Positions 1 through 63,384 are shown, counted from the first letter of the whole stretch. The stretch is 63,384 nt of DNA, filler included, from Octopus bimaculoides (GCF_001194135.2; 4 parts of 4 records of this genome joined end to end with filler, not necessarily neighbours in it), one strand, 5' to 3'. Numbers and translations: made by a program. The notes: generated from the letters alone by a model not told the origin.

Positions 1-30
1 TATATATATATATATATATATATACATATA

Positions 31-128
31 TAGGTGCAGGTGTAGCTGTGTGGTAAGAAACTTTGTTCCAAAGCACATGGTCCTGGATTCATTCCCACTG
101 TGTGGTAACTTGGCATGTGCCTTCTGCT
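31..128 (+). mobile_element. SINE family A, 5' tRNA-like head fragment
   Basis: ggtgcaggtgtagctgtgtggtaag...ggattcattcccactgtgtggtaacttggcatgtgccttctgctat matches the head of the full copy at 37681-38070; A-box/B-box-like spacing; flanked by (TA)n. Confidence 0.7.
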
Positions 129-1539
129 ATATATATATATATATATATGATACACACACACATACATATATATGTATGTATGTATATATGCATATATATA
201 TCTATTATATAAAAGTCAATGTCTTTATGTGTGTTCGTAATATTCCTAAAATTTCAACTTCTTACGAGTTAGTAACCCCCACAATTAAGTCATTTTTCCT
301 AAGCCAAGATGAATACAATTGTAGTTTTGAAAGCTGTAGAGTCACCTGAGCATATAAGATGAGCGTTATTTGTAATTCAATGGTATAACAGTGTAAGAGT
401 TTGCTTTGAGATGTATTTAGATTGTGATTTCTGCAACGTGGTGCATAAATTGTTGAGTAAAAGAGAAGCATCTTTGCCTCCACTGATTCAGTTGCAAAGT
501 GTTATTTTGAGTAAAGTTATTTGGTTGCAGACCTCCTTTGAGTCTTTTTATTATCACTGGGTCAGATATAGTCCCCAGATGGTAACAGTGATTTCAAGGC
601 CCTCCCAGATAAGTGACTGGTCATTCAAAGAGATTTATAGATTGCAAATTTATTCTGTCCAGTTACCTATTGGCATAGGTAACTCCAGAGGTGACACATT
701 CATTTCCCCTTCGCCTTCATGTCACACAGTTGTTAATGTTTATTTGAGTTGGATCATGCCCTTCCAATTACTATAGATCTGTAATGCATCTTACGGCTGT
801 GCCCGTCACCTGTATGGTGAGGAATCCTACATTAGGGAGTGGTAACAACTAGGGTAGGGTAGCTGACTGCCTTTGGGATCATTCGTCTTTTGGTTTCCTG
901 TAGCTTTGCTCTCTTTTACAAACCCAGTGAACATTCATATATTTCTGATTTCAAAGAAATTCGAACAATACATATAAGACCCAAGTTAAAAAGATTCTCA
1001 GCAATTCAACTTCTCTGGTTGACTTTAAGCCCCCCCCCCCCTACCCAATAGGAGCCTTAACTCCTACATTTTAGACCTCCATGTACTCCATTTTTCAGGA
1101 GCAATAGCCTTTGAATAGGTTTCATAAGATTTGAATTTTGGAATCTGTGCATAAAGCTGAGTAGTATGGGATAAATATGTCATGATTAGAATTTTTGTTA
1201 GGGTGTGTAAAGAGGGAAAGAACCCTCATTACAATTCTTAATCTGCAATTCTTCAATTCCATGTGACACGGGCAAAGCCGGATATCTCTGCTAGTACCTG
1301 ATAAAAGTGTCAGCTTGATGTCACAGTGTGGGTATATTATTTGAGGTTGTGACACAAGATGTAGTGTGACTGTTGTTGTTGTTGCTGCTATTGTTGCTAC
1401 TGCTACTACTGTTATTGTTGTTAATTACTCTATTTAATGGTCTACATTGGTTATAAATCTTTGTCAGTTTCCTGATTTCTTTCTTTCTTCTTTATTGTTT
1501 TCATTTAGTTGTATGATGCTAAATTCTTTTCATTTGTGG

Positions 1540-2330
1540 TATTCTTGTACTATGCTTTTATGGGGTTGACTATTTCTAATTAGTCTTTGTATTTTTTATA
1601 TTACTTTATGGGCTATGTTTTTTGTATTTTTCTGTTGTACCTATAATTACTTTGTTAAATGTATCTATTTCACTGCCTATACTGGTGATTGTTGTTCTGT
1701 TGTTGAAGCTTAAAATGCTTGATTCTATTCTTTGGTGGACTCCATTTCAGTATGCTGCTTTGAAGCTTGTAGAATCATTTTTGCTTTCTTCATTAAAGAA
1801 TGTGTATGTTGAAATGGTAATTGATAGTCTAATATTTGAAAGATTGTTCTACCCAACAGGTTGTGTTAGCTTGGTGCAGAACACAAAAAATGATGTCTGG
1901 AGGAAGAGTTGGTATAGTTGGCTTGTTACAGTGGTGGGGGGGGGGCGTTGTTATGGGTTGTTTAGAATGTAAAGGAAGTTTATTTGTCTTACTATAAGGC
2001 TACATTTTGTGTTATCTGTACTATTTGAAAACCAGGATATGTTGAGTGCTTTGAAGTCTTCCCCAGAATTGGTGTTTGACAGAATGTTAAAGTGTTGCAG
2101 CAGGCTTGTGTAACCTGGTGAGACAATTGTTGAGGTCAGTGGTGGTATATATATGCTTATTTTATGTCCTTTATAATTTGAGGTTTTACTTTTGAAAGCC
2201 TACATTTTCGGTGTGTTGTTAACTCCTGCTGGTTTGCAAATGCCATTTGGAACGTCTATGTATTAGATATATGATGATATTTTATGAAGCTGCTTTTGGT
2301 GTGAGAGATTCTATCTAATGTGACCTCAGT
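1540..2330 (-). mobile_element. Degenerate Penelope-like element remnant (linker and GIY-YIG region)
   Basis: Minus-strand fragments NISWFSNSTDNTK (cf. IIWFNPP..NVKT), EQSFKY and FNEESKNDSTSF occur in the same order as in the clearer copy at 55740-56395; many stops and frameshifts. Confidence 0.45.
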
Positions 2331-2444
2331 GCCCAGGCTGTGAGCTACAAAGTTGAGATGGGGTTGTCAAACAACAACGGAGAGATACACAGAGAAATAT
2401 ATTGGTGCAATGGCAGGGAGGGGGTGTTTAAGGTCAGGGTCAAT

Positions 2445-2700
2445 AATCATAGGTCCTCATTTCGAATCCTAAAGAGGTGCAATGACAACATTAGCCAGTA
2501 ATATATGGCGATCAAAAGAGGAAAGACTGCTGCACAAAATCAACTGAAAAATGTTGGAATAGCCTGAATTATTTTTGAATAGAAGAAGATGTCGCAAGCT
2601 TTGTTTGGCTGAGAAAAGAATCATTCTCAAAAATTCACATGATCAAAGTACTGTCCTGAACACGGAAAGCAAAATATTCCATTGTTGTCATTAAGATAGA
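2445..2700 (+). mobile_element. Penelope-like element GIY-YIG C-terminal remnant
   Basis: Reads HRSSFRILKR / TTLASNIWRSKEERLLHKIN*KMLE / CRKLCLAEKRIILKNSHDQSTVLNTESKIFHCCH, the H..SF, T.L..IW and C.LCL.EK...LN...I..CH motifs of the PLE endonuclease end. Confidence 0.65.
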
Positions 2701-2882
2701 AAATTTGTTCTGGCAATGTGATTATCCCACTTTTTGGACTAAAGAATAGAAAACCTGTTCACATGTACAGCTAATCCCCTTCGGCCACTGCTGACATCAT
2801 CCCATGGGGAGTAACTCTTCTTTCGTTCTTGAAAGATAGAAAGATATAACTTTTTACCACATGATTTTCTTCTGCTTTTCAG

Positions 2883-3001
2883 CATCTCAAAGTGAACCAG
2901 GGCTGTATAACTACCTTCATAAAGGAGGTTATGCAGTTCTGGCCAGTATGTCTAAAGGGTTATCAATACTGCCTAGTGCAGCAATCAAAGTGAAACCAAT
3001 G
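2883..3001 (+). CDS. Candidate upstream exon of the lipid-kinase-like gene (uncertain)
   Basis: Strong acceptor ttttcttctgcttttcAG and donor ATG|gtaaca; open frame SQSEPGLYNYLHKGGYAVLASMSKGLSILPSAAIKVKPM; it ends in phase 0 while the next exon needs phase 1, so the join is unresolved. Confidence 0.3.
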
Positions 3002-3136
3002 GTAACATTCTAACTAGTTAATGCCATAACCAGGAATATACTGCTTGACTATATAAAAGTATACATGTGTGTGTGTGTACATACACAAACACACATATAG
3101 TGCATTTTCTAATTATTCATTCCCTTACTATTCTAG

Positions 3137-3206
3137 TTTCGCTGTTGGCCTGTTTATTTTCAAAACGACAACCTCTGAAGTTGAAGCTGTCCTACAGATT
3201 AGTTCG
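3137..3206 (+). CDS. Ceramide/sphingosine-kinase-like gene, exon A (70 nt, phase 1 to 2)
   Basis: Acceptor cccttactattctAG and donor CG|gtgagt; encodes SLLACLFSKRQPLKLKLSYRLVR; phase fits the exon at 9665. Confidence 0.55.
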
Positions 3207-4289
3207 GTGAGTGAGTTTGTGTATACTATTGTGTGTGTGTGTGTGCGCGCATGCACGCATGTATAAATGAGTAACAAAGATGTACAGGGGTCAATTCATT
3301 ATAGCCATTTCAAGCGACTCCTTTAATTGATTAATGAAAACATTACATCATTTGAATGAAACCATTCTCGGCAGATGATCGCATAGACTTCAAACATAAA
3401 GGATACAACCATTTCCTTAACATATTTACATCAATAGTGGAACTCAAAATATTTATATTGTTTCTTTTGTTATATCTGTAGCAGAATGAGTTTAGAAAAT
3501 AATGCATACCTTGTCAAGTCAACTATAATTTAGAGAGTAACAGAGGAAATATTGGGGGTCTGGATAAAAAGTGTGGTAACCTAGTTAATTACATGTAGAA
3601 GACTTTATATAGAATGTAGTCTTCAACCATTTAGAATCAAATCCATTTGGAGTTGTCAACTGTATTCTAGTTAATGGTGATAAATCAATTAATGTCAGAC
3701 AATCTACTAGACTCTCAATGTACTAGAACCATATATCTAGCTTTTATCTACACAAAAGGGTAGGGCATAGGGTTAGTAGTAAGGGAATGCCTGATGGGGA
3801 AGGGGTGATAATTGGAATAAAGAAGGATAGGGATGGTTAATACTTATTTTGATCTATAAACTTTCAATAATTATATTATGTATTTACCCCTTAAGTTTTG
3901 GGAATCTCTTCCCATATAGAGAGTATAACGTAAATTTTACAATTGATTACTAAAATCTTGCACCTCCCCTAAGTATAAAATATATCCCCTAAGATCTGTT
4001 ATTATTCTACCTAATGTATTTTAGAAATATTTTATAAACCCAATTCCAAAGATAATTTTATTCTTATTTCTGTTAATATTTGATACATGTATTTTATTTT
4101 ATATTATATTGATAATAATAACATATCTAGGAATTCTTTTCGATATACCAATATAATTTATAAAATAATCCTTATTTTATCTTATTTTTTATTGTATTCT
4201 ATATTATGGTATATCCTTATTTATATCTCTTTCATACCTTTTATATCATTCTGTAAAAAATATCTACACTCATTATTTGCGTTTTTTTT

Positions 4290-6200
4290 GGCCCCATTGA
4301 CCACCACTACCTGACTTCTATCTTTTAGAAAGTCATGTAGCCATTCTCCAAGTTTTCCAAATATACCAAGATTTCGGAGCTTGTGACAAATCATACCATG
4401 GTTGACTTTGTCAAAGGCTTTTGTAAAGTTGAGGTATATCACATCCACATTTGAGTTGATGAGCAGCTTCTTTAGCACCGAGTCATAATGCTGCAAGAAC
4501 TGTGTTAGGCAGCTTCTACCTGGTTGAAAACCATGCTGGGTGTCAGTCAGCAAGTCATTCTCTTCAAGGAATGCAATTGATTTCCTTCGGACTCTTCCAT
4601 GACTTTGCTGATGTATGACATCAGAGAGATAAGCCTATAGTTTTTAGCATCTGCTCTACTTCATCCTTTATGGATAGGGCATATTATTCCCTCCTTTAGT
4701 TTGTCCAGGAGCTTACCATTTGCAAGGAAGCTCTGAAAATGTAGCTGCAATGGTTTTGCAAGGACTCGTTTGCATGACTTGAGGAGGATTGCTAGGAATC
4801 CATCAGGGCCAGCGGCTGAGTTTGCATCTATATCATCTGCTGCTAGCATTACATCCTTTTGTTCAATGTTGATGTAATCAATTGTTACTGCCTCCCATTC
4901 AGCTTCTGCAGCAATAAAGAATTCTATAGGCTTGCTAATTTGCACGTGTCACAGGGCTGGGGTGAAGACACTTTTGAACTGTTCATTCAGTGTTTCACTT
5001 ATTCTCATTGGGTTTCCCATGAGGGAGCCATCTTTTTGGAGGAGTGGCCCTACCCTGCAATGCACAGAGACAGTCTCCTTGCCGTACCTAAAGAAGGCTT
5101 TAGGGTTTGACTTTGTATTTCTTATGACCCAGGCTTCTCTGTCTGACCTTTCCTTCTCATGGGAGTGCTTCAGATGTTTCTCAATCTCCAACAGTGTCGT
5201 TTCCAGGCGGGGTTCCTTACTGCCGTTGAGTTCTCTGTTGAGGTGTTTTGCAATCTTTGTACACCATCTCATAAGAATTTTCCTCTCCCTGAGAATCTTG
5301 TTTTTATGTGCAGTGGCCCTTCTCTCTGGGACAAAATTGTAACAAAAGGCTTGCATTATGGACATTAAAGCTTTCAATTTCATGTTTATGTCAGGTGTAG
5401 AGAGACATTGGGACCAGTCCTGTTTGGTGATCTCTTTCTCAATTGATTCCCAGTCTGCTTTGTGGCAGTTCAGATTGGATAGGTTTTGGGTACTTGTCAT
5501 AGGTTGCATGTCTGTGGGTTCCTTTGGTCCATACATGGTCAGCTCTATTATGCTGTGATCCAAAATTTTGGTGTCACTATCACATTATGGATGAGATCCA
5601 CATTGTTTGTGAAGCAGAGATCAAGTATATTGTTTGCCCTGGCTGGCTGGAGTATTATTTGCTCCATATATGAATTGTTGGTGAGGTTGAGCAGGGATTC
5701 CACTTGACTTTGCTCACATCGCATCATTCCTGAGAGGAAAAGGCCTTTGGGCCATTTCATATTGGGCAGGTTGAAGTCTGCCATGAGAAATACACTGGAG
5801 TGCTCTTCTATTTTGGTTAAGACCTCTTCTATCCTTGCAAAGCAGTCTTCAAATTGGCCCATATGATTTGGGCATCTGGTGGGCGATATGTAGTACATAT
5901 AACTATATCCAATCATCTTATATGTACAATTAGTGTATCACACACTGAATTTGAGTGTGATGAAAGGATCTAGGATGTGAGATCTTCATGGATGTATATT
6001 GCAACTCCACCATGGCTCCTGTTTTTTCTATCATTTCACAGTACCATGGTATGTGTACTTTTGCATCTGCAATGTTGGGTTTTAAGTGTGTTTCAGTGAG
6101 TGCTATGCATAAAGCTTGATTTCATGTCACTAGGTCTCTCAGGAAGATAATTTTAGTTCTGTTACTGAGTTGTAACAGTCCTCTTACATATATGAAGTAT
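4290..6200 (-). pseudogene. LINE ORF2 remnant (APE endonuclease plus N-terminal half of reverse transcriptase), CR1/L2/Jockey-group-like, frameshifted and 3'-truncated
   Basis: Motifs in order on the minus strand: ALTETHL, MADFNLP, NNILDLCFTN, DHSII, AAGPDGF, ICPIHKG, QHGFQPGRSCLTQ, VDVIYLNFTKAFDKVNH, LHDFLKDRSQVVVVNGA; ends before the QG and YADD motifs. Confidence 0.92.
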
Positions 6201-6399
6201 AGTGGCATGATCTTTGTGCTGATGCCAGTGGTGGACACCCTGGATCCATTGGTTGTGGCAGTCTTGCATGTTGGTGGGGATGGCTCCAACTCTGGAATTG
6301 ATGAAGCCAGATTAGTTGTTGCACAATCTTTTGAGCCATGTATAAAAAAGATTGTTGCTCAGTTGCAACCGTTATGATGACTTCTGAGTAGGGCTGATT

Positions 6400-7090
6400 T
6401 TTAGAAATAGTGCACACTACATCGGCATTTTTAGCTTTGATGCAGGTGATGCATGACTTTTTCGACTTTGGAGTCTTCCTGTGTCTTTTGGAGGGAGGCT
6501 TTTTCTTTTGGTCTGTCTGTTGTTTGGCTTTGGATGCAAGAAGCAGCAGTCTGCACCATCATGTCCATGCCAGCATTCACCACACAGGAAGAATTTACAC
6601 ATTTGGGAGCTCTCTTTTGTTTTTTGCTTCATTTTTACTTCTATTGTCATCCTTTTTTCCTTCTTTTATCTTTATTTTTAGCCCTTTATTGGTTCTTTTG
6701 CACTTTTTGGGTGTTGATATTGGTTGTGGTAGCACCATCCATACTGATGTCTTCTTCCTTGGCAGGTCTCTCAATTTTGGTTTTCGTTTCAAGTGTGTTC
6801 CCTTGTGGATCAGTGGAGCCAAAGGAACATCTGTCACTCACATCAGGGTCCCCATCCTTGTCCTCCTTTTTGAGCTTCTCTGTGCAAAGATGGTATCCAG
6901 TGTGCTAATATGAGGTCTGATAAGAACATAGGAGTGGATAAATTCTTGTTTTTGTGCTTTATCTGAACTATGATTCTTATATATAGCCATTGCTCTTTAG
7001 AGCTGCCATTATAATATTATTTGAATTGTCTCCTTCAGCTATTTTCCACCCTCTCAATTAAGAGTTTCAGTTCTTCGCTGACCCAGTTTT
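6400..7090 (-). pseudogene. ORF1 remnant and probable 5' region of the same LINE, with a CCCH-type zinc finger
   Basis: CKFFLCGECWHGHDGADCCFLHPK in ORF 6417-6650, preceded by Lys-rich fragments (ORF 6595-6837), directly upstream of ORF2 on the same strand; 5' limit approximate. Confidence 0.7.
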
Positions 7091-7184
7091 GAGACATCCT
7101 TAACCTGCCATTTCCTTCTGTATACATTTAGAGAAAGATTGAGATAAGGAGAGATAGGGAGAGGGAAAGAAAGAGAGGTGTAAG

Positions 7185-7625
7185 TCATATTGATTTATGT
7201 ATGCACAGATGGGAGAGATATTAGTTGAGATAGGGAANNNNNNNNNNNNNNNNNNNNNNNNNNNNNNNNNNNNNNNNNNNNNNNNNNNNNNNNNNNNNNN
7301 NNNNNNNNNNNNTCATATTGATTTATGTATGCACAGATGGGAGAGATATTAGTTGAGATAGGGAAGAAAGATTTATGTATCTTTGAGTATAGATCTATAA
7401 ACTTTCTATAGGCATATTTCCGTTTATACACATGTTCAATAGATAAATATACACAGAGAGAGAGAAAGAGAGAGATTTATGAGTGCACAGACAGGGGAGA
7501 TATTAGTTGGGATAGGGAAGAAAGATCTATGTGTTTTTGAGAATATAGCTATAATCTTTCTATAGTCATTTTCCCATATACACACGTTCAATAGATATAT
7601 ATACAGGGAGGGAGGGAGAGAGAGA
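7185..7625 (+). repeat. About 155-bp tandem repeat (2 diverged units plus a gap-flanking duplicate)
   Basis: gatttatg(t/a)(a/g)tgcacaga...gagatattagttg(a/g)gatagggaagaaagat recurs at about 7192, 7320 and 7475. Confidence 0.8.
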
Positions 7626-7672
7626 GCATTGTGTATGTGTGTGTGCTTGTGCATGCATGCTAGAGAGAGACA

Positions 7673-7709
<37 letters not shown>

Positions 7710-8164
7710 CGTGCGTGCATGCATGCTACAGAGAGAGAAAGAGAAACATGGGGGAGAAAGAAATCAAGAGGAATTGAGAAACTAATCAATCAATCACAAA
7801 TTAAATCGAAGGGTATAATAGTGCAGATTATTATGTTCTGGGATCATGAATGTAAAGAAAAATGGAATTTACTTCTCTTAGTTTAATGTTAAAAACAAAT
7901 CCACTACTTGTGAACAAAAGCATACTTACCTCAAAATTATTGTTTTACGATAAATCATAATGACCAGAAAGCAAAAATTGTATTCATATGGATTTTTCTT
8001 CACTTATTTTCTAAGTGAATCAAATGTTTAACCATGTAAGTTGAGAAATTTTTGTATATTTGCAGCTGCTTTTCTCCTTTGCTAAACCTGTTAATGCTAG
8101 TTGAAACAAAGTTTCATACCGTTTTAACATGATGATCCCCATGAGCAAAACATTTTATATGTAT

Positions 8165-8330
8165 CCAGTTCACTCAGCAGGCAAAAGTAATTAAAAGGCC
8201 AGCCTTGTCATATTTTGTGTTGTGCTGAATCTCCCTGTCTGTCATTTGTACATTAATTTCATAAGCAAGCTGTTCGGTTGATCAGATCAACTGGAACCCT
8301 TGTTGTCATAACTGATGAAGTGCTAGTTCA
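8165..8330 (+). mobile_element. SINE family B, 3' fragment
   Basis: cagccttgtca...gcaagctgttcggttgatcagatcaactggaaccct...gtcataactgatgaagtgc is the reverse complement of the 3' part of the copies at 15105 and 20203. Confidence 0.7.
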
Positions 8331-8414
8331 TTATAAGGTAAAGACCTGCTTCAGTCATGAATGACCATGGGATTGCACCTAAAAAGTTCCCCTCCGAGAC
8401 ACAAGTCCAAGCAA

Positions 8415-8675
8415 GGTCGTTTATGGAAGACCAGTTGCCCATGCATACCAGTCTCCTCTCTCCATGCCACCAATGTTATCCAAGAGAAAGGCAAAGGCCA
8501 ATACAGCTTGGCACAAGTGACATCACAACTCATTTCTACAGTTGAGTGAACTGGAGCAACATGAAATAAAGTATTTTGCTCAAGAACACAACACAACACA
8601 CAGCCTGGTCCCAGAATTGAACTCACTACCTCGTGATTGTGACTCTAACGCTCTAATCACTGAGCCATGTGCCTT
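8415..8675 (-). mobile_element. SINE family C (tRNA-like head plus central conserved domain)
   Basis: Minus strand reads gaaggcacatggctcagtgattagagcg...gagttcaattctgggacc...gttcttgagcaaaatactttatttcatgttgctccagttcactcaactg, homologous to 12461-12718. Confidence 0.75.
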
Positions 8676-9029
8676 CTTTATAACTGATTAGAAATTTGGT
8701 GTGTGCAATTGGGGCACACTGTCAATAGTTCATTTACATCAGTGTTTGTCCTGAGATAACATCTCTTATTAAAGAGTGATGAGAATTTGTCCCAGCAATA
8801 ACCAGTAACAGCACTGGATGCTTTTCAGCCTTTCTGGGCCTCTTCAATGGCATGCACTCACAGATAAGAATTCACTGTCTTCAATATAGGAAAAAAATAT
8901 GACATTTTACTAATGTTGTGAGTAGACACCCTGCTGATTAGAAGTTGACTTTGTATATACATAAGGTATGATACATAGATGGCTATTTTAATTAAATACT
9001 GCCTCAGTTGTGTATATTGGATTTCTTCT

Positions 9030-9066
9030 GGTAATAAGAATGATAATAATGATAATAATAATAATC

Positions 9067-9161
<95 letters not shown>
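9030..9161. repeat. (TAA)n microsatellite
   Basis: Direct inspection. Confidence 0.95.
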
Positions 9162-9164
<3 letters not shown>

Positions 9165-9370
9165 TGCAGTGTGTAAGGTGTTTATAAGTCATTTAAGAAA
9201 CACACAAAACCATTAGATTCACTTCAGCATTTAAATTTAATTTGCTAAAATATTTTCGTTGCTTTGAGACTGCAACCTGTTCACTGACAAAATTCCGTCA
9301 ATGTTGAAGTGAATCTAACGGTTTTTGTGTGTTTCTTAAATGGCTTATAAACACCTTCCACGCTGCAATT
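9162..9370. mobile_element. Foldback element/MITE with about 70-bp terminal inverted repeats
   Basis: aattgcagtgtgtaaggtgtttataagtcatttaagaaacacacaaaaccattagattcacttcagcatt (9162-9231) is the near-perfect reverse complement of 9300-9370; about 70-bp non-coding spacer. Confidence 0.85.
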
Positions 9371-9427
9371 GTTTTCGTTCCAGCACAAGATCTCAGATCA
9401 GGTCACTTGCTATGCAAGTACATCTCC

Positions 9428-9465
<38 letters not shown>

Positions 9466-9494
9466 TTCTGCTGCAGGCATAGTTTTGGGAGAGA

Positions 9495-9565
9495 AGTCAG
9501 TCAATTACATTGACCCCAGTGCTTAAATAGTATTTATTTTATCAACCCCAAAAGATGAAAGGTAA
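9495..9565 (-). mobile_element. SINE family D (Deu/Nin-domain-like) fragment
   Basis: ttgaccccagtgc...ttttatcaaccccaaaagatgaaaggtaaa matches the core of the copies at 36586 and 36878. Confidence 0.6.
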
Positions 9566-9664
9566 ATGAATAAGAAAAACAATGATAACAACTACAATCA
9601 TAAAAAATATTTTGTTCAAAATAGGCTTGTTTTTATTATTTTGTTTACTTTGTTTCTTTTGCAG

Positions 9665-9696
9665 GGACACTGATACCAGTTGTGAAATTGATGGAG
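9665..9696 (+). CDS. Ceramide/sphingosine-kinase-like gene, exon B (32-nt mini-exon, phase 2 to 1)
   Basis: Long polypyrimidine acceptor ttgtttactttgtttcttttgcAG and consensus donor GAG|gtaagt; encodes DTDTSCEIDG; phases fit both neighbours. Confidence 0.75.
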
Positions 9697-9724
9697 GTAA
9701 GTCAATTTTGGAATTATGATATAA

Positions 9725-9935
9725 TTGGAAAATGTAAAAAGCATCCATGCTGGTGCCACTTAAAAAGCACCCAGTACACTCTGTAAAGTGGTTGGCATTT
9801 GGAAGGGCATCCAGCCATAGAAACCAAACCAAAACAGACAATTAGAACCTGATACAACTCTCTGGTTTACCAGCTCCTGTCAAGCGGCCTGACCCATGCC
9901 AGTGTGGAAAACAGATGTTAAATGATGATGATGAG
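9725..9935 (+). mobile_element. RTE-type LINE 3' UTR/tail fragment ending in (TGA)n
   Basis: gttggcatttggaagggcatccagccatagaaacc...acccatgccagtgtggaaaacagatgttaaatgatgatgatga is the same tail as the RTE element at 21226. Confidence 0.75.
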
Positions 9936-10407
9936 GAGGAGGGGGTATAAACATCAATGTAAATACAGACAATGTTCAAATTGATGATTATAATAATATT
10001 AGTAATGGCGGTGATTACGATCTTGTACTAATGTAATGAAAATCATTCAATCTGAAGAGAAGAGGAACTGTCCTTGCTCTATTGTACCCTCCTTCCATTC
10101 CTGACTGGTACAGCAGATGTGTTTGTTGTGCAGCTGAAACAATTGTCTCCTTATATCTGAATGGAAAACATGTTGAGAGAAGGCTTTCATAATGTATCCA
10201 GTTCTAGGAAGAATATATTGGTTGTATTGCTTAGTACAGGGTGTGATGGAAGAAATTAGACGCAGTAAGAATGTTATAAATAGATTCTCGTACATCAGAT
10301 GGCACCCAGCTTATTAGTTTAAAGAAGCAGCTTCAAAAGTGTTGAAGAAGAAAAGCAACAAAGAAAAACAAAATAAAATGTCGTTATTTTTTAAATTATT
10401 ATTTTAG

Positions 10408-10637
10408 ACACCGACAACATCAACGCAAGCAGAGCAAATGAGGAAGAGGAAAAATGGGTAACTATTGAAGATGACGTCCAAGGAATTGAAAGTTTTTTGG
10501 TGTCCCTCATGGAATCTGGTCCCACGTTGAAGTACAGCTTTGGTGAGAATAGTGGCCAGCTATTCATTATAAAAAAATGTTCCTTAGGTGAACATATGAA
10601 GTTTTACAGTCATTTGAAGAATAATAAACCATCTGTG
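10408..10637 (+). CDS. Ceramide/sphingosine-kinase-like gene, exon C (230 nt, phase 1 to 0)
   Basis: Acceptor attattttAG and donor GTG|gtaagt; stop-free frame TDNINASRANEEEEKWVTIEDDVQGIESFLVSLMESGPTLKYSFGENSGQLFIIKKCSLGEHMKFYSHLKNNKPSV; the acidic run-W and L.IIKKCS...F pattern resembles CERK EEWQVV...LILIRKCSRFNFLRF (from memory). Confidence 0.8.
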
Positions 10638-10688
10638 GTAAGTACTGAATGTTAGGATTTACACTTTACTGTTCTGTGCTTTTATTTT

Positions 10689-10715
10689 TATTCAGAGTTG
10701 TATGTGTACAGTGTA

Positions 10716-10759
<44 letters not shown>

Positions 10760-10817
10760 CTATTCAGAGTTGTATGTGTACAGTGTAAGTTAGTTAGTTA
10801 GTTAGTTAGTTAGTTCT
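10689..10817 (+). repeat. Local tandem duplication of tattcagagttgtatgtgtacagtgtaa followed by (GTTA)n
   Basis: Two copies, starting at about 10689 and 10761. Confidence 0.9.
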
Positions 10818-11772
10818 CTGCATGCCATGAGGCACATAAGGCCACAATACAATCTCTCCAATCAGCTCTATTTTATGTTACTGTTCTGGTCTCATTCCAG
10901 CTTCTTCTCCTCTCTTTTCTTCTTTCCTTGTCTGTGTAGAAGATTGTCATGAGTGTGTTCTGTTGATCGAATCAACTAGAACCCTCGTGATCATAACTAA
11001 TGGAGTCACAGTTTGTTATCTGCTTGTGTTTGTGTGTGTGTGTGTGTGTGAGTATGTCTCTATGTATGTGTGTGTGTATAAATATGTGCATGTGTATATG
11101 TGTGCATATACAAATTGCTAATACTGTAAGCAGAACAGTAAAAATGTGTGCAAGACTTTTCAACGGTTCAACATGTAAATTAAACCAGGACAAAAAAAAA
11201 GAGAGAGAGAGAATGGGTGGTAAAGAGGGAGAGAGAGAGAGAGAATGGGTGAGAAAGAGGGAGAGAGAGAGAGAGAGAGAGAATGAGTGAGAAAGAGGGA
11301 GAGAGAGAGAGAGAGAGCTTTGTTCTTTCATTCGAAACCAGCCCCATCTTTGTAAGAACTTAAATATCAAAAGAGAAAAAACACACATACACACAAACAC
11401 AATCACAGACACACATGCACATACGTATATCTGTGTATGTATGTTTATGTATATATGTGTGTGTGCGTGCACATGCGTATGTGTGTGTTAATGTATTCAT
11501 GTTTGTTTTGTGCACCTGTGTGTAATTAATGTGCACTCATGCATGCGTGCACACAACCATTATGTGAGTATGTATATATATATTTACTGTTGTGTCTGGG
11601 GAGAGTCATTTTCTTATCGTGCCTTAAAATTTAACACACTCACCATTAAAATTTCCACTTATTTCTTATTTTTATTTTCCTAAAATTTTCGTTGCGTCTT
11701 GCAACCTTTTCAATAGTCTTGATTATTGAAACCATTGATTTATCCATGTAGCATTACGTACAACTTGCTGTT

Positions 11773-11835
<63 letters not shown>

Positions 11836-12210
11836 TGTATGTATGTATGTATGTATGTATAGTGGTAGGTACATAGAGCTTTAGAAGTATTCAAAGTATT
11901 CAAGTCTATTTTGGGAATACATACATATATGTATGGAGTAACTTTATGTTAAGGAGTGGAACATGCAATCTCCTGTTAGTCAGACTGCCCCATGGTCCTA
12001 GCAGACAAAATGGAAAAGGCGTTGCTCCGATATTTGTCTCTGAAGAGTATTGTCCTACCTCAACTACATATTTCTTTCTAGTTAACAGTTTAAATGACCT
12101 ATGCTGTAAATATTCATCATCACCATCATCATTATCATCATCATTTAACATCTGCCTTCCATACTGGCATATCGTTTAATGCTAAATTAATTTACCATCT
12201 TCTTTTTTAG

Positions 12211-12353
12211 TTTGGCCTGAATTATGTAGACTGTGTACAGATGTCCTCATGTAGGATCGAACTTGTTGAGCCAAACCTCATCAGCAATCGAAATGTGTAC
12301 CTGAACTGTGATGGGGAGTTATTAACTATAACATCAAATGTAATTGATATCAG
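12211..12353 (+). CDS. Ceramide/sphingosine-kinase-like gene, exon D (143 nt, phase 0 to 2)
   Basis: Acceptor tcttcttttttAG and donor CAG|gtgagt; encodes FGLNYVDCVQMSSCRIELVEPNLISNRNVYLNCDGELLTITSNVIDIR, containing the NCDGE motif of the DAGK/CERK/SPHK C-terminal lobe. Confidence 0.85.
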
Positions 12354-12460
12354 GTGAGTAATATGACTATTTTGAGGTGTAATGAATGGATATGAGTGTG
12401 TTCTTATTTGGTCATATGTATGTATATAATTGAGGCTTGTATATGAGTTTGTGTTAATGT

Positions 12461-12718
12461 GTGGAGGCGCGTGGTTTAGTGGTTAGGTTGTCAGCATCAT
12501 GATCGTAAGATTGTGGTTTCGATTTCTGGACCGAGTGACGCGTTGTGTTCTTGAGCAAAACACTACAGTTCACGTTGCTCCAGTCCACTCAGCTGGCAAA
12601 AATGAGTAACGCTGTGATGGACTGGCGTCCCGTCCAGTTGAGGAACACATACGCCATTGAAACTGGGAAACCGGGTCCATGAGCCTGGCTAGGCTTTAAA
12701 AGGGTGCATTTATTTATT
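12461..12718 (+). mobile_element. SINE family C, near full length
   Basis: tRNA-like head ggaggcgcgtggtttagtggttagg...ggtttcgatttctggacc, then cttgagcaaaacac...ttgctccagtccactcagctggcaaaaatgagta, ending in (TTTA)n. Confidence 0.8.
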
Positions 12719-12731
12719 ATTTTATGTGTTA

Positions 12732-12772
<41 letters not shown>

Positions 12773-12984
12773 GTTGGCTCACATCCTTACACTTTCTCAG
12801 CTCATTAGCCAACTATTTTACAGTAGGAACAGTAGACATAGAGCTATGCTTGCTTTATGCTCTTGCTTGATGGGGCTGGAGTCATCTCAGGTTAGTGGTC
12901 CCAGAGACAACATCATGCATAGAGCCAACCAGGTCCACCAGTGTTCTCCCTCATTAATGGCCCCGTGCCAGCCCCTCAGCATCC

Positions 12985-13150
12985 TCAACCTCAAGGCAGC
13001 TTTCAACACAGTTGAATATGCATCCTAGTGGAAAATTCTCAAACTCGTTAGCATGCCTCCCAAGATCTCCATCCTGCTCTGACAGCTCTATATAGCAGTG
13101 CCAAGAGCTGCATGCAGGTAAATTGTGTCATCTTCAATTGTGCCGTGAGC
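12985..13150 (+). mobile_element. Reverse-transcriptase fragment of a non-LTR element (RTE-like)
   Basis: LSILNLKAAFNTVEYAS*WKILKLVSMPPKISILL*QLYSSAKSCMQVN resembles the DLKAAFDSV..LW.IL...G.P.K...L..LY...V.VN region; two stops. Confidence 0.6.
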
Positions 13151-14175
13151 AAGTCTCTGGCATTACCGTTGTGAACTACCACCTTACTGACCTGGAGTAT
13201 ACTGATTGACCAACTCAGGGACGCCATGTACACTGTAAATGTAAATATAGAAAGTGCTCAGAATGTAGACCTAGGTGAGAAAGGAAAGGGAACAATGATG
13301 GCAGAAAGACCAGAAATGAGTAGTTCGGAGGTAATTGAGAGTGTGTAGCTATTGAAAGTACTCAATAACATTGGGTGTGTGCATTTGCTCAGGTGACTGA
13401 GGAGTAGAATTGGAGAGAGAACAATCACATCAGGACCAAAATGATTGGGAGGATAGAACAAGCAAAAGTATAATAGGAAAAAGTAAGATATGCTGGGTGG
13501 GGGAATGTTAAGAGGGGGGNNNNNNNNNNNNNNNNNNNNNNNNNNNNNNNNNNNNNNNNNNNNNNNNNNNNNNNNNNNNNNNNNNNNNNNNNNNNNNNNN
13601 NNNNNNNNNNNNNNNNNNNNNNNNNNNNNNNNNNNNNNNNNNNNNNNNNNNNNNNNNNNNNNNNNNNNNNNNNNNNNNNNNNNNNNNNNNNNNNNNNNNN
13701 NNNNNNNNNNNNNNNNNNNNNNNNNNNNNNNNNNNNNNNNNNNNNNNNNNNNNNNNNNNNNNNNNNNNNNNNNNNNNNNNNNNNNNNNNNNNNNNNNNNN
13801 NNNNNNNNNNNNNNNNNNNNNNNNNNNNNNNNNNNNNNNNNNNNNNNNNNNNNNNNNNNNNNNNNNNNNNNNNNNNNNNNNNNNNNNNNNNNNNNNNNNN
13901 NNNNNNNNNNNNNNNNNNNNNNNNNNNNNNNNNNNNNNNNNNNNNNNNNNNNNNNNNNNNNNNNNNNNNNNNNNNNNNNNNNNNNNNNNNNNNNNNNNNN
14001 NNNNNNNNNNNNNNNNNNNNNNNNNNNNNNNNNNNNNNNNNNNNNNNNNNNNNNNNNNNNNNNNNNNNNNNNNNNNNNNNNNNNNNNNNNNNNNNNNNNN
14101 NNNNNNNNNNNNNNNNNNNNNNNNNNNNNNNNNNNNNNNNNNNNNNNNNNNNNNNNNNNNNNNNNNNNNNNNNNN

Positions 14176-14210
<35 letters not shown>

Positions 14211-14231
14211 TATATATGTACATACATATAA

Positions 14232-14365
14232 GCGTTAGGAAGGGCATCCAGCTATAGAAACCATGCTAAATCAGACTGGAGTCTGGTGCAGCCTTTCAGC
14301 TTACCAGCCCTGGTCAAACTGTCCAACCAGCATGGACAACGGATGTTAAATGATGATGATGTTGA
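14232..14365 (+). mobile_element. RTE-type LINE 3' tail fragment
   Basis: gcgttaggaagggcatccagctatagaaacc...cagcatggacaacggatgttaaatgatgatgatg. Confidence 0.75.
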
Positions 14366-14394
14366 TATAGACGAGCTCCTTTATATATCTATGT

Positions 14395-14620
14395 GTGTGT
14401 CTTTGTGTCTGTGTCTGTCGTCCTGCTACTACTTGTCAACCAGTGTTGGTGTGTTCACGTCCCTCTGTAATTAAGCAGTTTGGCAAAAGATGCTGATAGA
14501 ATAAGTACCAGGCTTAAGAAAAGATATGCACTGGAGTTGATTCATTTGACTAAGAATTTTTCAAGGTGGTGCCCCAGTAAGGCCACAGTCTAATGACTGA
14601 AACAAGTAAAAGACAAAAGA
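14395..14620 (+). mobile_element. SINE family A, 3' half
   Basis: Homologous to 37860-38070; ends ...ccacagtctaatgactgaaacaagtaaaagacaaaaga. Confidence 0.8.
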
Positions 14621-14622
14621 AT

Positions 14623-15000
14623 CTTTTATCTTTTACTTGTGTCAGTCATTATACTGTGGTCATGCTGGGGCACTGCCTTGAAGGGTTTTAGTCAAATGAA
14701 TTGACCCCAGTACTTATTTTAATAAGCATGGTACTTATTCTATTGGACTCTTGCCAAACTGTTAAGTTACAGGGATATAAACAAACCAACACATTTCTTA
14801 AGTGGCGGTGGGGTCAAATGCAAACACACACACACACACACACATATACAACATGCTTTTTTCAGTTTCAATCTATCATATCCACTCCACCGAGAGCTAT
14901 ATAGTAAAAGACACTTGTTCAAGGTGCCACACAATGGGACTGAACCCAGATCCATGTGGTCAGGAAGCAAACTTCTTGCCACACAACCACGCCTGTGCTC
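14623..15000 (-). mobile_element. SINE family A, full length, tail-to-tail with the previous copy
   Basis: cttttatcttttacttgtgtcagtcatta...gggactgaacccaga...cttgccacacaaccacgcctgtgc is the reverse complement of the family A sequence. Confidence 0.85.
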
Positions 15001-15104
15001 ATGTTGAGGACTTTTTTTATTTTTTTAATTTCATTTTCTTTTGTTCAAGTTGTAATGTTTACTTGTTCCCTGGTTTTGTATTTAATAAATGCATACAAGA
15101 TATA

Positions 15105-15594
15105 TTGTTGGCACTCCGTCGCTTACGNNNNNNNNNNNNNNNNNNNNNNNNNNNNNNNNNNNNNNNNNNNNNNNNNNNNNNNNNNNNNNNNNNNNNNNNN
15201 NNNNNNNNNNNNNNNNNNNNNNNNNNNNNNNNTTACGACGTCGAGGGTTCTAGTTGATCTGATCAACAGAACAGCCTGCTCGTGAAATTAACGTGCAAGT
15301 GGCTGAGCACTCCACAGACACGTGTACCCTTAACGTAGTTCTCGGGGATATTCAGTGTGACACAGTGTGACAAGGCTGGCTCTTTGAATTACAGGCACAA
15401 CAGAAACAGGAAGAGTGAGAGAAAGTTGTGGTGGAAGAGTACAGCAGGGTTCGCCACCGTCCCCTGCCGGAGCCTCGTGGAGCTTTAGGTGTTTTCGGTC
15501 AATAAACACTCACAACACCCGGTCTGGGAATCAAAACTGCGATCCTAGGACCGCGAGTCCGCTGCCCTAACCACTGGGCCATAACACCTCCACA
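15105..15594 (-). mobile_element. SINE family B, full length (interrupted by a probably spurious N gap)
   Basis: Highly similar to 20203-20594; minus-strand head tgtggaggtgttatggcccagtggttagggcagcggactcgcgg...gattcccagaccgg. Confidence 0.85.
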
Positions 15595-15763
15595 CAAGAT
15601 ATAAAACCATTATCATTTTTACTTATTGAGGATTTGTATAGCATCAGTTTCTGTTACTTTTGTTAATTTTGCTCTTGGAATTGGTGACGTTACTGAATTT
15701 TATTTCTATTCTTACCAAGAGATATGTTACAACATCCATGTTGTTATATTCAGCACCAGCCTG

Positions 15764-15801
<38 letters not shown>

Positions 15802-15807
15802 TTGCAG

Positions 15808-15850
15808 GTTTCATTATTGTGGCTTGAGGATATTTAGCAGTCCAACTTAA
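15808..15850 (+). CDS. Ceramide/sphingosine-kinase-like gene, terminal coding exon E
   Basis: Acceptor (tta)n-ttttgcAG; completes the split codon AG|G (R), then FHYCGLRIFSSPT-TAA, comparable to CERK R|VHCQLVRLF. Confidence 0.75.
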
Positions 15851-16043
15851 AGACATTATATCAGTGGAAGAATTACATACGTGAAGACAGCACCCGTACT
15901 CTGTTTGATTTAAAATCATAGGGCACATCATACCGACTAAAATTTTATATATATGCATACATATATGTGCATGTACGTATATACGCATGTATGCTTATCT
16001 GTTTGTGTCTGTGTATGCATATATATAATACGGATGGCTTACC

Positions 16044-16390
16044 CTTTTACTCTTTTACTTGTTTCAGTCATTTTGTCTGTGGCCATGCTGGGGCACCGCC
16101 TTTAGTCGAGCAAATCAACCCCAGGATTTAATCTTTGTAAGCCTAGTACTTATTCTATCGGACTCTTTTTGCCAAACCACTAAGTTACGGGGATGTAAAT
16201 ACACCAGCACCGGTTGTCAAGCGATGTTGAGGTGACAAACACAGACACACAAACACACACTCATATATATATACATATACATATATATGACGGTCTTCTT
16301 TCAGTTTCCGTCTACCAAATCCACTCACAAGGCTTTGGTCAGCCCGAGGCTATAGTAGAAGCTACTTACCACACAGCCACTCCTGCGCCT
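16044..16390 (-). mobile_element. SINE family A with an internal deletion removing the B-box region
   Basis: Tail cttttactcttttacttgtttcagtc through gctatagtagaag, then jumps directly to acttaccacacagccactcctgcgcc. Confidence 0.85.
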
Positions 16391-16521
16391 TGTTAGTAAT
16401 TTTTCAACCAAAAGGCTAAAATATATGTCACTAAAGCAATTGAGAGTGCTATTCAACACCATTATTGCTAGAAATAAGAGTCAAAAAACAACTCATAATT
16501 ACAATAACACACCATCTTATT

Positions 16522-16552
<31 letters not shown>

Positions 16553-17630
16553 TGACTTTTAAGTTTCTATAGATTTCCTATAGAATTCAGAAACAGGTCT
16601 GCAAGTTGTGAAGTTTTGTATCTTAATACATCTTTGTTTTCATAGATGTATTTCTTTATGAAATATCATAATTTGCAGTGCAGTGTCAGGGCTGAGTTCT
16701 ATCAGAAATTTATAAACTCAAAAGTGAGTATACTGCACTGCTAACATAAGATAAGACACAACATTGACTTGTAAACCTTTTAATATACTTGGTAGTATGT
16801 TTTGGTTGCAAAACAAAACACAGTGACCTTGCCAGCTTTTAATATATATATATATATATATATATTGATAATGATAGAAAGAAAAATTAGTTAGAAGTAA
16901 TGGAGACATCACTTCTTTATTTATTTATATACAGATATAAAAAGTCTTTGAATTTTGCTAAGGAAATAAAATAAAATACTGATTGACTTCCCAAACAAAA
17001 TGTGACCCTTAGGAAAATTCAAAGGCTTTTAAATAGAAAAAGAAAGAAAAGATACCTCCAATACAGCTAATGTTTCTTTCTGTCATTATTAATATATGAT
17101 TCTGTTCATTACCATTACCCTTTATTTGTACATATACATACATTATTAATAACCTGCTGTTAGAACTCAATACATATATGCTTCAGAATAAAGTGTGAGA
17201 CAAACACAGAGTGTAATATGAAATTAATGGAATGACAAAGGAACAGGAGTTATGTACTCAACTTCATTAGCTTCTCATCATTCACATCTTTATCTGGCCT
17301 ATCCCATGACCCATACACTTCTTTCCGTGACTCTCTAAGGATTCGTCACCACACTGTCTATTCCTCTCTTCCAGTCCCCTTTCCCTTACATCTTCCGTCC
17401 ATGCTCACCGATATAATTCACTAATTTAAATTTTTCGCATACTTTTTCTAGAAAGTTATTGGCCGTCTTCCGTCCTTTTTGATAGGTCATGATTTTGTCT
17501 TGTTGGAATTCCAGCAAACTGCCTCACTTGACTAGCCTACGGTAAGTGATGGTTTAGTCACCAATGACCTGACCCTGTAACAGGTTGTACTGGATTATAT
17601 GTTACTAATAGCATTCATAAGAGACCTAAC

Positions 17631-17631
<1 letters not shown>

Positions 17632-17664
<33 letters not shown>

Positions 17665-17688
17665 CATATATATATACATATATATATA

Positions 17689-17746
<58 letters not shown>
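17632..17746. repeat. (TA)n microsatellite (one of many in the window)
   Basis: Direct inspection. Confidence 0.95.
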
Positions 17747-17750
<4 letters not shown>

Positions 17751-18649
17751 CCTACACACACTCATACAGATGTAGAGGAGTCATGAACTGTTCAACTGGC
17801 CAGCATTCAGAGATTATAAACAATGGAATGGACTCATAGACTACAAGCATGATCACATAATTGAAGACAACAGTGCTTTGGAAGCTAAAGCTAAACATTA
17901 TGAAAAATATATCATTGCACTAAGAATTAAACCTTTAAATCTTCAGCCATTCATCATTATGAAATTACAGCTCCCACTCTAAGTGGATTTTGCAAAGACA
18001 ATCAATAAATTTCAATGTCAATCATTGAATAAAATAAGTATTTGACTGATACAATTACATTGTTAATTGTATGCCACTTTATCAAGAAAAATATAGTTAC
18101 ACTAGCAAAAAAGTCAGAAACATTGTATACACTAAAGATTTAAAACTATTTTCCGCATCAAGATATTTAATCCAGATAAACTTATGGATGCATAGTATCC
18201 ATGCTGCACTCCATTTTATTATACATCAGATAATTAGCAACAGGCTTGCTAACTGACATTAATCTATGTTAATTAACTTTTAATCAATGAAACTTTCTAA
18301 TTTTTTTCGTCGCCTTATTTACTATCTTTTATACATTTCCTTTTTCATATCACCATCATTAATAATGATAACTGCTGTGAAGGGGATGCCAGCAAACGAG
18401 TGACTATACACTTGGTTTAACTGTACAGTGATGCTATCATTGACTTATGGGAATACTTTTTTTCTCTGCTATTTACACATGTCATATATATATCAATATC
18501 TTTTTCTCCCTTCTGGAAAATTGTCACACAAAATATGAGTATAATGAATGAGTATTTTGAATTAAAAAAAAATATTCACAATGGTATCTGTTTGTTGTTG
18601 TTTATTGTAAGTTAATGAAAGGAGGAGGAGCAGTAGTGGCCATGATTTT

Positions 18650-19110
18650 TTGCAGATTCTGCCAAACTAGTGATATTGGTGAGGTTGATGTTCATGTAGA
18701 GTTTCTATAGGAAAGATGTAGGAAATCCAGAAAACAGTTGTTCTGGAGTGTAAGAATTGGGTAAAATGTTTATTGTATACATATGAATAGAGATTGAAGA
18801 AATGGGTGAATCTAAATATAAAGCTAGGTAATTCAGAGGAACTTAGGAGTCATTACAGTAATGATAGCAGAGTATGTTTGTGAGATTATTAGTGAAACTT
18901 ATTCATGATTAAATGTTTTCTAACCAAACTGCTGCTTTTTGGATATATCCTAAGATGATAATGAGTATGGCAGCATCTCTGTCCCATAGATCTTAGCAAT
19001 ATTCTTATGTTGGTTTTACTGTAAGCTTTGTATAAATTTAGTGATTAGGACTGAAGTATTACCTGTCTCTAAACAGGATTCTTAGTTTTCATCATGCAGT
19101 TTTAGAAATG

Positions 19111-19156
<46 letters not shown>

Positions 19157-19380
19157 TTGCCTCAAGAGATGAGAATTTGTCAGGCCCAGCATCTGTAGAA
19201 AGAGCGATACAAGATTTTTCCTTGGTAATGTAGCAATCAAGTCTTTGTGCTGCTGAAAGAGATAAGTTTATCTTGACTCCATTGAAGCATGGTCTTAAGG
19301 TCTCTGTTCATGGATTTCAAGAGTAAAAGATTATGGGAAAGTGAAGCAGACTACATAAAAGTGTTTAAAGTGAGGTGGCA
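18650..19380 (-). mobile_element. Degenerate LINE fragment, region C-terminal to the RT core
   Basis: Minus-strand fragments MNRDLKTMLQWSQDKLISFSSTKT and IYTKLTVKPT*EYC*DLWD...YIQKAA resemble DL..I..W...L.FN..KT and Y...RP.LEY...W...IQ..A motifs; interrupted by (TA)n. Confidence 0.5.
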
Positions 19381-19502
19381 TAAACACACACACGTGTGTG
19401 TGAGCTGCTTAATGTTGAATAAATGAGAAAGGAGTGCTCCATGCACACTGCAGAGGATAAGATTTCTATTATTACTGAAGCTGAGAGTTTTAATAAAAAC
19501 TG

Positions 19503-19578
<76 letters not shown>

Positions 19579-20202
19579 CTGACTTAATGTTCAACCATTA
19601 AGTAAAAGATACTGAAATAAGAGGTGACATTACACAGAAATAGGGCAGAGTGTGGCTGATGAAATTTGACATAAAACAGTTTTTTAAAACGTTAAATATA
19701 GAAGCAATAAAACAGTTTCAACATAACTAATTCATCCATTCATTTATTTCTCCATTTACTATTCCCGAGAGGGTTGTGGTGAGGTAATCTTCAGGCACTC
19801 CCTCCTTAAGAGTCTTATCAAAAGCAACCAGCATTAATTACATTTTCTGGTTGGATTGACTGAGACTATGGCTATTATCTCACCATCACATATTCTTGCT
19901 CTAGTCCTAAGTCTCCTAATACTTTGCTCAACTTAATTTGTTTTACAATTCTTTCATGCAACATTCCAATCATATCTCAAGTGTTGTGATTGGAATAAAT
20001 TCTTTACAAATAACAAACATCTCTAGTTATTTATAAATCACTGAATGATTCTTTGTTCTTTTTGGGTTCATCACCTTAAGTGGTATCACTCTTTGCATTT
20101 CATACAGTTGAAGTAGGAATCTCTTTATCCCCATTACAAATGCATCAAGAGTTTCTTGTTTCCATCACAGCATTTTTTATTTTTTTATAAATTTCATGAT
20201 TA

Positions 20203-20594
20203 TTGTTGTTGTTGTTGGCACTCCATCACTTACGACGTCGAGGGTTCCAGTTGATCTGCTCAACAGAACAGCCTGCTTGTGAAATTAACGTGCAAGTGGC
20301 TGAGCACTCCACAGACACGTGTACCCTTAACGTAGTTCTCAGGGATATTCAGCATGACACAGTGTGACAAGGCTGACACTTTCAATTACAGGCACAACAG
20401 AAACAGGAAGTAAGAGTGAGAGAAAGTTGTGGTGAAAGAGTACAGCAGGGTTCGCCACCATCCCCTGCTGGAGCCTCGAGGAGCTTTAGGTGTTTTCGGT
20501 CAATAAACACTCACAACGCCCGGTCTGGGAATCGAAACCGTGATCCTATGACTGTGAGTCCGCTGCCCTAACCATTGGGCCATTGTGCCTCCAC
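20203..20594 (-). mobile_element. SINE family B, full length, with (CAA)n tail
   Basis: tRNA-like head at 20520-20594, body matching 15233-15594, tail ttgttgttgttgttggcactcc on the + strand. Confidence 0.88.
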
Positions 20595-21225
20595 TTCATG
20601 ATTATAGTACTTAGATATATTTAGACCTGCAGAAATCCTACTTAATTCAAAATTTGCATCTTGAGACTCAAAAAACTCAATTGCTTTTTTGAGTATGTGA
20701 AAAGGCGTCTTTGATCTTTTAAGAATGAAGGAATAAGCAGGAGCTTCCATTGTGGAAAATCTTCAAATTTTAAAAGTTGTTTGAATTAATTCAAAAGTTT
20801 TAAGAAAGAGTAGCAGAAAGACTGAAAACAGTGAGCATGCTCATCAACATGCAAATTAAATGAACAAACAAACACTCAGATGCACTGTGATAATTAAATT
20901 TTTATTTTTACAATTTAAGAAAAGCACCATTAAAACAGATATTGTTAAGAAAAGTATTACTATATCTCTATATTTGTTACCAAGTGACATTTAAAATTTA
21001 TCGAAAACAGTCCCAATTTAAATTACCTTTGTCACATATACTTTATATAAAATATACTTGAGAAATGTTCCTACATTTTTTATGAAGAAAATAAAAGCTT
21101 TTATAAAAAAATTATTCATCTATAAAAATCAAACTGGTAAAGACAGCTCAGAATTCGGAGTTTCATATTGAAGATGACAACAGATCAGGGCAAAGTGAAG
21201 ATACGTTGTGCTGTGTAGACCTTCT

Positions 21226-23540
21226 TCATCATCATTTAACATTCGTTGCCCATGCTGGCATGGGTTAGACGGTTTGACCAGGGGTGGCAAGGTGGAAGGC
21301 TGCATCAGACACCATTCTGATTTGGCATGAATTCTACAGCTGCATGCCCTTCCTAATGCTAACCAATCCAAGAGGAACATTTGTGTGACACTGGTATCTG
21401 CCACAACTGTGATTTTGCTTGGCTTGATGGGTCTTCTTATCAAGCACAGTATATTGCCAAAGGTCTGTCATTGCCTCCATGAAACCCCTCGCTCAAAAGG
21501 AACTCGCCTGCGTGAGGCCCAACGCTCGAAAGGAACTCACCTGCGTGAGGTCCAACGCTCAAAAGGAACTCACCTGTGTGAAGCCCAACGCTCAAAAGGA
21601 ACTCGCCTGCGTGAGGCCCAACGCATCAAATGTCTCAGTCGCTAGTTACTGCCACTGTGAGGCTCAAAGTTCAGAAATCATGCTTCACCACCTCACCCTA
21701 TGTCTTCTTGGGTCTACCTCTACCACAGGTTCTTTCCAATGATAGAGATCGGCACTTCTTGACATAGCTGTCCTCGTCCATACACATCACATGACCATAC
21801 CAGTGCAGTTGTCTCTCTTGCACACTGCCTCTGATGCCTCTTATGCCTAATTTTTCTCTCAAGATGTTTACATTGTCGAAAAATGCACACTGACATTGCA
21901 CAGTCAGTGAAGCATACTGGCTTCATGTCTTTCAAGCCTGCGCATGTCCCTGGCTGTCACAGCCCGTGTTTCACTGCCATGTAGATAGCTGTTCACACAC
22001 AGGTATCATACAATCTGCCTTTCAATCTGAGAGAGGCCCTTTGTTGCCAGCAGTATCAGCTCTTTGAACTTTGCCCAGCCTAATCTTATTCTCACAGCTA
22101 TGCTCTCGGAGTATCTAATTCCATTACAAACTTGGTCACCTAGATAACGAAAGTTATCTACTACCTCTAGCTTACCCCATTGGTAGTTGATGGAGTCTAT
22201 TTTCTGCACATTTTCAGCATTTATTGTACCTGTGCATCTTCCACATACAAAAGCTATTTTCCCTGTTAGCCTTCCTCTGATATTGCTGCACCTTTTTTGT
22301 CCAAAGCTTACACCGGATGCATCTTATGGAGTTTCTACCTAAGCTTTTTCTACAGATCGAGCAGGGCCATCTACCTGAAGAGATTTGTGATTTGTCTGCC
22401 TTCCTACTTACTAAAACTTGGGTTTTTGCTAGGTTAACTCTAAGGTCCTTCGAATCTACACCTTGCTTCCATACTTAGTATTTCTTTTCTAGTTCTGATA
22501 GTGATTCAGCTGTGAAAGCAAGGTCATCAGCACAGAGGAGCTCCCAGGGGCAGCCTGTCTTAAATTCCTTTGCTATTGCCTGGAGGACTATGATGAACAA
22601 GAGGGGGCTGAAGATTGATCCTTGGTAAACCCCTACTTGTACCCTAAATTCTTCGCTGTACTCATTGCCAACACTCACCTTACTGATAGTATCCCTGTAC
22701 AAGGCTTGTACAGCTTTCACCAACCATTCGTCTATCCCTAGTTTCTGCATTGACCACCAGATAAGGGATCAGGGGACCCTGTCAAAGGCTTTCTCCAAGT
22801 CAACAAAAGCCAAATACAGAGGTTTATTTTTAGCTAAGTATTTCTCCTGCAGCTGCCTTACCAGAAATATAGCATCACTGGCACAAAACTAAACTGCATC
22901 TCATCTAGACTAACTCTCTCCCTAATTAGTTGGGTTATGACTCTCTCCGTAACTTTCATCACTTGATCTAACAATTTGATACCTCTGTAATTATTTCTAT
23001 CTAAGGTATCACCTTTACCTTTGTAGCATTTGACTATGGTGCTGCTACACAAGTCATTGGGAATGACTCCTTTGTGAACCACCTGATTTACAAAACAGGT
23101 GACTAGACCATAACCCACACTGCCAGATATTTTAAGTATTTCAGTGGTGAGTCCTGATGGGCTGGGGCTTTCTCTGTCTTCATATCCTCAACTGCTTTAT
23201 CTACCAGGGTACTGTCAATTCAGGTAGCTGGTCCCTGAATTGGGTCAACATTTGGCAGACTCTCCTTCTCCCATTCATTCTCTACATTCAGCAGTTTTTC
23301 ATAACGGCATCTCCAAGCCTATTTCTTTATAGAATCATTAAATGCAAGTGCACCATCATCCATAGACACATTTCTTTCCTATGACATCACAATTTTCTCT
23401 CACACACTGTCTTGCAATCCAATATACTTCAGTTCTTTGGTCCCCACATCAGTGAACATAGGCAAACTCCTTGTGCAAATAAAAGCTGAAGGTTATAGTG
23501 ACACACATAAATTAACATTTGTCTCAACTATCAAACTATG
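21226..23540 (-). mobile_element. 5'-truncated RTE-clade LINE (RT domain and 3' UTR), frameshifted
   Basis: YKGKGDTLDRNNYRGIKLLDQVMKVTERV, EMQFSFVP, KAFDRVP, QGSIFSPLLFIIVLQA, ELLCADDLAF, VDNFRYLGD, LHWYGHVMCMDED; 3' end gttaaatgatgatga. Confidence 0.92.
21491..21622 (+). repeat. 33-bp tandem repeat, 4 copies, inside the RTE 3' UTR
   Basis: gctcaaaaggaactcgcctgcgtgaggcccaac in 4 head-to-tail copies with a few substitutions and no spacers. Confidence 0.92.
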
Positions 23541-23672
23541 ATGGCCTCATGCTATAAATGAGAAATTATAGACATTCTAACCAACAGAATTATTCTCATG
23601 TTAGGATACATAAATATCACACCAGAATATACATAAGATACAGGAAAGAATGATATATATGTGTGTGTGTGA

Positions 23673-23757
<85 letters not shown>

Positions 23758-23791
23758 NNNNNNNNNNATATATATATATACATATATATAC

Positions 23792-23822
<31 letters not shown>

Positions 23823-24189
23823 TATATATAAACATAAAGTCAGGAGTTTTGAGAGTTTAGTATTCATTTATTTAACCAAGTGTCTTCTTATACATATACT
23901 TAGTAAGATGAAATATTTTTTGTTAGGGTCTGTGAGTGTTTCATTTAAAACAATAATTGTACAATTATAAAATACCTGATTTAGAACTAACACGTTTCCC
24001 AGCTACCTGTTCACAATAAATGAACAAGAAGTTTTCTCCTGTCTAGAAATTTCCAAAATGGAATACATAAGAGAATTCTGAAAGAATGCTTTTATTAAAA
24101 TTTGAAATTTAATAATTTAAATGTCCCTAATGTAGATACATTTATGTCTATATAAAATATAAATTAGCGTTGTTATCACACTGTTACAT

Positions 24190-24469
24190 CTTCTTCATGA
24201 GAGTAAACCTATGGTTAGATATATTTCTTTCTGAGAAAGTATATGTGATGTAGTTACTCTTCTATATGAAAAACATATTTGTATTTTGTGAGAATGATTC
24301 AACACTGGAAGGAATGTCATGGCTCTTCACCTATGACTGTCTAATTAAATAACATTCTAAAGTGAAGGATTTAACATCAATATCAGTGATATGGCTTCTC
24401 TGCTGTATGTTAAGCTACTTTTTTTTCAGAGAATGATTTACCATAGACATCACAGTGACATGGCTTTTC
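24190..24469 (-). pseudogene. Decayed zinc-finger repeats downstream of the ZNF stop codon
   Basis: After TGA the minus strand continues EKPCHCDVYGKSFSEKK, then HTAEKPYH and further eroded gaatcattctc / gaagagccatga units. Confidence 0.7.
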
Positions 24470-25903
24470 TCATTTATGGAAGTGTTTTGCATGAATGCAC
24501 TGGTGTCTAGTTAAGCTACATATCACAGAGAATGATTTACCACAGACATCACAGAGATATGGCTTATCTCCTGTGTGGATACGTTTGTGAGTAGTTAAAT
24601 CCCCACTTTGAGAGAATGATTTACCACAGATGTTACAGTGATATGGCTTTTCTCCTGTGTGAATGCGTTTATGAGTAGTTAAGTGGCTATCTATAGAGAA
24701 TGATTTACCACAGATATCACAGTGGTATGGTTTTTCTCCTGTATGAATGCGTCTGTGCTTCGTTAAGCTACCTTTTTCAGAGAATGATTTACCACAGATA
24801 TCACAAAGATATGGCTTCTCTCCTGTATGAATACGTTTGTGAGTAGTTAAGTCACCATTTTGAGAGAAAGATTTACCACAGATATCACAGTTATATGGCT
24901 TTTCTCCTGTATGGATACATTTGTGCCTAGTTAAACTACCTTTATCAGAAAATGATTTAGCACAGATGTCACATAGATATGGCTGTTCTCCCGTATGAAT
25001 GCGTTTATGTGTAGTTAAATCACCACTTTGAGAGAATGATTTACCACAAATATCACAGTGATATGGCTTCTCTCCTGTATGAATACGTTTGTGAGTAGTT
25101 AAGTGACTATTTAAAGTAAATGATTTACCACAGATATCACACTGATATGGTTTCTCTCCTGTATGAATACGTTTGTGTTTAGTTAAACTACATGCTACAG
25201 AGAATGATTTCCCACAGATATCACAGTGATATGGCTTCTCTCCTGTATGAACACGTATGTGTGTAGTTAGGTGATTTGTTTGAGAGAATGATCTACCACA
25301 GATTTCGCACTGATATGGTTTCTCCCCTGAATGAATGCGTTTGTGAATAGTTAAGTAATTAGCTATGGAGAATGATTTATCACAGATATCACAGTAATAT
25401 GGCTTCTCTCCTGTATGAATACGTTTGTGATTAGTTAAATTACTATCTATAGAGAATGATTTACCACAGATATCACAGTGATATGGTTTCTCTCCTGTAT
25501 GAATACGTTTGTGAGTAGTTAAATTATTTGCTTGAGAGAATGATTTTCCACAGATATCACAGTGATATGGTCTCTCTCCTGTATAATTGTGAGTAGTGAA
25601 AGAACCTCTTTGAGAAAGTGATTTACCACAAGGATATGGTTTATCTCCTGTATGAATGCGTTTGTGAGTTTTTAAAACACTACTCTGAGAGAATGATTTA
25701 CCACAAATATCACAGTGGTATGGTTTCTCTCCTGTATGAATACGCTTGTGTCGAGTTAGATTACTTTTTTTAGAGAAAGATTTTTTACAGATATCACAGA
25801 AGAATGATGTTTTCCGTATCGCTTTCAGTCTTTCACCTGGAAAATCAATCCTTTTGCATTGTGTTTTATATTTAACTTGGTTCTCACATAATTCATTCTC
25901 CAT
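24470..25903 (-). CDS. Tandem C2H2 zinc-finger protein, 477 aa (15 intact plus 1 degenerate finger, TGEKPY linkers, no recognisable N-terminal effector domain)
   Basis: Uninterrupted ORF with CxxC-12-HxxxH repeats and HTGEKPY linkers; 35-aa leader MENELCENQ...; typical of the expanded cephalopod C2H2 family. Confidence 0.95.
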
Positions 25904-25909
25904 AATTTC

Positions 25910-25932
25910 CTGTTGAATACAATAACAAATAT
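25910..25932 (-). promoter_or_regulatory. Probable 3' splice acceptor 6 nt upstream of the ZNF ATG
   Basis: Minus strand tttgttattgtattcaacAG|gaaattATG implies an upstream exon; a possible donor CAG|gtaaaa lies at 26473-26475. Confidence 0.5.
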
Positions 25933-27838
25933 ATTTCTTGTGTTAGGGTTTAATATTTGAAACCTAACAAGTATTTCTTCAGTTATATTTCAATAAACAA
26001 TGATCTCTGTGAATATCTGTAAATACTTCAAAGTAATAATCACATATTTGCAATAATTATTCCTAGAAGAAACTTGTCTTCTAATATGAAATAAAATCTT
26101 TATCAGGATATATCGGTATAAAATTTCTTACTGAAAATTCCATTACAACCTCATGGTAAATTTGTCCATGTTCCTTGTGCAGGTTCCAGACAGTGAAGAA
26201 GAGAAATGTTACTATTAATTTCAGCCCAGAGGAAATATTTCACAGTTGTTCGACAATAGATTTATGTAAACAGGGTTTTATTTTCTGGATAACATCTTAG
26301 AAAGATGATAAATGTTGTTGATGCATTTGAAGAAAAGCATTAGTTTATGTTGATACCATCCAATAATCTGAAACAGAAACGGTATAAGATAGTTAAGATA
26401 CTTAAAAAGTAAAGATTTAACAGCAAAATTTTACTATATTCTCAAAGTGACAAACTATAGAAATAAACTTTTACCTGAGCAACTCAACTTTATTTTTTAA
26501 TTTATTAAAATTATATCATACAAACTTGTGTGAAGTTTTCATATTTACAAACCAGAAATACATCTTGAGATTGTGTACCATGGTATACATTAAGTCAAAA
26601 AATAGTAAAGCATAAAATTCTTCCACCAGAGATGTTCTTAATTGCTCATTAGCAGGCCTATGATAAAAAGCAGCCCACCTTTTATTTAGATGTACATCTA
26701 GGGCTACCATTATCCAATGTATTCTTCCTTTTGACAGTGCAGTGTAATTTCAGAGATTTGGCAGTCAGTTTTACCAAGGCAAGCTACCACATAATGGTTT
26801 CCTCAATTGTCTTCAAGTGTTAGAAATTTTCAGCACTAGTTTATTTTACACCTCTCTTAACTAATTTGCTTTTCATCTGGCATCTAACAATTAAATTTTT
26901 TTTTCTTTACTCTCTTCTTTTACTTTATGCCTACCTTCAATAGCCACAGAACCCCTTGCTGTTTGCTCAACCTACTAAAAGTAACAGCTAAATGTCCCTT
27001 AAATGGTAAAGAACTAAGTGACTTTCACCCCTTTCATTTCTTGCTTATAAAATGGAAACAAAGAATTTTGATGAACTTTTAAAAGTTGTTTTTACTCAAA
27101 ACTTAGATAATCTTCAAGTCACACACTAATTTTACTTTCTAAGCCTTTGGTTGGTATCAGCTTATTTAACAGCTACCAAAGTATCTTTTCTTATGATGGA
27201 CAACTTATTTATCATAGAAGGTATTTTTGGAGGTCAATTAATCATTTTGCTTTGTGTTATGACAGATTTGGCTCCAATTTCTAACATGCTGCATGATCTT
27301 ATAAAAGCTCAATTGCAAGGTAAAAAGAAAAATAATTATTCAATTAATATATTAATTTTTTTTTCTACAAGTTTCAGTATAAATGAACAAAACTGGCATC
27401 AGAGGGGTGAGGCATACCCTGCATACAGATAAATTTTTTTGCAAATTATAGTGTGGTTTACAATTCATTGCTTACCCATGCTTTTTAACTGAACTGAATT
27501 AAGCTTTGTAAGTGTTTGACTAAAAGAGGAGCCTAAGAACAGTGAATTTAAAAAGTCAACATATAAATAAATGAAACCCTCAAATCTATCACTGTACACA
27601 TATGCACTCACATACACACAGTCACATATCTGTGCATGAATTCATGTATGTTTGAAGATAATCAAACCAAATTTTCACCATTTCAAGCCACTCACCCAAT
27701 GAGTATTTCTGGCAAATTTGGTGGAAATCCGTTCAGCCGTTTTCCAGTAATTTTGCAAACACAGACAAAGACAAGTGATTATGTCTTTCGTTTATGTGCG
27801 CAGGGTAAAATTAAAAGATTTCTTTTTTTTTTTTTTTT

Positions 27839-27938
27839 NNNNNNNNNNNNNNNNNNNNNNNNNNNNNNNNNNNNNNNNNNNNTTAATTAATTAANNNNNN
27901 NNNNNNNNNNNNNNNNNNNNNNNNNNNNNNNNNNNNNN
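27839..27938. other. Artificial scaffold-join spacer (44 N + TTAATTAATTAA + 44 N)
   Basis: Exactly 100 bp, identical at three places; the 12-mer puts stops in all six frames. Confidence 0.95.
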
Positions 27939-28033
27939 TGTGTGTGTGTGTGTGTGTGTATGAATTTCTTCATTAGTTGAGTTTTATGGGATTTCTTTCC
28001 ATAAATTCGCAACGCCCGATAAATACACACACA

Positions 28034-28071
<38 letters not shown>

Positions 28072-28107
28072 TACACACACACACACACATATGTATATAT
28101 ATACATA

Positions 28108-28277
28108 TATGATTGATCGCTAGCCACTAAACCTTTTTTTTTATTTTCTCTGTTCTTTTCTGTTGAAGAGCGAAGGCTCGAAATGTAAAAGACTTCCTCA
28201 TTTTCCGAGCGGTAAACTAGTACATCTGTTTGTTGCTTACACACCCGTCTGCGTCTTTTGTTTTGTAAATTCCAACT
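28108..28277 (+). mobile_element. Short dispersed repeat H1 with a minimal hammerhead-like motif (copy 1)
   Basis: Homologous to 33295-33480; contains CTGTTGA-A-GAGC-gaag-GCTC-GAAA-TGT-A-AAAG at 28160-28191; flanked by TA/CA microsatellites. Confidence 0.7.
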
Positions 28278-28374
28278 ATATATATATATATTAATAGAGG
28301 GGTTGGCAGCAAGCTTCGACCCTGCGACACTGAGAGCTATACCAACCCCGAACTTGATGTCATTGTTCTGATCC

Positions 28375-28682
28375 AAAGTTCCCAGATGTCCCATGGAGAG
28401 TGAGGAGAATCATATACGGCAATACGTTGGGATTTAAGCGCACACGGCTATTTAATGCCTTGCTGAAGCAGATGAGAGATCCACATGGAGAAGGGGTAGA
28501 TGTTATCAAGCAACAGCTAGATCTCCTATTATCCAAGTATCCATCACGGCAAGCAGCTAAAAATAGGGCAACAATATCGAACTCCCCCCCCTCTACGAAG
28601 AGTGAATTATGGAAATTCAAAATGCGGTAACGAATGCCATAGCGGAAGCATGGCCACAGCCTTTGGGCTGACACGCATAAAA
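28375..28682 (+). mobile_element. LINE 3' end (ORF2 C-terminus and 3' UTR)
   Basis: IYGNTLGFKRTRLFNALLKQMRDPHGEGVDVIKQQLDLLLSKYP...ISNS resembles the LFN.LP..R...FK..LD..L...P terminus of CR1/L2-group ORF2; tail agcatggccacagcctttgggctgacacgcataaaa. Confidence 0.7.
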
Positions 28683-29149
28683 ATCACACACACACACACG
28701 CACGCACACGCACACACATACACACACAAACACATATAGGAAATTGAACAGTATTATCGAATCGTAGAGGCATATATTTCCTCGTCAGAGAGGTTCGTCA
28801 TCTATGAATACCGAATTCGTTTTTTCGTGTGTGTATTTATAAATGTATAAAGATGTATACGTGTATATGAATATAATGGTAATCTGTTTTTAATAAATTT
28901 CCATATAAACACACACACGCTTAATAGAAGAGAGAAAGGAGGTGAGAGAGTAAATGTTTAATTTCAATCCTCTGCAGCTGTTTAATAATCTTGTTAGTTA
29001 TCTACTAGATGTTATGTCAACATTAAGACACATACAAAATAAACGAATATAAACATATACATTTATGCATACATATTTGTATACCATTATATTAGAAGGG
29101 TGCTGATATGTGAACCAACGCTCTAACGATAAAAACGATACATCGTGGT

Positions 29150-29328
29150 TGAAAGCATGAATGCTCGAAATGAGGAGTAGATAGACAGCCGACAACTGTT
29201 GAAGGTCGATCTTTGTGTTCCTTGTCCTGCTTTCCATTTCTTTTTCGCTCGTTGTTTACGTATTTAACTTACTTGTTTTCGTACTTGATGTTGTTTACAG
29301 TTGGTGACGTCCTGTACACAAATATGCA

Positions 29329-29335
<7 letters not shown>
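29150..29335 (+). mobile_element. Short dispersed repeat H2 (copy 1)
   Basis: gctcgaaatgaggagtagataga(c/g)agccgacaac...gttggtgacgtcctgtac(a/c)ca(a/t)atatgcat shared with 32905-33115. Confidence 0.75.
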
Positions 29336-29372
<37 letters not shown>

Positions 29373-30453
29373 ATTTATATATCTATATCTATCTATATGT
29401 ATGTATATATATATATATATATATATATANNNNNNNNNNTATATATATATGTTCAGCCGATTCCTCCTGACTCTCGTTACAGTTTAACATTGGTCGACCA
29501 TTCACCCCATCCTTGTAGACTATAATAATGAAAACCATTCTCTCATTCAAGATGACAGCAAGACCTCAAGCTCTTTCATTGGTTAAAACACACGGCTCAG
29601 GTCAGATGTAAATGCGCACGATTTACGCTCTTGAAGTTTGTAAAGTCTTGTTATATTATTGAATGCTGGGCCCCAGTGTTCATAAACGCCGAAATACTTA
29701 CACAGCTCTCATGCAAATTTATTAATAAAGATATCGAATATAACTACTCATCTATAAATCTATTTTAACCATGGAAATTCTGCAATATATATTGAATATA
29801 TTTCAGTATGCTTCTTAATTTAATTTACAAACCTCATTTACTTTTTAATTCCGTTGAGCGCTTTTCCAAAATGCGTCGCACGAATTTCGTTATAATTATA
29901 AAATATCTATTCATGTGTGCATTTGCATCTATGCTGTATGTGTATGTGAATGCTTTTGCATGTGGATGTATGTGTACGCAGTTACAAGTGTATAAGGGTC
30001 AATAAGAATGTGGGTGTATACGTACATTGGTGTCTGTTTATACTTCTCGCTTGTCATATTACAAAAGAGAATGGCAAAAGCGTAATGGAAAGGGAACCAA
30101 TTAAATCAATCTTCAAACGACATACATTCACACATATGCATATGCACGGGCGCGTGTATGTGTGCGCATGCTTGTGTGTGTTTATGTGTGTTTGTGAGTG
30201 TGTGTGAAAAAACAATAGTCAGCGATGCTCTACTAGATACAGCCACGCACAAAGGCAAACTCCCCCTATCTCTTTCACTTTACTGTCGTTTGGTCTTTAT
30301 TTTCTTGTCCACCATCTTTTAATTTTTTTATATTCCATCATATTTTCCTTATCTTCTACATCTGTTTCTACGTCATTTTTATCTTATTGCTTCCTCGTCT
30401 CCTCCACCTCCACCTTTTCACTATCTTCTTCCTTCTCCTCCTCCTGACCTCCG

Positions 30454-30568
30454 CTTCTTCTTCTTCTTCTTCTTCTTCTTCTTCTTCTTCTTCTTCTTCT
30501 TCTTCTTCTTCTTCTTCTTCTTCTTCTTCTTGCACTAGATATTATTATTATTATTATTATTGCCATTA

Positions 30569-30624
<56 letters not shown>

Positions 30625-30637
30625 ATTATTATTATTA

Positions 30638-30698
<61 letters not shown>

Positions 30699-30710
30699 CA
30701 TCATTATCAT

Positions 30711-30762
<52 letters not shown>
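30454..30762. repeat. Compound microsatellite (CTT)n-(ATT)n-(ACT)n
   Basis: Direct inspection. Confidence 0.95.
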
Positions 30763-30763
<1 letters not shown>

Positions 30764-31601
30764 TTTGTTATTTTTACTGTTGTTGTTGACGATAACGGTG
30801 ATATTTTTGATATTTTTCAGATGATATTTTCGCTTTTTTTATTAATATATCTACATCTTTTTGATGTCTTCCGTTCCCCAGCATTATACAAAATATATAT
30901 ATATAATGATAATAAAATACCTGCAACAATAACCAAAAAATATAAAATAAAATAAAAAAAGAAAGCTTTGGTAAATTGAGCCCTATTTCGCCTCGTTAAT
31001 TTCCGTGCAACGCACGCGAAACTATGACGATGATTGTCCACGGCAGTGGAACTAAAATATGATAATTAGGCTGAAGATCATCAGAATGGTCAATCTGGCA
31101 TCTTGTGCTCTTTTCAATTTCCTGCATCGCTCGGCTTACTCGACAACTCGATCCCGTATCTTCTTCTTCTCCATCACTGATATGGCCTTTCCCCAGCAGT
31201 CGCCTGTTCGTTCTTTCCTTCGTTTCTTCGTTCATTCCTCCAAAGCTTGCTCCGTTCACCTCTGACCCACACGCCTTTCCCTTTCAACCGATTCAACCCT
31301 CCCTTCTTTACTCATCTTTCAAACTGTCAATCATGTTGCTGGATATCAAGGCAAAAATATGTTTTCTTTATACACACATACATATATATATAAACATATA
31401 TATNNNNNNNNNNNNNNNNNNNNNNNNNNNNNNNNNNNNNNNNNNNNNNNNNNNNNNNNNNNNNNNNNNNNNNNNNNNNNNNNNNNNNNNNNNNNNNNNN
31501 NNNNNNNNNNNNNNNNNNNNNNNNNNNNNNNNNNNNNNNNNNNNNNNNNNNNNNNNNNNNNNNNNTACATATATATATATATATTCATATATATACATAT
31601 T

Positions 31602-31660
<59 letters not shown>

Positions 31661-32134
31661 CAGAAATAGACTCATACACAAACGCCCATAAGCATACATA
31701 CCCACGCATATGCGTAGAAACAGAGAAATGAATATTTCAATGCATACATTTATATTTCTAGACATAACACACATACAGTCAGATAGACACACGCACACGC
31801 ACACACACATAAGCACGCACAAATTTGCGCGCGCGTACGAAACTGTAATTGCATAAATTGTGTTTTTGCAGTCCGTTCGGAGAAGATATCTTTTAGCCAT
31901 TACAAATCAAAATATTTGTTAAAATTATTTCTAATTACTTAACAACTGAAAAAAGAAGAAAAAGAAAAAAGAAAAGACGAGCTGATTATAGTAATAATTT
32001 GCTGTCTTAAAAATATCATTAAAAAAAAATTCTGATAGTGATGGTGATGCTGATGGTGGTGGTGCTCGTGATGAATGTATTAATGATGTTATTTGTACGA
32101 TAGTATTTTTGATGATGATGATGATGATGATGAA

Positions 32135-32165
<31 letters not shown>

Positions 32166-32524
32166 GGGCTGTTGTTGTTACTGTGATGATAGTAGTGACA
32201 GCATTCGAATAAATGTTTGGTGTGTTGGAATGGTTGACGGTGTGAGTGTGATTTGGTGGGGTTTTGCTCGCAGAGGTTACTTGCTGGCAGCGCAGTGTCT
32301 ATTAGAGGTAGCATTGGTGTTGATGTTAATGTTATGTTAGTAATATTGATGGAAATATGATGGTGTTTAACCCTAGCTTAGCATTAAATAGTAATTCCTA
32401 TGATAAAAGGTGTTCTGGCCATGACCATACCACCTTTTCCTATATCAAAGACAACTTTATTCAATCTACCCTTCAATTTCTAAGATATTGAGATGTGATT
32501 TGAAGGTATTTGCATGCCATTTCT

Positions 32525-32640
32525 AGCAGGCCGGGAAAATACACACACAGTAATTCGTTGACTAAGAAGTCTGATTCCCCATCAAATGGTTTCAAGTTCA
32601 GTCCCATTGCGTGGCATTTTCGGCCAGTGTCTTCTACTTT
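32525..32640 (+). mobile_element. SINE family A, degenerate 5' fragment
   Basis: ggtttcaagttcagtcccattgcgtggcattttcggccagtgtcttctact matches the family A B-box region. Confidence 0.6.
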
Positions 32641-32904
32641 AACTCCACACTATAGTAGTGGACATAGACATGTCGTATGACCATCTTTCTTTCCCTAAAC
32701 GGACGTGTTTTTCTCTCTCTTCCATCTTTCCTCTTTTCAAAATAATCCTTCTCCCAGCGTTCACTATTTTCCTCTCGTTCTGGTCTAACGACCCTCCATT
32801 TTTGTTTCCGTTCGGTTTCCTTGTATGTCTCCACTGTCATTTTTTTGTTCCCAACTTTGACCCTCCATAAATCCTAAATTTTATTTTAGTATTTATGGGA
32901 GCAA

Positions 32905-33115
32905 CTGTTTTTGAAGAATCATATTGTCGTCGATTGCTCGAAATGAGGAGTAGATAGAGAGCCGACAACGGATGAAATGTCCTTTCTCTGTGTTTACTTG
33001 TCCTGTTTTGCATTTGTTTCTTGTTGTTTACGTATTTAACCCGTTTTCCCCTCGTTTGTTTACGTATTTCATGTTACTTGCTTCGTTGGTGACGTCCTGT
33101 ACCCATATATGCATA
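32905..33115 (+). mobile_element. Short dispersed repeat H2 (copy 2)
   Basis: Homologous to 29150-29335. Confidence 0.75.
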
Positions 33116-33123
33116 TGGGTACG

Positions 33124-33288
33124 TTGGTATATTTACGTCCCCGTAACCTAGCGGTTCAGAAAAAAGAGCCTGATGAAATAAGTACCTGGCTTACAAAGAA
33201 TAAGTCCTGGAGTCGATTCGTTCGATTAAAGGCGGTGCTCCAGTATGGCCACAGTCAAACGACCGAAGCAAGTAAAAAGTAAAAGAAT
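33124..33288 (+). mobile_element. SINE family A, 3' fragment
   Basis: tttacgtccccgtaacctagcggttc...aaggcggtgctccagtatggccacagtc...aagtaaaaagtaaaaga. Confidence 0.8.
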
Positions 33289-33294
33289 ATATAT

Positions 33295-33480
33295 ATGATC
33301 GACCGCTAGCCACTAATGTATTTTTTATTCTCTCTGTTTATTTCCCCGTGTTCCTTTCTGTTGAAGAACGGAGGCTCGAAGCGCAAAAGACATTCTTACC
33401 ATCCCGAGTGTTAAACTCATACACCTGTTTATGGTTTACACACCTGTCTTCGTCTTTTGTTTTTTGTAAATCCCAACTTT
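33295..33480 (+). mobile_element. Short dispersed repeat H1 (copy 2)
   Basis: atgatcgaccgctagccactaa...cctttctgttgaagaacggaggctcgaagcgcaaaagac...cacctgtcttcgtcttttg, homologous to 28108-28277. Confidence 0.75.
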
Positions 33481-33487
33481 CTCTCTC

Positions 33488-33597
<110 letters not shown>

Positions 33598-33613
33598 TCT
33601 GTATATATATATA

Positions 33614-33770
33614 TAGGCTTCTTTCAGTTTCCGTTCACCAAATCAACTCACAAGACTTTGGTCTGCCCAACGCTAAAGTAGAAAAGATCCACCCAAGGTG
33701 CTACGCAGTGGGACAGAACCTGGAACCATGTGATTGAAAAGCAAGGTTTTTACCACACATTCTCGCCTGC
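33614..33770 (-). mobile_element. SINE family A, 5' half
   Basis: ggcttctttcagtttccgtt...ccaaggtgctacgcagtgggacagaacctggaaccatgtg...ttaccacaca is the reverse complement of the head. Confidence 0.78.
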
Positions 33771-34234
33771 AATTGTTCCTATGTAATTTAAAGACGATTT
33801 TCTCACATGCATTGATTCAGCATGTGTTGAAGTGTATGTATGCATGTTTATTTCCATGAATGCATGACGGATATGCATCTGCATACCAAATTTCTTGAGT
33901 CATTTCTAAACTAAACTAATTAAAACTCAGTTTCAACCCATTTAATTAAAATGTGGTTAGTATTTAATGTGAGCCACCCTCATTAACGAGCTGCCATATT
34001 CTTCATGCGCTCTAACAACTCATGTATTTCGTGGCAATACAACTGCTATCGAACATTCAATTAAATAGTCGGACATACCGTATTCATGATAACCGTGGAA
34101 AAGTAATTTTGTCTTTAGTCACTAATTTATGGAACATACATACATTGATACGCACACACGCATTAGCACCTAGATCTATCTAGCTATTTATCGTCTGTCT
34201 GCCTATCTATCTATCTATCTAGCTAGCTATCTAG

Positions 34235-34283
<49 letters not shown>

Positions 34284-35831
34284 GATCGGCGCTTTTTTTT
34301 CCTTTTTTTCTTTTTCACGATCCCCTTTGATCGAAATTTTATTTTTCCTCCTTTTTCTTTCTTCAAAAGAAAAGCTCTACATTGCATTTTGTCCCCTCCT
34401 TTTTCAGCCCTGAGTGGCTAATAAAGAAACAATATCTATATCTATTTATCTATCTGTCTGTATATGTGTCTGCCTGTCTGTCTCTCTGCCTGTCTGTCTC
34501 TCTGCCTGTCTGTCTCTCTGCCTGTCTGTCTCTCTGCTTGTCTGTCAGTGCGTCCATCCGTCCGTCGGTCTGTCTATGTACCTGTTAATATACGTGTGTG
34601 TTTATAGATATGTGCATTCTCTCCACACTCACACGATGTCTTTCATTTATTTTCTCTATTTTCTTCGTTTTCTCTTTAACCCCCTCCCCCCATGTGTGTG
34701 ATTAAAATGCAAATATGTTAAATAATGTTAAGACTTTTTAAAGTTTAGTGATATCAGTGGAACAAAACTTTTAGAAACGAGAAAAGACACCATGTCCTGG
34801 ACGCGCCATACCAGCAAATTCTCCTTTTCCCTCTCCGTTTTTCTCATTCTCCTCATCCATTCATATTTACATCAGCTGCTTAGTTATGTACTAGACTGCA
34901 TTTTCTAAGAATGGTATGGAATTAATTGAAATAAACTCAGTATTTTACTATTACTAAGTTGTTTATCTCCATGATTTTCAAAGCTACGAACCGATAGAAA
35001 CAAACCTATATTTACGGCCGATTCGAAGCCGGCCTCATATGTTGCCTTTACCTCTGCCCTCACCTTTGGCATATCGTCTATTATTTGTAATTGGAAATTA
35101 TTCTGTTTATTGCATTTTTTGTTATTCAGAAACATTTTTACGCCAGTCTCTCTCTATTTTTATGTATTAAATGTAATGCGCATAAAGCTATAACGTTGAC
35201 CGCAAAACTGGTTTTGTCCGGAGTAATGTGATGTAATGCGGCAAACGGATCATTTGGTCAACAGAGAAATAAACATAATAGAATCATAAAGTAATTCGAA
35301 ACAACTAGGTTTTGTTTCACATATAAAAAAATTTATGGGTTATAAATGATTTATTAGCAAGGATTTTTTTTATTTTTATTTTACTGATTACTATCCGGTC
35401 GCTAACGGACAGGCAGATTTTATGAAGGGAGAAGCTGAAAGTATATGCAACATAAGGTGGAGAGGAAGAATGCCGCCGTGTGGCCCATGGCTGTCATAGT
35501 AAACATAGAATCAACTCTGAAAGCAGATGTCTAAAAAGGGCTGTAAAATATTATGAACATAATTACAACATAACGAATGATTCGTAGACTGTTCAGTTTT
35601 AGAGAGGAGGCGGAGCTGCTAAAGCCGGCAGGACAGATTCACTGCAATAAATGCAGAAAGCACAGACAGAACGATGTCTCTTGTGGTTACTATCAGCCTG
35701 CAATTAACAGTTTCAAGCCAGAAACGTCAGATTTTAGTAATGAAGTAGAGATTTCAAATAACCAATAACTATCACAACAATACAGTGAAGTCAAATGAAG
35801 GGAGTGATAATAATAATATAAAAAAAGTATA

Positions 35832-35890
35832 CGGTGGTGCTCCAGCATGACCGCAGCCACTTGGCTGAAACACATAAATAAATAAATAAA
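35832..35890 (+). mobile_element. Isolated LINE/SINE 3' tail
   Basis: ggtggtgctccagcatgaccgcagccacttggctgaaacacataaataaataaat. Confidence 0.6.
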
Positions 35891-36585
35891 TATATACGAG
35901 AGAAAATAGGAGAATATTAAAAACACACATCTATTAATAATGAGGATATCAAAAGATGAGAACGATATAATAACTATGATGATATTAATGTTGGCAATAA
36001 CGAGAGAAGTACTTAATGATAGCATTTTGAGTGAACGTATTCAGAGCAGTTCTCCATACTAATGAAGGGTTCTGTAAAGGGCCATGTCAAACTACCGTAA
36101 CAATGACATTGTAGCCGGCTTGCAATTGTAAATTAAACTCAATGTAACTACTTCATGTACACATCGGCCATAAAGATGTTCTCCGCTTGTTATATTACAC
36201 GCTTGAAGCCAACAAGTCTGTGCAGAGCTTTCTTAATAACTGTATATCATTAGATGAATGCCTGCTGGTGAATATTTTGATATCATTAGTTGTCATTCCA
36301 AATAGATCGAACACTTGACTTATATGTGCTATATACAGGATCAAATCATGGGTGTTCTAAATTATGAATGCTTAGTTAATAATTTAATTAATATCTTAAT
36401 TTTAAATTACTTCCACGACTTAATAACAATACGGTACACTGCATCACAGAATGCGAATGACTAAAAACAATGACGAACTGTAGAAAAACAAGATATATCG
36501 ATGTCTAAATGAGTCGGTTTACAAAAAATCCACGACACATTTTGAACCTGAAACTTTCGTGTTATGATCATGAAAATTAGAAAAT

Positions 36586-36822
36586 ATTTATTTCTTTATT
36601 GCCCACAGGGGGAGGGGGCTAAACGCAGGGGAGACAAACAAGGACAGACAAAGGGATTAAGTGGACCCCAGTGCGTAACTGGATGGTACTTATTTAATCA
36701 ACCCCGCAAGGATGAAAAGGAAAGTCGACCTCGGCGGAATTTGAATTCCGAACGTAAAGACTGACGAAATAGCGCTAAGCATTTCGCCCAGCTTGCTAAC
36801 GTTCCTGGCAGCACACTGCCTT
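36586..36822 (-). mobile_element. SINE family D (tRNA-like head plus Deu/Nin-like domain), copy 1
   Basis: Minus-strand core ccttttcatccttgcggggttgattaaataagtacc resembles the Deu/Nin domain GCCTTTCATCCTTCCGAGGTCGATAAAATGAGTACC (from memory); B-box ttcggaattcaaattcc; tail gtgggcaataaagaaat. Confidence 0.72.
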
Positions 36823-36877
36823 GAAGAATAAAAAAATATTCGTTTCTAATCTAGGCACAAGACACGAAATTTTTGGG

Positions 36878-37038
36878 AAGGCAGCCAGTCGATTAGATCT
36901 ACCCCAGTACGCAACTGCTACTTAATTTATCGACCCCAAAAGGATGAAAGGTAAAGTCGGCCTCGGCGGAATTTGAACTCAGAAAGTGAAGACAGACGAA
37001 ATGCCGCTAAGCATTTCGCCCGGCGTCTTAACGTTTCC
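36878..37038 (-). mobile_element. SINE family D, copy 2 (tandem with copy 1)
   Basis: ttatcgaccccaaaaggatgaaaggtaaagtcggcctcggcggaatttgaactcaga...gctaagcatttcgcccggcg. Confidence 0.72.
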
Positions 37039-37680
37039 GCCAGATCACCACCTTGAAGATCTAGAGAATATTATAATGGTATAGAATGTGGAGGTGACTG
37101 AGATTGAAAAGCATATGAAATGACTGTTAGCATTTAATCCGGTTTCAAATCTTAATGAGGTCGACTATTCTTTAAACTCCTTCATTCCTACATTCTTCCA
37201 AATCGACCGTGGACAGAAACTGAGTCAATCAACCGAACGACATTATTATAAAGGTTTGAATTTCGGACGGTGACAAACTCGGTGGAGGCAGTTGAGCCCC
37301 TGCTTAAAGTCCTTACACTTTATGCCACATCATTTAAAAATTATTGAGTGAATAATAATAAAATAAGTGTTAAGATGTTGGACGACAATTCATATTGCCT
37401 CTTCATTGATCTGTTTCTCTTTAGTCAAACGAGTGTTTTCGAGAAACATTAATCTTAGAAGCTGATTAAACGGATTATAATATATTAGTTGACACACTCA
37501 AACACGCATAGATCGGANNNNNNNNNNNNNNNNNNNNNNNNNNNNNNNNNNNNNNNNNNNNNNNNNNNNNNNNNNNNNNNNNNNNNNNNNNNNNNNNNNN
37601 NNNNNNNNNNNNNNNNNNNNNNNNNNNNNNNNNNNNNNNNNNNNNNNNNNNNNNNNNNNNNNNNNNNATACATACATACA

Positions 37681-38070
37681 GGGGCGGGAGTGGCCATGTG
37701 GTAAGAAGCTTGTGTATCAACCACATGGCCCCGGTTCAGTCCCACTGCGCGGCACCTTGGGCAAGTGTCTTTTACTATAGCCACGGGCCGACCAAAGCCT
37801 TGTGAGTGGATTTGGAAGACGGAAACTGAAAGAATCCCATCGTATATATGTGTGTGTGTGTTTGTGTGTCTGTATTTGTCCCCACAACATCGCTTGGCAA
37901 CAAATGTTGGTTTGTTAACGTCCCCGTAACCAAGCGGTTCGGCAAAAGGGATCGATTGAATAAGTGCTAGGCTTACAGAGATTAAGTCCTGGGGTCGATT
38001 TGCTCAACTAAAGGCGGTGTTCCAGCATGGCCGCAGTCAAGTGACTGAAACAAATAAAGGAAAAAAGAAT
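37681..38070 (+). mobile_element. SINE family A, full-length reference copy
   Basis: tRNA-like head (tggccatgtggtaag ... ggttcagtccc), internal (TG)n tract, 3' half ending ccagcatggccgcagtcaagtgactgaaacaaataaagg. Confidence 0.88.
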
Positions 38071-39255
38071 AATATATATATATATATATATATATGGAAA
38101 CACATATATGTATAAGCAGACATGTTTGTTAATCGTAAGTCGTTCTGGTTTTAGTTTTAGCATTTTGTTTTTTACTGATACTTCTGAAGTAATTTAAAGT
38201 TATATGAATGAATGAAATTGTGACAGGGATCAGTCTCCTATGCACGCATAGTTTAGTTTAACATCCTTCCGCTTTAAGGCATAGTTTCAAATCCGGCCGA
38301 TGCCGACTTTTATTTCCTCTGCGTTGTAGACTTAAATACCTGTAATACACACGATAAACTAAATCAACTATGAGTTGATTTAGTTTGTTACAAAAGTAAG
38401 CAAAAGAAACTTGAAAATAATTAATGAAATATTTTTTTCACTAAATTATATTGAATTATTTTTGATTTAAGTTTCAACTTCTGTTGAAATAAAGGTCGAT
38501 TCCACTTGAGAAGTGACAATATCATTGATGTTTTTCACAAATATTGTACCAACCTTTCTGCAAACTTCCCTTCAAGTTATATCCTGTAATTATAGACGTT
38601 TTCTATAAATAGCGCTTTCACCATTGTGGAATTGTTTTCTGTCTTTAGAGGGAATTGTTTTCTTATCCGCATTATTTCTTCAATATCAATCTGCTAAATC
38701 CAAAAGGATCAGTTTAATTTTTGTAAGCTATATAACAGAAAGAAAAAAATGGAAAGCGGAGTCCATTGAAGCATGAATAGCAGCCTATCTTCAAGATTTT
38801 CTTTGAAGCTGATGAGATACAAGACAAACGTTTGCACTATAGGAGAGATCAATCGTATGCAAAGACAAATCTACGTTTTGCATGAAAGCTAAAGTTTTCT
38901 TTGTTACTTCACTAAAATAGTCAACAATACGAATAAAACTCCAGCATTTTAAGGGAAATAGAATTATCGGGCGTTTCTAATTAAGATGGGAACTTTCAGA
39001 TAGTAACCATTCAATGGATCTAGAGAAAATCTCTTGTGAATAATTGTTTGATGTGCCAATAACTTTCTCGTACAGAGTGTTATGCAGTTTAAGATACGAC
39101 GGGAGATATTTAACTTGTGCTGCAGATCTAAGAGAGGAGGGATACGCAAAGGGGAAGCAGACTTAGATCGTGTAAATGACTATTTACTGAGAAAGAGTGA
39201 TTTAACATACTGAAACCAAAATACTTACGTCAATCAATACAGGTAACAGCTATAG

Positions 39256-39412
<157 letters not shown>

Positions 39413-42400
39413 GATATTAGGACATAAATCTCAGTCGATTTCGGTGACGACTATTCAGTTTTCCTATTGTGTAATTGACTGATTATTCCACAAACTGTTC
39501 TCAGACATAATCGGTGTAAACCAGTTTGACATGGTTAGGCCATTGGGCTTCAGTATAGTTTCTGTCAAAACAGTTTCACTCACAAGAGTTGAGTCGATCC
39601 GAGGTGACAGTAAGAGGATACTTGAACGAACGGTAGAAAATAAAATGAAACCCGACACTTTCTTTAATATCATTTTAATTGCGGAGAATTAAATGTTTGA
39701 AATTATCTCCCCTTATAATTCAGTCGTTTATGCTCATTGTCTCATTTGATTGGCATTTGAAACCAACTTATTTACCATCTTCCCAAAGCGAACATATTTT
39801 CGATAAAGAATATATTTTGTATACATTTAGTATACCTGTCTTCTTTATATGCGCATACTTACACATATATACATACATACATGATTGGGACACTAGGTTT
39901 TGTTAGCAAATGCTTAAAGAATCCGGATAAACTGGGGTTTTCAGAAAGGGAAATTGACTGGCTGATTCGTACATTACATGTCCAATCTGTGAGCGGAACA
40001 GTAAAAATATGCAAAACTTTTCTTAAGTTCCAATTTGTGAATTTGTGTTAATTACATCCCAAACATGGAGCCTGGTATCTTTGTTGGAAACCGGCTCCCT
40101 CCTCAGTGGAAAATTTATAATAATTAAGAAATAGAAGAGACACGCATACATGTGTGCGCGAATTAATGAATACATTGTATATTAGTCTAAATATATCTCT
40201 TATTCTCATTCAATCTCTTATGTGTGCGCGCCTGTATGCATGTATGTATGTATAATCGCATTTTATGTTTGTCAAAATATTTTATATTTCTTTCTCTCAC
40301 TCAATCACCCACGTTCAGTCTGTGTGCGCGTGTGCGTGAGATTGTGCGTTTGTGGCCGTGTACAGGTGCAAGCCGCTGTCTGTGTGTTAGTAAATAATAT
40401 GTTAGAGGCATGAAGATGAGTCAATCCCACACTTTATAAATACAACTTCTTCGTCTTGATATGAAAGGAATCTGCCGGTGTTGCAAATAATTAGCCCCCA
40501 TCGGTTCAATCGAGAGTCACCAACATTACTTTTTCTGCCTCTCCACACACACACAAAGACAAGCACGCACTTACACAGATGCATGCATGCATACACACAA
40601 ACAAATAAATCCGCATATGTTTGTATATGTCAGTGTATGTTCTTACTTGCTAAGTAGAAAGGAGCACCAGCAATAATATAGCAGTGATAATAGTAAAAGT
40701 GGTTTGTATAATTGATTGACTGCTTAACATTTATGAGGCATGCGTCCAATATTTTATTTTAATAACATAAAAGATCCTGTGTTGATCAGGCCTTTTTTGG
40801 CACCGAACAGTTTTACTCGACAACTGTTTGCAACAGGCCAAAATAAAAGAAAGAGCATAACCAATCAATATCTACGAAGATATTGCTGCCAACAACTTGA
40901 AACGGGAAACACCGGACGGATTAACAGCGTTTTATTATAAGTGGATATTTTTTTATATTGTTGAATTTTGGTACAGTCATAGAATGACCTTTCACAAGTG
41001 AAACATTCGCGCTGTGGTACATTTTTATGCAATCGTTAAGAGAGGATTAAATTCAATAACAATATTCGGATGACGATTTCGGAAGATAGAGTAAAGGCAC
41101 TGTTTATTTTGCACTCACCAATTTTGTAGACATAATATGTATTTGATCATTTCACTACCAAAAGCTTGGGGCTGCTGCATTTGCAATATGAAAATGAACG
41201 AGAGATGAATCAATCTAAATCCTCCTGGTGAAGATGCTTGGCTTTCTAAAAGTAACTTTCATTGCAGACTAGATGGAAACCACTTGTTAGATTGTCGGGT
41301 CTAGCACTGTTTACAGATGCTAAATATGCCAAAAAGTGTTCCAATCAGTTTCAAACTTCTCTAACACGTATATTCATTACTTACTCAAAGAACACCACCG
41401 TCATGGAAAGGAGATTTATTTGTTTAAATATGTTATAAAGTAAGAGCAGGAAAAATTACATCAAAAAATCTTCACTTACTTTATAATAGATAATCGCTCT
41501 AAAGGTTTTAGACATTTCCCTACCAAGAGCACTTATTCGAAATTCAGTATTTGTATTCTCATTGAATATATTCGATTAAATATATATATATTTGCTTAGA
41601 TATATTAATTTTCCACATCCATTCTTATACAATATTGTACATCAACTTCGAGATATCTGGTTGCATGCAAGATTCTGTCTTCAGAAATGTTGTCTGTATA
41701 TTTTAGCTTTTAATCCCCTAAAAATGTATGAAATTATTTGCAGTATTTGCCGAAATGATTTTTGTAATTATGTGGTATTTTTCTCACTAGTTAATTATTT
41801 CTAATCAGATTTTAATGCTGACTACGTTATGTATGCGTGTACACACATATATTAACATTGTTATCAATAACTATAGCACATTTAATGTTGTAGAATGGTA
41901 GAATTGGTTTAGGTTCATGGAACTTCACGTTTCGGATTAGCTTTCCAGTTCGCTAATGTCACTTTTCCTCCGATTGTCATTGATAAAGACAAAACTGACA
42001 AAGTTCATTAGCAATGGAGTATTTGCTTGTGGATATATTTTCTGCAGTCTGCGTTTTAATATCGTCATAGCAAAAATTTAACTCTTGTTCAATTACTTGA
42101 CAACGTATGTAGTTTCAGAAAATGAAGCATGTCCTCTTGATATATATATAGTCCCTTGAGGTTTTAGAAATAATTTTATGCACCACCGTACTCGCGAATA
42201 CATTCATACAAATATACTCAATAAGAACTGGATTTATTAACAATTGTTATTACTAATCAGATACTGTAAGTATTGTTTGTTTTGTGAGGTATTGTTTTAC
42301 AAATCGAATACCAAAGTAAATCTGTCAAAGATCTACGTGCATTTCTGCACACAAATAATTGCCCATATGTAGGTGCGTGTGAGTGACTGAGTGAGTGTGT

Positions 42401-42429
42401 GTATGCGTGTGTGTATGATAGATACGTAT

Positions 42430-42475
<46 letters not shown>

Positions 42476-42575
42476 NNNNNNNNNNNNNNNNNNNNNNNNN
42501 NNNNNNNNNNNNNNNNNNNTTAATTAATTAANNNNNNNNNNNNNNNNNNNNNNNNNNNNNNNNNNNNNNNNNNNN
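42476..42575. other. Artificial scaffold-join spacer (44 N + TTAATTAATTAA + 44 N)
   Basis: Same 100-bp structure as at 27839. Confidence 0.95.
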
Positions 42576-42765
42576 TTCTATTTCAAGATCTTTATATTTG
42601 CTCAGTTTTTGGTAGGTCTTGACAGATACGTTTATATCAATTGGGACAGTCATATCAATGAGGAGGCATGATTTTTGTCTGAAGTCTTTCAGTATGATGT
42701 CTGGCCTATTTGCGTCTATCTTTCTGTCAGTTTGAATGGTGAAGTTCCAGAGGAGTGCAATGTGA

Positions 42766-42770
<5 letters not shown>
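42576..42770 (-). mobile_element. 5'-truncated R4/Dong-like non-LTR retrotransposon, restriction-like endonuclease domain
   Basis: Stop-free frame NDHIALLWNFTIQTDRKIDANRPDIILKDFRQKSCLLIDMTVPIDINVSVKTYQKLSKYKDLEIE (NRPD...LID..VP.D...K..KY.DL, a PD-(D/E)xK RLE pattern); starts inside a (TAA)n tract and is cut by the scaffold join. Confidence 0.85.
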
Positions 42771-42845
<75 letters not shown>

Positions 42846-44947
42846 TGGGCATTTTGCATATATCGATTTCCGAATATTTCTATCTTTATATTATGTTATA
42901 CTCAATACCAGATAATTGATTTTTTTTCTTCTAATTTTAAATATTGATCTTCTAACTACACACTTTTCGAAGTTACTCAGACACATTCACAACTCTCCTC
43001 TCCCCGCACGCGTGCACCTGTGCATACTTACATGCATACATATATACATACATACATACATGCATACATACATACATACATACATACATTACTTACATAC
43101 ATACTTACATACATACACACGTACTTATAAAGGTACGTATGCACGTACATAAGTAACTGTGTGTTTGTGTTCATAGACACACCCATACATACGCGTTGAC
43201 ACAAACATTCAGCCGTAGATTGACATATTGAGTTTTTTCTAAAAAGTCTAAATCCTTCTTTCATTCTTTGAAATCGTTTCTCAGATTCTAGCTTATGTAA
43301 AATCATTCCAGTATGTGGTTTTATTCTCTATTTCCTGGATATCGATAAAAATGTCACTTTTTGGGGATCGGTAAAATATCTATAAAGTTTTAAAATTCCT
43401 TTATTTCTTGTAACTTTCTCTGAATGAATTAAACTAGAAAGAAAACGAAAAGAAAGAAAGAGAAAGAAATTCAATAATTTTTGGGGTGATATATTTTTTA
43501 ATTTATGTATATTGATTAAATATTTATTTTACATTTATTGATTTGAGAACCTTTTGAAATGTTATTTTTTCCACGTACTTTAAAATTCATTTCTTCCTGA
43601 TTTCATTAGAGATATTATAAATTCGAAAGTTTTACAACTGTTTTTCCATAATTTTACAAATTTATTTTCTTTCTCAGAAGGAATTAATACTATTTTATTA
43701 CAATCTTGGAATTCACATGAAATTGTCTTAATGCATATATTATTGTAGAATCCTGTAGCTGCCCTTCTTTAAAACTAGAATCGATGTTTCGTTTCTGTTC
43801 ATTTTTACATAAAATATAAATATAGAGTTGTGTGTCTGTTTTTGTTAACTATTTTGTTTCGTATTTTTCTATGTTTACATTTGAAAATTTATATTTTACA
43901 ATTATATGTGGACTAATATTCATAATAAAAATTCATGATGAGGTAAATAAGTAACAATCTGAATTTTAAATATTATTATAAGGACATAAAAAGCAAACTT
44001 ACATAGATATTTAACTTAAAATATGTAGCAGATGCGAGATTTATTACAACTGTTTTGTTTTGTTTCTTATGTAACTGTTTTCATTTTCTATATGAACTTG
44101 CCTTTGAATATGTTTTTCGTTATGTAAGATAATAAATGAAACGTGTCGACATCATTAAAGTAAAACATAACTAAATCTATATTTTCTTATATGAAACTTG
44201 GTTTCTTTATTTCACAAAATAAATATACTAAATATACGAATACAGCCACACCTCTCTCCCTAAATATATGAAGATTGTTTAAAAAGCACTTATTTTAAAA
44301 TTATTGAAAGAACAAAAACACTTGCAGAACTCAGCAAATTTTCTGAATGCCAGCTGCCATTTAATGAAACACATTTAAACCATTTTTTTTTTCAGTATGA
44401 ATTATAAATAGCAACACTATAAGTATTTTTTTCTCCGTAACCGGAGAATACTACAGGTTAATTTCCAATTATATGAGAGCTTTACAATAAACATATTCGT
44501 TTTCTTCTGATCCCTATATGTTCTCCGGTTAAAAACGTACAATACAATATATTTTTGGTTTATTGTTCTGTGAAAAGTGCTAGTGGCATGATTCTCATGC
44601 TAATTTACACGTGTTGTAGATATTGTATGCTTTATTCAATATATTATTACAAAGTTTTTACTGGTAGAAAGTTGCAACTGCAAATGCCAAATATTCTGGG
44701 TTTTTTTTTCATAACCGTCCTTTATGATAAATTGGAAATGTTACAAACACACACATTCAATATTTATACACCGTATTATTGCATTTGAATTTTTTGCCAT
44801 CGATTCGACTGTCCTTAGATAATTTGATACTGCTCTATATTGACCCTGAATAGGAAAGTACCCCTAAATAGTTATTCTTCTTCTTCTTAAATGATTTATA
44901 GGAATGGTTTCTTCTTTATGACTCACTGAGATCCAAGGAATTGTATC

Positions 44948-45016
<69 letters not shown>

Positions 45017-45885
45017 CTTTTCTCCGCAGGGTAATGCACGAAATCACCTACTCTTTCAATGGAACATTGAATTTGTATCCCAATCCCAAACACCGAGCCT
45101 AATATTACATATATATCATATATATATAAAAAGAAGTTATAAACCAGTTGAAGCCTTTTCTTTGTACATTTTCAATAAAATCTCGGATCGTTGAGGACAT
45201 GTAAAGACCATTTCAGATATAGAATTTCGAAGTTTCGGCTTAAGCATATCGAATCTTAAAAGTCACTGTAACCTGAAACAGGGAGAGAGAGGACCCTAGC
45301 TTTTGTTTAGTCTTCTCAAGACGAGAAACATATTCCTGACTTATCAATTGGGTCTTCTTTCGCATCTATTGATGTAAACTATTTTCCTTTTCCTTGTCGG
45401 TAAATGCGTTCTTTGTTTAGTGAGTGGAATTGGGTATGTACACTGCCTTTTTAAACTTTAAATAGCCTCAGATACTGGCATCGATTGATTTTTAACAGTT
45501 CTGTTAATATCTCATTTGTGCGTTGCTTTAATATGGTTAGCCGTAGCCAAAAAATATAAATCACTTAATAAAAATTCCATGATGGCAAGAAGGTTCTTTG
45601 AATACCTGCTGCAAGAGAAGCCCATAATTTCCCCATAAAAAGGTGTAGGTCCCAAGGAAGGCTGAAAAAACCATTTCTCTGTATCTTGTCGTTAAGAGTA
45701 CAATCCACTGATGCGATTGCTCTCAATATATATCATACATACATGTATGTTCCTTTGTGTATGTGTGTATGTGTATGTGTATAAATATCTGAATGAATCA
45801 ACATGTATATATGTGCATATGTGTATACATATATATATGCGTATATATATACATATGTATGTACGTACGTGTATATATATTATGC

Positions 45886-46130
45886 TTTTTACTCTTTTAT
45901 TTGTTTCAATCATTTGACTGTCACTCTGCTGGAGCACCGCCTTTAGTCAAACAGATCGACCCCAGGACTTATTCTTTGTAAGCCTACTACTTCTTCTATC
46001 CGAAACTTTTGCCGAACTGCTAGATTACAGGAACGTGAACACACCAGCATCGGTTGTCAAGCGATGTTGGGGGGACAAACACAAGCACACAAACATATAT
46101 ATACACACATATACATACATATACATATAT
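45886..46130 (-). mobile_element. SINE family A, 3' half
   Basis: cttttactcttttatttgtttcaatcatttgactg...cggttgtcaagcgatgttgggggacaaac. Confidence 0.8.
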
Positions 46131-46242
46131 ATGTGTGTGTGTATGTGTGTGTGGCCTGGAACATAAATGAGAGCGACCACGTTATCCACCCAGGCTATAT
46201 ATCCCTCTAAAATCATACATACATATATATATGTGTGTGTGT

Positions 46243-46308
<66 letters not shown>

Positions 46309-46389
46309 CAGACAGATAGATGAACTCTGAGTTTTTCATCTCGGTAGTTTTGAAATTTCATTGAGACTCCATATTTCGAAACATTATGT

Positions 46390-46662
46390 CCGAACTGCTA
46401 AGTTACGGAGACGTAAACACACCAGCACCGGTTGTCAAGTGATGTTGGGAGGACAAACACAGACACACAAACATACACACACGTACATATATATACATAT
46501 ATACGACGAGCTTCTTTCAGTTTCCGTCTACCAAATCCACCCACAAGGCTTTAGTCGGCTCGAGGCTATAGTAGAAGATACTTGCCCAAGGTGCCACGCA
46601 GTGGGACTGAACCCAGAACCATGAGGTTTGTAAGCAAGAAACTTACCACACAGCCACTCCTA
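46390..46662 (-). mobile_element. SINE family A, 5' two-thirds
   Basis: gaactgctaagttacgg...ccaaggtgccacgcagtgggactgaacccagaaccatg...cttaccacacagccactcct. Confidence 0.82.
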
Positions 46663-47519
46663 CAATACCGATAAAAAAAATCTGTGAAGTTCGGTGCCTG
46701 AGCATCTTTGGTGAGACTNNNNNNNNNNNNNNNNNNNNNNNNNNNNNNNNNNNNNNNNNNNNNNNNNNNNNNNNNNNNNNNNNNNNNNNNNNNNNNNNNN
46801 NNNNNNNNNNNNNNNNNNNNNNNNNNNNNNNNNNNNNNNNNNNNNNNNNNNNNNNNNNNNNNNNNNNNNNNNNNNNNNNNNNNNNNNNNNNNNNNNNNNN
46901 NNNNNNNNNNNNNNNNNNNNNNNNNNNNNNNNNNNNNNNNNNNNNNNNNNNNNNNNNNNNNNNNNNNNNNNNNNNNNNNNNNNNNNNNNNNNNNNNNNNN
47001 NNNNNNNNNNNNNNNNNNNNNNNNNNNNNNNNNNNNNNNNNNNNNNNNNNNNNNNNNNNNNNNNNNNNNNNNNNNNNNNNNNNNNNNNNNNNNNNNNNNN
47101 NNNNNNNNNNNNNNNNNNNNNNNNNNNNNNNNNNNNNNNNNNNNNNNNNNNNNNNNNNNNNNNNNNNNNNNNNNNNNNNNNNNNNNNNNNNNNNNNNNNN
47201 NNNNNNNNNNNNNNNNNNNNNNNNNNNNNNNNNNNNNNNNNNNNNNNNNNNNNNNNNNNNNNNNNNNNNNNNNNNNNNNNNNNNNNNNNNNNNNNNNNNN
47301 NNNNNNNNNNNNNNNNNNNNNNNNNNNNNNNNNNNNNNNNNNNNNNNNNNNNNNNNNNNNNNNNNNNNNNNNNNNNNNNNNNNAAAGACGTGTGTATCTC
47401 CGTGTTTTCAGTTTAACAATGAAGAATCTAAGGCTACTAACATGTTATTTTTTTTTTTATATTCTAGAATCTTTTCTTCTTTTAATTTTTATAAAATTTT
47501 AGTCTATATTAACTGATGG

Positions 47520-48300
47520 AACTTTAATTTTTACAATTCTATATTCTCCCCTCCCACCGCCGCCCATTAACTCGGTTTTATCTTTGATTATTTTCTTTAA
47601 TGTTATTTTTTTTCTTTCCCTTTCTTCATCTTCTAACACCATTAATTCTCTTCTTACTCATATTTCTAGATTTCTTCTCAATTTTCTCTTGTTGCCTTTT
47701 ATTTCACAGTTTCTACTTTAGCTATTCATATCTTTTCTCACCCACCAACACATCTGCTTTAAGATCTGCTCACTCATTTCCCACTTACTCTCAGGCCTTT
47801 TGGTTATTTCTTATAAGCTTCTATCTCCATTTTTACCATATTCCTTCTATTCTTTCAATTTTTCTTTCTTTTTTTTTTTTTTACGTCAATTACATCTCGC
47901 AGAAAACTTCAATTCCTCATAGCTATTTTATTCACATCTTTTCATCTTGATTTTTCTTTTATGCAATTATTTATTTTAATATTTCATACATCCCCTCTTC
48001 CTTTGCTCCGCCCCCCCCCACTTTCCTTATCTAAGTCTACCTCTATTCAAGTCTCACTCTCTTTCTCTCGCTTTGTCGATCCTTCCTCTCATTCTTTCCT
48101 TTTGTCCGTGTCTTTTTTCATGTTTGCTCATTTCTATATCTTTTCTCTTTCTCCTTCTATCTTTTTTTTCATTTCTATCAATTTCTTCTTTCTTACTCCT
48201 CCTGTCTATCTTCTTTCTCCCCACTCTACATTTTTCTCAATCAATGTTTCTATATCTATCCCCTAACCTCACTGGTTTTCTATTTCCTTTATTGATTTTT
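47520..48300. repeat. Long pyrimidine-rich (T/C) low-complexity tract
   Basis: About 780 bp very poor in G on the + strand, with no fixed period. Confidence 0.8.
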
Positions 48301-48308
48301 CAACTTAC

Positions 48309-48520
48309 ACTCTCCATGTTTCCTCACTCCAAGTGGAGGAAGGTGATGCGTGTCCATTGATCAATGGATTGAGAAGAGAAAAATTCCTGCAGAAAGTGTC
48401 AGGATTCCGAGTGGAACGTGTCAAATTCAATCTTCCTTTTCCCGAATGTTTTGAACCGTTCAAAGTTTTAGGGAAAGTAGCAACACCCGGAGGCTGTCGA
48501 ATCATTTTTAGCATCACCGA
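48309..48520 (-). CDS. Candidate coding exon of an unidentified gene (uncertain)
   Basis: Open frame MLKMIRQPPGVATFPKTLNGSKHSGKGRLNLTRSTRNPDTFCRNFSLLNPLINGHASPSSTWSEETWR ends at a consensus donor GT|gtaagt (48308); non-repetitive and more GC-rich than its flanks; no family recognised. Confidence 0.3.
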
Positions 48521-49371
48521 CTTCAAGCATCACAAACACCCACTCGCTCGCTTATCAATATTTGCACCATCATTAGTGGCAGGAAAAGCCCCCATCGTCG
48601 TCATCACTATTACGCAGTGACTATTAACATCAGCAAGAAATGTTAAGAAAACAATAACAAATAAATAATAACTATAAAGCAAATACAGATAGAGAGAGGA
48701 AGGAGGGGGGAATGCTGAGTATAATGAAGAGAACAAAGGTGTGAGAAGCAACAGTATTATCAGATCTGCAATTATAGTAAAGAGTTACGCTGTCGCAAGT
48801 AGCAATGAGAATGTTATAATTAGCATCATACTTGTTTCAAAATGGCTGTAGATATAAAATATCTTTGTAAGAAAGCTAACGTAAATCTCCATTATCGTCT
48901 TTTGTTCCACCATTTTGTCGTCTTTCAGAATAGATTCTATTAACATAATAATTAATATCATCCAACTATGCCAACAGCATAAATGCCATCGCTGCTAACA
49001 CCAATAGAGTAGTATTTCTATTATGGCTTCTAAAAAGCTATTTCTAATGAAACAAAAGTAAATGTTAAAAAAGAAATCCAATATATTTTTTGGTTGTATA
49101 AATATTATTAGCTTATGAAAAAACTTCAGTAAATATGCGCACAGAACACATCGTGGCTTATTGATAACATTCGTGAACAAAGATTTTTCGAACGGTGATG
49201 AATATGGGTGGATGAAAACAAAATGGTTGATGTAGATNNNNNNNNNNNNNNNNNNNNNNNNNNNNNNNNNNNNNNNNNNNNNNNNNNNNNNNNNNNNNNN
49301 NNNNNNNNNNNNNNNNNNNNNNNNNNNNNNNNNNNNNNNNNNNNNNNNNNNNNNNNNNNNNNNNNNNNNNN

Positions 49372-49412
<41 letters not shown>

Positions 49413-51651
49413 CATACATATATATATATATATATGTATATATGTTGTGTGTGCGTGTGTATATATATATATATATGCATATATGTATGTATTCATATAC
49501 AAACATACACACACATACACACATTGTATTTCTTCCTGTTTGTTGAAATCATTGGCATTTAATCAGCATGACACCAAATGTAAACAAATTCATTCACATA
49601 TTTTATGCCATGTTTATGGTAATACAACAAAGACAGCGAAGAACATCACTAACATTTCTTAGGAAACTATCCCATTTAAACATTGGTCGTCATACATCAG
49701 ATTAAGACAAGCAGCGCGAACCTCACCGGTTCTTCTCTGCTTTCTTAATTGGATTTCCATGATTGGTTGAATAAAAACTTGACGATCACTAACATCGTGC
49801 CATACCTATAACATGAGATCATGAAACTGATTACTAATTTTGTACTGTTCCCCGATTTAGATTTATTGCAAAGAAACAACATGATAGTGAATCTCAAACT
49901 GTATTCGGCACGCAGGCCAGTTGAATATGATTAAATAGTGTTCATCTCCTTTCACTCGAAATGAGGACCTAATTGCCATAGAAGACTCAATGAATAATGA
50001 TGAACGCGCCATTAGTGGAGGCGCTAACAATTATAAAGGTTTTGAGTATGTACCTGAAGAGATACTGGAGTCAAAAGAGTACTTGTAGGACCTTGTAAAA
50101 GTTGTATCTCTGTCACTACATCCAAAAAACAGTTTCTTGGTTCAAAACTGAAGAAAGATAATTTACAAATGTGTACATGAGTGTCTGTAAAAGTCTTATC
50201 TTTAATTTGGCAACATTATTTGTACCATATATCCCGTTCCATTTTTCCGGCCACGTCAATCAATTTGTTTCGCAAAATTGTCTCAAATAGTGCCTTTTTA
50301 TTTAGTCATCGGAAAGTACTATGAAAGTATTTCTGTTGCCCAACGGTAATGCAGAAGCTATGAATCCCAAATGCCGAGTCTAAAACGAATATGGTGATAT
50401 GGATATATTACATGGTGCCATTTTAATATTATGTAAATAAAGTATCTGCTGAAATTTTCCTCTTATTTGTATAATATTAGTCATGTAAGGAGAATTTTAA
50501 AATAATGTTTTCCATTATGTTTATGTGACAATATTGCGCTACCACTATATTGAATGTGACTGGTCATTAAGGCTACATGAGTACAGCATAATCCGAAATG
50601 CTGGATGAGCTATGGAAAATATTGCTACCAAATCTCCATATCAGATTGCTTTATGGACACAATATGGTACATCAAAGGTGAAAATGAATTAAAAAAGGTT
50701 TCATTCGTTTCCAAATGTGAGTGCTTCAAATTGTGAAGAAGAGAATGCTTGCGGATAGGCCAGTTAAAGAGGTTTTAAGAGAGAGACATTTTTAAAAAAG
50801 CCATCCAAATACTGCAATTGAAATCTTATTTGTCATTTAAATAATCATTCAGATACGTAATCGGGAAACATGAAGCATCTGCTAATAGATGTAGAAATAA
50901 GAATACCGTGGAAGCCAAAATAAGAATATCGTGGAAGCCAAAATAAGAAATGGATTGCCGCAATCCCTTGAAAATACTTTCCCCGGATTGTAAAGCACTG
51001 AGCGATAAGCAACAATTGCATCAGATATTCATGTAATGGAGGTATAATCATAAAATTTAGACTGAAGGCGAGATGGTCGATTACTTATGAGTAGAATATC
51101 GCAATGACCCAGACAAAATTTACAAGAGAAAGTCATATTCATAACAGTTCTAATGATTGTATGAAGTTTATTCTAAAATTACATGTGAGTCTAATTGAAT
51201 ATATAATATATAAATGAGGTTAAATTCAATTATGCCATAATTAGCTAAGTACGTGCTGTGCGTCTCGGTACAAGAAAAAACATAATTTTTTAAAATGGTA
51301 TTTAATAGATTTAAATATTGCTAAAATTAAAACAAATAGCAATTGTAAATTTTCAAAATCTAGATGTGTTAGCGTATACTTAAACAAGTCAGAAGATGTT
51401 AATATTATGTAGTTATAAAAAAGAAAGGTTTTGGTGTCCTGTGTGAATATTAATCGCTATTCATTTAGTTTTCAAGAACATTACTCCTGAACTCATTCCA
51501 TTCAGTGGATGTTTACACTGCAACGCTATACGACTGAAAGGATTAACGTCGGTAATCTCGTTAATATGCCCACATATTTTTTGCTTGTTTTTTTTTATGC
51601 AAGGAAGAAAAGCAGAATTTACTGTATGATTTAACACCGCCCACACGCCCG

Positions 51652-51704
<53 letters not shown>

Positions 51705-53139
51705 NNNNNNNNNNNNNNNNNNNNNNNNNNNNNNNNNNNNNNNNNNNNNNNNNNNNNNNNNNNNNNNNNNNNNNNNNNNNNNNNNNNNNNNNNNNNNNNN
51801 NNNNNNNNNNNNNNNNNNNNNNNNNNNNNNNNNNNNNNNNNNNNNNNNNNNNNNNNNNNNNNNNNNNNNNNNNNNNNNNNNNNNNNNNNNNNNNNNNNNN
51901 NNNNNNNNNNNNNNNNNNNNNNNNNNNNNNNNNNNNNNNNNNNNNNNNNNNNNNNNNNNNNNNNNNNNNNNNNNNNNNNNNNNNNNNNNNNNNNNNNNNN
52001 NNNNNNNNNNNNNNNNNNNNNNNNNNNNNNNNNNNNNNNNNNNNNNNNNNNNNNNNNNNNNNNNNNNNNNNNNNNNNNNNNNNNNNNNNNNNNNNNNNNN
52101 NNNNNNNNNNNNNNNNNNNNNNNNNNNNNNNNNNNNNNNNNNNNNNNNNNNNNNNNNNNNNNNNNNNNNNNNNNNNNNNNNNNNNNNNNNNNNNNNNNNN
52201 NNNNNNNNNNNNNNNNNNNNNNNNNNNNNNNNNNNNNNNNNNNNNNNNNNNNNNNNNNNNNNNNNNNNNNNNNNNNNNNNNNNNNNNNNNNNNNNNNNNN
52301 NNNNNNNNNNNNNNNNNNNNNNNNNNNNNNNNNNNNNNNNNNNNNNNNNNNNNNNNNNNNNNNNNNNNNNNNNNNNNNNNNNNNNNNNNNNNNNNNNNNN
52401 NNNNNNNNNNNNNNNNNNNNNNNNNNNNNNNNNNNNNNNNATATATATATATATATATATACATATATTTACATATATACGCACACCTCTGTATGCATGT
52501 ATGTGTTTATATATATTTACATATGTAAGTGTGTATGGATGCGTGTATGTATGTATGTATGTATGTATGTATGTATGTATGTATGTATGTATCTGTATTA
52601 AAACAACACAAAAGGAAAATAGAGACAAGAGACTGGTTTATTATATCAAGTTTTCTATTTCAGAACTCAGAATCGATTAAAGAAACCGCCGGATCGATTT
52701 CTTCTCTCCCAGCTATCTCCACGATGCAAGTTATCTCATCTCGTCTAATATTTGCTCCATCAGTTTCCATCAGTCGAACATTTGTGAGAAATGTGAAGAT
52801 CAGAAGCAACACCAACAGACATGATCTCCAGTCGACAGAATCGGAAATGCTTCAGTTATTGGTGTTATTGTTGTCGCTGTTGATGATAATTATAAAAAAA
52901 TGGTGATTGCGTCAGTGCTGTGAATTATGAAGTGGAGAGTGAAATTATGATAATGATGATGATGAGGAGGAGGAGGAGGAAGAAGGGAATATGGATGATT
53001 GTGATGTTGTATACGCTGACACTAGTGCCGGTGTTGTGGATGGAGGAAGAGAAATACTGAGAGAATACCTTTCTACTTTCATAATTTATCACCTACGGTT
53101 TATGATCTATCGATGAGTATCAGCTTCTGTACACACACA

Positions 53140-53209
<70 letters not shown>

Positions 53210-53887
53210 NNNNNNNNNNNNNNNNNNNNNNNNNNNNNNNNNNNNNNNNNNNNNNNNNNNNNNNNNNNNNNNNNNNNNNNNNNNNNNNNNNNNNNNNNNN
53301 NNNNNNNNNNNNNNNNNNNNNNNNNNNNNNNNNNNNNNNNNNNNNNNNNNNNNNNNNNNNNNNNNNNNNNNNNNNNNNNNNNNNNNNNNNNNNNNNNNNN
53401 NNNNNNNNNNNNNNNNNNNNNNNNNNNNNNNNNNNNNNNNNNNNNNNNNNNNNNNNNNNNNNNNNNNNNNNNNNNNNNNNNNNNNNNNNNNNNNNNNNNN
53501 NNNNNNNNNNNNNNNNNNNNNNNNNNNNNNNNNNNNNNNNNNNNNNNNNNNNNNNNNNNNNNNNNNNNNNNNNNNNNNNNNNNNNNNNNNNNNNNNNNNN
53601 NNNNNNNNNNNNNNNNNNNNNNNNNNNNNNNNNNNNNNNNNNNNNNNNNNNNNNNNNNNNNNNNNNNNNNNNNNNNNNNNNNNNNNNNNNNNNNNNNNNN
53701 NNNNNNNNNNNNNNNNNNNNNNNNNNNNNNNNNNNNNNNNNNNNNNNNNNNNNNNNNNNNNNNNNNNNNNNNNNNNNNNNNNNNNNNNNNNNNNNNNNNN
53801 NNNNNNNNNNNNNNNNNNNNNNNNNNNNNNNNNNNNNNNNNNNNNNNNNNNNNNNNNNNNNNNNNNNNNTATATATGCATGTGTGTG

Positions 53888-53922
<35 letters not shown>

Positions 53923-53925
<3 letters not shown>

Positions 53926-54096
53926 GTCTGATCAATAAGTATCCAGATTGTTGCCATAGTAACGAAGCTAAAGCCGCTTGGCAAAGATTGATCTTGAACC
54001 CTGCTATGCATGCGCACTAACTTTTACCGTTCTGGCTCACCTCCGCTGTTTACAGCAGTGCTTGAAAGGAACGTGTGTAGCGTGTGATCGTCGCAT
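53923..54096 (+). mobile_element. Mariner-type terminal fragment (TIR and 5' non-coding region)
   Basis: cggtctgatcaataagtatccagattgttgccatagtaacg resembles mariner TIRs (cgaggtctgatcaataagt..., from memory); no transposase follows. Confidence 0.5.
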
Positions 54097-54101
54097 TTTT
54101 C

Positions 54102-55324
54102 TTGGGCCATATTGGGGTCGTTTTTTGAAAGCCAATTAAAAGTCTTTACATATTTTTCAAACAGAGAAGGAGATAATCTGAAGTTATTTTTGAGCAATAT
54201 AACTCAAAGTTAAATTACCTACCTTCAGTATAGTATACAGTTTATTCAACCATTGCACTTAACGTTGAAAAATGCTTCCACATAGAGCATGATTACGAAT
54301 ATGTGGTCCGCATGGTGGCGCTTGTGGCGGTACTCACCATCATCGCCATCACCATTATTGCTACCATCATTCGCGGCGTCATCGTTGACATCGCTGTAAT
54401 CATCATCATTGTCATCATCAGGAATACAATCAAACTTTCACATGAAAACGAACAGCTTCAACATCACTAAAGCTTTCACCATCTCCATCATCATTTTATG
54501 AACACTGCTACCAAGGATAAAATGAGCCGCCGTTTGCACATGCAACACCATCGCCATCACCATCGTCATCACGATGAGCAACAAGTGCAGCTCCGCCACA
54601 GCGCTCGTTTGAGTACAACTATTAATAATTGCCATATCATAATGAAAAGTACCACGGCTATTACTACCACCATTACAACAACATTTCACCACCACTATCA
54701 AACACTACCACCGTGGCAACCAAAAAATATCACCACCACCACCACCACCACCACCACCACCACCACCAACACCTNNNNNNNNNNNNNNNNNNNNNNNNNN
54801 NNNNNNNNNNNNNNNNNNNNNNNNNNNNNNNNNNNNNNNNNNNNNNNNNCAACACCTCTACCACCAAAGCCAAAAATCATTGCCACTACCACCACCACCA
54901 CCACCACCACCACCACCACCACCACCATGACGATGACAGCAAGGTCCACAGCCATCCTCACCCACCAAAGGCGCTGAAATGCAGTGTGAAACGTCTTCCA
55001 ACACGTTTTAAACGCCTTTCGCTGTTCTTCGTTTATCTCTGTTGGAACTAAAGAACTAATGCTGTAGATACTTCCACCGAAAATTTGTTTACTTCATCCG
55101 CTTCCATTCCTTAATTAAGCTTACAATTCCTCAAATTCTCCCCTCTCTCCTCCTCGTTCCTGTTTGTCTTGGTTCTCTACGCTTTGTTTTGACATTAAAT
55201 TCTTATTTACAATCTCTATTATTAATTCTATTTCTTCCAATTTTTATCATTTATTCATTTATTTTTATTGGGCCATATTGGGGACGTTTTTTGAGAGCCA
55301 ATCAAAAGTCTTTACATATTTTTC
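54102..55324 (+). repeat. Pair of 57-bp direct repeats (54102-54158 and 55268-55324)
   Basis: ttgggccatattgggg(t/a)cgttttttga(a/g)agccaat(t/c)aaaagtctttacatatttttc, 3 mismatches. Confidence 0.9.
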
Positions 55325-55559
55325 TATGCAGCATTAAAAAAAAATATTTTAAAAAAACAGCATCGGCTGCACTAACAACAACATCAAGAATGATAATTGC
55401 ATCTGATTAGGGAACAAGACCGGGTACTTCCGGCCTATAAAATGTTAAACAACAAAAAGGATGATAACAACAATAACAACAGCAAAAACAACAACAATGA
55501 TAAAAGCAATGATAATCCTTAGTACAATAGGCACAAGACATGAATTATCGAGGGAGGGG

Positions 55560-55723
55560 CTAGTCGATGACATCGATCCCAGTGCTCGACTTGTACTTAT
55601 TTTATCGACCCCGAAAGATATGATACGTAGAGTCGGGAGAGGTATTTAAAAGGTAAAAATGGACGAAATGCCGCTGACTATTTTATCAACTGTTTCTTTT
55701 TTTAATTGCGCCCTCTCGCCGCC

Positions 55724-55725
<2 letters not shown>
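55560..55725 (-). mobile_element. SINE family D, degenerate copy
   Basis: tagtcgatgacatcgatcccagtgc...gtacttattttatcgaccccgaaaga...gacgaaatgccgct. Confidence 0.6.
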
Positions 55726-55739
<14 letters not shown>

Positions 55740-55780
<41 letters not shown>

Positions 55781-56395
55781 GACCTAAAAATGGACCACGG
55801 AAAAATTATTTGGCTCAACTCTCCTTTTTCCCTTAATGTAAAAACTAACATAGGTAAACGTTCCTGTCTCTCTTAGACAAACATTTTTCCCGATCACAGT
55901 AACAGGAATGTATTTAACAGGAATTATGTGGAATTATCAAATAGCTGCTGCCCCAATATGAGGAGTATCATTACACGAGATCAAAACCAAGAGCCCACTC
56001 CCAGTTGTAACTGTTGAGACCCAGGAACCTGTCCACTTGGCCAACGATGTAAGATTAAATCTGTCATATACGTGTTTATGCAACGCTAGACAATAACACA
56101 ACTGATAACAAAAGCTATATCGGACTATGTAAAGGTGAATTTAAGAATCGCTGTGCTAATCATATAGCTTCCTTCCGGCTTAACGACAAAACTAAGCTAT
56201 TAAGTAGGCTAGCCAGTTATGGAGTTTGAAATCTAACGGAACACCACATACGATAAAGTGGAAAATAACCAGAAAATCCACAACTTATATTACCGGATAA
56301 AAAAAAGTGTAAGCTATGGTTAGCTGAAAGAGCTCATATCATTTAAAAATCTGTAACTCATTGCTGAACTGAAATCTTCTGTAGTTGTCAGCATA
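55740..56395 (+). mobile_element. Penelope-like element, linker plus GIY-YIG endonuclease, degenerate
   Basis: IIWLNSPFSLNVKTNIGK, SCCPNMRSII, SCNC*DPGTCPLGQRCKIKSVIY, KSYIGLCKGEFKNRCANHIASF, LWSLKSNGTPHTIKWKI, KCKLWLAER; preceded by (AAT)n. Confidence 0.85.
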
Positions 56396-58224
56396 TGACT
56401 TTGTTCCTGTTATGAATTGAGGAGTTTTTCCCCTTAAGTAATTAACGTATCATAAACTCTAAGTCATTATTTTTTCAGTCTTATTATTTACTGTCTAAGT
56501 GAGATAACGCTTTTACCTCTTTTTCTTTCTGATTAATTTTCGCCTTCCACTTTATTAATCTTCCACTTTTTCTATATATAACCCTCCCGCATTTTCTCAT
56601 TTCTTCTCTCATTCAATTTTCAGTTTGTTATGCAATGTGGGTTGTATCTATTTATCTAGCTTTATGTTTATCTTTCCATCCTTCAATTTATATTTCTCTC
56701 TGTCACTCTCTGTTGAAGCGTGTGTCTATGTATCAATTTTTCACAGTGTCTCTCTGTATACATACATATATACAAACATAAATACACACATATATACACT
56801 CTCAAACTCATATCATAATGAACATAAACCAAGTAATGATATTCCGAATGCATTTAATACACATGTTTCTGATATTTCTGCAATAAATAAAATTGAAATC
56901 CATCTCTTAACAAAAGTCTTTCTCGGCTAAGTCATTTCCAAATATCTTGAAAAGTTTTAACTGAATAGGATCTTGCGTAAGAGATGAATTAATTTTTTAG
57001 CGATTGCACAATGATGTAAAACCTAAAATGATGTTAAACGCATTCTTAATCTTAATACTTGACTTCACAATTCATCATACGAATTCATCATACGAATCTC
57101 TGCCAGCAGAGGTGAGTCAATCCGAGCTCCATTTATGCTAGGCGCAATATAAAACCCATAAAAGACAATTTTAATCATCACTAAATGTGACTGAGGGTGC
57201 TAAAAGCACCTATATTGCAAAGAAAAAAACTAAGAGTTAAAAACCTTAAAGCTGCATGAACCACATAATTTATAAGCAACGACAGGGGAGGTAACAGCCC
57301 CTTGAGCAAAGCTTGGAGCAATGGACTGGTTTCCCCTGTTAGTTTCAGTCCCACTAGCATTTCCTACTCCATTGCTCGGATGGTTTACTTAAATTCATCA
57401 GTTAGTTTATATATACCACCAAAGTAGGTGACTGATTCAGCGAAATGCTAACGTGTATGCTAAAAATTAATATAAGCAGCTACGTGCAATATAAACCCGT
57501 AAAACAAAAGATAATTGTCACTAATTGTGACTGAGGATGCTGAATAGTACCTCTCTTCAAAATTTGTATATAAGCGCATTATTCTCTTTAAATTCCTATC
57601 CGACACGTGTTTCTGTTGCATAAGTGGCTGAGTATTCTCTGACGTATCATTTACGGGCATTTAATTGTTTCATTTACTGTACACATTCCTCCAGAGTAGA
57701 CATTCCGATGCAGCTTTATTGAAGGTTTTATCTATGCGGGTGAGGGAAGCGATCCGAGGATTCACGTTTTAGGTATTTCTTCTTACCTTATATTCTAGGT
57801 GAAGGAACACAAAACCACAAGTTACGCGAGAGTAGAGCTTGCGGAGGATGGGACTCTCTCTCTCTCTCTCTCTCTCTCTACATACACACACATGCACACA
57901 CACACACACGCTCACTCACACACACAAGCACATGTATATGTTGGGGTGTGCGTATGTGCATGTGTACATGTGAATGTGCATGCGTGTGTGCATGCGTGTG
58001 TGCTTATTATACAGGAAGTTGACAGTCGACCCTCCCTTTCTCCGTTGGCGATAGAAAATAAACGTACCTATCCCACTTCATGACTTCAAAATCCAATAAT
58101 GTTTGCTCGCTATTTTAATATATCCCATTTACAACTCAACCATTACCATGTGTATGTATGTATGAATGTATGTATGTATGTATGTATGTATGTATGTATG
58201 CATGCATGTATGTATGCATGCATG

Positions 58225-58269
<45 letters not shown>

Positions 58270-58286
58270 CTCTCACTCATATATAT

Positions 58287-58386
58287 NNNNNNNNNNNNNN
58301 NNNNNNNNNNNNNNNNNNNNNNNNNNNNNNTTAATTAATTAANNNNNNNNNNNNNNNNNNNNNNNNNNNNNNNNNNNNNNNNNNNN
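58287..58386. other. Artificial scaffold-join spacer (44 N + TTAATTAATTAA + 44 N)
   Basis: Same 100-bp structure as at 27839. Confidence 0.95.
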
Positions 58387-58528
58387 AGAGACAGAGCCAG
58401 TGAAGGGGTGTGTCGACAATTATACGTACATACATAAATAGTCATACATTTCTTGTACGTATGTGTGAGTGTGTGTGTGTGAGAGAGAGAGAGTCACTGA
58501 AACATCTGTCTGTCTGCCTGTCTCTCTC

Positions 58529-58574
<46 letters not shown>

Positions 58575-59920
58575 GTGCAGATATACACAGAAAGGATGTA
58601 TGCATATGTATTTATGTATGTACGTAGACATCACAACACACCCTTTCACTCACACACATACAGAAACACACATGTGAGCGTATGATTCACTACGAATACA
58701 TAGAGTTGAACACGGCGTGCCAAAAAAAAAAAATAATAGAAAATTTATTTATGGAAATTAACGAAGTGTGCGAGTTCGGAACGAAATCAAAAATGGAGTG
58801 TGTGAATGAGAGAGAGAGAGAACATTGCAAAGAATGAATGAGATGAACATGGAACGCCCAGAAATCGTATAAATAAAAGCACGTTAAAAACTATCTTGTA
58901 CGGAATATTTAAATTTATGAACTTCGTAAATATGTGTTTCAGTAATTGATCGTANNNNNNNNNNNNNNNNNNNNNNNNNNNNNNNNNNNNNNNNNNNNNN
59001 NNNNNNNNNNNNNNNNNNNNNNNNNNNNNNNNNNNNNNNNNNNNNNNNNNNNNNNNNNNNNNNNNNNNNNNNNNNNNNNNNNNNNNNNNNNNNNNNNNNN
59101 NNNNNNNNNNNNNNNNNNNNNNNNNNNNNNNNNNNNNNNNNNNNNNNNNNNNNNNNNNNNNNNNNNNNNNNNNNNNNNNNNNNNNNNNNNNNNNNNNNNN
59201 NNNNNNNNNNNNNNNNNNNNNNNNNNNNNNNNNNNNNNNNNNNNNNNNNNNNNNNNNNNNNNNNNNNNNNNNNNNNNNNNNNNNNNNNNNNNNNNNNNNN
59301 NNNNNNNNNNNNNNNNNNNNNNNNNNNNNNNNNNNNNNNNNNNNNNNNNNNNNNNNNNNNNNNNNNNNNNNNNNNNNNNNNNNNNNNNNNNNNNNNNNNN
59401 NNNNNNNNNNNNNNNNNNNNNNNNNNNNNNNNNNNNNNNNNNNNNNNNNNNNNNNNNNNNNNNNNNNNNNNNNNNNNNNNNNNNNNNNNNNNNNNNNNNN
59501 NNNNNNNNNNNNNNNNNNNNNNNNNNNNNNNNNNNNNNNNNNNNNTGTGTGTGTGTGTGTGTATGAATGTATGTATGTATGTATGTATGTATGTATGTAT
59601 GCATGTATGTATGTATGTATGCATGTATGTATGTAATGTTCGCATGTGTGTGTGTGAACTGTTTAAAGGGTGCGTGATATTGATTACCCTGACGCTGACG
59701 ATAATTTATTGTGACCTCAGTTTTTTTTCTTGTGAGATCTGTGTATGTGCGCGCGCGTATTCTTTCCTTTCTTTTTCTTTTGATTCTTCCGTGTTTCTTG
59801 TTCTCTTTCTTTTTCGCTTTTCCTCCCTAGGTGTTCGAGTGGAATTCTTTAAGTTGAAACAAGGCGCAAAATGTAATCTCAATTATCACATTAAAAACAG
59901 AGTGGTGAACAAGAGAAGGG

Positions 59921-60052
59921 AGATGAGGAGGAGGAGGAGGAGGAGGAGGAGGAGGAGAAGAAGAAGAAGAAGAAGAAGAAGAAGAAGAAGAAGCTGATGA
60001 TGATGATGATGATGATGAGGATGATGACGACGACGACGATAATGATGATGTG
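59921..60052. repeat. Compound microsatellite (GAG)n-(AAG)n-(GAT)n-(GAC)n
   Basis: Direct inspection. Confidence 0.92.
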
Positions 60053-60279
60053 AAGAGAGGACAATAGTGTTAATGATGAATATCATCATGATGACGATGA
60101 TAGATTTATTTTCTAAAAATTATAGAAATCAAAATAATGTGAAGTAAGAGTCAATTTTCACTGGAAAGCCCATAAAAATGGCGTTGCATATGACTGCACA
60201 GGTGGGAAGGTGACAGATATTCAATAATTTGCCTTAGAAGAGCAGTGGGATAGAGTAGGAGGTAAAGAAGAATCAGTGA

Positions 60280-60319
<40 letters not shown>

Positions 60320-61084
60320 CACTTGACAGATGGGAAATGTGAATGAAATACAGAAAGAAAGAGACAGCAAAAGAAAGAAAAGGGTAAGAAGAATGTGTCG
60401 AAGTGATAAAAAGAAAAACAAAAAGAGTAAGTGAAGAAGATGAAAAATAGTGCGAGACGAGACGGACAAAGGAGGGTTGTACAGAGAGAAAGGGAAAAAT
60501 ATGAAGTGAAAAAGTAAAAAGAAATGAAGTATGAATACTATGGAATCTGCTGTTGGGAGTTACAGAGTTGAAAAGGATTCGTTAGAAAAACTACATTCTG
60601 CGTTTGAATGGAATTCGTACTTTGCTGTGTATTTTACATATTCCAAATAAAAATGAACGAATGGGCTAATGGCATGAATTTAGACAATCAAGTTGAAGAG
60701 TAATCTACGGCATATACATGCTATACACAGAAATTTAAACATCTCTCTTGATTGGAAACACAAAGGGTGATTTGACGAGTGCCTTTGATCTTTTCTGAGA
60801 CAGCTAGATTCTGTTCATTCAGGTATAGCACACACACACACACACACAAGATTTGTAGCGAATGTAACGCAAAAGTGGTTATAATGTATTTACTAACACA
60901 TACAGGGGATCTTTCTGAATTGATGGGCGCCACTTTTTATTTGTTTTATTTAGTGTGTTTTCTACCGAAACACTTTCAAACTTCGTATACTTGTATATTT
61001 TGTGTTATAGAACAGATAAAAAATTTTGTATTCGAAGTTATTTCATGTAAAAAATTGTCGTATTTCGGTAATTTCAACCAATCA

Positions 61085-62288
61085 CTGACGTCTCCAATTG
61101 TAGTAATGCATCGGTCCAGATGCATTTTCCACAGTTCGAAGTGATGCCTTTTAACGCCTCCGTCGGTTTTTTTTTTCCCCTCTTCCATATCTGCAAAACG
61201 TCTTCCTTTAAGATTTTTTTACATTCGGGGAAAGAAAAAAAAAAGTTGCAGGAAGCAAGATCGGGTGAATAGGGAGGCTGGGTAAGCGGGATCATGCCAA
61301 TTTTGGTCAAAAACTGTTTCATATTCAAGGTGTGCGCAGGCGCATTGTCGTGATGAAACCACCAATCTTCACTTTGTCATGTCAGGGCATTTTCGTCTCA
61401 CCGCGTCCCGCAAACGCTTCAGATCTGCCAAGTAAAATGTCTGGTTAACAGTTTGACCAGGAGGAACAAATTCTATGTTGATAATTCCTTTCGCATCGAT
61501 GAAACAAATCAGCATCGTCTTGACAGTGGACTTCACTTGACGCACTCTTTGGGGACGTGGTGACATTAAATGCTTCCATTGATTTGATTGCTGCTTCGTT
61601 TCCGGGTTGTAGCCATAGCACCAGCTTTCATCACTAGTGATGACCTTCGAAAAGAGGTCCGGATAAACGGATGAACTTCCAACTGTTCTTTCAGTTCACG
61701 ACACGCATTCAGTCGTGAGTGCTTTTGATCTTCTGTGAGCAAGCGAGGCACAAATTCTGCTGCAACTCTTTTTATTCAGAATTCCTCGCTCAAAATTCGT
61801 TGGGAGAAGCTTCAGGACATACCAGTCATACCAACAAGTTCGTCAATTTTTCGGTGACGGTCCTCCAAGATCAGTTTATAAATTTTCATGTTTTCATTCG
61901 TCAGGAGGTCGACTGTTGCCCTGAACGAGGTTGGTCTTCAGGCAACAAATGACCACAAAAACGTGAAAATCACACGTGAACTTGTGTTTTTTCTCATTGC
62001 AGCATCCTTGTAAGCTGTTTGAAGTATGACAACTGTTTTGGCTGCAGTTTTCCCCAGCAGAAAACAGAATTTTACGAAAACATGCAGTTCCTTCATTTCA
62101 GCCATCGCAAAAATCGACGAACAGAGAAGCACTGCAAAACAAAGCCGCACTACGTGGCAGTACAACCCAAACCGACGCCGCCAGTCGGCAGACTGATGTC
62201 GCATCAAGTAGCTCCTAGCGGCGGAAGTCTGAATTACAACGGGCTTGTCCCACAGGGAATATTTCCGGTTACTTTTGGATACCCCCGC
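61085..62288 (-). mobile_element. Mariner (Tc1/mariner DD34D-type) transposon with a disrupted transposase
   Basis: VKFCFLLGKTAAKT, PRLLTEDQK, VITSDESWCYGYNPETKQQ, KSTVKTMLICFIDAKG, EFVPPGQTVNQ, FHHDNAPAH, PPYSPDLASCNFF; TIR-like end cgggggtatccaaaagtaaccggaa at 62262-62287; frameshifts, and the third catalytic D reads N. Confidence 0.92.
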
Positions 62289-62654
62289 TGGTGCAGCTTA
62301 AAACATTTATTTACACCCGTTTGGTGTTTTTTTTTTTTGTATTATATATATTTTATTTCAAGTTGTCAATAGAAACATCAGGAACCTGTTACTGGTTTTC
62401 TACGGCTGTTTAGCCCCCTCTAGGGGCTATCTTCGGCCCACCAAAGAAGTTCGGTGGACGTTTAATTCAATTTAATCAAACACAACTCAATAAGATGGCG
62501 GAGCGCGTCTTGAAAGAGTTGGGGGGTAAAAAAAACAACTCCTACCACGAATCTGGTGACTGCTGAAGATTTCCTTCCCCTTCCTTCCGCTACTGGCAAC
62601 AATACAGGAGAAGGGGAGGAGAAAAGCGAGACTGTTAATGTATAAAATCCACCT

Positions 62655-62870
62655 CGTAGTAACAGCAGCAGTAGCAGTAACAACAACAGCGGTAGCAGTG
62701 ACAACAGCAGCAGCTGCAACCGTGACAGCTGCAGTAGCAGTAGTAGTAACAACAGTAACAACAATAGCAAAAGTGACAACAGCAACAACAGAACCAACAG
62801 CAACAACATCGTCAAGAACAACAACAACGGCAGCAGCAACAAAACCAACAGCAACGAGCACATTACCAAC
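62655..62870. repeat. Imperfect (CAG/CAA/TAG)n trinucleotide tract
   Basis: Direct inspection. Confidence 0.85.
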
Positions 62871-62933
62871 AACTAAATGTCCCCTATATGTCGGCCCAAG
62901 TGGCCAATAAATGAAATAATAATAATAATAATG

Positions 62934-62962
<29 letters not shown>

Positions 62963-62965
<3 letters not shown>

Positions 62966-63384
62966 GACTGGATGCTAAAACTTGTCTTAAAACATGAAAG
63001 CATCTGAAAAACTCTGAGGACTGGATGCTAAAACTTGTCTTAAAACATAAAAGCAAGAAAGCATCTTACTCAGTAAAAGAACAGGCAAAGGAATATCTAA
63101 GTGAATTCCAATTGCAACAAATTCAAGAATTAGACGAACTAGAAACACCTGCAGTAAAAGCTAAGCGCTTGAAAACCCGTGCAAAAATTGCTGCCTTAGA
63201 TATTATGACTGAAAAATGGCATGGAAAACCTCTCAATGGCAAATACCCAAAGAGAGCGAATAATGCAGATATTGACAAAGCCTTTACCCATCAATGGCTA
63301 ATGGCCTCTGGCTTGAAATCAGAAGCAGAGGGGTTTATCATAGCAGCCCAAGATCAATGCCTACCTACAAAGAACTACCAGGCC
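62963..63384 (+). mobile_element. 5'-truncated R4/Dong-like non-LTR retrotransposon (post-RT region), running off the window end
   Basis: Stop-free frame from 63004: LKNSEDWMLKLVLKH...EKWHGKPLNGKYPK...THQWLMASGLKSEAEGFIIAAQDQCLPTKNYQA (W..KPL.G, WL, E.EGFI.A.QDQ...T.NY motifs of R4-clade ORFs); begins directly after (TAA)n. Confidence 0.85.

What the first reader, a model, noticed from the sequence alone, without database searches (positions are those of the whole stretch)
3137..15850. Hidden five-exon gene: divergent ceramide/sphingosine-kinase-like protein missed by the ORF track
Seen: exons 3137-3206, 9665-9696, 10408-10637, 12211-12353 and 15808-15850 all have GT-AG sites and matching phases (1-2-1-0-2). 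They splice into one stop-free frame: SLLACLFSKRQPLKLKLSYRLVRDTDTSCEIDGDTDNINASRANEEEEKWVTIEDD...QLFIIKKCSLGEHMKF...FGLNYVDCV...YLNCDGELL...DIRFHYCGLRIFSSPT*. Known: the acidic-W, IRKCS, F..FV, NCDGE and R|VH..L.LF pattern, including the last two intron positions, is that of CERK-type DAGK-family kinases (recalled, not searched). Inference: this is the C-terminal half of such a gene, with the N-terminal catalytic exons upstream of the window or unrecognised.
Basis: partly seen in the sequence, partly recalled or inferred. Interest (0 to 1): 0.7.

Follow-up and report, generated by a model that had tools for sequence, protein, structure and literature searches.

The report
Last five exons of octopus ceramide-kinase gene
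The five exons are real and splice exactly as described, but they are simply the 3' end of an already annotated Octopus bimaculoides gene (XP_014784081.1, "ceramide kinase"), a divergent member of the ceramide-kinase family of lipid kinases, so the finding is correct but ordinary.

Summary
The five exons have AG/GT borders and intron phases 1-2-1-0-2. They splice to a 171-codon open frame ending in TAA. RNA contigs from two runs carry all four junctions.

The peptide equals residues 344-514 of XP_014784081.1 / UniProt A0A0L8I9H5, "ceramide kinase [Octopus bimaculoides]", 514 aa. The window is that gene's own assembly (GCA_001194135.2, CM046607.1) and holds coding exons 8-12 of 12. Exons 1-7, with the DAGK catalytic domain, lie upstream beyond an 8.2-kb gap.

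The family assignment is supported:
- Profile-profile match to vertebrate CERK/CERKL: E 1.8e-50.
- The predicted fold is closest to sphingosine kinase 1.
- Seven introns, including the last two, sit at the same position and phase as in chicken CERK (six also in CERKL).

The protein is divergent:
- Pfam CERK_C scores below its cut-off.
- PH_CERK is not detected.
- The CxxxCxxC motif reported as essential in CERKs is absent.

The assembly gaps are all intronic. Gap 1 is an artefact; the mRNA joins the exons across gaps 2 and 3.

The parts
3137..3206 (+). Coding exon 8 of 12 (70 nt; completes codon 343, encodes residues 344-365 and starts codon 366; helix that leaves the catalytic domain, SLLACLFSKRQPLKLKLSYRLV)
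   Evidence: AG/GT borders. Present in RNA contigs of X26, X28, X29 and X30 with sharp ends at 3137 and 3206/7. Exact map of XP_014784081.1 onto L001 55225-55294.
9665..9696 (+). Coding exon 9 (32 nt; residues 366-376, start of a variable acidic linker)
   Evidence: AG/GT borders. The loose end behind 3207 in X28 reads this exon. Exact map to L001 61753-61784.
10408..10637 (+). Coding exon 10 (230 nt; residues 377-453: acidic linker, the E-K-W element, a beta-sandwich strand, and FGENSGQLFIIKKCS, which is the counterpart of CERK's HLGDGSSDLILIRKCS)
   Evidence: X26 contig record 148-378. All sampled words are held by 11 or more RNA runs. Alignment. Exact map.
12211..12353 (+). Coding exon 11 (143 nt; residues 454-500 and the first two bases of codon 501: beta-sandwich strands and the NCDGE motif; D487 and G488 are invariant across the family down to cyanobacterial DAGK-like kinases)
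   Evidence: X26 contig record 379-524 joined directly to exon 10. 100% identical in the sister-species RNA contig of X46. Invariant columns. Exact map.
15808..15850 (+). Coding part of the last exon (43 nt; completes codon 501, residues 502-514 FHYCGLRIFSSPT, stop TAA at 15848-15850)
   Evidence: X26 contig record 520-558 and X28 contig record 3-133. Exact map. The intron before it has the same position and phase as in chicken CERK and CERKL.
15851..15937 (+). 3' UTR, minimum extent seen. Its true end is unknown. The arithmetic of the 1955-nt X29 contig suggests about 220 nt, i.e. to near 16070.
   Evidence: The X28 contig runs to its own end at about 15937. There is no AATAAA or ATTAAA between 15851 and 16400.
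3207..9664 (+). Intron 8 (phase 2). It holds a decayed non-LTR retrotransposon on the minus strand (4221-5916) and assembly gap 1 (7238-7312), which is an artefact.
12354..15807 (+). Intron 11 (phase 2). It holds assembly gaps 13520-14175 and 15128-15232 and a copy of an interspersed repeat of about 360 bp (15233-15594).
   Evidence: The mRNA contigs join 12353 to 15808 directly.

Best explanation
Window 3137-15850 (+ strand) contains the last five coding exons, 8-12 of 12, of the annotated Octopus bimaculoides gene for XP_014784081.1 (UniProt A0A0L8I9H5; 514 aa; NCBI name 'ceramide kinase').

The protein is a DAGK-like lipid kinase of the CERK/CERKL family. It has an N-terminal PH-like domain interrupted by a disordered insert of about 75 residues. 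It then has the DAGK catalytic domain with NPYSGAG, GGDG and IIPAGTGN. Both of these are encoded upstream of the window. Last comes a C-terminal beta-sandwich domain.

The window encodes that C-terminal domain, residues 344-514:
- the helix leaving the catalytic domain;
- a variable acidic linker;
- the strands of the lipid-binding sandwich;
- the NCDGE motif;
- the final strand.

By analogy with SphK1 and DgkB (inference from established structures, not tested here), the Asp/Glu of the DGE motif help hold Mg-ATP at the cleft between the two domains. The sandwich forms the pocket for the sphingoid or acyl chains. The most likely activity is ATP-dependent phosphorylation of ceramide, or a closely related sphingolipid, at the 1-hydroxyl.

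Shown: the exon structure, transcription, identity with the annotated protein, family membership, fold, and shared introns. Inferred: the catalytic competence and the substrate.
For: Exon structure and transcription:
- Splice sites, phases and frame are as described.
- mRNA contigs carry all four junctions.
- The ortholog transcript in a sister species has the same junctions.

Identity:
- The peptide equals residues 344-514 of P0033, which is XP_014784081.1 / A0A0L8I9H5.
- The window is 100% identical to L001 52089 onward, in GCA_001194135.2 CM046607.1.
- The exact exon map shows 12 coding exons.

Family:
- Exhaustive phmmer with the window peptide finds Argonauta 'ceramide kinase-like' at E 1.8e-60. 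It also finds molluscan 'ceramide kinase(-like)' proteins at 1e-9 to 1e-4, nearly all of the full-length ones carrying DAGK_cat.
- hhalign of cephalopod versus vertebrate CERK/CERKL gives probability 100, E 1.8e-50, 391 columns.
- Pfam DAGK_cat scores 7e-23.
- Invariant residues are N168 P169, G224-G227, I266-G269 and D487 G488.

Fold:
- The AF2 model has pTM 0.75.
- Its best PDB matches are SphK1 3vzb (E 3e-26, TM 0.74-0.77), AGK 7cgp_B, DgkB 2qvl and YegS.

Gene structure:
- 7 of the 11 introns share position and phase with chicken CERK, and 6 of those also with chicken CERKL, including the last two. Two more have the same phase a few residues away.
Against: Nothing argues against the gene identity. 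The following weigh against the specific function 'ceramide kinase':
- The CxxxCxxC motif between C4 and C5 is absent here and in every molluscan homologue examined, as it is in CERKL. PMC3069040 describes the motif as conserved in all CERKs and important for human and rice CERK activity.
- Pfam CERK_C is below its gathering score, and PH_CERK is not detected.
- In a rough NJ tree, vertebrate CERK and CERKL group together (83%) to the exclusion of the molluscan sequences. There is therefore no one-to-one orthology with the biochemically characterised CERK.
- Octopus has at least one further paralogue (P0026/P0007).
- No enzymatic data exist for any molluscan member, to my knowledge.
Confidence: 0.95

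Rival explanations
1. Same gene, but the protein is not a ceramide kinase. It would be either a CERKL-like protein without measurable lipid-kinase activity, or a kinase for a different lipid such as another sphingoid or glycerolipid.
For: - It lacks the CxxxCxxC motif reported as essential for CERK activity. It also lacks the Cys-rich insert before NCDGE that vertebrate CERKs have.
- HLGDG is replaced by SFGEN.
- CERK_C scores below the Pfam threshold.
- The cephalopod clade sits on a long branch.
- A search seeded with the Argonauta orthologue returned mainly vertebrate CERKL, not CERK. That list is biased by word sharing.
Against: - All nucleotide-binding and catalytic signatures of active DAGK-like kinases are kept: NPYSGAG, GGDG, IIPAGTGN and NCDGE with Glu. 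CERKL has DGD at the last of these.
- The region is well conserved among octopods. Residues 393-514 are 94% identical to O. sinensis and 65% to Argonauta.
- SphK1, which is active, also lacks both CxxxCxxC and GDG (my recollection of the SphK1 sequence, not tested here).
Confidence: 0.3
2. The exons belong to another branch of the DAGK-like superfamily (sphingosine kinase, acylglycerol kinase or diacylglycerol kinase) rather than to CERK/CERKL.
For: - The best solved-structure matches are SphK1 and AGK. No CERK structure turned up in the PDB sequence search or the fold search.
- The Pfam CERK-specific models are below threshold.
Against: - Profile-profile E 1.8e-50 to CERK/CERKL over both domains.
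- The only C-terminal Pfam model with any signal is CERK_C.
- Seven intron positions and phases are shared with chicken CERK, six of them also with CERKL.
- The N-terminal beta-rich domain and its alignment to the end of the CERK PH region fit CERK/CERKL.
- Public annotations of all close homologues are 'ceramide kinase(-like)'.
Confidence: 0.03
3. The frame is a chance or decayed one: a pseudogene or an untranslated transcript.
For: Expression is low in the raw-read RNA runs sampled. There were 0-1 reads in about 6% of X24 and X40.
Against: - The ORF is intact at 514 codons, with canonical splice sites.
- Spliced transcripts are assembled in many RNA runs.
- Orthologues with intact frames exist in O. 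sinensis/vulgaris, Argonauta and a more distant cephalopod-like transcriptome.
- Exon 11 is identical at the nucleotide level in a sister species.
Confidence: 0.01

Closest known systems
XP_014784081.1 / UniProt A0A0L8I9H5, 'ceramide kinase [Octopus bimaculoides]' (DAGKc domain-containing protein)
   Same: It is the same gene. Residues 344-514 are identical to the spliced peptide. The window is part of the same assembly record, CM046607.1.
   Different: Nothing differs.
Vertebrate ceramide kinase (CERK; e.g. macaque P0088, chicken P0190)
   Same: - The architecture is PH-like N-terminus, then DAGK_cat, then a C-terminal sandwich.
- The motifs NPxxGxG, GGDG, IIPAG, E-x-W, (I/L)IxKCS and NCDGE and the final R-[VF]-H...L-[RK]-[IL]-F strand are shared.
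- Seven introns have identical position and phase.
   Different: - Identity is only about 25%.
- There is no CxxxCxxC motif and no Cys-rich insert before NCDGE.
- HLGDG is replaced by SFGEN.
- The PH domain is interrupted by a disordered insert of about 75 aa.
- Pfam PH_CERK and CERK_C are not reached.
- It is not a one-to-one orthologue in the NJ tree.
Vertebrate CERKL (ceramide kinase-like protein, retinitis pigmentosa gene; e.g. chicken P0038)
   Same: - It belongs to the same family and shares six introns at identical position and phase.
- It also lacks CxxxCxxC.
- These were the most numerous vertebrate hits of the Argonauta orthologue.
   Different: - CERKL has N[VI]DGD instead of NCDGE and NNGS instead of G-E/D-x-S.
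- CERKL groups with vertebrate CERK, not with the molluscan proteins.
Sphingosine kinase 1 (PDB 3VZB), AGK (7CGP chain B), bacterial DgkB (2QVL) and YegS (2P1R, 2BON)
   Same: They share the two-domain DAGK-like lipid-kinase fold. Foldseek gives E 3e-26 to 1e-11, with TM-score up to 0.77 on the target.
   Different: - Sequence identity is 14-21%.
- They have no N-terminal PH-like domain.
- Sequence searches with the window peptide did not reach them.

Membership tests
DAGK-like lipid kinase superfamily (Pfam DAGK_cat PF00781; SphK/DgkB/YegS fold) | DAGK catalytic domain with a Gly-rich NPxSGxG loop and the GGDG motif | tested here: met
   PF00781 scores E 7e-23 on residues 162-300 of the full protein. 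NPYSGAG is at 168-174 and GGDG at 224-227. This part is encoded upstream of the window.
DAGK-like lipid kinase superfamily (Pfam DAGK_cat PF00781; SphK/DgkB/YegS fold) | C-terminal beta-sandwich domain carrying the conserved D-G-E motif (C5 region) | tested here: met
   NCDGE is at residues 485-489, in window exon 12211-12353. D487 and G488 are invariant in a 24-sequence alignment that includes cyanobacterial members.
DAGK-like lipid kinase superfamily (Pfam DAGK_cat PF00781; SphK/DgkB/YegS fold) | Two-domain fold superposable on solved members | tested here: met
   The AF2 model has pTM 0.75 and pLDDT above 85 over most of both domains. Foldseek matches SphK1 at E 3e-26 (TM 0.74-0.77), and also DgkB and YegS. 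This is a predicted structure, not a solved one.
CERK/CERKL family | End-to-end sequence-profile similarity to CERK/CERKL across the catalytic and C-terminal domains | tested here: met
   hhalign gives probability 100 and E 1.8e-50 over 391 columns, residues 115-512. The window part alone gives BLASTP E 5e-05 to macaque CERK.
CERK/CERKL family | Pfam CERK_C (PF19280) at or above its gathering score | tested here: not met
   13.4 bits for the window peptide and 18.2 bits for the whole protein, against a cut-off of 33.5. The weak hits lie in the right register: query 133-167 matches profile positions 177-210 of 227.
CERK/CERKL family | N-terminal PH domain (Pfam PH_CERK PF25382) | tested here: inconclusive
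   The HMM does not detect it. The model shows a confident beta-rich N-terminal domain (strands 4-32 and 114-138, helix 140-155) split by a disordered insert at 37-109. hhalign aligns residues 115 onward to the end of the CERK PH region. All of this lies outside the window.
CERK/CERKL family | Shared gene structure (intron positions and phases) | tested here: met
7 of the 11 octopus introns coincide in position and phase with chicken CERK, and 6 of those also with chicken CERKL.
Ceramide kinase in the strict sense (CERK) | CxxxCxxC motif between C4 and C5. PMC3069040 describes it as conserved in all CERKs and important for activity. | tested here: not met
   The regular expression finds it in macaque, chicken, turtle and tarpon CERK. 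It is not found in the octopus protein, any molluscan homologue, or CERKL. The alignment shows a gap there.
Ceramide kinase in the strict sense (CERK) | One-to-one orthology with characterised CERK | tested here: inconclusive
   In the NJ tree (BLOSUM62 distances, 100 bootstraps), vertebrate CERK+CERKL group at 83% and cephalopod clade A at 100%. The deeper molluscan nodes have 42% support or less. This suggests pro-orthology to both, but the method and sampling are weak.
Ceramide kinase in the strict sense (CERK) | Ceramide-dependent, ATP-dependent formation of ceramide-1-phosphate | not testable with these tools
   This needs a biochemical assay.

The most novel reading that the evidence does not exclude
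Cephalopod (and possibly all molluscan) 'ceramide kinase' genes form a lineage that lacks the CxxxCxxC motif held to be universal and essential in CERKs. On this reading the octopus protein is either a lipid kinase with a different substrate or regulation, or a CERKL-like non-enzyme. Molluscs might then have no canonical CERK at all. My searches could not exclude a third, canonical CERK gene in octopus.
Probability: 0.2. Interest if true: 0.3.

Novelty: already known. Interest (0 to 1): 0.08.

Why it matters
It matters little for discovery, because the gene has been in RefSeq and UniProt since the first O. bimaculoides annotation.

It is useful as validation. A reader working from raw sequence alone recovered five small exons (32-230 nt) spread over 12.7 kb. 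The borders, phases and family assignment were exactly right, including two recalled intron positions.

The by-products are minor:
- The molluscan CERK-family proteins examined lack the CxxxCxxC motif that the literature calls universal.
- One assembly gap in the reference is an unmerged 53-bp overlap.

Tried and rejected
1. The word-indexed homology search with the 171-aa peptide found nothing, although the identical protein is in that collection. I treat this as a tool behaviour, not as evidence. The exhaustive phmmer search found the family.

2. phmmer against PDB sequences gave only chance FGFR2 hits with E about 0.8.

Upstream exons could therefore not be sought with RNA in 1-3136. The question was settled otherwise: the exact protein-to-genome map puts exon 7 about 12 kb upstream of the window.

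4. I suspected an alternative 3' end. Contig laying shows presence, not absence. Also, 189 + 1545 + 220 nt fits a full-length mRNA of the annotated isoform.

5. I looked for a poly(A) signal after the stop and found none within 550 nt. The 3' end is left open.

6. Raw-read RNA runs X24 and X40 gave 0-1 reads on the exons in the roughly 6% sampled. The junction evidence therefore rests on assembled contigs, not on counted junction reads.

7. A literature search for octopus ceramide kinase found nothing specific to this gene.

Full report
**Observation**

I extracted the five stated intervals. Each is preceded by AG and followed by GT, with GTGAGT or GTAAGT donors. The last interval ends in TAA at 15848-15850. 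The intron phases are 1-2-1-0-2, as stated.

**Transcription**

All sampled words of exon 10408-10637 and of exon 12211-12353 are held by many RNA runs of the same organism. The words of 12211-12353 are also held by runs of two related organisms.

The main contig evidence is as follows:
- One 558-nt RNA contig of run X26 carries 3137-3207 (record 48-118), 10406-10636 (148-378), 12210-12355 (379-524) and 15805-15843 (520-558). The 29 letters between the first two pieces fit the 32-nt exon 9665-9696.
- A 923-nt contig of X28 carries 15805-15935 at record 3-133 and 3137-3207 at 535-605. The 401 letters in between equal exons 9665-9696, 10408-10637 and 12211-12353 exactly.
- The loose end behind 3207 reads the first 30 bases of the 9665 exon.
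- In run X46, from a sister species, a 1577-nt contig has the 12211-12353 exon with no difference. Its flanks translate to HLKSNKPSV and FHHSGLRIFS, the O. sinensis versions of the neighbouring exons.

All four junctions are therefore real and conserved.

**Assembly gaps**

The three gaps inside the finding lie in introns. 7238-7312 is in the intron after exon 3137-3206. 13520-14175 and 15128-15232 are in the intron before the last exon.

The mRNA contigs join the exons with no extra letters. Order, orientation and reading frame are therefore intact across all three gaps, and no exon of this isoform is hidden in them.

Gap 1 is an artefact. The 53 bases before it are identical to the 53 bases after it. 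DNA contigs of four independent runs join 7184 directly to 7313.

**Identity**

Pfam on the peptide gave only a weak CERK_C hit (E 0.054, 13.4 bits against a cut-off of 33.5). The hit is in the right register, with query 133-167 on profile positions 177-210 of 227. The word-indexed protein search found nothing.

The exhaustive phmmer search found 19 proteins. The best is a 477-aa Argonauta hians 'ceramide kinase-like' protein (58% identity, E 1.8e-60, query 2-170 on residues 310-476). The rest are molluscan 'ceramide kinase(-like)' proteins, and nearly all of the full-length ones that were scanned carry DAGK_cat.

Searching with the Argonauta protein returned 'ceramide kinase [Octopus bimaculoides]', 514 aa. 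Residues 344-514 of this protein are letter for letter the spliced peptide. The preceding residues KWMGSAKYLF are the translation of the loose end seen upstream of exon 3137 in the mRNA. Its accessions are XP_014784081.1 and UniProt A0A0L8I9H5.

Its gene lies on CM046607.1 of GCA_001194135.2 and spans 58 kb. The window is 100% identical to positions 52089 onward of the fetched locus L001, with the same N runs. It begins immediately after an 8226-N gap.

An exact protein-to-genome map gives 12 coding exons. Exons 1-7 lie 12 to 42 kb upstream of the window.

**What the protein is**

The full protein has DAGK_cat (E 7e-23) with NPYSGAG, GGDG and IIPAGTGN.

An alignment of the four cephalopod sequences matches an alignment of vertebrate CERK and CERKL with hhalign probability 100 and E 1.8e-50. 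The match runs over 391 columns, from residue 115 to 512, and so includes the whole window-encoded part.

| Octopus | Vertebrate CERK |
|---|---|
| EEEKW | EEW |
| FGENSGQLFIIKKCS | LGDGSSDLILIRKCS |
| FGLNYVDC | FDFTFVEV |
| NCDGELL | NCDGEVL |
| IDIRFHYCGLRIF | IEVRVHCQLVRLF |

D487 and G488 of NCDGE, encoded by the 12211-12353 exon, are invariant in a 24-sequence alignment reaching cyanobacterial DAGK-like kinases.

An AlphaFold2 model (pTM 0.75) shows these features:
- a beta-rich N-terminal domain split by a disordered insert (37-109);
- the alpha/beta catalytic domain;
- a C-terminal sandwich with two disordered loops (368-390 and 409-423, both in the window part).

Its best solved-structure matches are sphingosine kinase 1 (3VZB, E 3e-26, TM 0.74-0.77), AGK, DgkB and YegS.

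**Gene structure**

I mapped chicken CERK and CERKL onto their loci in the same way. Seven of the eleven octopus introns coincide in position and phase with chicken CERK, and six of those also with chicken CERKL.

| Octopus | Chicken | Phase |
|---|---|---|
| N\|VQRPRK | Q\|TCRPK / N\|GFQNRPK | 1 |
| DIT\|ILSE | DVV\|VTEH (CERK) / DVT\|VTEY (CERKL) | 1 |
| FN\|GVVVVGGD | YD\|GVVCVGGD (CERK) / FD\|GVVCVGGD (CERKL) | 2 |
| IIPA\|G | same | 1 |
| LHIIR\|G | same | 1 |
| KPSV\|FGLNY | KDDQ\|FDFSF (CERK) / VKNQ\|FSFPF (CERKL) | 0 |
| VIDI\|RFHY | AIEV\|RVHC (CERK) / EVHV\|RVHP (CERKL) | 2 |

**How it differs from canonical CERK**

- Identity to vertebrate CERK/CERKL is 21-26%.
- Pfam PH_CERK is not detected, and CERK_C stays below its threshold.
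- The CxxxCxxC motif is present in the vertebrate CERKs examined. It is absent from the octopus protein, from every molluscan homologue retrieved and from CERKL. A paper on rice CERK describes this motif as CERK-specific, conserved in all CERKs and important for human and rice enzyme activity (PMC3069040).
- The Cys-rich insert that vertebrate CERKs have before NCDGE is also missing.
- In a rough NJ tree, the cephalopod clade containing this gene has 100% support and a long branch. Vertebrate CERK and CERKL group together (83%). A second octopus paralogue (O. vulgaris CAI9742561.1) is separate.

The family assignment is therefore firm. The label 'ceramide kinase' in the strict biochemical sense is an inference. 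I put about 0.5-0.6 on ceramide kinase activity. I put about 0.3 on a different substrate or no activity.

**Mechanism (inferred from established knowledge of SphK1/DgkB structures, not tested here)**

The window-encoded domain would form the lipid-binding sandwich. Through the DGE motif it would contribute acidic ligands for Mg-ATP at the interdomain cleft. The upstream-encoded GGDG aspartate would act as the catalytic base.

**Verdict**

The gene is already annotated, so novelty is nil and interest is low.

Noticed in passing
window 7185-7365 (gap 7238-7312): The 53 bases before the gap are identical to the 53 bases after it. DNA contigs of four runs join 7184 directly to 7313. The gap plus one copy of the 53-mer (128 bases) is an unmerged contig overlap in the reference assembly, not missing sequence.
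   Followed up: yes
window 24470-25903, minus strand: An intact 477-aa ORF encodes about 15 tandem C2H2 zinc fingers (Pfam zf-C2H2 E 1.6e-87). It is also called as a gene in the public record (L001 76558-77938). Internally it is repetitive at about 80% DNA identity between finger units. It is typical of the expanded octopus C2H2 family.
   Followed up: partly
window 4221-5916, minus strand (inside the intron after exon 3137-3206): A decayed non-LTR retrotransposon. An endonuclease fragment (Exo_endo_phos_2, E 5.5e-07, 5548-5916) and a reverse-transcriptase fragment (RVT_1, E 3.7e-06, 4221-4553) are broken into several ORFs.
   Followed up: partly
window 22475-23118, minus strand: A second reverse-transcriptase fragment (RVT_1, E 2.1e-06), lying between the kinase gene and the zinc-finger gene.
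   Followed up: no
window 15233-15594 and 20213-20594; also L001 15605-15985 (inverted): An interspersed repeat of about 360-380 bp with 92-93% identity between copies. One copy starts exactly at the right edge of assembly gap 15128-15232, which probably explains that gap.
   Followed up: no
window 9400-9510, 10954-11300, 11731-11950, 12064-12174, 12508-12700, 15756-15803: Intronic stretches with very high apparent RNA and contig depth (thousands) and many spurious 'joints'. They are simple or interspersed repeats (TA/CA/GA-rich) shared with many transcripts. They swamp the read-laying tables and are not evidence of expression here.
   Followed up: partly
whole finding (tool behaviour): The word-indexed protein search with the 171-aa peptide returned no hit, although the identical 514-aa protein is in that collection and was returned when approached from a homologue. 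Contig laying also missed contigs that must cover an exon. Negative results from these two tools should not be read as absence.
   Followed up: partly
L001 10001-40074 (upstream of the window): Coding exon 2 of the gene (L001 21124-21534, 411 nt) encodes an insert of about 75 residues (37-109). The insert is predicted disordered. It is 90% conserved in O. sinensis but only 16% in Argonauta, and it splits the PH-like domain.
   Followed up: partly
proteins P0026/P0007 (O. vulgaris CAI9742561.1/CAI9742562.1): A second octopus CERK-family paralogue exists. Its public gene model looks damaged: part of DAGK_cat and the region after IIPA are missing or replaced, and it has NCDGN instead of NCDGE.
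   Followed up: no
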